This document shows positions 1-64,000 of a stretch of 64,000 bases of DNA, in pieces (the stretch's first letter is position 1; every line of letters begins with the position of its first letter). The DNA lies in the NCBI RefSeq assembly GCF_037042905.1, contig NC_087253.1:21018001-21082000 (forward strand), read 5' to 3'. The notes under the pieces were generated by a model. That model was not told where the DNA came from, made no database searches, and saw only the letters and a program-made list of their open reading frames with translations. Position numbers and translations under genes: made by a program. The DNA is from Lytechinus pictus (lineage: Eukaryota).

Positions 1-17
1 CTTTAATATAGACCTAC

Positions 18-195
18 CTCCTAATTCCACTTTGCATGTTTGTAGGTGTTTTTGGTGCATCCTGTGATATCTTTGACGTTGTCCATCCTCGACCCCATTT
101 CCTTTGTTGGGATGCTATAAACTGATGATGAATGCCCTTCAAATGCTCCTGAGGTGACAGCATTGTCGTCTTCCCTGGTTCACCATTTGAAATTT
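18..195 (-). CDS. STRA8-like HLH gene, exon after the HLH (EISNGEPGKTTMLSPQEHLKGIHHQFIASQQRKWGRGW...); gene continues beyond the window's left edge
   Basis: Acceptor cataacag| at 196, donor AG|gtaggt at 17. 178 nt, open in phase 1, matching the phase-1 end of the 76-nt exon upstream. Confidence 0.6.
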
Positions 196-906
196 CTGTT
201 ATGAATTAAATTATTACTATTACTCAAGAGATGCATTTGCACTGATTAAATGATAATAATAATATTAATATTATATATCATTATATCCATATCTTATAGG
301 ATGAATAGGGAAATGATCCCCCTAGGTTTTGGAAACTAAGGGGGTAACCGAAGAACTTCCAGTTCTCTGGTTACCTTAAGACCTGCAGTTCATAAATAGT
401 GTGTGAAGTAGCCCTACCAAATCTATGCATTACCACATATACATGTATATTCATGTATTTTCTCAAAACACAACACTTTCAATGGTTGCCAAATATAAAA
501 GATATATTTTGACCTTGTTTGCTGAGTGCCATTTGTAATTCATTTGATTAACAGTTCACGAATGAGTGAATAGGAATTATATTATTGTGTCATTGTAATC
601 TTCCGCAGTTGGCTTCAGGGGTGTGTTCATAAGATGAGGTAATAGTCTGAAGGACTCATCTCTCATAAAGTGGAAGAAAAGCTTTTGTGCAATCTAATCC
701 CTTTATAAAAGTGAGCATTACTGGCCCAGCACTAATAAATTTCTGACTTTTCTGTGTCATATATAGCTCCATGACCTATCCACACATATAAACCTTACAT
801 TCCGGATCATGTATTTTTATTAACTACTACTACTACTGTTAATTTGAGGGGATGGATTGGCTAAGTGTACGCCATCTAGGGTTCCATACATAGAAATGCT
901 TCCAGA

Positions 907-1123
907 CAGGGGCGGATCCAGGATTTTTTTCAAAAGGGGGGGCACATTTTCCCCCTTGAAGGAAAAATTTGACAAAAAAAAAAAAAAAAAAAAGGTCTTC
1001 ACTTTCGAAAGGGGGGGGGGGGGGCACACTTATATTTTAACTGCATTTTTGCATAACAAATTTTTATTGTGCCTCTCAAAGGGGGGGGGGGGACGGCTGT
1101 GCCCCCCCTTGGATCCGCCAGTG
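907..1123. mobile_element. hAT-type MITE (CAGGGGCGGATCC...GGATCCGCCAGTG)
   Basis: TIRs plus 8-bp TSD cttccaga/cgtccaga; family copies at 22288-22520 and 24300-24494. Confidence 0.8.
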
Positions 1124-1278
1124 CGTCCAGACAACTCTATCCAGCATGGCTATTGAGGCTCATGTCTTTTTTTAGAACAAAGTGGCCCGACTTCTCCCTC
1201 TTTTTGCTGTGCCCTCTTAAGGCTCCCAGAGAATAGTGAGATTTTCTATTAATCTTTACTGATAATGATCATACTTGC

Positions 1279-1354
1279 CTTTTGTTTGTTGCAGTGCTAC
1301 TAGAATACCCTCCAAGTATTTAATCCTCATATAGGACTCCTGCAAGATGGACTC
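1279..1354 (-). CDS. STRA8: STRA8-like HLH gene, helix-2 exon (ESILQESYMRIKYLEGILVALQQTK), GC-AG donor
   Basis: Acceptor tttttgtag| in phase 0, donor AAAG|gcaagt. Helix-2 pattern ILxxxxxxIxxLExxLxxL continues the HLH from exon 2135-2284. Confidence 0.65.
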
Positions 1355-1439
1355 CTACAAAAAAGACAATAATCAATAAATCAATTAAACAAAGCGAGTA
1401 AAATAGACACTTTAGTCTTCAGACCTAAAATGTTGTCAA

Positions 1440-1890
1440 ATTAAAAATTTTGTTCATTTGAATTAATAGAGAAAAATCAATTAAAAAAAATCTTTAAGAT
1501 CGGATGTACATTAAGAAAGTTATGACATTTTTAAGTTTTGCTTACGGTATTTTTCACAAAACAGTTATATGCACAACTTAGTGATATGCATATGAGAGAG
1601 TCAATGATGTCCCTCACTCACCATATTTTTTATTGATTGATTTGTATATTTCAATTTTTACACATTTGACAATAAGGACCAACTTTACTTTAATAACCAT
1701 ATACTGTTAAAATAATGGTAATTCCACATGTTATTAGGAGGAATAACATTTTGATTTACATGACAATGAGGAAAAAAACATAATTTTTCATATTTTATAT
1801 AATAAAATACAAAAGAAATAGTGAGTGATGTCATCAGTCTGCTCATTTGCACACCAATCAGGATGTGCATATAACTGTTTTGTGAGGAAA
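1440..1890. mobile_element. Partial Kolobok/T2-type MITE
   Basis: Interior homologous to 20584-21150 and 49168-49762. Confidence 0.65.
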
Positions 1891-2134
1891 AGAAAACCTT
1901 ATTTTGTGATAGATTTTGCAATAATATCCAGAATGTAATAGTAAGGCCTGCTGGGAGAACAGTTTTTAGAACTGAACTGGCTACCTTTGGTGAATATACC
2001 GTTATTACTGTTATCATTTTCATTACCTTTTAATTTTGTTTCCATTCCTTTATTCTTCTTCATCCATTTTCCCTGAAGTCAAATAATTTTTTCCCAAGCC
2101 CTCCTCTTACAGCTGTACACCCAATGTTTCTTAC

Positions 2135-2284
2135 CTTTGAAACCTTTTCCTGACTTCCTGATGCATAAACTTGCTCTTTGAGTAGATCAAATCCAGCACT
2201 GATGTTGGCCCGACATTTGGCATCAGACTCTCTTCGTTTAATCTTCTTATTTTCATCATTCTCCGGACTATCACATTGGCTACT
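2135..2284 (-). CDS. STRA8: STRA8-like HLH gene, basic/helix-1/loop exon (SSQCDSPENDENKKIKRRESDAKCRANISAGFDLLKEQVYASGSQEKVSK)
   Basis: Acceptor tttctttctcacag|, donor AAG|gtaag, 150 nt phase 0-0. RRxSxAKxRAxIxxxFxxLKxxVY...SK matches the recalled STRA8 HLH RRLSQARHRATLAALFNNLRKTVYSQSDLIASK. Confidence 0.7.
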
Positions 2285-2553
2285 CTGTGAGAAAGAAATC
2301 AGAGGGGTGTCATTTATCAATCTGAAAGTCATTCTTAAAAAAGAATTCTGTTCATAAAGAACAGACTGGAATATTGAAAATCAATCATTTTTTTTCAATT
2401 TGGCCATTTGTTTTTCCTATAATCTTCATTATAAAGCATGCCTCTTTCATCAATTTTTGGACGGCTTTTAAGCTTCACTCTAGATGGTTTTATACACCCA
2501 GCCCCTAGGAGTTTTGATAACAGAACCTCATTTTACAAAGAGCTATTACTGAT

Positions 2554-2714
2554 CAGGGGCCTGTTTCATAAAGAGTTGCAACTGTTGTAACTTTGCCATT
2601 ATGGCAACTACCATGGCAACAGGGCTTAACAGCCAATCAAAATCAAGGTTACCATGGTAGTTGCCATAATGGCAAAGTTACAGCAGTTGTAACTCTTTAT
2701 GAAACGGGCCCCTG
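2554..2714. mobile_element. Palindromic MITE (PIF/Harbinger-like ends) with central CCAAT
   Basis: About 60-bp inverted arms GGGCCTGTTTCATAAAG...CTTTATGAAACGGGCCC flanked by CAG/CTG; partial copy at 54678-54802. Confidence 0.75.
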
Positions 2715-3261
2715 ATCAATCTCAACTATGTCAACTAGGCAACTGATATGTGTTATCTACAGTAGATATTAAAGTATAGAGTATCGAAGTGGTGATGTCA
2801 CAATTTTTTTTTATTTCAGCATTTTTTATACCATATTCTGGTAGAGCATGATGAAACACTTCACTTTCAAAATTTGGTGAGAATTGGTCCATGGGGGCTT
2901 GAGATATTACCTCATTGGCCTGGTTCCTAACTTTTAGAACCAGGCCAATACATACATTGACTTCAATGGGGCTAATTATGTATTCATGAGGTCATACATG
3001 TATCTCCCACCAAATTTGGGTTGTGGGGGTTCTTCATCATGCTTTACCAAAATATGGTATAAAAAAGGCTGTAATGCAAAAAGTGAAAATTGATGACCTC
3101 ACACTTCAAATTGGAAGGTGTTTACAAACTCAAGTGTTTTTCATGAAAAATTAGCTCTTAACCAATCAGATTTTCACTATCTTATAACACTAGTTTTTTT
3201 CTTGATAGTACAGTGCATCATGGCCTAAAACACTTAAGACTTATCTTTAGTAGATATAGAG

Positions 3262-5883
3262 CATGATCGGTTAAGGGTTAGCATTGAGGTGAAATTTTTT
3301 AGGTATTTCTATCAAAATTGCTTTTAAAATAATCTTTGATATCTCAGGTTTCAAAGCACTTAGTTTAAGGAAGATTGATGATTCCGAAAGTACTGGAATA
3401 GTCCATTTTATTCATGGGGGTGCTGTTACCTCTCATCACGGACGGACATTTTTACTTAAAATAAATTCACTCTAGTTTTATGGTTTTTAAAGTTACTCTT
3501 ATTTGGTTTGGATGTTCTTGCACTCTGAACAGTAATCTATTATCAAACATAAAATAGTAGAAAAAAAATATTGGGAAGTAATTTTTTTGGTAGGTGTTAA
3601 CATTTCCATTTTGAAATTTCCGTCTGTGATGGGAAAAAAGATGAAAAGTTTTGTTATTCTTTATCAGAATTAAAATAAAAAATAAAAAGGTGTAGAGGTA
3701 TCTCACTAAACACTGTACATCATTTTATTTGAACATAGCTGAAATCCATACATTTTATCCATATCATAAACTCAATAAAAAATGATCACGGACGGACATT
3801 AATTTCATCACAGACGGACAAAGTAATTTCACTCAAATTCAATTCACTCTAGTTTTATTGTTTCCAAAGTTACTCTAATTTGGTTTGGATGTTCTTGCAC
3901 TCTGAACATTAATCTATCATCAAACATAAATTAGAAAAAAAAAATATGGGAAGTAAATCTTTCTGGTAGATGTTAACATTTCCATTTTGAAATTTCCGTC
4001 CGTGATGAAATTAATGTCCGTCCGTGATCATTTTTTATTGAGTTCATGAATGGATAATATGTATGGATTAAGTTTTTTATTCTTTATCAGAATAGAAACA
4101 AAAATAATAGTGTGTAGAAGTATGTCACTAGACACTGTACATCATTTTATTTGAACATAGATAAAATCCATACATTTTATGCATATCATAAATCAATCAA
4201 AAATGACCACGGACGGACATTAATTTCATCATGGACGAACAAGTGAGCAACATAAGCTAATACTGTGGAACGATCCATACACGCAAATGAGAAACTTTGC
4301 TGAGCAGATTATGAATTTAATTTTAGTTTCAATTTGCAGTGAAAAATGGCACTGAGAATTATTCAGAACTCAAATTGATGGAAACCTACAACTCTTCACA
4401 ATTTTTTGTGATATCTTTGTTTGGCTGTTATTGGGGGTTAATTGTTGTCAGGAAAAATTGTTAAACATAATTGGAATGCAGAATTGGGTAAGGGTTAGGG
4501 TTAGAATCTATGGAAAGCTACATGTATGCCAAAAAAGTAGGAAATAAAGTATGGCAAGAACAAGTCCAAAACTGTAGATTTCATCAATACAAGCTTGCAG
4601 AAAGTGATGTAAAAGAAGAAGGTAGAATGCATAATCTGATAAGCAGAAAAATCATCAATTTTTTCCATGTATAAATCTATGGATTCACAATGCTTCTAAC
4701 AGAACATGACACCACAGTCTTTAGGCTTGTGAAAAGTACAAGAATACCTTTTTTCAAAGTTCTTTTTTGCAGCTAATTTTATTAAAGCAAATTGCTTATC
4801 TGGTAAACTGTGAAAATGCATACTATTTATAAAGCTTGCACTACATTGTTTAGAAGTTTAATAAGTTTTTGATTGGTATATGATTTATCAATTTCAATTT
4901 TGGATACGGTCAGGGCCTAAATACATGAGGGTTGTTTCCCCTTTAATATGGACAAAAGATGAAAGCCTCTGACAAGTGTTGTGGTCATACTTGATCCACC
5001 AAACAAGCATAAGGATCAGCAACCTGTGAATCTTTTGAATTTAGTTAAGGAATCTAAAAGACATCTTTGCTCTGGAAAATTAATGCCTAAAAATGTATTA
5101 ACATGTATCATCATGATATATCATAAAATACTTGTATCAAGATTCAACATAATCATTGATCAACTAGATGTTGATTTGGTACCTACCAGTATTCTATCAT
5201 TTGAAAGAAGACAATGTGCATTAGGACATTCTTTACATTTGATTTTGACAAGAAATGTGTTTAAAGCAATCATATTTGCAGATTATACTGTGCGTCTAGC
5301 ATAGAAATCAAGTTGCTACAACTTAAATCAAGTTGTAGCAACTTGATTGAAGTTGTAGCAACTTGATCGTGCAACTATAATACTGTTTAATCATATTTAA
5401 AAATGTACAAATCATCAATACAATAGCATTTGTTCCCCCAAAATGTAATAACAACTTCTTACAAGGTACTTTCAATGTATTTTAATTGTGTCTGTCCGTG
5501 ATGGAAAATGTTTGCAATTCTCTCAGAAGTTTGATATTGGTTAATAATTCAATATGCTGAACATAGAAGCTAACATACCTGAGTATTAGTTGCATTAATA
5601 ATTATTGGTCAATGTTAAGCTATTTAGATAGAAACAATAAAAATGTACAAAATTCTGAAAACCACATTTCTATCATGTCCGTCCGTGATATGGCACATTA
5701 AGTGGATACCTATGTTTGTAGGTAACCATGGCCACAAACTTTTTTTATCATTCAGCATACTTGGTCCTACCCTTCACTATAAAACACAAAGGAACCTTGT
5801 TCATCTAATTCCTAATTTGTTACAAGCCTTCAAAATTTTCAAAATCTATCAAATGTCCGTCCGTGATGAACCGATCACGGGTA
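3262..5883. repeat. Probable non-autonomous DNA transposon with iterated TCACGGACGGACA motif and internal duplication
   Basis: About 10 motif copies in both orientations; 3465-3830 duplicated at 3843-4245; end similarity CATGATCGGTT / AACCGATCACG. Confidence 0.55.
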
Positions 5884-6543
5884 ATATGGAGGTCTTTAAA
5901 AAGTCAGTGATTTTCATCAATTAATTTTTGGCAAATCAAACTCATAAATTTTTGCTATCTTATAATATTTATCTTTGTTCTTGATAGTGCATCATTACTC
6001 ACATCATTGACATTTTTTGTTATCTTAATAAAGTATTGGTGAGATCTTCACAAAGTCGGTGTGTGAAATGTTCATTAATAACTTTAGCTCTTAATCGTAT
6101 TCATGAATTTTCACTACTTATCTTGTTACATAACATAAGGTTACATTAGGTTCAGTCCTATATGCAGGATCTTCTGTTTCTCTATTTTCAGCTCCTGGTG
6201 ATATACAGTGACGTCTGAAGAATTGGCGTGGTCCTGGGGAAGAACCTTGTAACACTTTATAGATCTATCTACATTCCTAATAGTGAAGTTATTTACAGTA
6301 GATATTTAATGGAGTGGAGCAAAGTACCAGTAGTAGGCCTATACATGTATGTTTGGACAAGGCTGCTTTTCATCATAGAGCATATTTCAATGTTACATTA
6401 AAAATGGGGAAAATAAAAAAGGCACAAAATATGATAAAGGGCACGGCAAATTAGAGCAGCATCAAGTTCAATCAACATGGTATCCAAGGCTTTCTAAGCC
6501 TTGATGACCTTGGAAAAATTTCAGCTTTACTTTTATGACTTAC

Positions 6544-6606
6544 CAATTCTGCTATTTGAAGCTGAGGCTCATCACTTGATGTGTCCATTCCTTCATGCTG
6601 GTCCAT
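6544..6606 (-). CDS. Probable first coding exon of the STRA8-like gene (MDQHEGMDTSSDEPQLQIAEL)
   Basis: Acceptor ttgatag| at 6612, ATG 5 nt inside, strong donor TTG|gtaagt in phase 0, compatible with exon 2135-2284. Confidence 0.5.
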
Positions 6607-7919
6607 AGTTGCTATCAAATACAATGCATGTGAAATATAATGATGAATTTATTTTTTATTTCTGGATAAAAATCGGTGGTCTAGGCTTAGATCTAATATC
6701 ATCTCCATTCAGATGTCTGTTTAATATATCTACTGTAATTCTAGATCTACATGTATTTAGTTAGAAATTCAATTTATAGACAGGAATAACCATCGTTTCT
6801 GGGGATTTATTCAACAATTTCTGATATTTTATTGTCATCCCCATGTATTGGTGAGCGGAGCAAATGTAGTTCAGCGGAAAAACCAATACGTTCGTTGTAA
6901 TAGAGACTGAAGGTTTTGGTCTATTTAATTCATCGACATCGTGCAGCAAATATTTTTAATTTGCAATTTTCATAGCCAAGCCCTGGGGTCCAAACGTTAC
7001 TAGATCTTTACCTTGGCTTTTCCTTTTAACTATAAACTTAGTTTTAGACCATAACTATTAAAGCAAGGTTCTTCTAAGTTTAAGATTTATGTTACTGTTA
7101 GACTAGATCTAACGTTAGATATAGAAGTAGCCTAGATCTAGTCTAAATTAATATTAGGATGATTTATAGACAGCTGCTGTCCGTTTGTTAAGAGGAGTTT
7201 AAAAAACTTTTGTGTTTTGTTTCTCCTATCCCCCCCTTGGCTTAACGTTAGATCTAGACCCAGGTACATGTAAGTTAGACTACGCAGTACGCTACGGCTA
7301 CGCAACAGATCTACTGCTAACGAGTCTTGGGCTCCGGCCCGCAAAGGCAAAGCGGGCAGTAGACAGGAATAACCGTCGTTTCTGGGGATTTATTCAACAA
7401 TTTCTGACATGGTGAGTGAGCCAACGCAGTTCAGCGGAACAACCAAAATACAGAGACTGAAGCTCCCTGGGTTAATCTAGATCTAGCCTAATTCACATAG
7501 CCATAGGCCTAGACCATACCCATAGATTAGTTCCAGTCACCTAGGCTAACAGTAACAAGTAAACATGATTAAATCAAACTTAGTCATAGATCTAACTTTT
7601 AGATCTAGGGCTAGGCCTAGGTCTGTTAGATCAGTCGCAAAGGCAAAGCAGGCAAGGACAATGTAATAGTGTAACTAAGTACCGTAAGTTAGGCATGGAC
7701 TTCCTTTTTCATGTTTTTTTTTGCTCCCGTGTCGCCGTTGACCATCTCTTTTTACAATTAGAAATTAAAGTCCAGTCTGTAACTTAATACTGGACATGAT
7801 CTAAAAAAGGGATCTAACATGTTACTAATTGGTAGGCCTTAAGGCTTAAGAACAAGATCTACCTCAAGTGATGTTCGTGTAGGCTCCACTCCACTTCAGT
7901 CTTCACTAGGCCCTAGTAT

Positions 7920-8392
7920 GGTAGTGGATCGTATTACCGAACACTTTTCATGAATTTGATCATATCAAACACATTATTCCAATAAAATTCACAAAACTTT
8001 CACCATAAATACACAAATACCTACAAAATATAAATATGCGGAAATTTTGCCGAAATTGTTTTTCGTTTTTCGACATCAGCTTCCAATCGGACCTCTCTTC
8101 GCAAGTGAAATATTTTGGTCACTTGAAAAAGGTATCGTATTACCGAACGTGTGTTTTCTATGGGAAAAGTTAGGAAAACAACAAAGTCACTGATGAGCTA
8201 TTTTGACCATATTTTATTGTTTTAGGATATAAAGACTTCGAAATTGTGTTTTTGATAATTTTTCATAATTTTTCTATTCAATTTCCCTTTGGAAGGATGT
8301 AGCAAAGGTTTGAGCATATTTGATTATTTTCTGACGCATATGACGTGCGCGTTCGGTAATACAAGGCCGGTCGGTAATACCATCACTCACTA
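7920..8392. mobile_element. MITE with GTATTACCGA(AC) inverted subterminal repeats
   Basis: Two forward copies on the left, two inverted TCGGTAATAC copies on the right. Confidence 0.55.
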
Positions 8393-8394
8393 TA

Positions 8395-11300
8395 CCGTAC
8401 GCTGCCCAATCGTCGCTCAGTTTACGTATTTTCCTTTATGTTTCATTCAATTAGCTATGATACCCTTACTTCTTTATGTCAACTGAAAGAGAAAATACTG
8501 GAAAATTGTTTCATAGGATAATAATTATATATCTTCAAAGCACCGCTGTGTAATTCTCCGTTTTCGGCACCCCTTGCGCCTGTCCCATTCGCCGCTCACC
8601 ACTGCCCTAACTCCGCTCACTTAGCGCGCGCATTCATACATGTAGTTTATAAGGCCTGATACTGTCTAACTCTTTTTTCTACCCTTTTTTCTTGCACTTC
8701 TGAGTGAGAAAGTGTGTAATTTTGTTGTGATTAAATGTATTGTTTACAAGTTTTATAGTACTATACACTGTATAAAATGTTTCTTTCGCCAAGTGCAATT
8801 ATTTTTAGGGCCTCAAACTTTTTGTTACTGATCTACGCCTATATATCATTTTTTGTTATCCTCCAAACATATATTCCGTATTTTTTATAAAATACATATT
8901 TTCAAAAAACCTTTCCCGACAAAATTTTAACTGATTTCAATTATCTAATAATATGAATATGATTCTAATCCATTCATGAATTTTATGAGTATATTATTAT
9001 TTATTTATTTATTTCGGAAATGAAAAGTATATGAAATTGGAACAATTAATGTAATACAACATTAACAGAGTATAGATTGAGCACCCACTGGGTCAAATAA
9101 ATTACTGTTGTCAATAAAGACCATGACCCTAACCAGTGCTATAATAAGGGTGCTTAAATAAAATCGGAAGTGGATAAAAGAGTCAGCATGAACAAAAATG
9201 TTTAAAGAACAATATATATAATATAATAACATGCTTGATATAGTTAAGTTAACTTAATTAACTTAAAATATCAATATTGATGAATCTACATTCTTATAAA
9301 TAAAACGCTATAAAGCTCTTTTAGCACATTCGCCATTCAAAGTAATCATTTTCGCCACTCATCCAACTTGAGTGCCCCCCCCCCTTGTTGTCCCTTCCGC
9401 TCATCGCCCCCTGATGCCATCGACCATTGATTTCCATTATTATTATTATTTTTTTTTGAAATAATTATTTGCATCCTCCTCCAAGTTCTAATTCAAATTT
9501 GTTGCTTTTACACTGTCTTGACTCATTATTTATCAAGTATGTATTCGTGTATCCCACTTTTTTGTTTACTCTACTTTTTCTTGTCGTATTGATATTTTAT
9601 GGGACTCTCACTGCATATTCGTATGTCTGTATTATCGATCATATTGAATATGTATTGTTACTTTGATTATATTTTGAAAAAATTGTTGAACGGAAATAAA
9701 ATCTAAATCAAAATCTAAATCTATTCTTTGGAGCCTTCAACCAACAAGCTTTGCTTTTACTTTTAGCTCCCTCATATCCACATCTCTCATTTTCTTTCTT
9801 TGTCATAATTTTAGAACCAATTACAAGAATACATTCTAGTACTTTTTTCTATTGTTATATTATGTATACATTTCATATTTTAACGATGTTTATTTATGCT
9901 TATCTATGAAAACTTGTATTGTATAATATTATTGTTTGTATTGAATTCTTGATTTTTTGAAAATGTGAAATGTTGATGTGCATAAACCTTGAGCCCTGAA
10001 CTCCGATAATATTTTTTGGGGATTCCCTTATATTGACTTTCATTAAAAAAAAGCTAATCTTGAAAAAAAAACAATAAATATTTAATCACCTCGCTGGTTT
10101 AAGTTCATATTCGAACTCCCATCAATAATATAGGAGAGGGGAAAAGGCACTCAAGAAAATTCTATTTGTTCAAAATAAATTGGTCAATTTAAATCCTGTT
10201 CCGTTTTCAAACAAAACACAATAAAAAAAGGAAATCTCCAGAAACATGACAAAGTTTCATCTATTCAAATCAATCAGGAAACTACTGACCGAGTTCAAAA
10301 GGCCTATATAGGCCCATTAGTGGGAGATTTTTTCTTATTTATTCATTTAAATTCTTTATTTTATTTAGATTTTTAGATATGAATCAGATAGGCATGCAGA
10401 TAATGCGTATGGGCCTAACATAAAATAAATGTATCATTAGGCTCATAAGTTATCACATATAGGCCTAATTACACATCTATTTGAGGTGACGTGTATAAAA
10501 TCCTTGTTTTATTCCAATTAAATTATCCATAAATTTCATACTCTGAGTAAATGATATTGGTTATCATCAAAATATGAATACGCCACATAAAAAAACCAGT
10601 ATTACGATCGATAATTGCCTAGAAGACATGCCAGGGGCCGCGGAACCGGGGGAGGGGCTTCACCCCAGAACAAAAAAAAACTATCCCTATATCTCCAAGT
10701 TGTTTGTACGTCGGTATTTAGTGATAAACATCGAAGTCTCATTTTTTAGCATTGATGACCCTACGATTCGTTCTAGAGCAAGATAATTTTTGTAAAACTT
10801 TTTCCCACACACTTTGGGCTGGGACAATGATTACAATTAAATCTCGAAATATTTCTGGTGAACAGTGACAAACTCTTTTGATCATCTTTCAACATTTCTG
10901 TAAACGTCAGCTTATCTGCCTGCTCCATGATAAATCGTGACCGAGGGGGTTTTATTTGCCGTCACCCTCAGCTAAAGGGAGAGAGAGGGGGAGATAGAGA
11001 AGCAATCATAGGAGAAGTGAGAGAGGAAAATGTAAAAGAGTAATAAAGAAGAAAAATGGCCGCGTCGCAAAAAAGACAACGGAAGAGGTATCAATCAAGG
11101 CCGGAATATAGGAAAATAATGAAATGAAAAAAAAAAATTAAGAGGAAGGAAGAAGACAAGACGAAAATGAGAGTTGGGGGACCGACAAATACCTGTACCC
11201 TTCATTTAGAACAAAATAACTATTCAGCCTGCGCTTCGCGCCCGCATTGCCCGTTTGTTTCATTATTCATGTCTTGTTTTCAAGTCATTCTCGGTTTGTA

Positions 11301-13042
11301 AGATAAAACATCATTAGAAAAGTGCTTAAAATGTCTCGTTTTTTTCTCTGAATCAGGGGCAGAAATCTCTCCCAAAAAGTAGGGGGGGGGGGGCAAGGGG
11401 CTGGAAAATTTGACAAGCAAAAAAAATTTGTTCATGAATTCATATGACACTCGATCTCTTTTCGATCTCTTTTAAGACTTATTTTATTATTCATGCATTA
11501 CAGTTATAATCTGCTCTAGCTAACATAATGAGCATAATAATATAGGCTGATCAATCGAGCTGATTTCTCTTAGAAAGTTGTACAAGCAAATATTACCACT
11601 ATTCTTATTGAAGCGATGTTTCTTATGAGGTAGGCCTATACTGAATTATGACCTGAAATAAATTCAGACATTCCTACATTGTTTACTCTTAATTTTCATC
11701 TCATATTAAATTCACGAGTTGAATTAGTAGAGTAATCAGGCGTTACCATGGCAACATACCATTACCATGCATTCAAATGAACTTATATCCATGCAGAACA
11801 CTCTGTTGTTTTCGATATTTAATTCAAATGAATTGGTCAAACCTATATAGATTTTGGCATTTTCATTGTCATTTTCCACCATTCATCTTTTCCCACCATA
11901 ATGTTGATTTATGATGGCAATTCAATAAATGCCCCCAACGTCATTGGCCAAAGTTAATTTACCTTAAATTACCTTTGACCGTGGCATGACCTGAAACTCA
12001 CTATAGGATTTTCACTGACTCCCTTATTTCTAAGTTTCATGATAGCTATAAAAACCTGTAGGCCTATTTCAAACTTATGATTACATTTCACAAACTTATC
12101 CTGTTTTAAGATTTCAATGTTTACGACGCCGCCCGCGCGGCGCCGTCGGAAAAAGCGGCGCCCTGTCTCTGCAGGCAATCAAGACAAAGTGTATTTTTCT
12201 GCGGGAAAGATAAGCCGTTACCATGGCAATGGATCTTTTGCAAATACTTTGATGACTTGATAGGACTATATCTAGAAATTGAATTTGGAAGGCTTAAGAA
12301 TGATAGATTGGACCATTTAAATTGACAGGGTAATGTGCCATATAATATATATAGGCTCGATATGTTATTTTTTTTAAACATATTAATCAGTTGCCATGGC
12401 AACGGCGGAAGGAGGCATTTATGAAACTGGCAACAAGCGGATTCATGTTCAGCACCATCAAAATAGAGGAAATGACACAAAAAATCAGATTCTAAAGAAA
12501 AGTCTACTTGAAAAATTATGACAATTCCGTTTAGGCCCTATACTCTTACAATGATTATCATACACAATCAGGGTGAGCGGAGTTAGGGCAGGCTGCTATC
12601 TCAAGGTATGCCCTCGCTAATTCATTCACACAACAAATATTCATTCTAGAAAAATTTGTCATGACGACATATCAGGACCTCCCGCACCTACGACTCTCAC
12701 ATTTTCATTCATCATATAAAAATATAACATTTTTCACTGTTTTTAGGAGTTTTAAAAGTGATTGAAAAAAAACGTAATTTGGTGCAGTTGCGGTACAGTT
12801 GATCGAAGTTCAAACAGTTATCGGGTTACTTTACATTTAAAGCAGTATATCACGATGATTTATTAAGGGATTGATTTTATTTTTCCACACTTGGTTTTTT
12901 CATGTAATGGTCTCCTCTTGGCTGCTTAATTATGCGAGTATACTAAACAATAAGGAATTTGGGACGAATTTAAAATGATAATCATAATAAGCAGCGTGCG
13001 CATCGCGCTTGTGAGGGTGAGCGAGAATTGGGCAGCGTACGG
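8395..13042. mobile_element. 4.65-kb non-autonomous TA-flanked DNA transposon (Tc1/pogo-like CCGTA ends)
   Basis: TA-CCGTACGCTGCCCAATCGTCGCTCA ... TGAGCGAGAATTGGGCAGCGTACGG-TA; subterminal CCGCTCAC repeats at both ends. Confidence 0.75.
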
Positions 13043-13432
13043 TACCGGTAGTGGCGGTACCGGTAGGATGGGGGATCGGGTGTCCGGACACTTTATATTT
13101 TTGAAGCCTTCTTTTTTTGTCTTAAGACTACACTAAAAATATGAATTCAATAGTTGTAATCATCTTCTATTTTGTTCTCTATAATATTTTCTAAAATTTT
13201 GTACTAAAATTTGATGAAACTTCGCTTGTAATTTTTTCCAAATGACTTTCTAAAATTGATCGTCCGGACACACAACCTGTCCGGACACACAACAACTGGG
13301 TATACCGCTAGTGTAGGCAGCGCGCGGTACCGGTGGCGGACTAGTGAAGTGGAGCCTACACCGTACACGAACTAACGTTAAATCTAACGTTAGGCCTTAA
13401 CTTGATTTATTTGCTATTTCATTTTCACTTAC

Positions 13433-13583
13433 CGTAGCAGTTTCGCTGTCTTTATTTCTTTGTTCTGATTCCTGGCCCGATTTTCAGCTAGCGATCGAGA
13501 GATCCGTGGCTAGATCGACGATCTATATCTTGCACTTTTGCAGTTGAAATTACAATTTGCCACAAAGGCATAGCGCATGCGCA
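13433..13583 (-). promoter_or_regulatory. Candidate promoter plus non-coding first exon of the - strand HLH gene, with an NRF1/P3A2-type GCGCATGCGCA site
   Basis: Consensus donor CG|gtaagt at 13432, locally CpG-rich, NRF1 palindrome at 13573-13583. The link to the gene is inferred. Confidence 0.3.
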
Positions 13584-13886
13584 GTATATAGCTTTGACCA
13601 ATTGAAAAAAAAAAGCAACCGTATTTTTGGTCACATTGGCCCGAATTCACAAAAGAAGTTTAAACCATGGTCGAGGTTTAAACTTTTTTTGTGAATACGG
13701 GCCATTAGGCCTATATTATAAATATAGTTCCGCGCAAGCTAGTGCTACATGGGCCTAGCTTAACCTGGGAGCGTTTCATCATTCATGTATGTTAAGTTGT
13801 CTGAAAACATCTGAAAACTTAACTTGATTCTGATTGGCTGAGAGGCACTGTTACTATAGTAGTTGTCGGATAGAACGTCCGACCCC

Positions 13887-14945
13887 GGGGGGGGGGGGGG
13901 GGTAACTCTCCACATGGACTGCTATACCCACCCGTGTCCGACAACCTCAGAAATGCACCCTAAATGGCTTAACTACATTAACTAAATTTGCAACCCTAAA
14001 TGGCGTAACCCATGAGAAAAGCCACCCTAAGTGGCGTGAACAGGGAAATCCTCTAATTTGATATACCCTAAGTGGCAGATCGAAATCGATTATACTGATA
14101 ACTGATGCTAAAAACAACAGGTATATAAATTCCATTTTTTTAAGTTACTGAAATTGAAAGTAAGACCAACGTGATTACTCTCATGGACACCCCTAGCCAC
14201 TCTGAATAGCCATATCTTTTAGCCTAAATTAATGAATAGGCCTACAAGTGAAAAATGTTGCTTGCCTTGACTGACTGATGCATCACTTGGATCTAGAATT
14301 CATTTTACAAATTTTATCATATCTTGAAAAAATTGAATCCATTCCAGTTAATAGTTTTGCATTACTTGAACCTATATCTTCTTTTTTATTTTGTTTTTAT
14401 TGATAATAAAAAGCAAATCAATATACAGTATGAATCAATCAAAAAAGAGAAAAAACAAAAACCCAGCATTACCAACATTTCCCCTTTACATGTAGATCTA
14501 CAGGTATTCATTCAAGTAAAGTAGTAAACTTGTATCTAGCTAGGACTGTAGGCCTACGGGGGTAACTCTCATAAGTGCTGCGCTGGCCGGCGTGCCGGTG
14601 CGAGGATTATTTTGTATCCCTTAAAATCACGCCCTTCATGGTGTTTATGGCTAAGGTTTGCTCTCGGATCTCCTTTTGCCCAAACTTGCAACCCTAAATG
14701 GCGTAGATCTACTCAAATTTGTACCCATAAGCTCCATAACCAAATTAGTAACCCTAAATGGCGTGAAGAGCGAGAGAAAAAGCTATACCCTAATAGGCGA
14801 TTTATCAGCTAAGGGTGCTAAATGGCTACCCTTTTTGCTAAAGACATCGACGACGCCTGAGTGCCCGAAACTGGACCCTTTTTCGACGCTTTTTCTGGAC
14901 GCGGGTGCGTAGCAGATGTGGAGAATGATCCCCCCCCCCCCCCCC
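13887..14945. mobile_element. Poly(G)/poly(C)-ended inverted-repeat element with iterated ACCCTAA(A/G)TGGC motif
   Basis: G-run..CTCCACAT / ATGTGGAG..C-run ends; about 7 motif copies; splits a Harbinger-like MITE. Confidence 0.55.
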
Positions 14946-16182
14946 ACCGAGCGCCCGACAACCCCTTTCATGGAACGTATGTTACATAATGAGTCAGATC
15001 AAAGGAAACTTTTACAGCTATACCGTTATGCAACTTGATCCTACAACAAGGGCCGAGGGCCAGGCGCACCGGAACACTTTTTAGTATCATTTTATTTATT
15101 TATTTATTTATTCTTATTATTTGAGAGCAAGAACATGCTTTTTCCTCGACATTTCCCCCGATCGGCCGCTTTGAAGTTTATTTTTTTATTTTTTTTGCTG
15201 GTTTTTTTAAGGCTCTGAGGGGACACTCCTATAGAATCTAGACTGGACTGAAGGTTTAGCTAGGACCTAAGTACATCTGAGCTCATAATTTCTACAAACA
15301 AGATAAGGTTGGCCTATAGGCCTACTATCTCATAAGGTCATTTCAATTAAAAATATTACGTGATAAGTCACTGCGAAGGGCTATACTCATAATTTATGAA
15401 AACTTGCCTAAAAACCTATTCCAGGGTGCTGAGAACGATTTTGAAATTAAGGGGTGCTGGGCTGGGTGTTTTGTTAGGAGGTTGTCGTCAGACTGAATGT
15501 GACAAGCGTCCCCCCCCCCGAATTTTTCTAAGGGTATTTCTCCAAAATATATCATGCAACATATTTTTTTTTCTTTTTGCTTGTCAACCTGGTTATAAAA
15601 AATACTTGTATTCGAAGAACGCGATGCCATACCATCTATAGGCCTATACGCTCTTAATTTAGATCTACTTACAAGCCTTGACCCGAGTCAGCCAGGATCG
15701 AAAATCTCACATTTTTCAGTTATAAAATCGACAATTTTAGACAAGAAAGGTGTCATTATTTTTTTTTTGTCTTTAAGTAATTGATTAGTTTTATCACTTT
15801 TAGGGGGCACATGGGACCAAACCTTTTGTCCCCTCCCCCACTTCCGGCGCCCCCGCCCAAAGTTAAACAAATGTCAGCTCATGCAACTTTTATGTAGCTA
15901 CTGTGTAGGTGACATTATGTGGCATTATGTGTCGACTGACATAGTATAATTTATAATTGTATGAAATTTTACCCCTCAGTTAATTTTTATTCTTTATAAT
16001 TATATTGTGTTCAGTTTTGAGTCGGATTGTGTTCTTAATTAATAGGATTATTTGAATTTACACACATGATTATCGACCCGTATTAAAGTATTATTCGCCG
16101 ATTATCTCTATATTCGTAATGGTGTTTTCACTTTCAGTTTCTTTGTTGTTCTTTTACTGAGATATCTTGTACTATATACTCT

Positions 16183-17151
16183 GACTTTTTTTTCTTCTTT
16201 CTTATAGCGCTTTGAAACTTCCGTATAAAGCGCTTTATAAATTTTGTAGATCATTATAATTAACAGCTTATATACAGGTACATACAGCTTCCTTTGTTCT
16301 GATAGGCCACATAAAACTCTACAAAATAATCAACTCATCCATTCCTTAGGGCAGTAGGCCCTGCATCAAATATCACTAAGGGCACCATCACAGTATCAAT
16401 AATATACGCCCTCATTCGAGGCTCTATAATAATGACAAAAAAACTAGCTATAATACGCGCCCCACCCCACCTTCCCAAGTTCACAACACACGACGACACA
16501 CAATGACGCAGCAATTATGACCTCTCCCTTTACTAGTAGATTTACAAAGATTCAGATTCAGATTCATTTCGGTTTATTGCAAGAAGTTCCTCGTTAACAC
16601 AGTCGAGAGACTGAAACAAACAAAGGTTACAAAGTAATCATAAATGTATATTAGTGAAATAAGTGAATCTAAATACAAGAAGTGAAATAATGATAACAGT
16701 GAATTGTTCAATATGAATGATTTAGCCATATTGCACTACAGAGTATAAATTAAATATAATATATATACATATGGGAACACTATGTACTCTTACTTTTTTT
16801 TCTTCTTTCTTATAGCGCTTTGAAACTTCCGTATAAAGCGCTTTATAAATTTTGTATATTATTATAATTAACAGCTTACAGGTACATGTATATACAGCTT
16901 ACTTTGTTCTGATAGGCCAAATGAAACTCTACAAATATGCAACTCATCCCTTCTTTAGGGCAGTAGGCCCTACATCAAATATCACTAAGGGCACCATCAC
17001 AGTATCAATAATATACGCCCTCTTTCGAGGCTCTAATGAAAACTCAGCTATAATACACACCCCACCCCTACCTTCCAAGTTCACAACACAACTAAAACAC
17101 ACAATGACGCGGCAATTATTATTTTTTACCCTTTTCATGTAGATTTACAAA
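16183..17151 (+). repeat. About 360-bp direct duplication upstream of the PTGR1 TATA box
   Basis: About 16183-16549 and 16791-17151 are near-identical (TTCTTATAGCGCTTTGAAACTTCC...AGATTTACAAAG). Confidence 0.85.
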
Positions 17152-17185
17152 GGATCATGGCTGGTTGCTTATCCCGGCCGTTGCC

Positions 17186-17193
17186 TATATAAG
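17186..17193 (+). promoter_or_regulatory. TATA box of PTGR1
   Basis: TATATAAG 108 nt upstream of a strong-context start codon (accATGg). Confidence 0.5.
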
Positions 17194-17293
17194 CTCGTCC
17201 CATTCAGTTAACAATTCACCGGCTTAATTGACAGTCAAGCGATCACATTATACCTACCTATACAGGGGTTGAGATCAACCAACAATAATCACC

Positions 17294-17405
17294 ATGGCTG
17301 CTGTGTCGGGCAAACGGTTTGTGTATGCCAAGGCCTTCGACGGAGATGTGAAGGATTCGGATTTCCGTCTCGAAAAGATTCAGGTTCCTGCACCCAAAGA
17401 TGGAG
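17294..17405 (+). CDS. PTGR1: Prostaglandin reductase 1 (MDR family), coding exon 1
   Basis: MAAVSGKRFVYAKAFDGDVKDSDFRLEKIQVPAPKDG; donor G|gtaag, phase 1. Confidence 0.92.
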
Positions 17406-17896
17406 GTAAGGGTTTCTTTAGTTTTCCCTTTATTTCCCCAAACGTAGTATTAAAAAGAAATCATCATGGAACTTCCTTTTAAAACAATAAATGAAATCAT
17501 AATGTAAAAAAAATATCATTTTAAAAAACCGGACGACTCAAGGTTTCCAAATGTTGATTCAGTTTTAGTTTTAGATAAGACACCCGTTTAAACAAGAAAA
17601 AAAACTTTTCTATATTCCCAATTTTTCATTACTTTGATTCCATTTTGGGACGCCCCTATACAGCCCCACTATATACAAAATTAATTATGATTCTTTGGTT
17701 GGGGGGGGGGGGCGAAAAAGAATTTTAGTACATCATATATTTTGAAGCAAGATAAAGACAGTCTACTGGATTCTAAAAGAAAAGATAGGCCTATTCGATC
17801 AAATGTGATGGGTTAAATAAGTGCATGTTAAAAAATTCCCCATCAGAATACAAATATTAATTTTAAATCTGTATATGTTTTTAAATGTCTTTCCAG

Positions 17897-17942
17897 AGGT
17901 TCAACTCGAAGCCATGTATCTGACTGTAGACCCATACATGAG
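17897..17942 (+). CDS. PTGR1: PTGR1 coding exon 2
   Basis: ttccag|, EVQLEAMYLTVDPYMR (DPYMR signature), AG|gtaag. Confidence 0.93.
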
Positions 17943-18129
17943 GTAAGAAACTCACCCTTTCACAGTAAGAATACAACCAAGAAGTACGGTAGTGAGCAAA
18001 CCTTTTCGAGCGGCGGGGAGAAGTCATGACGTCTGGCTAGAATTTGTCAAAATCTGCGAGAACAAAATTTTTGACCTCATTTTTTCAATATAATAATTTT
18101 GTGATAGATTTTAGCGTAATATTTAGAAA

Positions 18130-18703
18130 NNNNNNNNNNNNNNNNNNNNNNNNNNNNNNNNNNNNNNNNNNNNNNNNNNNNNNNNNNNNNNNNNNNNNNN
18201 NNNNNNNNNNNNNNNNNNNNNNNNNNNNNNNNNNNNNNNNNNNNNNNNNNNNNNNNNNNNNNNNNNNNNNNNNNNNNNNNNNNNNNNNNNNNNNNNNNNN
18301 NNNNNNNNNNNNNNNNNNNNNNNNNNNNNNNNNNNNNNNNNNNNNNNNNNNNNNNNNNNNNNNNNNNNNNNNNNNNNNNNNNNNNNNNNNNNNNNNNNNN
18401 NNNNNNNNNNNNNNNNNNNNNNNNNNNNNNNNNNNNNNNNNNNNNNNNNNNNNNNNNNNNNNNNNNNNNNNNNNNNNNNNNNNNNNNNNNNNNNNNNNNN
18501 NNNNNNNNNNNNNNNNNNNNNNNNNNNNNNNNNNNNNNNNNNNNNNNNNNNNNNNNNNNNNNNNNNNNNNNNNNNNNNNNNNNNNNNNNNNNNNNNNNNN
18601 NNNNNNNNNNNNNNNNNNNNNNNNNNNNNNNNNNNNNNNNNNNNNNNNNNNNNNNNNNNNNNNNNNNNNNNNNNNNNNNNNNNNNNNNNNNNNNNNNNNN
18701 NNN
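18130..18703. other. Assembly gap
   Basis: N run. Confidence 1.
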
Positions 18704-18776
18704 TGTTCGTAAAATTTTGTGGGTCCATAGACCATGGCTCCAAATCTGTACACTAGTGCAGTCAAGGGTCTTCTAT

Positions 18777-18915
18777 CAGGGGTCCGTTGCAGAAAAAGTT
18801 GCGTTTAAAAATCAACCGCAAGTCACAAATGCGCGCTGTTAATTGGTTGAAAATCAAGTTTCGAATGATTCTTAGAGTTGCGATTGATTGCAACTCTTTC
18901 TGAAACGGGCCCCGG
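18777..18915. mobile_element. Palindromic MITE (Harbinger-like)
   Basis: GGGTCCGTTGCAGAAA...TTTCTGAAACGGGCCC inverted ends. Confidence 0.6.
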
Positions 18916-19819
18916 GTCTTTTTCGAGGGACCTAAAGATAAATTGGGGGTAGGGAGATGGGGGTGGTCTGGAGGCCTGATGCATGACTTGGGATGCCAGC
19001 TCAATACGTGGTTTTAAGCAGTAACCATATAAGCCACTGAAATCACGAAATTTCAGATGTTTTTGTGATAGTTCAAGAAGTAATGCTTGTAAAAGGTGGG
19101 AACCAAAGTGTATATAAAAAAGAATCTTCTGTTCTAAATTTGAATGTGCAATGTCATTTTTGACATAATTGTAGGCCCTATCATTACTGGATTAAGTGAT
19201 ATAAATCATTTTTGTATGTTAAGAGAAAATATGTAAACACCTGACAGTAAATTCATATTTAGTATTTAGGCCTATTTTTGTTTTTCATTTTCCTTGTTTC
19301 TTTTTCAAATTTGTTTCATAGCAATGAAATCCAATCGTTCGTTTTCCGGGTCACAAACACCACACAATGCATGACCTCCCGTAAAAGTGTAAAGCATTAA
19401 AGGGCAGTCAAGCTTTTGTATATTTGGTTATGTGTTTGTGTGTGAAAGAAGAAAAGTCCAGAATCAGAAACCGGTCAGTGCCGGAATTAAAAAAATAGAG
19501 CTTGAAACTTGAAATCACAAAAACCTACACAAATGATGGTCTTATTTTGTATTTCCATTAATCAATAATATTATATGAAAGATTGTGACAGAGACAAATA
19601 TTTTGGCCCTTTACTTGCATGGGGCATTAGGTTGGCTTATAATTTAGTCATGTGAAATGAACAATTTAATCATTAGGCTTTTATTTCCTTAATACATAAA
19701 TGCATCACATTAAAATTGTTTAACATACTTAATATCAATATAATCATTCGAGCAAAATGGATGGTATAACTGATAATAATAACAATAATAATACATATGA
19801 TTTATATTGCGTCTTTTTA

Positions 19820-19960
19820 ATAATAATAATAATATAGGGTATTTATATTGCGCACATATCCACCTTGTTAGGTGCTCAAGGCGCTCCTATATTACCCGGC
19901 TAAGCTAGGCGTTCATAGCGCACACAGCTTTTTAAGGAATAACTTCCTACCAGTACACAT
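19820..19960 (-). mobile_element. 3' half of a SINE inserted in the L2 tail
   Basis: AGCGCCTTGAGCACC...GCGCAATATAAAT + (TAT)n tail. Confidence 0.5.
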
Positions 19961-20410
19961 TTTTCATTTTGATTAAATGCTCACGGCGCTTAGAAGAGAG
20001 TAAAACATAAAAGTAAAGATAACTTAGAGAAGAACATGAAAGGGTAAATTACAAATGATGAAAAATGTTGGTCTTCCAACTTAGTAGGCCTACCTGCTGG
20101 TGAACAAATGCAATTTTAGGTTGCCCTTAAAGGATGTTGCAGAGTTCCTTCAGCTCCTGTGGTAGTGAATTCCACAGGGCTGGTCCAGTATGAGCAAAGG
20201 ATCGATCGCCCCAGGATTTTTTAGATGGTGTATAGATGAGACTTGATTGTAATCGGGTGCGGATCCATTGATGATATGATAAACCAAATGTAGAATTTCG
20301 AAAACTATGCGATCCTTAATGGGCAACCAATGGAGGCCTTTTATAACATTGTTACATCGATGTTCACCAAACTTTAAAAGCACTGTGTACAAACCATTTT
20401 TAAGTCGCAA
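19960..20410 (-). mobile_element. L2-type LINE 3' fragment
   Basis: GLHWLPIKDRIVFEILHLVYHIINGSAPDY is the typical L2 ORF2 C-terminal motif. Confidence 0.7.
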
Positions 20411-20583
20411 TATTCCTCATGAATATTATTGAGTGTCAGATTTCCTGAATGATTCCACCTTTTTCACCCTGATTGTTTCTTGTTGTAAAATAATATATTC
20501 AATCAGATGGGCACTTAAATTTCTTCTAAAAATAAGATTATTGTCTAAAATAGTGGATCTGTTTCGTTTAATGGCAAGATTTT

Positions 20584-21150
20584 TTAAAGGTCAAGTCCAC
20601 CCAAGGAAAATGTTGATTTGAATAAATAGAGAAAAATAAAACTAATATTACGCTGAAAATTTCATCAAAATCGGATGTAAAATAAGAAAGTTACGCATTT
20701 TAAAGTTTCGTCTATTTTTCACAAAACAGTGATACTCAGTGACATGCAAATGAGTCAGTCGATGATGTCCATCACTCACTATTTCTTTTCTTTTTTATTG
20801 TTTGAAATATACAATATTTCATTTATTACAAATTTGACAATGATGACCAACTTGACTGAACCATTCAGTATCAAACAATGCTAATTCCACATGTTCAGGG
20901 AGGAATTAATCATTGTTTTACTCGACAATGAGAAGAAAATTAGAATATTTCATATGTCATATAATGAAATACAAAATAAATAGTGAGTGGATGACGTCAT
21001 CAGTCTCCTCATTTGCACACCGACTCGGGACCCGGGATGTGCATATAACTGTTTAAGTGAAACTTTAAAATGTCATAACTTTCCTATTTTACATCCGATT
21101 TTGATGAAGTTTTCCGTGTTATGCTTGTTGGATTTTTCTCTATTTGTTCA
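20584..21150. mobile_element. Kolobok/T2-type foldback MITE, right end truncated
   Basis: TTAAAGGTCAAGTCCACCC start and inverted arms. Confidence 0.75.
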
Positions 21151-21767
21151 AAGGTTTACCTTACTTTCTCAACGACCTAGATCAAACAGATATCAAGTTG
21201 AATGCAACCCTTACAGTTGATTGACAAGTTTAGATGTATTATATCATCCCACACTCATCTGCAAGAATCAGATCAGTAATCAATTGGAAGACATTGACAT
21301 GTGATTTCATTTTCTAAAATCTTATTGTTCATGATAATGAATCAAATTTTGAAACCCATCTACCACCCCTGTCCCACCTGCCTACCACCCCCTTGTGTAT
21401 TAATTCAGTAATATATTCAGCGATGCAATGGTTTTTATTTCAGTCAATTTTGATCTACCACCTCGGGATTTTCATTGTTACTCAATGTCGTGTGCATTCG
21501 GCTGGAATTATGTATTTTAGTAGGCATCAACGATGTATTTTTGTTTAATTATTTTAATTGGTCAAATTCATCGAGCTTTTGATCAATCTTCATTCATTTA
21601 TCAATTAGGTCATATAAAGGCTGTTGTACACCATGGTCTTCAATACCATTAAAACAAAAACACTCCCCATAATACCGTAAATTATCAAAAAAAAATATTT
21701 TGTTCGTAATATACAGTAGACTTTATGTTACAAGGTAGTTGGCAGGAAAGCAATCTTTTTATCGCGA

Positions 21768-22130
21768 TAATAAATAATAATAATAATAATAATAGCCAAT
21801 TTTTATAAAGCGCTTTTCCCAGAATGGCTCAAAGCGCGTTACAGCATATTATTACCCCGGTCATTGGATTCATTTCAATCCCGCACGAAAAGTGCACAAT
21901 TTCCACTCCCTGGGGAGCATTCCTTGCATTCATCGCAGCCTCATTATGGCGCTGGCAAAATCAAACATACAATATCTTTCGCATCCTACCGGGTACCCAT
22001 TTAGCACCTGAGTCGAGAGTGGCAAAGTGTGGATTAACGCCTTGCCAAAGGACGCTAGACCGCGGTGGGATTCGAACACATGACCCTCTGTTTACAAGGC
22101 GAGAGTCAGAACCACTACACCACGGCTCTT
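21768..22130 (-). mobile_element. tRNA-derived SINE, full length
   Basis: A box TGGTGTAGTGG, B box GTTCGAATCC, central CAGGTGCTAAATGGGTACC domain, L2-like tail and (TAT)n. Confidence 0.85.
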
Positions 22131-22287
22131 CAGAAATAAAGGTGTCATCTCGGGCTGGAATCTAGGGTAAAATCATGGCTCACGTCACATATTCATATCA
22201 TTCAAGCCGCAGGGAATGCAAGTCATTGATGTTAATATTTGTTAATGTGCAATGAATGTTTGTTTATCTTTCTCGGTTGATGTGAGC

Positions 22288-22520
22288 CAGGGGTGGATCC
22301 AGGATTTTTCCCGGGGGGGGGGGGGGCATTTTTGTCCAATTTTTTCGACAAGCCCCTCCCCCAATAAAAACGTCTTCAAAATGTCATTAACGGCACGAAA
22401 AATTGACAAGCAAAACCCCCCAAAAGGTCTTCACTTTGCACACATACACACAAAATGATGTATTGCTTTCAAGGGGGGGGGGGGCGCATGGGCCGGATGT
22501 ACCCCCTGGATCCGTCACTG
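22288..22520. mobile_element. hAT-type MITE, same family as 907-1123
   Basis: CAGGGGTGGATCCAGG...CCTGGATCCGTCACTG; TSD-like atgtgagc/atataagc. Confidence 0.7.
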
Positions 22521-22859
22521 ATATAAGCTATTGTTTCCGACGGTTTGAGGAGAGATCGTTGGTTTGGATAGTGCACGCTTTCCTAGCATGGGGAAGATGA
22601 ATGACTTAGCAAAAATATGGATTACATAGACCACATTAAACATGTTCATTTGTGGTAAGGGTAAACCGGAAGGGATGCAGGCATAATCCAGGGACTGTTT
22701 GTAGAGCTCTTTAACCCTGCTATGAAATTAATGATTTATACCGACTTATTCATAGATAAACATAAACAATCTATATACATAACATAATATAACAAATTAT
22801 AACATAATAACAAATAGATCTACTCGTGGTAACTAGACGGCACTTTCGTGACTCTTCTA

Positions 22860-23092
22860 AATAATGATGGTGATGGTGGTAGTGGTGGTGGTGGTTGTTG
22901 TGGCGGTGGTGGTGATGATAACGATGTCAGTAGTGATAGTTGTGGTGGTAGCGGTGATGATGATGATGGCGGTGTTGGTATATGATGATGGTATAATGAT
23001 GGTGGTGGCGATAATGATGACGGTGATGATGATGATACTGATGATGATGTTGATGATCATGGTGATAATGATGATAAAATGATAATGATAAA
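22860..23092. repeat. Imperfect (GAT/GGT)n microsatellite
   Basis: Read directly. Confidence 0.9.
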
Positions 23093-23189
23093 TGAATGGC
23101 AATGGCGAGAATAATATTGGTTGCATTATAGCCAGCAAATAGAGCCACTATTGCCCTGATTGAAATCACCTTTCCTACTTATGATGATG

Positions 23190-23344
23190 NNNNNNNNNNN
23201 NNNNNNNNNNNNNNNNNNNNNNNNNNNNNNNNNNNNNNNNNNNNNNNNNNNNNNNNNNNNNNNNNNNNNNNNNNNNNNNNNNNNNNNNNNNNNNNNNNNN
23301 NNNNNNNNNNNNNNNNNNNNNNNNNNNNNNNNNNNNNNNNNNNN
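23190..23344. other. Assembly gap
   Basis: N run within (GAT)n. Confidence 1.
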
Positions 23345-23992
23345 GATGATGATGTAGAATATTCAAGATTTATCGTGATATCGGACAGCGATAAAGCTGA
23401 CTTTAGCTGCCTGCTCGACATTGAACCATTTCGATCAACGATAGTAACCAACTCTTTGAGAGCAGTGTATATTCATAACAAGAACATAGGCCTGTAGCGC
23501 TGGTACATATATTCTTTAAATCATTTTTTTGGGTCGTCTATATTTGATTTAACAAGACGTATACTGTACTCGAATTAGCAAAGAATCATATTCATGTAGG
23601 TTTACTCTAATTGAGTCTGGAAAGTATAGGCCTACTCTTTCACGGGGAACAAAATTTTTCATACTCGACAAATACCCTTTCATATTTCAATCATTCATTT
23701 GCAGACTAAAATGACTTGCAAAATGAAAAACAGTTATGACGACAAAAGCGGACTTATGTTTTAATGCCATTTAAATTTATGTTATCTTAATTTATCTTAT
23801 TGATCTAATGTTTATATTAATGATTTTTTTTTTAATGAGAGAACTTTTTATTAGGAACTTTGGTACCTTTTGCTATCCCTGGCCTCTGGTCGATTGGTCT
23901 TTCAATTTTATTGTACTCACATTTTCTTGTATTGCTTCTGCTAGAAATGAAAAAAAAAACAATAGTAATAATGCGGATATAAAAAATCGTCT

Positions 23993-24066
23993 TCATCATC
24001 ATCGTTATCGTCATTATCATCATCATCATCATCATCATCATCACCACCATCATCATCATCATCATC
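23993..24066. repeat. (CAT)n microsatellite
   Basis: Read directly. Confidence 0.9.
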
Positions 24067-24089
24067 CCATAGTTGCATTAGTAGTATAA

Positions 24090-24257
24090 TACCTCAGTCA
24101 CATTTACTCATTTACTGTACGGCGGCCGTATCCGGCGAGTCGAAAACAACCGTTTTAACATGTTTTGTACCAGCTATAGTTTTACATAATATAAAACTGA
24201 AAAAAATGTTGTGTTCGACTCGCTGTACGCCACCATATAGCAAATGTGACTGAGGTA
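24090..24257. mobile_element. MITE with TACCTC(A/G)GTCA termini
   Basis: Long inverted arms; second copy at 33208-33375. Confidence 0.7.
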
Positions 24258-24299
24258 TGAATGCCCGTTATTCAAAATAAACTGCAAATATCCCTTGTC

Positions 24300-24494
24300 C
24301 ACTGGCGGGTCCAGGGGGGGGGGGCACAGCCGGCCCGATGCATGCCCCCCTTTTGAGAGGTACAATTTAAATTTGTAATGTAAAAATGCCGTTAAAAAAG
24401 TGAAGACTTTTTTTTCCCTATTTTTTTGCTTGTCAACATTTTCCTCGGGAAAATATGTGCCCCCCCCTTTGGAAAATCCTGGATCCGCCCCTTG
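24300..24494. mobile_element. hAT-type MITE, same family, reverse orientation
   Basis: CACTGGCGGGTCC...GGATCCGCCCCTTG; interior homologous to 907-1123. Confidence 0.75.
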
Positions 24495-24934
24495 ATCGAA
24501 GGGCAAATATGTTTCTGAGTATGCATTATGACTTGACAAATTTACGGGAAAGGGATAAAGAAAGATTACATTGTGACCGAGAAGTGCTTTGCAAACAAAT
24601 CCTGCTTGCATTATTATTGTGTACGTGACAAATTTTTAGACAAAGAAATAGACTAAAACAATAATACAATAATCTGTTTGTATAATGTCTCACGACAAAA
24701 GTGATCATTGTTTGGCGAACTATCCTACATTAGAAGCTATTTTTCATCTTGTACAGATACCAATTGCTGCTAGTACCAATATTGACAGGCCGGGAAGGGA
24801 GGGGGGGGGGGCAGAGTATTTCGATGGGGGTGGGGGCAATATAACTTAAAATGTGAGTCTCAATTCTTATTTTGAATGCAACATAGAGTTAGTTATACGA
24901 CTAATACATCTCCTTTCTTCTCTCGTTGTCGCTC

Positions 24935-25337
24935 CGGTAAATTGCCAGTTCGTCTACTGCCAACTCCTCTACTCACCACATGGTCTACTTTCATTTAGTC
25001 TAATGCCATTCCGTCCATCACCATTTCGTCTAACAACCATTAGGTCCAATCATCACTTCGTCTAATCACAATTTCGTCTATGACCATTTTGTCTCATAAC
25101 CAGTTGGTCTAATATCCATTTCATTTTCATTTATATGCCCAATTTAACACTTAGTCCAATTAGACCAAATGGTATAAGGACTAACTGGCTATTGGACCAA
25201 CTGGTTATTAGATGGAATGGCATTTGACTAAATGAAAGTAGACCATGTGGTGAGTGGACAAACTGATGGTAGACCAAATTATAGTAGACGAGTTGGCAAT
25301 AGGACGAATTGGCGTAAGACGAATTGGAAATAAACCG
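24935..25337. mobile_element. MITE with iterated CCA(A/G)TTCGTCTA motifs
   Basis: CGGTAAATTGCCAGTTCGTCTA...AGACGAATTGGAAATAAACCG; reverse copy at 54974-55293. Confidence 0.65.
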
Positions 25338-25600
25338 TGGCTCCGTGGATAAGTGTACAGGCTTTGAATCACAAGGTCCGGGGTTCAAATCACATCGCAG
25401 CACTCGCGTTATATAATTTGCCAGCCAATTATCTACATTTGCTCTCCAGTCTCCACCCAGATGTAGTTAGTGGATATACGGTAGATAGAAATCCCGAGAA
25501 TGCTTAGGCACCCGCTTAGCCGAGCTAAAGCCTGGGTAATTATGCAGCCCTTACAAACATTTTATGTAACGCAATTTGAAAGTTATATGTTATTATCACA
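25336..25600 (+). mobile_element. Degenerate tRNA-derived SINE
   Basis: GTGGCTCCGTGG / GGTTCAAATC boxes, CTCCACCCAGATGT domain, decayed tail. Confidence 0.6.
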
Positions 25601-25642
25601 CTACAACTACTTCTACTACTACAGCTGCTGATGCTGCTGCTG

Positions 25643-25696
<54 letters not shown>

Positions 25697-25756
25697 TACT
25701 ACTACTACTACTTCTATTACAACTACTGCTACTACTTCTTCTTTTACTACTGCTGC
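25600..25756. repeat. (ACT/GCT)n microsatellite
   Basis: Read directly. Confidence 0.9.
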
Positions 25757-25906
25757 AGTTCCTAATAATAAATCACTGCCGTGAATTAGGACTTATAGTT
25801 GCCGTGGTAACTAAACAGGGAGCACTGAAAAACACATTTTAGCGATGGTGCTATGTAATCAGTGTCTCCTCTCGTTTGTGAGGGACGGGCATTTCATTCC
25901 GATTAT

Positions 25907-26042
25907 CAGGAGCCCGTATCACAAAGCTTAGCAATGATCGTAGAGAACATATTTATTCGATTGATTGCATTGACTACAACGTACAATCAATCGTTAAATC
26001 GAGTGTACGATTAATCGCTAATCTTTGTGTTACGAGACCCTG
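25907..26042. mobile_element. Palindromic MITE (Harbinger-like)
   Basis: CAGGAGCCCGTATCACAAAG...CTTTGTGTTACGAGACCCTG. Confidence 0.6.
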
Positions 26043-27024
26043 GACTGCAAATACCATGGCTGCCAAACATATACAAAAGGGGGTCATTGTAGAACTGCAG
26101 AGGCCAACGGCGTAACAAGGGTCGGTGGCCAGGGGGGCAAGAGCCAAAAATTTCCCGGTCATATCATGGTATGAACAGGCGTAATGGTGTAATGAGGCGA
26201 CTATTTTGAGAAGGCCATATATTGCGTATCGGGCAGAATTTATCTTTAAAAAAAGTTGCGAGCGAGCAGAAATTTTGACCTTTTTTTAATACAAAAATCA
26301 AATTTTGTGATAGATTTTGACATGATATCCAGAGAATAATATATTTCACTCTTCTCTCTAGCTATAGATTCCTTATTTTGTGGTCTGTACGCCACTGTGA
26401 ACAGGATTTTTTGCGGCAGTAGCGTGAAGAGTAAAAAAAAAAAAAAAAAAAAACGAGGGGCGCAGTATAGCACATGTGCTATAAAAAGCTGCCTTATATA
26501 TAAGTCCCGAGCGAGCGAGAAAAATCACCTTTTCATGAGAATCTAACTTTGAGTTTTTTTTTTACATTATATTCAGTAAATAAACTCCTACACTTTTCCT
26601 TTGCTTTTCTTTCCTCCTTTTTTTTAATTCTTGTCTGTAGAAATTTTTGGGGCCATGGCCCAACCCTTCCATACGCAGTGCTGTGCGGTTGGGGTCCAGG
26701 GCGGAGCCCCCAGAGCTTCTTGATATAAAAGCCATTTAAACCTCGCAGATTAATCAAATCGCAGGCATATACAGAATATAGGTTTTACACAACACATTTA
26801 TTCAACCCAGTTGCGTAATGAACCAAATATTTTGTGGGGGCAAAACATAGCAATGTGGGGAAAATTTGTAAAAAGTCACCAGCGTACAAAGCGAGCTGGA
26901 AAAAAAAATTGCCTATTTAAATTAAATTCTAATTATGTGATAGATTTTTCCATTATATTCAGCAATTAACACATTTCATTGTTTCCATTCATTTCATTAT
27001 ACGTTGTCTCCTATAATTTCTTTT

Positions 27025-28748
27025 ATTAGGTGGTCTGTAATGAATATGACAGATCACCTATTATATTTGTCAGATTTTACTTTATTTTTATTGCCAAATT
27101 TTGTTCCCACTTTATCTCAAAATCGGGCTGGTCAAATTTCTTGATTTTCATGTCATGTATGGAAATTATTATGGAATCACGAAACGAAACTTTTCAAGGT
27201 TATCAAATCATGATGACGTCATCTAGGCGCCATTTTGTAAAAATGAATTATTGATCATATCACCGCAACTAAGTCATAAGTGGGCAAAAATATGCCTATA
27301 TAAAATTCACTGTAGCTCTTCAGGGAGTCCGTTGACCCCATACTTTTCCTCACTCTTGGATATAGTCAAAATGTCATCTGGAGATTGCGTAATAACGTCA
27401 AAATTACGTTAGAAGTGAAAATTAAACTTTTTCGCAATTACGTCAACGTATTTATGCATATTTGACCGTATCTTCGTTATTACTAGTCAATCTTCTCTCA
27501 AATTTTGATATGATGTAGTGAAGACAGTCTTCTACAAATAATGTGTGAATGATTTTCACTTTCAACCACAGCATTAGTGTGTTATGACCTGTTTAAGTTT
27601 TTGCAAATTTGTTCTGGACCTAATTTTTGAGAATTTTTTTAAGAAAATGCTTTATTAATCAATTGTACGGTCTTGCTGAAAATATCAAGCCCACTTGCTT
27701 TGAGGTTTTTTTATGTAGGACATTTTTTTAATATTGCCGGAACTTTTTAAGGGGTAGTTTTAACATTGTAAAACATCATTTATGCATTGAAACGCTATTT
27801 GGTTGATTAATTTCATTCTAGACATTTTGCGGAAAATTCTGGATTTATTTCTATTTGGTTATTTTCTCTAAATATAACATAACAAATTTTCAGATACCTT
27901 CTGTGATATTAAAAATAGTGCAATTTAGTAAAATACTAATTTTCCCGAAATTTTGCGGGAAAATTGCCAGTATTTGAATGTTTTACCTGACTTTTTTCAG
28001 TAAAATCATCAAGAAAGAATTTTCAAGTAAATGTTAAAGTCATACACAATTAATAAATGGATATTGAAAATTCTTGACGGAAAATATTATGTGAAATGTT
28101 TAGGAATTTGCAGAAATTTTGCAAATATTTCCCCTCAAAAAATTCTACTTAATTCTTTTATCAAATACACCACTGATGATGAGTTTTGAAGTGAATGCTG
28201 TGAAAATGTATCATTGCGAAACTTCTCATTAAAAATAATTGAAATTTAGCAGAAATTTTGAATAAAAATAAGTATCACCTAAGAATTTTCAAGCATTCTG
28301 TGAAATTGATACCCACTGACATTGTGGAAATTCTTGCTTGAAATCTTAAAAGAAAAATTGCTGACAGTAGAAAGAAATTTTAAAAAGATTTTGCATAAAA
28401 AACATGAAACTGTCCATTAAAAATTAGCTGGTCTGAAAATGAAGGCGCCTTTTATTGCGCAATTTTGGAAAGCCAATTTCGGTAAATCGTCTGAAATTTT
28501 TGAGGAGTTTTTAAGGCATTTTACGTGCTCCAAACTTAATTTTGTATTTACCGTATTGCATTATCATCACGGTTGTCATCACCACATTAATAATCACATT
28601 TAGCAATGGTCAAAATGTATTCCTATGATGTCTATGATCAAGATTATCAATCATATCTAAATGATTCATTTCATACAACATTAGCCGACACTGAATGAAA
28701 AATCATGACAGACCACCTAATTCGTCCTCATGACGAATTAAAATCTAG
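27025..28748 (+). mobile_element. Non-autonomous Helentron (HINE/DINE-1-like)
   Basis: 5' ATTAGGTGGTCTGT subTIR with hairpin; 3' ACAGACCACCTAAT + hairpin AATTCGTC..GACGAATT + CTAG; T-rich target. Confidence 0.75.
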
Positions 28749-29289
28749 TTTCTTTTTGTGTTTGGAACCAAGACACCCTCCTCCGCGCCTGTATTCCAGT
28801 GGTTGAACGTGATTGAACGGGGGGCGTTATTTGAAAGTTATAAATGAAGAGCCCCTACTGCGTGGGGTCTGGGGCAAAGCCCCGGTAGCTTATTTGCATA
28901 AAATTTAGCAAGCTTATAGCACAATGTTGTATGCAGTCCATCTTTCTTCCCGCTCTTTAATTTTAATCGTCGGCAGCCCGGTCGTGTTATTATTATTTTT
29001 TTCATGTTCATTTTCTTTGTTTTCCAATTTAGCTTTTGACTATTTATATTCTACCTTCGTTTCCCGCTATTGTTTGCCATTTTTATTTCCCACCGTGCTT
29101 TTGCATTACATAGGCCTATTTCGGAATGATTTGTTCTTTCTCAAATGTTCTTCTTTCGTACATTTTCCCGCTTTCCTTCCTTTTCCATAAAAAAAGTTTT
29201 TTCTTCGTTTTCTTTTCACTTTTCCCTTTACCTTTCCCTTTCCTTTTCCCCTTTCCCTTCTTTCTCCCTCCTTTTTTGTCTTTTTCCCG

Positions 29290-30352
29290 TTTTTGTACAT
29301 AGCAGAGTAAGACTATAGGCGCCGCTTTTCTGACGGCGGCGGCGGCGTCAACACCAAATCTTAACCGAAGGTTAAGTTTTTGAAATGACAGCATAACTTA
29401 GAAAGTATATAAACCTAGTTCATGAAACTTGGCCATAAGGTTAATCAAGTATTACTGAATATCTTGCCTGAGTTTCATGTCACATGACCAAGGTCAAAGG
29501 TCATTTAGGGTCAATGAACTTAGACCATGTTGGGGGAATCAACATCAAAATCTTAACCTAAGTTTAAGTTCTTGAAATGTCATCATAACTTAGAAAATAT
29601 ATGGACCTAGTTCATGAAACTTAGACATAAGGTTAATCAAGTATAACTGAACATCCTACATGAGTTTCACGTCACATGACCAAGGTCAAAGGTCATTTAG
29701 GGTCAATGAACTTTGGCCGAATTGGGGGTATCTGTTGAATTACCATCATAACTTTGGAAGTTTATGAATCTGATTCATGAAACTTGGACATAATAGTAAT
29801 CAAGTATCACTCAACATCCTGTGCAAGTTTCAGGTCACATGCTTAAGGTCAAAGGTCATTTAGGGTCAATGAACTTTGACCTAATTGGGGGTATTTGTTG
29901 AATTACCATCATAACTTTGAAAGTATATTGGTCTAGTTCATAAAACTTGGACATAAGAGTAATCACGTATCACTGAACATCCTGTGCGCATTTCAGGTCA
30001 CATGACCAACGTCAAGGTCAATGAACTTTGGCCATAATGGGGGTATCTGTTGAATTACCATCATAACTTTGAAAGTTTATGAATCTGACTCATGAAACTT
30101 GGACATAATAGTAATCAAGCACCACTGAACATCCTGTGCGAGTTTTAGGTCACATGCTCAAGGTCAAAGGTCATGTTAGGTCAATTAACTTTGGCCATGT
30201 TGGGGGTATTTGTTGAATTACCATCATATCTCTGTAAGTGTATTGGTCTAGTTCATAAAACATGGACATAAGTGTAACCATGGAGGCAGAACACTGAACA
30301 TCTTGTGCGAGTTATATTAGTTTTCAAAGTCAGCACTGCTGCTATATTGAAT
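29290..30352 (+). repeat. Helentron/Pearl-like element with internal tandem array (about 155-190-bp units)
   Basis: GC-rich GGCGCCGCTTTTCTGACGGCGGC head then about 6 units with TCATGAAACTTGG and AGGTCAAAGGTCA; partial reverse copy at about 11940-12190. Confidence 0.7.
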
Positions 30353-31122
30353 CCCGGTGAAATCCGCCAGGGGGGCAACTTGCCCCCCCCCCTGCCCCCC
30401 CCCCGCCTGTTACGCCACTGGCAGAGGCATGGAACTTTTCATGCATTACCATATTAAACCCCTTTATGAATGATTCCCACTCCAATGCATGTATACGTGT
30501 ATTTCAAGTTTGACGAGATGGTGTCTCGGCAAAAATCACAATGGATTGATGTTCATTTTACATTGTACTTCCCCATTCTATCCGATGCATTTGAATTTGT
30601 TTTCAATTATCAAAGGAAGTTGGGCATATTTCGCCGAGCTCGACCTCGCTTGCTGATGTTTTAAAACGCCTCAATATGTCCTGATATATTTGGAAAGAGG
30701 GCGGTGCCACCGGGGGGGGGGGGATGACAACGAACCCATGATTGTTCTTAAGTAGTAAAAAACGAGGAAGGGGAAAGATGAAGGAGAAGAAAGAAAGAAG
30801 AAGAGTATAAAAATGAGAGATTTGGGTCACGTAACTATCCGATACTCTATTATTGGTGGAAAATATAACGTCACATTTTAGGTCCCTCCCCTTATGAACA
30901 TATCTTGCGTTCCACGTTTGTGAGGGGGGATGTCTTGAGACTGGGTGGTTGCGGGGCTGATGTGAGTCTTAAAATATATTCATTAACCATTATCAAGATT
31001 TTGTAAGATATATAATGAAGCTGTAAGGTTTCATAAAAGGAAGCTAAATAAACTATTCCTTATCCTGTAAAATTAATGTTATCATTCTAAAATTTGAAAT
31101 CTTCTTTTAATGTGTTTTACAG

Positions 31123-31173
31123 GTTGATGACTCCAGGTATTGGAGAGACCATGAGTGGAGAGCAAGTTGCAAA
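31123..31173 (+). CDS. PTGR1: PTGR1 coding exon 3
   Basis: ttttacag|, LMTPGIGETMSGEQVAK, AA|gtaag, phase 2-2. Confidence 0.9.
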
Positions 31174-32087
31174 GTAAGACAGCAATTATATCATTATACA
31201 TTCCTGAAAATTAAAGCCACTATGCCACATCAGCTTTGAAAGGCGCCATCTCTAGACTGAAACCACATCAATCCCCCATCCTTATTAGGGACACACCATT
31301 TGATATCCAGGAGGGCTGGAAGTTCCCCCCCACCCCAAAAAACCAACAACTTGACTTGCTACATGAGAGAGAAAAAAAAATGACTCACCATCAGAGTAGA
31401 AAAAAAACTTGGTCCACTGACAAATCATCTGAAAGGGGCACCCCCCCCCAAAAAAAGCTTGTCTCAATGGAATACGGGAAAAAAATTACTCAAAGAAGAA
31501 AGGGGGAAAATTGCTTCAACCCAAACTTCCAGCCCCCTCCCCCTCCCCTTAATATGGTCCGTCCGTTATAAAGATGCAATGATTTGATATGTACAAGGGG
31601 CGTATGCAGCGGTTGGGGATGAGGGGTGGGGGTGAATCCCCAATATTCAAGGTTGGAGTATCGATGGTGTGTACAGCCATCCCCTCCAGTTTCAAGATGG
31701 GGAAAATGAAATGAATTTGTTCATATGATATATGTAGTTATTATTGTAGTCGTAATCATCATCATCATACCCATAACCTTTATTGTTATCATTTTCATGA
31801 CTATGATAATGATGAGGATTATTATTATCATTATCATAAACATTATTATATTATCATTAGATAATAATGAATATTATTATAATTGTAAATATTATTATTA
31901 TTAATATTGTGATTATCATTATTTTCATAATTATTCAATATAAACTTCATATGATTCAATCAAGTTAGAAAAGTTGATTTCTTTATTGTCTTGCTCGTTT
32001 CGCTCGCTCTCACTATTCTTTTCATTCACTGAATGAAACCCAACTAATATGGGTCTAAAACTAAATTATTAATTTTTCTGACTCTAG

Positions 32088-32255
32088 GGTGATTGCTAGT
32101 AAGGATAAAAAACTGCCAGTGGGTACTCTAGTTCAGGCTCAAACTGGATGGACAACGCATTCCATTGTAAAAGGAAGTGACGTCACACCTGTCCCCAAAT
32201 TCACCTCCTCCGATTGGCCAAAGTCTCTCGCCCTTGGTCTGCTCGGTATGCCTGG
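32088..32255 (+). CDS. PTGR1: PTGR1 coding exon 4
   Basis: ctctag|, VIASKDKKLPVGTLVQAQTGWTTHSI...SLALGLLGMPG, GG|gtaag. Confidence 0.93.
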
Positions 32256-32998
32256 GTAAGTTTATTTACGATACAAAGGTTGAAGTTGTTGATATACCAT
32301 GACAGGGTGTGTATATTAGGTATAAGATTTATTATATTTTTGTACATGATTTGTCATATGAATATAGTTACGACTAATTGCAAATTATTAATCGTACGTT
32401 TATGTTACAGGGACGATGAGCAATCCACTATTGTTTTAAATTGTATTGTAAATAAATTATATTCAATTCTATTATATTCTATTACAAATCTAGCGTTAGC
32501 CAAAACACAAGCGCATGCCATTTTTAGTTGATTCTATTGTAACGCCTCATTATGTTTGAGTTTGGGGCCTGCATTTGTTTTGTAAATGAACGTAAGTTTA
32601 TTACACCCCATCAATGTGCACAACAGCATGAACGCCCATCATTCCAAGGAAGAAGATCGTACCATGTCAGCGGTCCCCTGATGAAGCGTCTGCGCCGTTG
32701 CATCACTAGACTTGCTCGGTGGAGGCAGTCCGTCGTGCGCTGTGCCCGAGTGATTGCGCGGTTTTCAGTCGGACGCAAAATAGTAAAAAAAACTATTCTA
32801 CTCTGACGTCACGAACTATTTTGATCTCCGATGAATTTCTGGGGAAATTATGATTAGTCACGTGAAGGGCTCTCGACCAATCAAATAGCAACAAATTTTC
32901 AGTAAGGGATACATTTTTTTTATAGGTTACCCTCACTGCAACTTTGACCAATCAGAGGCCTGCCATGTCAATGCAAGGTGTATATTGTTTTTATCTAA

Positions 32999-33130
<132 letters not shown>

Positions 33131-33207
33131 TGACAAGAATGATACTTTTTTTTTTTTTTAAATCTCGGTAACTTTGTTCATCATGGGATAAAAATCTTTA
33201 ACAATGA

Positions 33208-33375
33208 TACCTCGGTCAAATTTGCTCTACGGCGCGCGGCGGCCGTACGGCGAGTCGAAAACAGCCGTTTTATTAATTTTAATTCAAATCACCTATATGC
33301 AGCTGGTACAAAAATGTTTAAACGGCTGTTGTCGACTCGCCGTACGGTCGCCGTAGAGCAAATGTGACCGAGGTA
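33208..33375. mobile_element. MITE with TACCTCGGTCA termini and 3-bp TGA TSD
   Basis: tga-TACCTCGGTCA...TGACCGAGGTA-tga. Confidence 0.75.
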
Positions 33376-33673
33376 TGAAGGTTCGATTTATGAGCCCACT
33401 GCTCACTCAGGTCATTTATAACTATCTGCGAATAATAATTGACTTGTAGCATGATGATGAAAGAGCATGATAAACATTAAAAAAAAACACAATTTATATG
33501 TTAATGAAATTTCGACAGTTTCGGCTACCATGATTTGAGCACAGAGTTGTGTGTGTGGGACTACACTTAAAAATTCTCCCAAACTTTCGCTTAAAATTTA
33601 GCTATAGATGGAGTTATGTGAGAAATTCAATTTGTACAACAGCTTTGGCAACTCTTGCATTTAAACATGTGAA

Positions 33674-33819
33674 NNNNNNNNNNNNNNNNNNNNNNNNNNN
33701 NNNNNNNNNNNNNNNNNNNNNNNNNNNNNNNNNNNNNNNNNNNNNNNNNNNNNNNNNNNNNNNNNNNNNNNNNNNNNNNNNNNNNNNNNNNNNNNNNNNN
33801 NNNNNNNNNNNNNNNNNNN
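33674..33819. other. Assembly gap
   Basis: N run. Confidence 1.
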
Positions 33820-33907
33820 TGGCGATGTACGTGTACGGGTCTCCTTCATAATTATACTTGAGATCAAGAGTATGGAGAGGGTCGTAGCAAGGTCAATACC
33901 AGTCTTC

Positions 33908-33942
33908 ATCAAGCTTTCGGGCACATGCCCTTCATCAGGATC
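33908..33942 (-). ncRNA. Minimal type-I hammerhead ribozyme motif of Penelope-like element type
   Basis: Minus strand reads GATC-CTGATGA-A-GGGC-ATGT-GCCC-GAAA-GCTT-GAT: intact core, 4-bp stem II, palindromic stem III, 3-bp stem I. Confidence 0.7.
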
Positions 33943-34010
33943 TAAACCAATATATAAAATACAAAATATAGGCCTACTAATAGCAATGATAAATACAGTA
34001 CAATGCAATA

Positions 34011-34173
34011 TACAGTGCGTCCCAGAAAAAACGAAACCGAGATTTAGCGACGATTTATCATAATTTAATCACAAATGCAATAGACAAATGACCTACCAAT
34101 GTAAAGCTTAGAATCTCCTCTTTCATCTGAAATTACTTAAATTTCGGTTTCGTTTTTTCTGGGACGCACTGTA
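34011..34173. mobile_element. Tc1/mariner-type MITE
   Basis: TA-CAGTGCGTCCCAGAAAAAACGAAACCGA...TCGGTTTCGTTTTTTCTGGGACGCACTG-TA. Confidence 0.85.
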
Positions 34174-34327
34174 TAACGGAGATTAGTAAATATAGTCCAT
34201 TAATAGTAACCAATTAGTCATATAAGGTATGGTGAATCAATATGTAACGAAGTATAGAATATATAGTTGCCGTAAGGACCGTAAGCATAGTGTATTGTTG
34301 ACAGTAAAGTACGGTGTGAAGTGAGGT

Positions 34328-34479
34328 CTGGGGAGCGTTTCATGAAAGGATTTTATCCGACTAGTCCTGTTTTATCCGACAATTACCATAGCTACAGTAC
34401 CTCTCAGCCAATCAGAATCGGGGAAAGTTGTCAGATCTGACAACTTGTCGGACATAAATGTTGATGAAACGCTCCCCAG
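34328..34479. mobile_element. Palindromic MITE (Harbinger-like)
   Basis: CTG-GGGAGCGTTTCAT...ATGAAACGCTCCC-CAG; interrupted relative at about 13766-14978. Confidence 0.7.
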
Positions 34480-36020
34480 GTGTGAGGGGATGAGTTTATT
34501 AGAGTGTTTAATCTGATAATCATTTAACACCCAAACGCTTAAGTTTCATTTGTAATAGTCACATTGATCATTTCTTGCCATGAAAAATGCAAGATTTTAG
34601 CTTCAAATAGGCTAGAGCCAAACATTTTGTTGAGACACTTGGAGAAGATCGAACCCTTGCAACTAGTTAGCTCCTTTGAAACTAGAAAATTGAAAAAGTA
34701 AGATCAATGAAAGTTGTATAGCAGTTTTACAAGTGATAAGAATGAATAATTAATGACCACACAGCAACAAATATTGGGTAAAATTTTAACCAGCACGAAG
34801 GTAATTATGTGTCCAACCAATTTGGGGCAGTATTTTACCCAGTAAGGTTAAAAAATAAACAGCAATTACTTTCGAATGGGCAAAATCTTCATTACACTGG
34901 ATGAATATAAATTCCCAAAAGAAATGCCAAATGTTGGTTGGACACATAATTACCCTCATGGAGCATTTTTACCCAATAATTTTTAGAGTACATGCAAGGA
35001 AATTCGCACGTTTAATAATAAAACTTAGAATTATGCAGTCTGATTAAAAAAAGAATTTTATGATTATGTATGGACAATGAATATTTTAGCTAATGAAAAA
35101 AAAATAATTGGACATCCCGCTTTCATTTTTAGTGGGACGCACTTTGTTTTTTTTCCATGAGGACAGATAATCGGTTATCATTCGGTTAATATTTTTCAGC
35201 AAAAAAAAATGCAATACGTACTGGAATGACATATATGTAATATTTTGGAGACACACAAAGAATAAAGAAATCCATCCAGATGACAATTTTGGTCAGAAGA
35301 TCGCGATGCCAAACATGATCAAAGGCTTTCTTGGTGACTATAGAGCTATAATTCTAACTTCATGTTGAGTGTTGAGAGTATTATGATGGTATGTCAAAAG
35401 TGAATTTCTTCTGCCATGTCTGCCGGAACTGTGCATCGGTCAGAAGGTGGTGACTTTCAAGATGTTCCCGAATTCGGTCGTAATTTATGTCCTTTACTTT
35501 CGAGATGATGGGATATGGGCCTGTTGTCGGATGCATCTTGTTTGTTCGCTTTCTCGGGAACAGTTACAATGGTGAAGGATGTCCAACTCTGAGGGAATGG
35601 CGTTGTTGTTCAAGAACAACAGGTATAGCTTTGAACGAACTCGTGCAGGCTCTGGTGCATAGATCATAATACAACCTCTTACCCGAGAGTGAATATTATG
35701 ATAGGGAACCGACAAACCTTTTTGATATCTTTTTAGAAATGACAAACTGTAACATAACTATATTTCAGTAGCGTAAATGATTAAAAACAATATTATAAGG
35801 GGCAGGCAGAAAATTAGGAACAGCATTAGAAAGCTGCGAGAGAGCAAATATTTTGTCCATTTTAATACAAAAATAATTTTGTGACAGATTTTGACATATT
35901 AGGTATTCAGAAATTTTAATTTCCTTTTCTCTCTATTTCTCCTTTTATTTTTTGGTCCCAAGCCACTCACATCTCTATGCCAATAATATGTTTATGTATC
36001 TTATTTTTTAAAATAAATAG

Positions 36021-39000
36021 TTGACTTACTGTGCATAGGACGGTGTGTCCCTTCGCTCTCCTACGGGTGATCATTTTCCATTTAGTTCTACCCTGGGCTA
36101 GGTCTTCAGCATTCAGTAGAGGGAGACCCGCATCTCGTCTGACTGGTCCCTCCATCTGGAAGAGGGACGTCCTGGTGGTCTCCCCTTGTCAAAGTCATCT
36201 ATGTATGCCTGAACTGGAAAGCGGTTTTGTGACATACGGCATACATGCCCAAGCCACCTCAGGCGTTTTTTTGTAGCTTCCTCGCATATTGTGTTTTTGA
36301 TATGTCAGTAATCTCCTCCTGATGTCCGCATTCCTGACTTTGTCCTATAAATGTACACCTAACATGGTGCGAAGGCATCTCATTTCAAAGACTGCAAGCC
36401 TGCCTTGATCCACTTTCCGCAGGGTCCATGTTTCTGCACCATATAATGCAATAGGAAGAATGAGGGATTTGTAGATCCTTATCTTCAGTGACCTTGGGAT
36501 GTTTTGGTTGGACCAGATGTTGCTTTTTAGCCTCCCAAATGCCCAGGCGGCTAAGGAATGCGACGCTTTACATCATTCTCCACCAAGGGGACTACACTTC
36601 CGAGGAAGACAAAATAATCAACTTTGTCGATACGAGTGTCATTTAGGGTAATGTCACGATGGTCTTCAGTTATAATTCGGCACTTTGAGGCATTAATCTT
36701 CATTCCCCATTTTCGGCAGGCCTTCTCCAGGGTATCTGTTGAGAGTTGGAGTTTTTCAAAGACAAGTTCTAAAAGCGTGGTATCGTCAGCATATCTAATG
36801 TTATTAATATTCATGTTGCCCATCTTCAATCCACTTCCTAGTTTTTTTGTGTCCTCCATCACAAACTCGAGAAATAGGTTAAAGAGGCTTGGAGAAAGGA
36901 GGCAGCCTTGTCTTACGCCGACAAGAACATCAAACCTATCTGATATCTTCCCATTTACCATGACAGAAAATTTATTTTGTTTGTAAATTCTCTCTATCAA
37001 GTCAACTAGAACTTTATCCACTCCAATTGATCTCAGGCACTTCCAAAGGGATTCTCTCCAAATAGTGTCGAATGCTGCCTTAAAGTCAACAAAATTCCAG
37101 TGGACTGGCACATGTCTTTCTTTTGCTTTTTCAAGTATTATTTTGTCTGACCACGAAAATGGCATCGGTCGTTCCTCGTGAGCTGCTAAAACCACATTGT
37201 TCTTTTGCTAGATGATCATCGATGGTTGCCTGAATTCTATTAAGAATCATTCTGCAAGAAACTTTTCCAGGCATAGATAGCAACGTGATCGCTCTATAAT
37301 TAGCTGGATCTAGTTTGTGTCCTTTCTTGTTTACAGGAGTTATAAGACCCCTGCTCCAGTCTTGAGGAGTTTTACATTCAGACCATGCAACATTGATGAT
37401 TTTGAGTAGAAACTCTCTCATTTTCAGACCTCCTGCTTTCAGAGTTTCAGCAGCTATCTTGTCCCAACCGCATGCTTTGTTGTTTTTAAGCAGTTTTATA
37501 GCAGACTCTGCTTCCTCTATTGTGAATGGACTACTTTGAGTGTTTGCTGGTGGTGGATCAGGAATGCCTTGTAGAGCATCTTCATCCCGAGGAAATTTAG
37601 TGTTCAGATGGGAATCAAAATGCTGTTTCCAACAGTCCAGCACGTCATGGGGTGCGGTTTTTAGAACACCATTTTTATTCTTTATTGCGAGCTGTACTTT
37701 GTCTCTTTCCCCAGCTAGCTTCTTCACTTTTCATTCTTTGCCTGAGCAGTTTCCATTTCTTTGACATCCATTTCGAGAATTGTCTTTTTCTACTCTCTTA
37801 CTTCATACTTGACTTTCTTGTTAATTGTTCTGTAAGTTTTCTTATTCTTTGTGCTGGGGTTATTTAGCCAAAGCGTTCTCGCTTTCCGTCGCTGCTCACA
37901 AGCTTTCCTTACATCCTCCGGGAGACCTTTCACTTCCTTAGATTTCTTGAATCCAACTATCTCTTCCGTTATGGTGTTAGTTGTGTCACGGAATTTAGCC
38001 CACAGCCCTTCGACATCTGTGTCTGGGAGTTGGATAAGTGGTTCAAATGCACCACCGATCTTGGCTTAGAACTCTTCCTTACTGACAGGATCATGGAGTC
38101 TACAGACATTGTATATCCTAGGAAGGGTTTTTGTTTTCTTGACCTTTTTATGTTGGAAATTGACATTCCCTATTACTAAGTTGTGGTCTGACCCTATATC
38201 GGCTGAGCAGAAAGACCTGCAGTTCTGAAACAACTTAGTATTTTCCACTTTCGTAATAATGAAGTCGATCTGGTTCTTGTATTGGCCACAATGAGATGTC
38301 CATGTTGACTTCCTGCAATATTTGTGTTGGAAGTAGGTTTTACACACAGCCAGTTTGTGGAACATGTAGAATTCCAGCAGTTTCTCTCCTCTGCTGTTGA
38401 TCTGCCCCAGACCATACTTTCCCAATGCTGGGGCCCATGTTCCAAAGTCTGTTCCTACTTTAGCGTTAAAATCTCCCATCAGAATAATATTCTCCTTCTT
38501 AGGGATCTTTTGTAGGTTAAATTGTAGTATATCATAGAATTTGTCATTTTCTTCATCACTGCTGTAGCGGTTGTGGGGGCATACACTTGGACAATATTCA
38601 ACATGCCGTCGTTCATCTTGATCTTTGCTGTGATGATTCTTGGGGAGACAGCTTCATATGACTCCAAGCATAGCGACAGTCTTTGTGCAATCACTATTCC
38701 CACACCTTCTCGACTGATGTCTCTTCTACTTGACAGCAGGATGGTGAATTCCTCTTTCTCTGTAAATGTCTCAGAACCAGTGAGGTGTGTTTCAATTAGA
38801 CCCAGGATATCAAGATTAAACTTCTTCATTTCATCAACTAGAATATCCCAGTTGCCTGCTGTCCTCATTGTACGTACATTCCATGTTCCTAGACTTACAG
38901 TTGCTAAGTTTTTTATACGGTTCGTACCTGGCTCACTTTTGTTCTTGATGGTCTTGTCGTGTCCTTTCTTTCTATTCAATGTCTGGTATTTGGCCACATT

Positions 39001-39480
39001 TTGGCTACTTACAATGTCTGTAGAAGATGTATCTACAGTGTTTTTCTTTGCTCTTTTGTTGACGTTGTCTGCAGTCGTTGACTTCCTAAGCTCCTTCCTC
39101 TTCCTGGTTCCTTTCCTTATTGCTGCTGTTGATCTTGATGCTGACGTATTCTCGGGTACCTGTAGGGATGGCAACAAAATCTCCGGTGGATTTTTAGCAC
39201 CCCTGCCACTCTGTTGCCATTGGGCAGCCGCCGGGACTCGGGGCCTAAGCCTAGGTTTGTCTTTCATGGTAGGTTTTGTAGGAGTTATGACCTGGATGGT
39301 GAAGCTGGGCACATGGTCATTGACTTCCCAGCCTGAGCAAGATGTTCCGCTTTTATAAAAAAGGAGGTGGTCACCACCCTCCCCCTAGTGGTTTGTTCGG
39401 GTTTACCTTCCCTGCCCAGAGCCCCTGTCTGTTACCCCGGCTGCAAAGCCAGGGATATCCAGTTGGTAGCAGCAATGAGG
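36021..39480 (-). mobile_element. RTE-clade non-LTR retrotransposon, near full length, frameshifted (APE + RT)
   Basis: SLGTWNVRTM, VQVYAPT, MGDFNAKVG, NYRAITLLS, DFKAAFD, GVRQGCLLSP and YADD split over several ORFs; TAAGTCAA tail. 5' boundary approximate. Confidence 0.9.
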
Positions 39481-39898
39481 TAGGGGTTGAGTTACATATA
39501 GAGAGGCGATTATGGACAAGTAGGCTTATGGGTGCTACTATAACATACAGCAGGGAGAGGAAGAGTATATAGACGAAAGAGAATAGCAACAGGGACAGAG
39601 ATGCAAGGGTACATGCAAGAGGAAGTGGGCAATTAGGAAAAGGCGACTCCAGCCGAAGTTTCGCATCAGTATGCTGAACCAAACATGAATAATTATGAGC
39701 AAATATTTCGAGCACCTTTATCATAACAAACAAGTCTGAAATATCGACCCACGTAGGTATTTCGATTTACATGTAATAGGGAGATGGGAAACTTTGATTT
39801 CACTGCCAAGTATACTGAAAGAGCAAACGGAACAGCAATAGAGTTTTTCTATAATATGGAAATAGTAAGTGTATCAACGACACTCTTGAAGAAAATAC

Positions 39899-40035
39899 TT
39901 AAAGACCTCTGTTCGTCCGTTTGGTCTTCGCCTCAACGCAGATATAAATCGTAATTGTTACACCGATGATTCCAACGAGGCTCCCAAGGATACGGAAGAC
40001 TGCCCTGTATGATCCAAAATAATTATGAAGGAAAC
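39899..40035 (-). CDS. SLC16/MCT-like gene, exon 4 (stop); total CDS 1434 nt, 477 aa
   Basis: tttccgcaag|, GFLHNYFGSYRAVFRILG (MCT GxLxDxxGSY motif variant), TAA at 39901-39899. Confidence 0.88.
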
Positions 40036-41147
40036 CTTGCGGAAATAAAAAGAAGATAATTATTACCACGGGCGTAAATCTAATCCGGGAGTTGGCAGTA
40101 TAGAAGGGGGGTATCATAATACGCCCGTACTGTAGACTGTCATTATTTCGATTCTAATCTTATGGAACACTAACGTCAGTAAACCGATTCCAGACCATGT
40201 GATAATTCCATAAGAAATGGGGGGGGGGGGGGTTATATATGGATTTCTTTTTTGGAACCACGGTGCTCTTTCATTCATAAAATGTTAGAATGTACTTTTT
40301 GAAAAAAATATGTATAATAATGTACTTTAAAAAATGATAAAACATAAATTTCATTCGTCATTTTCTTTTATATTACACTTTTTTGTTCTCGGGAAGAAAA
40401 AGAAATCATGGTACATCTCTAATGTGTGTGTTTCTGCATGATCAATTTTGGAATTGGTCGAAAACCACTGCTGTTACAATATTTCAGAACTTACAAAATT
40501 AATCTAAGCTGGATTGATTTTGTTAGTGTCAACATGGTGGTCTATGATGAAAGGGGCATATCATTTGGGGCACGATTTAGATAATTTTTTACCATGATTA
40601 TTCTCGGCTGACACTATACTAAGACAAGGCCAATTGTGGCTTGACTATCATCCAGTTGCGACCAGCTATCATGTCAGCTATAAGTATCTACTTTAATATT
40701 TCGACTAATAGACCCTTCATATGGTTGCCTGTTATCATGGCTACTTATTACTATCTTTCTCCTATATCCTATCGAAGTGTTACATATAGACATTATAGAC
40801 GTTTATGATCGGACCATTGAGTTGTATCACTTTCATCATGACCAAGTAATGATACATAAACATTTCTGGACCCGTGCCCTCACACACGTACAATAATACA
40901 CAAACACTCATATCCAATCCAATCCAACACACACATACACACCCACACACACACCCTCACACGCCCTAAGTCGAAAAAAAAAGTCCATGAATTAAATATA
41001 GCTAGATACAATGCAAAAGAAAACAAGACTTGCCCATCTTACATGTACACACGGCTATCAATAATGGGAAATCCTCTTTAATTTTGAAATGGTTATTTCT
41101 ATCTTAGCTTTTAGCTTGTTCCCTTAATATTGAGTGTGTATATTTAC

Positions 41148-42104
41148 CTGTAAGTACTCCAGAAGCAAAAAAAGAGGCCCCGGTTACCATCAGGGAGCAA
41201 GCAATGGCCTTTGGGAAATTCTCTTTCCGGACCTTCAAAGAAATAACTCCGTCTAATGTTGCATATGCATTGTAGAAACCCATCCCGGCGAGAAAGGAGC
41301 AGATGCATAGATAGGTCGGAGAAGAATTGATAGGATACACCAGGAGCGATATGGATGATATCAAGAGGCTTGTTGGCAGCAATGGTATTGTTAACAATGG
41401 GTACTTATACAGAGATGCTACGAGGAAGAGTCTTCCGATGATGCCGCCAACGGAACCCATCATGACTAAGAACACGGCTGTGTTTTGGGGTAATCCTTCG
41501 GCTAACCCGTAGGGGAACAGAAACACTGACCAACCCATGTACGACAGGTCGAAAAAGACCTGGCATGGAAGTAGAAGGCATGCAAAAACGCGTTCCTTTT
41601 TAACAAAATCTAGGGCATCAAGCATGGTGTTTCGGATCATGCTGAACATTCCTTCTCGAAGATTTGGGCTTTTCTTCATCTGTCCAGTGTTTGGATCAGA
41701 CTGTAAATCTTGGGGGCTACTCGCTGTGGCTGTTATTTCGTTGCTCTGAAGCTGATCATCGTTCCTAGTTCGAAGTGGCACACGTTCGCACCCGGCGTCA
41801 TCACTGTCGTTCCCTGTAGACAGTTCAGACAAGGATGTTCCACTTTCAGATTGGCATTTCGGCATGTTCGGAGAGGAACGCAGCGTTGCTCCTATTGGTA
41901 CCCAATGAAACATCATAGCGCTAAGGATCAAGAAGCTCCCTCTCGGCCCATAGGCATCCATACTCATCGAGGTCAGGTATGGCATTACGAAAGTCCCAAT
42001 TTGACTCCCCATCTTCGTGATTGCCGAAGCTAATCCGAAATTGTCTCTGTGATATTGGTAAAGCACTTCACTCGATCCTTGGTTCAACGGGGAAGCGAAG
42101 AGAC
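41148..42104 (-). CDS. SLC16/MCT-like gene, exon 3
   Basis: ccgtag|, 957-nt open exon with several TM helices and a large polar central loop, G|gtaaat. Confidence 0.9.
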
Positions 42105-42612
42105 CTACGGTTGAAGATATCAATTATGGAAAAGAAGATAATTATCTAAACATAGCATTTACTTGCTGCTGTAACTTTGACTCAATACTTTTTTTTAAAT
42201 TTGAATGTTACATGGTACTACTAAACAACTCACATTATTTAACCCGTAAGTTTTAGAAGGTTAACAATTTACTAGTTCGTGACATATTGTATAATTATGG
42301 AGTAAATTTTGAGAGCCTCTCCTCCCCCATGTCCTTTGTAAAAAAAAATATTCCGTGACACGTAGTGGGAACTTTCAAATGTTCCTCAAATTATATGAAG
42401 AGGTTCTGCATGAGTATAGTTACTTCAAGCCCGTTTAAGATGTAGCTTAAAGGGGAAGTTCACCCTGACAAAAGTTTGGTTTCAATAAAAACATTAAAAA
42501 AAAGAAATATATTGGTGAAGGTTTGATGAAAATCCATAAAAGAAAACGAGTCATAACAATTTTTAATTGTTTTTTTTTCAGTTTGTGCCGTCATATGCGA
42601 GCGGCTCTCTAT

Positions 42613-45600
42613 CTTTTTTTTTAATTTATTCATTCATTCATTTATTTATTCATTTTTCCAACAAATTTTACAATGCAATAATAACAATATATAAAACATA
42701 ACATCAGACAATATAAATGACATAAATATTCAAATAAACCAAATATAAAAAATATACACTTGATACAGAAGATAATATTTCCAATTTGATAATAATATGC
42801 AAGATATGTTGGAAAAATGGAGTGGCCCACTAAAAAGCAAAGCTTGTAAATGGTGGACCACTCAAAAAGAAAAAAAAAGTATAACGTATAACACTTCAAT
42901 CTATATGGGCCCAAAAAAAGCAGCAATACAAAAAAGATAATGAAATAAAGATATAAAAAAATAATTATAAAGATATGAAAAAATAATTGTAATAAATGAA
43001 ATAAATATTAAAGGTGAGCAGAGACAAACAAGACATGAATACACAACAAAGCAAAACAACAACAACAAAAGATAAGACACACAAACAGAGTAAAAATAAA
43101 CAAACATTGCTGCACAAACTGCGAAAATCCGAAGAAGGGAGAAATGAAGAGAAAGGCAAAGAGAGAGGAGAGAGAGAGAATGAGAGAAGTGTAGTCAATC
43201 TAACACAACTACCGAGGGTAACCTGTAAACAGGTAAACAATAAATAAATAAATATATCATAGAGGTAAAGGAATCAATGTGGGGTTTTGTAAGACTGCAA
43301 CAAAATGAATTTTAATTTTCTTTTAAAAGAATTAAGAGAAGGGGAAAGCTGGATATCAGGGTGAAGAGAATTCCTAAATTTTGGGCCACTATATATAAAT
43401 GTATTTTGGGCGAACAGCGTTCTGAGCATAGGAAAATGAAGGTCATCGCGACGTCTAGTAGGGTAATTGTGTGAGGAGCTGTTTTTTAAGAACATGTCAT
43501 GAAAAATAAAAGGAAGCATATTATTATTGTATTGGTACATAAATTGGCCAAGCTGGAGTAGGTAAAGATCACTGATCTTCAAAATTTTGTTTTCGAAAAA
43601 AATAGGATCAGTGTGGGAACGTGCATGAGAAGAAAAAATAATCCGAAGTGCTTTCTTTTGCAGCAATAAAATCCTGTTAAGTAAAGTTTGATGTGCGTTT
43701 CCCCATATAAGAAGACCGTAGTGAAGATATGGTTATACTAAAGAAGAGTAGAGTGTTAGTAAGGAAGTCGACGGGAGGAACATTCTTAATTTATTCATGA
43801 CACCAATATTACGAGAAATTGTTTTGCAAATACTGTCAATATGACACTTCCAAGAAAGTTTATTATTTACAGTGACACCTAAAAATTTAATATTCGATAC
43901 ACATTCCAATTGAAAATATCAAACTTAATACTGTTAGGTAATGAATTTAAGGTGTTACTGTACAACATGTATTTTGTTTTTTCAATATTAAGAGAAAGTT
44001 TGTTACTTCTAATCCATTCGAGTATTTTAGACAGTTCTTGATTGATTGTTTGAACAAGAGTGTGTGGGTCTTTATCAGAAATAAATAAATTGGTTTCATC
44101 AGCAAAGATTATGAAAGACAAAATTTCAGATGATCTGCAAAAATCGTTAATATATATTATGAAAAGAAGAGGTCCCAAAAGGCTTCCTTGTGGCACACCG
44201 CAATTAATGTCACATAAGTTGGAAGAATGGTCATTCAATGAAACAAATTGTTTTCGATTGGAAAGGTAATTCCTGAACCACTCCAAGGCCTTGCCACATA
44301 TACCATAATGAAAAAGTTTGCTAAGTAATATTTCGTGGTTGATTGTATCAAAGGCCTTGGAGAAGTCCAGGAATATACCAACCATATGAGAAGATTTATC
44401 TAAGGCACGAGCTACCTTTTCAATGAATGACAACAGAGCATGAACGGTACTGTGTTTTTCTCTAAAGCCGAATTGAAAATTTGAGAATATATCATGATCT
44501 TTTAAGAAAGTGAAAGTTCGAACATATATGATTTTTTCTAAAAATTTTGAAAAACACGGTAGTAAAGAGATTGGACGATAATTATTAACACTCAGCCTGT
44601 CCCCCTTTTTATACAATGGGATAACTTTAGCGATTTTCATAGAATCAGGAACTTGCCCGTTAATTAAAGATAAATTAGAAATATGAACTAGGGGAACAAC
44701 AATGAATGGAATAATTGATTTTACTATAATATTATTAATATCGTCATATCCAGAGCTTTTCTTGTTGCCTAAGTTAGAAACAATGTCCATGACTTCATGA
44801 TCATGCGTTGGATTTAACAAGATCGAGCTTGGGTTGGAGGGACCAAGAAAATCAGAGAAATGCCCGCGAGAGGGCGGTATATTGTTGGCCAAATTTTTAC
44901 CTATGGAAGAAAAATGAGTATTAAAAGCATTTGCTACGTTACCAAAATCTTGAATAACCATATCATTTGATGATATTTTTGTAATGTCAATTTTGTTATC
45001 CGCTATGTTCATGGCTTGTTTAAGAATTTTCCAAGTATTTTGCATATCATGTTTATGTAATTCTAGTTAATTAGTAAAATATTTTTTCTTTTCTAAGCGA
45101 ATTATTCTCGTCAATGTGTTTTTGTAAGATGTATATTTATCTCCATTTTGTTCAGTAGGTTTTGATTTGTATTTATAATATAGGTTATTTTTTCGATTTA
45201 TTGAACGAAGTAAAGATTTTGATATCCAAGGAAGTCTAGGAGTTTTCTTGTAATCATTGTTGTTGTTCTTTCTTTGTTTTGGAAGAAAGGTATCTATGTG
45301 CCTATTAAGTAAAGTAATGAAATTATCATATGAAGAGTTAACATCAGTTGAATCAAGAACACAAGACCAGTCCACATTTTCTAAACTATCATTCAATCTG
45401 GATAAATTCCGTGCGTTAACTATACGTCGTAGAGGGCGGGGGCCGTGAATATTATTGGGTTGCGATAATTTGTAGGAAGTCATTATCGGGTAATGATCAG
45501 TTGTATCTGAAAGAATAATGTATGAATCAGGATGAGGAACAACATTGGAAAAAATATTATCAATTAAAGTACTAGATAAATTTGCAACACGAGTGGGTTT

Positions 45601-47812
45601 GGTAACGAGTGGCAAGAAAGAGGCAGACAAAAACGTTTCTATAAACTCATGTGCAATATTATTAGAGGCACATTTAAGAATATTCATATATTAAAATCTC
45701 CCATAATCAAACATTTTTATTTTTAAACATATTATTCCGAAGTATGTCAGATAAACGAGCAATAAACTCGTTACCATTAGAGCTGGGAGGGCGGTAAACA
45801 ACACCTACAATAACATTCCTACCGCCTGAAACTTCAATTTCTAGAAAAAGAGATTCCATTATATCATTACTAATTGAAATTGTTTCGTGGACAAAATAAC
45901 GGAATTTATGAAGAATATACAACGCGACGCCTCCACCAATCTCCCCTGTCGGTTTTTAGTAACAAGGGTATAATTGTCAATAGAAAGTGAAAGGTTGGAG
46001 TTCTGTGAAAGCCAAGTCTCTGTTACACCTATAACAGATAATGGTTTAGGAAAGGGATTATTTAAAAGCAACTGTAATTCATCAAAGTGTTTGTTCAGGC
46101 TTCTTATATTAAGATGAAGAAGAGAGAGTGTGTCACAATTAAAGTTCATGGTAATGTTGTCAAATTGAGAAACTGTAATATATTTACTAAAATGGTTATT
46201 TGCTGGATCGTGTTGACCAAGATTAAGCAGCAACTATTCGGCCGATGAATTGATTTGATCAGCTATAGAATCATCATAAGTACCTAGAGAATTTGATGGA
46301 GTTGTGCTGCTTGGAATAAGAGAGGACCTGAACAAATCAAATAAATCATCGTCTGTTATAGAGCTAAAAGCAATATGATCATTCAGCGTAGCCATGGCAA
46401 AACGGTGAATTTCCAGAAACGGTGAATTTCCAGAAACGGTGAATTTCCAAAACGGTGAATCTTACTCAGAAAAATGATCTGAATATAGAACTTGGCTGTG
46501 AATGTACATTTCAGCAATGACAGTTACACAGTTAAAATAAGGAAGAGAAATAACAAGAGCAAATGACAGATCAATTAGGAGATGGAAAACATGAGAAGGG
46601 TGTCATCCTGGGGCTGGACTAACCTGGTACAGTAATGAATCTTTAGGCATAACCAGAGGCTGAACTGAAAGAGTCGTGGCCTGCATGATGAGAAGTGTCC
46701 CGGGATGTTTCCTCAAAGTTGTAGGCATTTCTCCACGAAGACGCCACTTGCCAGCGTAGAAACGCATTCTTACACCTTGTGTGTAAAGCGATTGAACCTG
46801 TTTCGCCCATTTACGCTTTTCGTGAAGATCAGCGCTCGTGAGATCATCGATGATGAAGAATTTTTCTTTTTTCAGAACATCGCGAGCTTTTTTCATAACT
46901 TCAACTTTGTCACGGTATGATAATAGCTTCACTAAGATGTGACGGGGTTTTCCGGAAACCTTCTTTCCGTCGCGGTGGGCCCGCTCAACCTTCGAGCTGA
47001 TACCGAAGAGCGATCGAAGCTTATCTTCAACTATCGCGATACAATTTTCGCTTTGTTGGGGCTGGGATGTTGCTCCGATGTCATCCGAACGCGATGTAGG
47101 CTCTGTCTCATCTATCCCGACGATACGGATGTTGTTTCTCCTCGAGAACCGTTCACTCTTGTTAACTGCTGCCTCGTTCTTAACAGCATCAGCACGTAGT
47201 TTAGAAACCTCCTGTTCTAAGACCTGTAGTTTAGCTTCCAGGCGTTGCTGGTGATCCTGGAGGGCATTGACCCTTTGGCGCTCGTATTCAACAGAAGCCC
47301 CAAGAAGAGATTCCACGGCCTCGATCTTTTTAGCCAGCCGATCAACTGCTTTTTCGAGCATTCCTTCGAATTTCTTTGTTAAGAAAGATTCGTATTTAGA
47401 AGGCATGTATTCATCATGAATAAGGCGATCGGGCTGATCGACGCTGACAGGTGTTGCCATGGCGACCGGTTTGGCGGGGCTTGACCTGCTCAGGCTCTCA
47501 GAACTCGGGCTCGATAACGGATCCACAGCAGGCTGGTCAGCCAGAGTTTTCGGCGAGAATGGATTCGGCCTCTTGTAGGTCGATTTAGAAGGTGGGCCTG
47601 TTTGAGCTTGCTTGGCACTCTTAATCGATTTTTGTGACTTACGCAAATCGTACGACATAGCTCCTTCAAGACACCCAAACAGTAGATGAACAGCAGTCCA
47701 ATGGCTAATGTGAGAAGGCAAATAAATTGTCAAATGCGGCTAAAAATCCTCAAAAAATAGGAAATATCAGGAGAGACGGAAAATCCGTGTTCGATCAAGA
47801 CAGCGCCATCTT
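42613..47812 (-). mobile_element. Near full-length CR1/L2-group (Crack-like) LINE with L1-type ORF1 and disrupted ORF2
   Basis: ORF1 46603-47733 has a coiled coil plus SRRNNIRIVG and ERAHR RRM motifs. ORF2 pieces: HLNIRSL, VYRPP, KPTR, NYRPISLL, DFSKAFD, GVPQGSLLGP, FADE, LQKKALRII. A-rich 3' tail. Confidence 0.9.
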
Positions 47813-48249
47813 AAAAAAAAAAATTAACCTGACATGGAGGAGCTGCTCACCTGTGACATCACAATATAAAAAAAAAAACTATTAAACAAATCATAACACC
47901 GTTGTACTCTGACGGTTTGTCATCAGACCTTTACCAATATTTTTTTTCTGCTTTTATTGAAACCAGTAAAGTGACAGGATCTTCATTTCAACTCTGGAAG
48001 ATTCAATGAGAACTTACAAGACTCTTGCAAGAGACCTTTCTACTGTTCAGCATGGTGGTTCCATATTAAACACTTTTCACATTAATTAGTAAGAAGACCA
48101 AAAAAGTTAATCCATCATTTTGGGGGAAACAGCGACTTGATATCTTGCTTTGAAGTAATGTTTAAAAAATATTTGTGTTTACTATTGGCAGTTTGAATTT
48201 ACAATGATATAATTGTGAAGGGGGAGGGGATCAAACGATGTATAATCAC

Positions 48250-48390
48250 CTGTGAAGAATAGTAGGCAAGCAAGAGAGGATGCCGTCTTGCAGAATGTTC
48301 CTGCCATGAACGAAATTGCAGCTAGAGTGCCTCCTATTGTTGCCACCGGACGAGAACCAAACGTTTGGTTCAGAAAATGACAGAGTGGAC
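48250..48390 (-). CDS. SLC16/MCT-like gene, exon 2
   Basis: tttgtatag|, SPLCHFLNQTFGSRPVATIGGTLAAISF (MCT loop FGxRxV), G|gtgatt; 141 nt phase 1-1. Confidence 0.88.
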
Positions 48391-49167
48391 CTATACAAAA
48401 AATCAAAGCATTATTCTACTTCCATGGGTTACGTTATCAGACAGGAAGAACCAGCCAGCTACACGAAATGATAATGAGATTTTCACGACCTCAAAATTTC
48501 GATAGGTCCTAGCTGCCTCTCTTTTAGCATGTTTCGAAGTATACGCCTGTTTTTAATCTAATTGTAAAAAAGTATTAACTTCTCAATAAACAATAATGTT
48601 ATGATACCCATACCTAATTTCTCAAAATTTGAAATATGAATAAATATGAATTCAGTCTTTCTGATGTTACGAGTCTTCCTAAACATGGTAAAAGTCATTA
48701 TTAATCTGTTTTTTTAATAGGGAGATATGTCTCCGTCCTTTTCAGTATAGAGAAAATGAGAGGGCGGAAAATGGCAAATGCAGAGGTTCAACATCCGTTT
48801 GAAAAAGTAGCGAGCGAGCTTCAGAAAGTAATATCACATTAAACCTTTCCCTATCGTGTTCTTTTTTTTACTTCTAATCTTTTTTAGTTTGTTTTTCTTA
48901 GACACGGACTTTTCTCTCTTTTTTTTGGGGGGGGGGGGGGGGGGGGGATGGTGGCAAGTGCCCAACCACCCATCTAAGCGCAAGGGTTTCTCCCTGAGCT
49001 TTATCGAATGCGAGTGACCTTTTTGTTGTTGAGGTTTTTAGTCTGCGCAGACTATTAGTAAATCACAGAATTTAATACAAAATGTTATGTTAAACATTAA
49101 GGAGAGTGGATTTCTTTTTCTGATTGACCCCATTTGGCAAAAGAATTGATATGCATGTTTACTATTT

Positions 49168-49762
49168 TTAAAGGACAATTCCACTCCAACAAAAAGTTGA
49201 TTGAATCAAAAGAGAAGAATCCAAGTTTTATCAAAATCGGATGTAAAATAAGAAAGTTATGACATTTTTAAGTTTCGCATAATTTCACAAAACAGTATTA
49301 TATTCACATCCTGGTTGGTATGCGAATGGAGGGGGGAGGGGGTGGACTGATGAAATTACTCACTCAGTATTTCTTTAGTATTTTATTATATGAAATATGA
49401 ATTCTTCAAATTTTCTCCCTGCTGTCCTGTCAAACAAAGTTTTATTCCTCCCTGAACATGTGGAATTACCATTGTTTTAACATTTTATGGATCAATCAAG
49501 TTGGTCCTTATTGTCAAATCTGTAAAAATTGAAATGTTGTATAATTCAAACAATAAAATGCTAAAGAATTAGCCAGTGAGTGACATCGACATTCATTTGC
49601 ATGCCACTAATATAACTGTTTTGTGAAAAATAAGCGAAGTTTTAAATTGTCGTAACTTTCTTATTTTACATCAAATTTCGATGAAATTTTCAGCGTTATG
49701 CTTGTTTGATTTTTTTCTGTTGATTAAAATCAACATTTTTCTGTGGTGGACTTGACCATTAA
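49168..49762. mobile_element. Kolobok/T2-type foldback MITE
   Basis: TTAAAGGACAATTCCAC...GTGGACTTGACCATTAA; homologous to 20584-21150 and about 1440-1890. Confidence 0.8.
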
Positions 49763-50061
49763 GAGTATTTTTTCTCGATTATAGCTACAAGTATTTCAGT
49801 CCAATAATCAAAGATAATGGTACAACTGTGTAGGCCTACATGTCAACTTTTAGCGAAGCACTTCTGGTATAATTAAAGGAGAGAGGGATTACTTCTTAAT
49901 GTTTTAAGTTTAAATAATACATTTTAAATTTCGCAGATATTGTTATAAGCAAAAATTAATTCATTTGCTCCCCCGATGGTAAATAGAAAAAATGTAGCAG
50001 TGATTTTGCATCAAGCATGTACCTAACTACCTTTTAACATTAAAGCAAGAAAAGAACTTAC

Positions 50062-50260
50062 TAGCCATAAAATATATTCCAATTTCCATGGTAACAAGGA
50101 CGCCTACCGTTGCAGTGTCCACATCCAGTTCGATGACGAGATATGGAATGAGTATAGATAGAGATTTGACTAGTCCAATATGCAAAAAATAAACCATGAA
50201 CTTGGAAACAATTATGACGTATCGCCATGGGTCCAAACTTGTCTGATCTGAAGATGCCAT
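50062..50260 (-). CDS. Nested SLC16/monocarboxylate transporter-like MFS gene, exon 1
   Basis: MASSDQTSLDPWRYVIIVSKFMVYFLHIGLVKSLSILIPYLVIELD... (TM1-2); donor A|gtaagt, phase 1. Confidence 0.88.
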
Positions 50261-51266
50261 TAATGACTGCTATGACACCCGTGAAACGGGTGCATGTGAA
50301 AAGTATACAAACTGAATGTAATATCTGTGGTTCACCTTTCTTCGGACGGTTATAGGTTATTAACAATATCTGAGTGAGATCCGTTTCAGTCAGACCGCAT
50401 CGCTATTTGAGTAGAATTTCTCGTACGGTCTCGCGACAGCAGCCAATTGTGCATGTGCAATTGTGATGTTTTTATACAAACTGTTTCGGTTCAATGCCCA
50501 CAATTGAAGAAAAAAAAGACCTTTATTGAAATAACGCCTTTTGGCCTCGTGGGGACAAATAAAGGCCTAAACATTATTTCATGTACATGTATATAAAGGT
50601 TTAACAATTACTTCGTGGACAGTGATTCACAAATGTATCAGCTGGCAGAAGGGGAAGTTTGCAGAAATTCCATTACTGAGATGAAAGCGTTTTTCCTAAA
50701 CGGGTACAGAAAAATAAAACAGAATATGGATGTTTGAAATCCTAATTACAAGAACAGGAAAAAGTTGTTTCCTTAATGTAGCTATGTTTATCGTTTTCCT
50801 TTTAAAAATTACACTTAAGGAGCAGGAGGGGGGGGGGGTACAATGGTGGCTTAGAGGACTTCCACCATAATAGTATAAGCAAACTTGGCGAGCCTGATTA
50901 AAATTTTTCTATTAGTTAGAGTAAACTGCTTTTCCATTGTGAAATTATTTGGTTTGGCAATAAGTTGGACCTAGCGGTCATTAAGAAAGCTGCATTCAAA
51001 GACAGCATAAAATTCATCACCAATTTTGTCACTTTTACACAGTGTGCCATATCTTTCATTATATTAAATCTTCCTGCAACTACTGGAAGATGAGTATTAC
51101 CTGGTCTAAATCTGGTAAAAAATTAAAGGCATTATTTCTTGGCAGGATTAACAAATATTTTTAGAGAATTAACTTTTTTTGTGAAGATTCTTTGACACAA
51201 GCACTGGATGTTTCTATAGAGGAATACCAACTTTGAATAAATTGGTCATCTAATCTTTTCTTAACA

Positions 51267-51848
51267 TTAAAGGGGTGGTCCGGGCTGAAAGTATTTATAG
51301 CTTAATAAATAGAGTAGAATTCACTGAGCAAAATGCTGAAAATTTCATCGAAATCGGATAACAAATAACAAAGTTATTGAATTTTAAAGTTTAACAATAT
51401 TTTGTGAAAACAGTCGTCATGAATATTCATTAAGTGGACTGGTGATGTCACATCTCCACTTGTTCTTTTGTATATGAAATTAGGTTTATTCAAATTTTTT
51501 CCTCCAAGAACTAGAAAAATTGGATTGTCAACTGATTTAGTGCATTAGATATGTATTGCTGCAACTTATTTCATTATAAGGGAGACATATTATTCACACA
51601 AGTATGAAATAATGAAAAACTTATGATTTTATGTAATAACATAAGAAAACGGAAAGTGGAGATGTGACATCATCAGCCCACCTAATGAATATTCATGACG
51701 ACTGTTTTCACAAAATATTGCTAAACTTTAAACTTCAATAACTTTATTATTTGTTAGCCGATTTTGATGAAATTTTCGGCATTTTGCTCAGTGAATTCTA
51801 CTCTATGTATAAAGATAAACATATTTTCAGCCCGGACTATCCCTTTAA
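51267..51848. mobile_element. Kolobok/T2-type foldback MITE (TTAA-AGG termini)
   Basis: TTAA TSD and long, highly similar inverted arms. Confidence 0.85.
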
Positions 51849-52149
51849 CTTTTAGCCAGAAAGGGTCACATGACTGAGATGACCATATACCATTAAAACC
51901 ACAATCTATAATAATTCCTCTAACACAGTTCAACCAGTCAAATTGTTAGCCTTGTGTGCTTTCCATCCGGAAAATGAGATATACAAGGTAAAATCAATAT
52001 TATTCTCCATTTTTTGTATGGGTTTAGCCCATGAAATTCACCATTCTGCATTTAATGTGATTTTATTTTATTAGAAAGCGCCCAAGCTCACCTAGGACCA
52101 TGTAAGTGGGGGTGGATAATTTACAGCTCAGAGCTATCTTCCAGAATTT

Positions 52150-53040
52150 CAAATGAAGCTTTTCAGCAAGAAGGCATTGAGAGAAGCCCCAAAATATCAC
52201 AACCTTAAGAAAGAATAGGTAGTACTAGACTGTCAAAAAGGCTGAGTTGAATATCGATCGGGAGAGCAAGTCTCCTACATTTGGCTATCAAATAATACAT
52301 AGCTTTCCTGGCTTGATTGTACAATTTCTTCTGAGCTTTAGCAAAGCTATCATTGTAATTAAAAGTTATACCAAGATAAATGCATTTACCTACGACATCA
52401 ATGAGCGACTTTCCTTTATACAAAGAGAGGATGTTCCTCGTTCTGCCTCTTGAAAAGATTACAGCTTTGGTCTTTGAAATGTTGATATGTAGATCTCTTT
52501 CATTACAATAAGAATAAAGAGTATCTAGGGATCTTTGCATGACGTCTTCTTTTGACTCTGCTAACATTACGGTATCATCAGCATAAAATAATGTAACAAG
52601 TTTTGATAAACAACTGTATCCTCAGTTTGAAATAGATCTAGATTTGACACAATAGCAAGTTTTTAACAAGATTTCAGAAGATTCTTTCAAGGTCATTCAA
52701 ATAATTTGCAAAAAAGAGGGGTGATAAGTTGTCACCTTGTCTTATACCAATCAGTGAAGGAAAAATTTGTGATAGTTGACCAGAATTAGACTTAACACAA
52801 GATTTAGCCTTCTTTTACATATATATAATGATATTAAAGACTTTACCATTAATTCCATAATCAATTAGTTGATTCCACAGTTAGACTCTATGTATTGAGT
52901 CAAATGCCTTCCGATAGTCATTGAAAGTGCAATATAGCTTTTTCTTTTTACTCAAACAAATGTCTACAACTGATTTGAGCCGGCTGAATATATGATCTAA
53001 TGTACACAGATAATTCATCACTGTAGGCAAGACATCAGAT
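52150..53040 (-). mobile_element. Heavily decayed LINE reverse-transcriptase fragment
   Basis: LYCTFNDYRKAFDSI, GIRQGDNLSPLFF, FYADDTV, INISKTK and YLGI motifs with stops and frameshifts. Confidence 0.75.
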
Positions 53041-53145
53041 TCATAGTGGCATCCTGCAAACTTGAGTGTTTCATTTCTTTCACCCTCTGACAGGGTTTCT
53101 CCTTTCATTGTGGATCGATGATATTAGCAAGATCGTGCGCCGGTG

Positions 53146-54087
53146 TCATTGCCTTCTTGTATCTGTTTTGCCTCTTCGAAAGGGTTTCTCTTTCCAGATA
53201 TTTACTGCCCTTCCTATGTTGCAAGCATCTGCTTGTACCCGGTCAAGAGCAGTAGCAATAGCTGAAAGCCGAGCCAACGGGTCTTCCGCGGACCTCTTGA
53301 GAGAAAGATCGATGACTTTCCTTCTGATAACACGGCCAATCTTGTCTCGCAACTCTTCCACTATTTTCATCAAGGCAGGCCATTCTTGGAGATAGGAGTT
53401 AAAGCTATCAGCCACGGTGTTCCGGTGTGTTTCATGTGGAAGAACAAGACTATGGCCACTCTCCTGTTTCAATGCTGCACCTGCTAGATGATTGTTCCAA
53501 AAGTACTTGAGAGTGTGAACTACATGATTCTTTACACCAGCTGTCTCCAGATCATGGACCAGAAGATTCAACTGATGTGCTGCACATCCGTAGGTCAAAA
53601 ATTTATTCTCTTTCTGTTCTTCTGCCAGCTCTCTCCTCATTTTGGCAACATTGGCTGCATTATCTGTGACAACCGAACCAACTGTGCAGTTGAAGTCAGC
53701 TTCAGCTTTCCGGATAGACTCTGTAGCCAGTTCTGTTAGATACTCTACTGTGTGTGGATGACCAGATGTATCAATTGTTTCCAAAAGATAAATCTCCCCT
53801 TCAGCGGTGGTTGCTGTTACACAGATGATTGGTTCGTTGTGAACATCAGACCAGCCATCCAGTCCCATGCACTCTGTTTTCATCCAAAGATGCTCCTGAC
53901 ATTGGCTGCGGTATTTTTTGTAGACCTTTGGCAAATGCTTATCTGCAATGTCCTTTCGAGAGAGAGGTGTGTAACCAGGGTGAAGCATGTCTACCAATTT
54001 CTTGAATTCAGCATGCTCTGTCAGTCTGAAAGGATAATTTATAGCAAATATCATGGTTGCTACTTGTTCATCAAGTCTCTGTTTCAT
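53146..54087 (-). mobile_element. hAT-superfamily transposase fragment
   Basis: PF...F..L...L.PGY...SR, DGWS, VVTDNAAN and CAAHQLNL motifs; truncated, no TIRs seen. Confidence 0.85.
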
Positions 54088-54973
54088 TACTGTATTTGTC
54101 TTGGTAATGAAGAAATCAATCTTCCTTTCCTTCGCTTGTCCTTGTTGACTACATGAAGGTGCAGTTCTGTTTCCTGAAGGTAGAAATGATGCATATGTCT
54201 TAAACGTATATTGGTGAGCCAGAAAATAAAAGAATGTAACTCACAAGTAATTGAATTAAAAATTGAATACTTGTACCTCCCATTAACCCTACAAGAAATT
54301 ACTTTGCATGCATGCTCTGGGTATTTCTCATTTACATATAATGTTTCACTTATACACTGTAAAGCAACTATCAATCATTGGCATTCACAGGGAAGTCTCA
54401 ACTTTCAAGAATAAGAAATATATTAATCTTTAGAGTTGTATTCAAACATGATTCGGCACAAGGTTCTGAACCTTCGAGCAACTATTCCACTTGCTTACAA
54501 AAATAGTTAAACATATCCCCCGAATAGTGTTGTAGAACTAACCTGGCCTTATTTGTAGAAATATTCATAATTTGTTTATTTCAGGACACACAAGGTCATA
54601 AATTAGGAACATGTCATAAAAATACATATTCTTGCCTAGAGAATGTAGTGGTGAATGGTCAGGAGTTGAGCTGGGTCCAGGGGCCCGTTTCATAAAGGAC
54701 TTGCAACTGTTGTAACTTTGCCATTATGGCAACTACCATGGTAACTTTGAATTTGATTAGCTGCTGAGCCCTGTTTAATACCATGGTAGTTGCCATAATT
54801 GCTTTCAGTTCCACAAGCAGATCAAAATCAGCTTTGTTTTCATGCTTAGTGAATAAGTCCTTCAATAATTTCCAAAATACCCCTTTCTTAGATTTCGATG
54901 TCTTTATTCTCTCTACAAAATCCTATTCGTACTTTAGTTTGGCTAATTTAATAACCTACTTATAATCCTTACC

Positions 54974-55293
54974 CGGTTTATTTCCAATACGTCCAATTGC
55001 CAACTCGTCTACTGTCATTCGGTCTACCATCAGTTCGTCCACTCACCACATGGTCTACTTTCATTTAGTCTAATGCCAGTTGGTCCAATAGCCATTTAGT
55101 CCATATACCATTTGCTCTATTTGGACTAAGTGTTATATTGTGCAAAATGAGTAAAAATTAAATGGATATTTGACCAACTGGTTATGAGACGAAATTGTCA
55201 TAGACGAAATGTTGATGGAATGGCATTATGCTGAATGAAGGTAGACCATGTGGTGAGCGGACGAATTGGCAGTAGACGAATTGGCAATTTACC
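54974..55293. mobile_element. MITE, same family as 24935-25337
   Basis: CGGTTTATTTCCAAT...AATTGGCAATTTACC. Confidence 0.65.
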
Positions 55294-55642
55294 AAGCTTA
55301 CCCATACCTAGATCAATTATTTCTATATCTAACCTTAGCATGAATATACCTATTCCTAGCTTCCTGGCAATTACGATTGAACCAACTATTACGATGACGA
55401 TTACTACTGTTACTTACATGTATTTTATTCTTACTATTTAAAAAAAAACCCGACAATTTTGGCAGGTTTCTTAAAGAAACATTAAATCTTCCCAGTAAGA
55501 AAATTTATAACTGATGAGTCAATTGTTTCAGGAGTCAAGAGAATCTGATCAAGCTCAGTTTCTGATTCCACTATCATGAAAAGGAGTTTCCATAAAGGCG
55601 TTCCAATGGGGTTTAACAAAATAATAACTTTATAAATGATCA

Positions 55643-55866
55643 CACTGTAAAACTGACACTAGTTGGTGTTAATAGAAGACCACACCCTGAGGTGTTAAAA
55701 TTACACCCTAGAGATTGAACATAACACCAAAGAGTGTAAATGTAACAATCAAATGTGTTGTAATAACACATATAGGTGTTAAACTAACACTGTCAATTTT
55801 ACACCGGTGTAAAATAACTGGTGTGGTCCTCTATGTACACACGTTAACATTACAGTTTTTTCTGTG
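55643..55866. mobile_element. CACTG/CACAG-ended MITE (EnSpm-like)
   Basis: CACTGTAAAA...TTTTTCTGTG with inverted interior. Confidence 0.55.
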
Positions 55867-56530
55867 TATAATTAGCATTTACGTGAGGTTTATCGTCTAC
55901 TATGTGTTCAGTATCAACCGTTGTGATTGATCCATGGTTATAGTTCCTTAGGCTGAGTAGGATAGGATTAATAAATGTCTGACAAAAGTAAATATATCAA
56001 CTATTTAAACAATTGAGCTCGCGCTTCGCGCTGGCATGGTATTCGATATTCTTGTTTCTATGAATGGAAATTTAGTTAGGACTAACCACTGAAAGAAAAG
56101 AGAGAAAAAAATCGGATTTTGGCGGCCGCGACGGGGAACATGTGAATAAAAATAGTTTTGACGGCCACTCCTATTGATGAAAGCTGGATCTGCCCCTGGG
56201 TATGACGAAAGAAAAAGTAACTGAGAAGAATAAGGAACTCTACCATAAGTCATGGACGTCGGTAATCGGTACCGATATTTGTCGGTAGTCACGGCCTTCA
56301 CCCCCCCCCCCCCCCCCCCCACTGAAAAAGGCCTAGCGAGGCCCCTGGTTACACCGTGACCCGAATTAAACGAGACTTCGGAATAATAACATATTTTTAT
56401 GTATTATGATGATTATTACATATTGATGCAAAGTTATTGTTTTTTCTGGGACTGCGTGGCAACTTGACGATGGTCCGATACCTGAATAATACGGGTCATA
56501 GTATTCTATTTCTTTTTTATTGTTCCATAG

Positions 56531-56864
<334 letters not shown>

Positions 56865-56879
56865 GAAGGAGGGTATAGG

Positions 56880-57115
56880 AGAAAGTGTGTGTGTGTGGGT
56901 GTGTAAGTATATAGTGAGTGTGACAAAGTGAGAGAGGGAGAGAGAGGGGAAGAGGGTTTGTGTGTGTATGTGTGTGTAAGTATAGAAGAGAGAGTGACAG
57001 AGGGAGAAAGAGGGTGAGGGTGTGTGTGTGTGTGGGTGTGTGTGTAAGTGTATAGAGACTGACAGAGGGAGAGAGTATAGGAGAGGGAACTTGGAGAGAG
57101 GAGAGCTAGGGAGAA
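56880..57115. repeat. (GT)n/(GA)n low-complexity tract
   Basis: Read directly. Confidence 0.8.
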
Positions 57116-57676
57116 CAGGAGGGATAAGTGCTGGCGATGACATGTGTGATAAGACTTACAATCGATTCGAATACTGTATTTTGATTGATTTTATCATATT
57201 TAATATCGAATGCAATACGTTATCTTACAAAGCTATACGCCTTGTTTGTTTTTTTAGATCAATTACAAGGCATCATCTCGAAGATAGCCTATTGTAACTA
57301 CAGAACAAGACGTACAATCGATCAAAAATAATGTTTAATTGATTTTGTCACATTTGAAATCGATTGCAATTTTTTGATTTTATACCCTTTGAATGTTTCC
57401 AAAATCAATAGTCTTCATTCAGAGTTCGACTTAATATTAGTTATTTTATAACATGTTTTTATATCTATTCTCAATTCAAATATACAGTAACAATATAAAT
57501 CTTATAAACAAATTATCCAATCACTAAAACAAGTATCACAGACTTGTACAGCGGTCATTGAGAATAGAAAGAAATAAAATGATGATAATGCATAAACATA
57601 CTATACTTGTCTCTAATATGGATTGAAATTCATAAAAAGCGAAATGATAAGAAAGAAAAACAAAGACGAAATGACA

Positions 57677-60600
57677 TTTTTTTTTTTTTTTAAAGGATGT
57701 TTTATTATATTCTCTCAAATCAAAATAAACATTCACATTCCATAAGCAAGTTGTACAAACTATTTGAAACATGATTATAAATTATACAATAAATCCATAA
57801 CAAATATAATTATACAAACTATACATCAAACTTCAAAGATACTAGAAATTAATACTAATGCGTTTCAGCAATTACAAAATGAAATATTAACAAGATGTAT
57901 GAATGATAAGAGAGAAAAAAAAGATAAAAAGTGTTGTTCTACCTCCCAACCCCCCCCCCCCGTCCCTAGGTTAGGAGCACCCTCCCCTTTTTATGCCTAT
58001 ACTCTACATGGAAGGGACTACAATTCTCCGTATTTATTTATTTTTGTATTTTTTGTGTGGTTTTGTCTCTCGTTGTATATATAACTTTGCCTCACTCTCC
58101 CTATATATTCTTTTAATTCAGATTTTCCCATTTCCTTAAATGTAGAGACATCTTACCTCTACCTAGCGCCAGCCTTCTTTCTTCCCATTCTTCTTCTTTA
58201 AATTTCCTTTTAATTTCATCCATGGTTATAAGTGCACCCTTTTCCCTCCCTTTGAAGATTAAAAATTTAACAAAGATTAGAAAATGATTGACTAAACGTT
58301 CCTTTCCTTCGTCCTTTAATTCTACACCTACAAGAATTTCCTCCCAGCTTAAATTGCCCGTCGAAATAAAACCAAACATCTTCTTACAATTATCCCAAAC
58401 CAGACAAGCATATTCACATTCCAAAAATAGATGCCGATATGTTTCTTCCTCTTTTTTACAATAACAACAAAGATTATTCTGTGAGATTTTAAAACGGAAC
58501 AAGTGATGATTTGTATAAGCAATGCCGTGTAACATTTTAAACTGAAACTCTCTTAATCTACTGTTCAGAGTACATTGTCTTGGTCTCATAAAAATCTTTT
58601 CAATCTTTTCATAAGAAAAACTATATTTGTTTTTTAACCTTTCGAAAACATCAGGTATTGTGAAGTTACATTTCATAAAATTTGCATAAACGTTTTTAGA
58701 TACTAACTCCTCTATTGACAAAATTCTTTTTCCAGATATAAATGATATTTCTTCCCTAAGAGAAGCATCTTTGCTATCTATTTTCATATTTCGTTTCCAG
58801 CTGACTGGAAAAGTTTTATAAATTGACTCTATCAAATGAAAATCATTTATGTTTAAACCCTGTCTTTGGAAGTACGAAAATGACCTTAAGTTTCCATCAC
58901 AATCCATAATATGTTTCAGTCTGTAAATATTTTTTTCATATACTTTTTGGTTAAATATGCATTTCCCTTCAATTCGTACAAATTTATTGTTAAAAAATAT
59001 CTCATTTCCTTTATATGTTTCAGATTTTAATCGAAAATCCTTCGTCTCTATCCATACTTCTAGCAAATCTATATAAAATTGCGGCAATGCTATCTCCAAC
59101 ACTCCAAGCAAATAATCGCATGAAAATATAAAATTTCCTCCTAGATGTTTTGTGGCATAATTGAAATATTGTTTCCATTTCATTGCATTATTTTCTTTTA
59201 GTCGTTTAATCCACATAACTCTCTGTGCCTTTATTAACCATTGAAAATTCATCATTTTCAAGCCGCCTTGATGGTAATCTAAATACATCGTTCTTTTGTT
59301 GATCTTATTTCTGCCAACCCACAAAAAAGTAAAAGCCAACTGATCAAGTTCAACATAAACCCATCCTGGGATTGGTGTGAGAGATGCCACATATATGAAT
59401 TTTGAAAAGATAAATTGCTTTAATAATTGTATTTTGCCCATCAAAGTTAAATCTCTTTGCTTCCACCAGTTTAACAACTTCTTTATTTTACTTAATATTT
59501 CTTTATAATTCAATCTTTCTTTTACTTCTACATCTAAAGAAAAAAATACACCAAGAATCTTTATAAAATCCACCTTTTGGCCAAAAGATAAATCATATGA
59601 TTTTCCTTGAGAGGAACCTAGTAATAAAACCTTCGTCTTATCGCTGATACTTTTCTGAATTTTTCTAAAATTTCTATTACTTTTTTGACTGAATCTAGAT
59701 CTCGGACAAAAATAGACATATCATCTGCATACAAAACCTGTTTTACTTCTTCCTTTCCAAAGGAAATTCCTTTAACATCATTATTATATCTTATATTATG
59801 CGCTAATACTTCTATGCATAAAATGAAAAGATATGGTGAAAGCGGATCTCCCTGCCTTACCCCTCTTTCCACATGAAAATAGCTTGTAGAATCTCCTCCA
59901 TTAAAAATACAACTTTGGCTATTTGTATACAATATTTTGACCCATTTGCGAAATTGCTGGCCAAAACCGAATGAACCTAATGTGTGATGTAAAAATTTGT
60001 GGGATATCGAATCAAAGGCTTTTTCTAAATCAATTGCTATCATATACCCAGGGATATTATTATATAACGTATGAAAAAGCATATCATCAATTAATCTGAT
60101 AGCTTCTCCTATATTCCTGTTTTTAATAAATCCTATTTGATCTGCTAATACAACGCTTTCCAAAACCTCTTTAATTCGTTTTGCTAAAACTTTGGATATG
60201 ATCTTATAATATGTATTCAATAACGAAATGGGTCTATAATTCTTTACGTAATGTGGGTCTTTCCCTTCTTTAGCTAATAAAATAATAATTGCTTGTTTTT
60301 GTGATGCAGAAAGTTCTCCAAGAGCAAAAGCTTCATTGAATGCCCCAATCAATACATCCTTTATTTCAGCCCAAAATGTACAATAAAATTCAACTGTTAA
60401 CCCATCGTTTCCAGGGGATTTATTTTGCTTCATTTCTTTCAGTACCGAAATACACTCCTCTTCTAATATATCCCCTTCACAGCTTTCAGAATCTTCAGAT
60501 GTTAACGTTGGTACATTTTTAAAGAAATCCCTAAAATCTTCCGTGTATTCCCTAGCATAAAGATGGGTATAAAATGATTTAATTTCATTTAAAACTTCTT

Positions 60601-61860
60601 TCTCATTTTCAGTAATTTCTTCGTTAACCTTAACTAATTTTGTAATAGTACTTTTCTTCTTGTTAGATTGTAATAGTTGACTAAAGTACCTTGTATCCCT
60701 TTCTCCACTTTCGTACCATGTTGCACGAGACCGAATTTTAATACCTTCATTAATATACTCGTAACTATCTGCAAGTTCTTTCCTTTTCTTTTCTATCTTT
60801 TTAATCAATTCTTCATCTACTGAATTTACGCAACTATTTTCTAAACATTCCAATTCCTTTTCGAGAGATTCTTTTTTAAATTTTTTTTCCTTAGCCAGTT
60901 TTTTCGAAAAAGTTCTTGTGAAAGACATTATTTTCATTTTCAAATAATCCCATACAACTCTTCTATCTTTAACTTCTGTCTTTATTTTCTCCTTTAATGT
61001 AAGTATTTCTATTTTCATCTTTTTCACATATTCTATATTACCACAAAGGCTATTATTAAATTTCCAATAAGAACCATTCTTTTTACGCATTTCCTTATCA
61101 GTTTTATCATACAAGAACAAAAATATAGCTGAATGGTCAGGAGCTATAGATGGTAAAATTTTGCACCTAATAACAACATTTACCAATTCATCTGATATTA
61201 GCCAATGATCTAATCTGCTTTGCATAAACGGATTATTTTTAGTGAAGGTAAATTGTCTTTTCAATGGATTTCTCTCCCTCCATATGTCTATCAATTGTAG
61301 TTCCTCCATAAAATTTTCTACTTCTTTACTAACCTTGTCATGTAATTTTTGTTTCACTGTTCCATTATAATCTAATTCAGAATTCATAATAATATTAAAA
61401 TCTCCTCCCATTAAAACAGGTTTGTTACAACTATTTATTTTGTTTAATTTTATAAGCATATCCTTTAAAAATTTTATTTGATGATTTTCTTTATCCCTCG
61501 TAGGTAAGTATACATTACAAAGGACCATTCTATGTCCTTGGATTTCACAATCAATGAGTATGTATCGCCCTTCGTCATCGTGTTTTATATTTATAAGTTT
61601 AAAGTCTAGCGAGGTTTTGATAAGAATGAGTACTCCTCTGCTGTGATTTGATCCATGACTATAGTAACATGACCCATCCCACCCAGAACTCCATCTATCC
61701 TCTACATCTTTTGTACTATACGTCTCCTGTAAAAAAATTACATCCCCTTTTTCTTTGCACCATGAAAATATTCGTCCCCTTTTCGCGTATTCTCTTATTC
61801 CTCTAACATTTAAGGAAACAAAATTACAATTTAAACATCTATTCATAAAGAAAATCTAAA
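57677..61860 (-). mobile_element. Tx1/L1-clade LINE, 5'-truncated (ORF2 only), one frameshift
   Basis: ORFs 59618-61846 (SLNVRG, LQET, GDFN, SRLD, YRPISLLN, RQGDPLSP, YADD) and 58113-59573 (CxxC...HLFxxC knuckle); AATAAA + poly(A) tail. Confidence 0.92.
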
Positions 61861-62238
61861 AAGATCATTCCAACATTTTTTTACGATCGATTAAGAGCTG
61901 TTAATTTTTTTTCCAATACATCCATAATTTTGTTTTCAGTGAATTTTGAAATATGTTCCATGAAACTGGGGCGGCATGAACAAATGAATGAACGTCGATC
62001 ATAAAATCATAGGCCTATTTTTGTGAAGTTTTGAGGAATTATTACATAACACTTTTCTGTGTGAACGTATATGTCATGATGGTTATATAATTTTATCTTA
62101 TATCCAATATAATATGACATTTCAATCAAGTGTCAAATATTACCTATTTTTACAATCATATTAGAGAAGTCCATGTTTTTTCTTCATATGAATTCTATGT
62201 TTGATGATTTTGATTGTTGATATAAAAAAAAAATTTAA

Positions 62239-62460
62239 TACACAGTAAAAACGCTGTTTAAAATTTTATACAACGCTGTTTACTATATGAACCTTACAAT
62301 ATTTGTTTAACCGTTTAAACAATCATGTTTAATTTATTGAAGATTAGATATTGAAAATTAAACTTTGTTGCTTAAGATTTAAACACTTGTTTAAACTGTT
62401 TAAACAATTACTGTAAGGTTCATATAGTAAACAGCGTTGTATAATTTTTTTTACTGTGTA
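62239..62460. mobile_element. CACAG-ended palindromic MITE
   Basis: TA-CACAGTAAAAA...TTTTTACTGTG-TA with long inverted arms. Confidence 0.7.
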
Positions 62461-62546
62461 TGTAGCGCCTCGAGTAGTAATTCATTAGAAAATGCGCATT
62501 AGAAATGATTATTATTATTATAATTATTGTTATTATTATTATATAG

Positions 62547-62652
62547 ATCGGAGGCGAATTTTCCAGTACTGTTATCTACAATATGAATGCTAAAGGGCGT
62601 GTGTGTGTATGTGGATCCATCAGTGCCTACAATGCGAAGGAATCCCCAAAGG
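62547..62652 (+). CDS. PTGR1: PTGR1 coding exon 7
   Basis: atatag|, IGGEFSSTVIYNMNAKGRVCVCGSISAYNAKESPK, G|gtacgt. Confidence 0.93.
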
Positions 62653-63099
62653 GTACGTAAATATCATAATCATACCAATCTTTTACATCAAAGTTCCCTA
62701 TAAAGATTACGTAAACAAATTAATGATAAAAACATAAATGAATATATACATATATATACAATAATCATATATAATTTCATTGAAGAATGTCTTTAAAACA
62801 TAAGAAATTATAATGAAGTCAATGATAGCAGCTTGGTTAAGAAAGGACCTGGATGTTTGTTATTATAATTATTATCATGTTAATTCATGTTTTCCGGGGG
62901 GGGGGGTGGGGTAACGTAAATGTTCAAACATGAAACCTACTTTTTACCGAATAATTGATTTTATTTTATTCGATATTTCACCCTTTTCCTTTCCTTTTCT
63001 TTCATTTTTCTTGGTAGTGATTTTTTAAGGGGAGGTCAAGTGCTCAAAGCCCCCCTAAATCATTAAGCTAGTGATTTATAGATTTTAAAATGTAATAAA

Positions 63100-63460
63100 C
63101 GAGAGCGTTGTTGGCTCAGTCGGCGTCTGCCCGTCGAACCAAAGATCGTGGGTTTGAGCCCACCCCGGGCGGATGACTGAAGCCAGTGCGTTGTGTGTAA
63201 ACGTCTCTCCCATGTTTCATAGACACAGGCTATGTTACAATGGAAAACACTCCGTCCCTCGGATAGGACGTTAAATGGAGGCCCCGTGTAGAGGAGAGAC
63301 ACCACCTTTGCACATTAAGAACCCACTGCATTATTCGGGAAACCCCGGTGTAGTGGTCCACCTGCACTCCCCCAAATCAGTTATATCGGGACGAGAGACC
63401 TGCGGGTCGTAGTGATTCAGTTTGCTTTTCGCCTCCCAGGCACAGGTGACGCCAAACAAA
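63100..63460 (+). mobile_element. tRNA-derived Deu-domain SINE
   Basis: TGGCTCAGTCGG / GGTTTGAGCCC boxes; CCGTCCCTCGGATAGGACGTTAAATGGAGGCCCCGT...TTAAGAACCCACTGCATTATTCG resembles the recalled Deu domain; (AAT)n tail. Confidence 0.75.
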
Positions 63461-63558
63461 TAATAATGATAATAATAATAATAATAATAATGATGATGAT
63501 AATAATAATAATAATGATGATAACAATGATAATAATTATAATGATAATAATGATAAAG

Positions 63559-63618
<60 letters not shown>

Positions 63619-63647
63619 TTAATAATATTAATAATATTAATAATAAA
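63458..63647. repeat. (AAT/GAT)n microsatellite, expanded SINE tail
   Basis: Read directly. Confidence 0.9.
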
Positions 63648-63695
63648 ACATAACCTGACCAATAATTGTTTTTCTTCACCTCTTTCTCTGATCAG

Positions 63696-63814
63696 CGAGA
63701 ATCCTCCAGCCTGCCATCATCTTTCAACGATTGTCAATCGAAGGGTTCCTGGTGTTTGATCACAAGGATAAATATATGGTAGCTGTAAAACAACTAATGG
63801 CGTGGCTAAATGAG
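63696..63814 (+). CDS. PTGR1: PTGR1 coding exon 8 (final exon lies beyond the window)
   Basis: Pyrimidine tract + atcag|, ARILQPAIIFQRLSIEGFLVFDHKDKYMVAVKQLMAWLNE, GAG|gtatgg. Confidence 0.92.
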
Positions 63815-64000
63815 GTATGGATTGCGTTTTGATACACACACTTCTTGTTCTACATGATCCTAATAGTGATAATAATAATTCAATATTTATATAGCGCCTA
63901 TTACAATTTATGTAAGCGTTTCACAGTACACAACCTAACTATTTAACATAATTAACTAAACTCAATTACTTATCAACTGAACTATACGATAAATGAATTA

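Follow-up and report, generated by a model that had tools for sequence, protein, structure and literature searches.

When the STRA8–MEIOSIN meiotic-entry switch arose is an open question. The latest comparative study of the two proteins covers vertebrates only and calls for the inclusion of more distant species (PMC13637641). The literature we searched contained no report of an echinoderm STRA8, and a literature string search with STRA8 peptide text returned nothing. Against this background, we examined a 64,000-nucleotide stretch of Lytechinus pictus DNA (hereafter the window), in which a first-pass annotation had proposed a spliced, STRA8-like helix–loop–helix (HLH) gene from a sea-urchin-like genome. 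The spliced HLH gene is real, and the locus offers a concrete and testable invertebrate candidate. L. pictus is a laboratory sea urchin. If the gene were a STRA8 pro-orthologue, the STRA8 arm of the switch would be older than vertebrates, dating back at least to the deuterostome ancestor, and would become open to genetics in this species. Kinship with STRA8 would also make it possible to test for an ancestral coupling to retinoic acid or RB; should that kinship fail, the locus would still hold an unnamed, conserved and atypical bHLH protein.

A spliced gene with an atypical HLH domain

Reading the window DNA, we found four minus-strand exons that splice in frame, at the coordinates and with the peptides given by the first-pass annotation; the first three are joined identically in the NCBI model XP_063960465.1 (P0001). 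Exon 1 (6544–6606) begins with an ATG at 6606–6604 and encodes, in 21 codons, an acidic N-terminus identical to residues 1–21 of XP_063960465.1; its donor is TTG/GTAAGT. Exon 2 (2135–2284, 50 codons) lies between the acceptor ...TCACAG and the donor AAG/GTAAGA and encodes an acidic stretch, the basic region (2204–2248), helix 1 (2162–2203) and the loop (2135–2161). The intron that follows is in phase 0 and starts directly past KVSK, and the end of exon 2 after KVSK or RVSR is common to three species. Helix 2 is supplied by exon 3 (1279–1354), which is entered through the acceptor ...TTGTAG and comprises 25 codons plus one nucleotide. An Rfam search over window positions 1–9000 gave no match.

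The product of exons 2 and 3 matches the Pfam HLH profile PF00010 above its gathering cut-off of 20.7 bits, with 26.2 bits for P0001 and a range of 26.2–27.8 bits for the urchin domain. The match covers profile positions 13–53 only, and because the alignment starts at position 13, the canonical basic region is missing, as the first-pass annotation had stated. Arg, Asp and Cys occupy the canonical His, Glu and Arg positions; the residue at the E-box-reading Glu position is hence Asp, and the ERxRR signature is absent. An AlphaFold2 model (pLDDT 82) features a helix at residues 7–41, a loop and a second helix at residues 50–73. The above-threshold score and this predicted fold place the domain in the generic HLH family. 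Right after helix 2 the protein continues with EISNGEPGK, which contains Gly and Pro and forms no leucine zipper. In searches for wider relationships, phmmer against the PDB retrieved no solved canonical bHLH, just chance matches to designed repeat proteins; Foldseek with the AlphaFold2 model against Swiss-Prot yielded nothing usable; and the ESM Atlas returned generic HLH clusters only, with none for STRA8 after PF00010 clusters had been set aside.

Resemblance to STRA8 and to Mondo/Mlx-type domains

P0001 matches the Pfam family bHLH_STRA8 (PF23175) at 21.7 bits (E 2.2e-4, profile positions 13–76 of 80), which is below the gathering threshold of 25 bits and below its own generic HLH score; fragments reach 15.4–17 bits. 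The basic region together with helix 1 carries the signal. A slice containing these two elements matches PF23175 only, at 15.8 bits (17 bits in P0003), and the same signal is present in a 60%-identical relative. A slice spanning helix 1, the loop and helix 2 matches only the generic profile, indicating that helix 2 is generic rather than STRA8-like. All three known members of the urchin gene's own family match the STRA8 model and none of Pfam's other special bHLH models. In contrast, 0 of 7 canonical bHLH controls, including MondoA and Mlx, match PF23175; these control sequences, entered by hand and checked by their PF00010 scores only, match PF00010 over its full length at 48–69 bits. The controls also cross-match the special models INO2 and INO4, to which they do not belong, at up to 21 bits, so a match of about 21 bits is by itself no proof of membership.

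The human STRA8 HLH string that the first-pass annotation had quoted proved to be a good STRA8 bHLH, scoring 129 bits on PF23175, far above the 21.7 bits of the urchin protein. On PF00010 it scores 16.7 bits over positions 13–53, and the generic profile thus starts to match at position 13 in both proteins. BLASTP gives a 53-residue alignment of the string with the urchin peptide at 38% identity (28.9 bits; 37–38% over the domain) and pairs KRRESDAKCRANISAGF with RRRLSQARHRATLAALF; the shared STRA8 pattern described earlier is present in this alignment. In both proteins the bHLH is N-terminal, and both carry the basic region RRxSxA(K/R)xRAx(I/L)xAxF, which lacks the E-box Glu and ERxRR. The urchin basic region is therefore non-canonical in the manner of STRA8. 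Beyond the bHLH nothing similar is detectable: no STRA8-profile match lies outside it and none reaches exon 4. The likeness previously drawn between LKGIHHQF of exon 4 and LEEVKKEY of STRA8 has no profile support and was rejected.

In an eight-member panel, again with hand-entered controls, the urchin domain and STRA8 are each other's best match at 28.5 bits; STRA8 scores 11.9–23.1 bits against the remaining members, and the urchin domain scores 26.6 bits against MondoA and 23.5 bits against Mlx. A small tree (9 taxa, 58 columns) pairs STRA8 with the urchin domain with a support of 69/86, both on long branches. These sequence comparisons suggest that the urchin HLH domain may be closer to vertebrate STRA8 than to the other families tested; as the match lies below the family threshold, a pre-vertebrate STRA8 is a good lead but no more. 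That the gene is a pro-orthologue within the STRA8 family is plausible, if somewhat short of an even prospect. What stands of the proposed STRA8-type factor is that STRA8 is the only special model matched and the best match in the panel; that such a factor predates vertebrates is a hypothesis, because the score is sub-threshold, MondoA is near, the tree is weak and the match is limited to the bHLH.

By analogy with STRA8, the protein would dimerize via its HLH, and the conserved non-canonical basic region may serve nuclear import, binding of a non-E-box site, or both. STRA8 is described as working in this way, paired with another bHLH protein, for example MEIOSIN, and the urchin protein could function as a bHLH of the same type. 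We consider it evenly balanced whether the locus as a whole is to be read like this, that is, as the 5′ part of a genuine L. pictus gene under selection whose N-terminal atypical bHLH works in the STRA8 manner.

The STRA8 likeness could instead be convergence between two divergent, fast-evolving domains. The gene would then encode a lineage-specific orphan echinoderm bHLH that stems from group B (Mondo/Mlx/Max-like) and whose basic region degenerated independently, and a role in meiosis would not be needed. We give this explanation serious weight, a little under even. The MondoA and Mlx panel scores fit it, as do the sub-threshold STRA8 match, the cross-matches of similar size between unrelated special bHLH models, the generic character of the helix 1–loop–helix 2 slice and the purely generic clusters of the protein-feature search. 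By our own reading of the sequences, the urchin domain also shares RxNIxxGFDxL in helix 1 and KVSKxxxLQ at the transition from loop to helix 2 with MondoA, and these stretches are similar in the MondoA/ChREBP–Mlx proteins. The narrow set of recovered members fits as well: an exhaustive phmmer search with the 50-residue exon 2 peptide, run over 1.84 billion representatives, recovered P0001, P0002 and P0003 alone, all apparently echinoderm-like, and did not retrieve STRA8 at E 1e-3. Word-indexed searches with P0001, alignment A1 and the exon 4 open reading frame added no further relatives. However, MondoA/ChREBP–Mlx proteins have a canonical H..E..RR basic region, match PF00010 over its full length at 55–60 bits, do not match the STRA8 model and extend helix 2 into a leucine zipper. 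In the urchin protein, Asp replaces Glu, Cys replaces Arg and Gly/Pro comes directly past helix 2, and PF00010 positions 1–12 are unmatched; the protein thus lacks both the H-x3-E-x2-RR signature and the leucine zipper of the Mondo/Mlx/Max group. The specificity of the STRA8-model match for all three family members and the failure of phmmer to retrieve a solved canonical bHLH also speak against an orphan group-B origin. Moreover, the STRA8-like part is the basic region, which defines the DNA-reading class and is invariant (KxKRRESDAKCRAN) in three species, as seen in P0001, P0002 and P0003.

Extent of the gene

The junction between exons 3 and 4 is absent from XP_063960465.1, which NCBI lists as the 103-residue 'uncharacterized protein LOC135155438' and which consists of exons 1–3. 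The NCBI model reads through 1256–1278 on the minus strand, completing the split Gly codon (first base at 1279) and adding six codons before the stop TAA at 1258–1256. The C-terminus is therefore ...QQTKGKYDHYQ, and the gene ends at L001:15351, which is window position 1256. In the four-exon model the same segment is part of intron 3 (196–1278, minus strand), a GC–AG intron that contains a poly-C/poly-G/poly-T low-complexity repeat. Its donor, AAG/GCAAGT, is a perfect GC-donor consensus located right behind helix 2. The first-pass annotation had not mentioned that this donor is of the GC type. A GT donor 4 nucleotides farther downstream was rejected, because splicing there would meet a stop codon within exon 4.

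Exon 4 (18–195, minus strand, 178 nucleotides) is entered in phase 1 through the acceptor ...TAACAG and stays open up to the donor GAG/GTAGGT. Its 3′ half, from about 121 to 18, is the first copy of a 251-bp tandem repeat that extends past the start of the window. The junction with the next exon, at L001:18480, is in frame; beyond the GC donor, six junctions are phase-compatible, and 589 codons run without a stop. NCBI assigns this region to a separate gene, whose 719-residue product starts at the exon 4 ATG (163–161).

This arrangement makes it most likely that the HLH gene extends beyond exon 3, and the GC–AG intron probably leads into the next NCBI gene; the current annotation has probably missed this intron and truncated the gene. 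The NCBI structure may still be right, a tentative prospect in our estimate. The HLH gene would then stop after exon 3 and encode a protein of about 100 residues that is barely more than a bHLH, possibly a small dimerization partner or modulator, and the 719-residue protein would be an unrelated neighbor. This alternative concerns gene structure only and fits either family assignment. It agrees with the two separate NCBI products, and no transcript-derived protein fusing exons 3 and 4 occurs in the protein collections searched. The exon 4 frame is open for just 14 codons upstream of the ATG, a length that makes it weak evidence by itself. On the other hand, intron 3 opens with a perfect GC-donor consensus and the stop of the NCBI model comes seven codons past it, which is the picture expected of a model that missed a GC–AG intron. 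The exon 4 acceptor is usable, lies 33 nucleotides upstream of the ATG and has the right phase, and the two NCBI genes share a strand and are separated by 1.1 kb.

Taken as a single gene, the locus would encode a product of about 825 residues (the sum of 106 residues and the 719-residue NCBI model), with the bHLH followed by a Ser/Pro-rich, probably disordered region. This region would carry NLS-like basic clusters, SIM-like motifs and an acidic LVCDE, a motif of the RB-pocket-binding LxCxE type. In the downstream NCBI gene, it is exon 6 (L001:20782–20896) that encodes the LVCDE with its acidic flanks, and the motif is relevant only if the GC–AG junction is real; we estimate a chance occurrence of about 0.035 for this composition. 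In vertebrates, STRA8 has a conserved C-terminal LXCXE that binds RB (PMC10600341). The urchin motif, in contrast, would lie mid-protein, and the putative full protein would be twice the size of STRA8 (about 390 residues in vertebrates, a length based on a mouse antibody entry that reads 'a.a. 1-393'). That the locus is a single gene and an echinoderm STRA8 pro-orthologue, combining an N-terminal STRA8-type bHLH with a candidate RB-binding LxCxE, is a minority prospect, and we propose it tentatively. Retinoic-acid response elements (RGKTCA direct repeats, DR0–5) are absent from window positions 1–16000, which does not exclude regulation by retinoic acid. As to MEIOSIN (BHMG1), the bHLH-HMG partner of STRA8, its conserved core is the HMG box. 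This bHLH protein of the germline contains long non-globular stretches (PMC13637641). The 719-residue product has no Pfam domain on record, and Pfam detected none in the six downstream exons that could be read.

Conservation of the bHLH exon

Exon 2 aligns from acceptor to donor with a second urchin (Logan contig L002), whereas the introns do not align. Over codons 13–50, which encode the basic region, helix 1 and the loop, the changes relative to L002 are 14 synonymous and 2 non-synonymous, corresponding to a dN/dS of 0.026 at a dS of about 1.1. Given this low ratio and the conservation of exon 2 up to both splice sites between unalignable introns, the exon is truly coding and its conservation is more than chance. 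A chance open reading frame or decaying pseudogene that merely resembles an HLH, as the weak database footprint, the 'uncharacterized' label and the repeat-filled introns might suggest, is extremely improbable: it is ruled out by the dN/dS value, and the above-threshold Pfam HLH match and the confident helix–loop–helix model likewise contradict it.

A conserved helix-loop-helix gene on the minus strand

All four exons that the first-pass annotation had assembled into a STRA8-like helix-loop-helix (HLH) gene on the minus strand (window 18-6606) were confirmed, in coordinates and in translation. Exon 1 (window 6606-6544) begins with an ATG, and its donor is GTAAGT. Exon 2 (2284-2135) lies between an acceptor ending in TCACAG and the donor AAG/GTAAGA, exon 3 (1354-1279) between TTGTAG and AAG/GCAAGT, and exon 4 (195-18) between TAACAG and GAG/GTAGGT. 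The donor of intron 3 is thus GC rather than GT, a point absent from the first-pass annotation, and fits the donor consensus at all other positions. An alternative GT donor four bases further on was rejected: it shifts exon 4 out of frame and leads to a stop.

The locus is a real gene. In a second sea urchin, represented by the 1.1-kb Logan contig L002 (run SRR28370583), exon 2 alone aligns with the locus, from the conserved acceptor TTTCTCACAG to the donor AAG/GT; the introns on either side do not align between the two. The 38 codons compared, which span the basic region, helix 1 and the loop, differ by 14 synonymous and 2 non-synonymous changes (dN/dS 0.026, dS about 1.1). A family member from a more distant relative (P0003, from an ENA assembly) is 60% identical to the part of exon 2 that it matches, and its KxKRRESDAKCRAN is unchanged. 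Similarity breaks off where exon 2 ends, after RVSR, and a valine follows, which would fit a GT donor there. The gene encodes a conserved HLH with an invariant, non-canonical basic region. AlphaFold2 predicts helices at residues 7-41 and 50-73, separated by an 8-residue loop (mean pLDDT 82).

Relationship of the domain to STRA8

Exon 2, used as query in an exhaustive phmmer search, retrieved a 103-residue Lytechinus pictus protein identical to exons 1-3 (P0001; NCBI XP_063960465.1, 'uncharacterized protein LOC135155438'). P0001 passes the generic HLH model PF00010 (26.2 bits, threshold 20.7), but the match is confined to profile positions 13-53, showing that a canonical basic region is absent. 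On PF23175, the bHLH_STRA8 model, it scores 21.7 bits (E 2.2e-4, profile 13-76 of 80), below the threshold of 25. A slice comprising the basic region and helix 1 matches the STRA8 model only (15.8 bits; 17 bits for the corresponding part of P0003), and a helix 1-loop-helix 2 slice matches the generic HLH model only (27.8 bits). All three urchin family members match the STRA8 model and no other special bHLH model. The human STRA8 string given in the first-pass annotation proved to be a faithful STRA8 bHLH (129 bits on PF23175); its PF00010 match is truncated in the same way as that of the urchin domain (16.7 bits, profile 13-53), and BLASTP aligns it to P0001 with 20/53 identities (28.9 bits).

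As controls we used seven canonical bHLH domains of the MondoA, Max, Mad, Mlx, SREBP, MyoD and Pho4 types; their sequences are approximate, but all seven matched PF00010 over its full length at 48-69 bits, which validates them. None of the seven matched PF23175, indicating that the STRA8 model does not draw ordinary bHLH domains. The controls do cross-match the special models INO2, INO4, ILI, SAC51 and LHW at 12-21 bits, so a sub-threshold match of 21 bits is no proof of membership. As a useful calibration, these small special models, among them the fungal INO2 and INO4, often give sub-threshold scores to canonical animal bHLH domains that are not members.

In BLASTP against the urchin domain, STRA8 scored 28.5 bits, followed by the approximate controls MondoA (26.6), Mlx (23.5), Max and SREBP (21.6 each), MyoD (20.8), Mad (18.1) and Pho4 (11.2). 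With STRA8 as query, the urchin domain (28.5 bits) likewise exceeded every control (11.9-23.1). A maximum-likelihood tree of 9 sequences paired the urchin domain with STRA8 (ultrafast bootstrap 69, SH-aLRT 86), and is exploratory because both branches are long and only 58 columns were available. A phmmer search of all PDB sequences, which we assume cover most canonical families, found no bHLH with the urchin domain as query; Foldseek and ESM Atlas searches were uninformative.

STRA8 is described as a vertebrate gene that diverges very fast, with less than 30% identity between fish and tetrapods. A 2013 paper suggested, from a weak neighbour-joining tree, that cephalochordates share its origin (PMC3668142), and the literature searched holds no report of an echinoderm STRA8. 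The STRA8-type reading is partly supported: like STRA8, the urchin gene carries its bHLH at the N-terminus, with a basic region of the STRA8 type, but its domain stays below the quantitative threshold of PF23175. Given this combination and an exploratory tree, we file the gene as a new bHLH-superfamily member working like STRA8; that it is akin to STRA8 is a tentative possibility. What the locus offers is a worthwhile lead, cheap to test, and not a discovery.

The domain would dimerise via its HLH. It probably does not read the canonical E-box, because an aspartate stands in place of the contact glutamate and ERxRR is absent. By analogy with what is described for STRA8, the basic stretch may instead serve nuclear import, an alternative DNA site or both. 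No retinoic-acid response elements of the DR0-5 type were found in window 1-16000, which neither supports nor excludes induction.

The exon 3-exon 4 junction and the downstream exons

The fetched locus L001 (GCA_037042905.1, chromosome CM073234.1) is identical to the window at every base and extends beyond its start. The NCBI model joins exons 1-3 and then splits the locus, so these exons are independently supported, whereas the exon 3-exon 4 junction is not. The model reads on past exon 3 for seven codons and meets a stop within intron 3 (window 1258-1256). A second NCBI gene has a coding sequence beginning at an ATG within exon 4 (window 163), and for its 719-residue product no Pfam hit is recorded. 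We lean towards a single gene comprising exons 1-3 and this downstream gene, on four points: a perfect GC-donor consensus sits exactly where helix 2 ends, an in-phase acceptor precedes the NCBI start codon by 33 nt, and the two NCBI models share a strand and are spaced by 1.1 kb. Against this stand the NCBI split itself and the finding of no fused product in any collection searched.

Exon 4 chains to six more exons (L001:18480-18820, 20782-20896, 21555-21792, 22418-22512, 23814-24095 and 24504 to about 24730), with AG/GT at each junction and compatible phases. The chained reading from the exon 1 ATG is open for 589 codons and is consistent with the second NCBI gene up to the end of L001. Its downstream part is rich in serine (13%) and proline (11%), and carries NLS-like clusters (AKRRRPKHKPLKK, KKR, QKRIK), SIM-like stretches (IVYV...SDEEVIDLL) and an acidic LVCDE motif (SPDLVCDEEPTSWPEDD); no Pfam domain was found in the downstream exons read. 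The C-terminal LXCXE of STRA8, conserved in vertebrates, binds RB (PMC10600341). If the long form is real, LVCDE could dock on RB-family pockets; by our post hoc estimate, a sequence of about 820 residues with such a composition would contain one LxCxE by chance with a probability of ~0.035.

Repeats and other features of the locus

Part of exon 4 looks repetitive, because its 3' half belongs to the first of 3-4 copies in a tandem repeat with a 251-bp unit (L001:16486-17257; window 121-1, then past the window start). The exon's donor site and the beginning of intron 4 are also part of this copy. In copy 2 the frame stays open and the GT donor is retained, and the later copies lack the 5' half of exon 4. 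A portion of the unit is found again 1 kb beyond, so it derives in part from a dispersed repeat.

About 270 nt before exon 2, intron 1 holds a near-perfect palindrome that resembles a small MITE-type element (window 2550-2718; arms of 71 nt with 94% complementarity, spacer of 27 nt). The same intron has a tandem duplication of about 380-420 bp (window 3450-4237) with a recurring GTCCGTCCGTGAT motif. One intron of the downstream gene contains a tRNA-like sequence (GCGTAGCTCAGTTGGTTAGAGCG...GGTTCGAGTCCCGC; L001:23240-23330), probably a tRNA-derived SINE. A run of N at window about 18100-18700 is an assembly gap or masked. LINE-type retrotransposons are represented on the minus strand by long ORFs that carry endonuclease and reverse-transcriptase motifs (window 36500-39400, 43200-46300 and 58100-61900), and a hAT-like transposase ORF lies at window 53146-54087. 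At window 41104-42123 (minus strand), a 339-residue open frame resembles a large exon coding for part of a membrane protein of the major-facilitator type (monocarboxylate-transporter-like).
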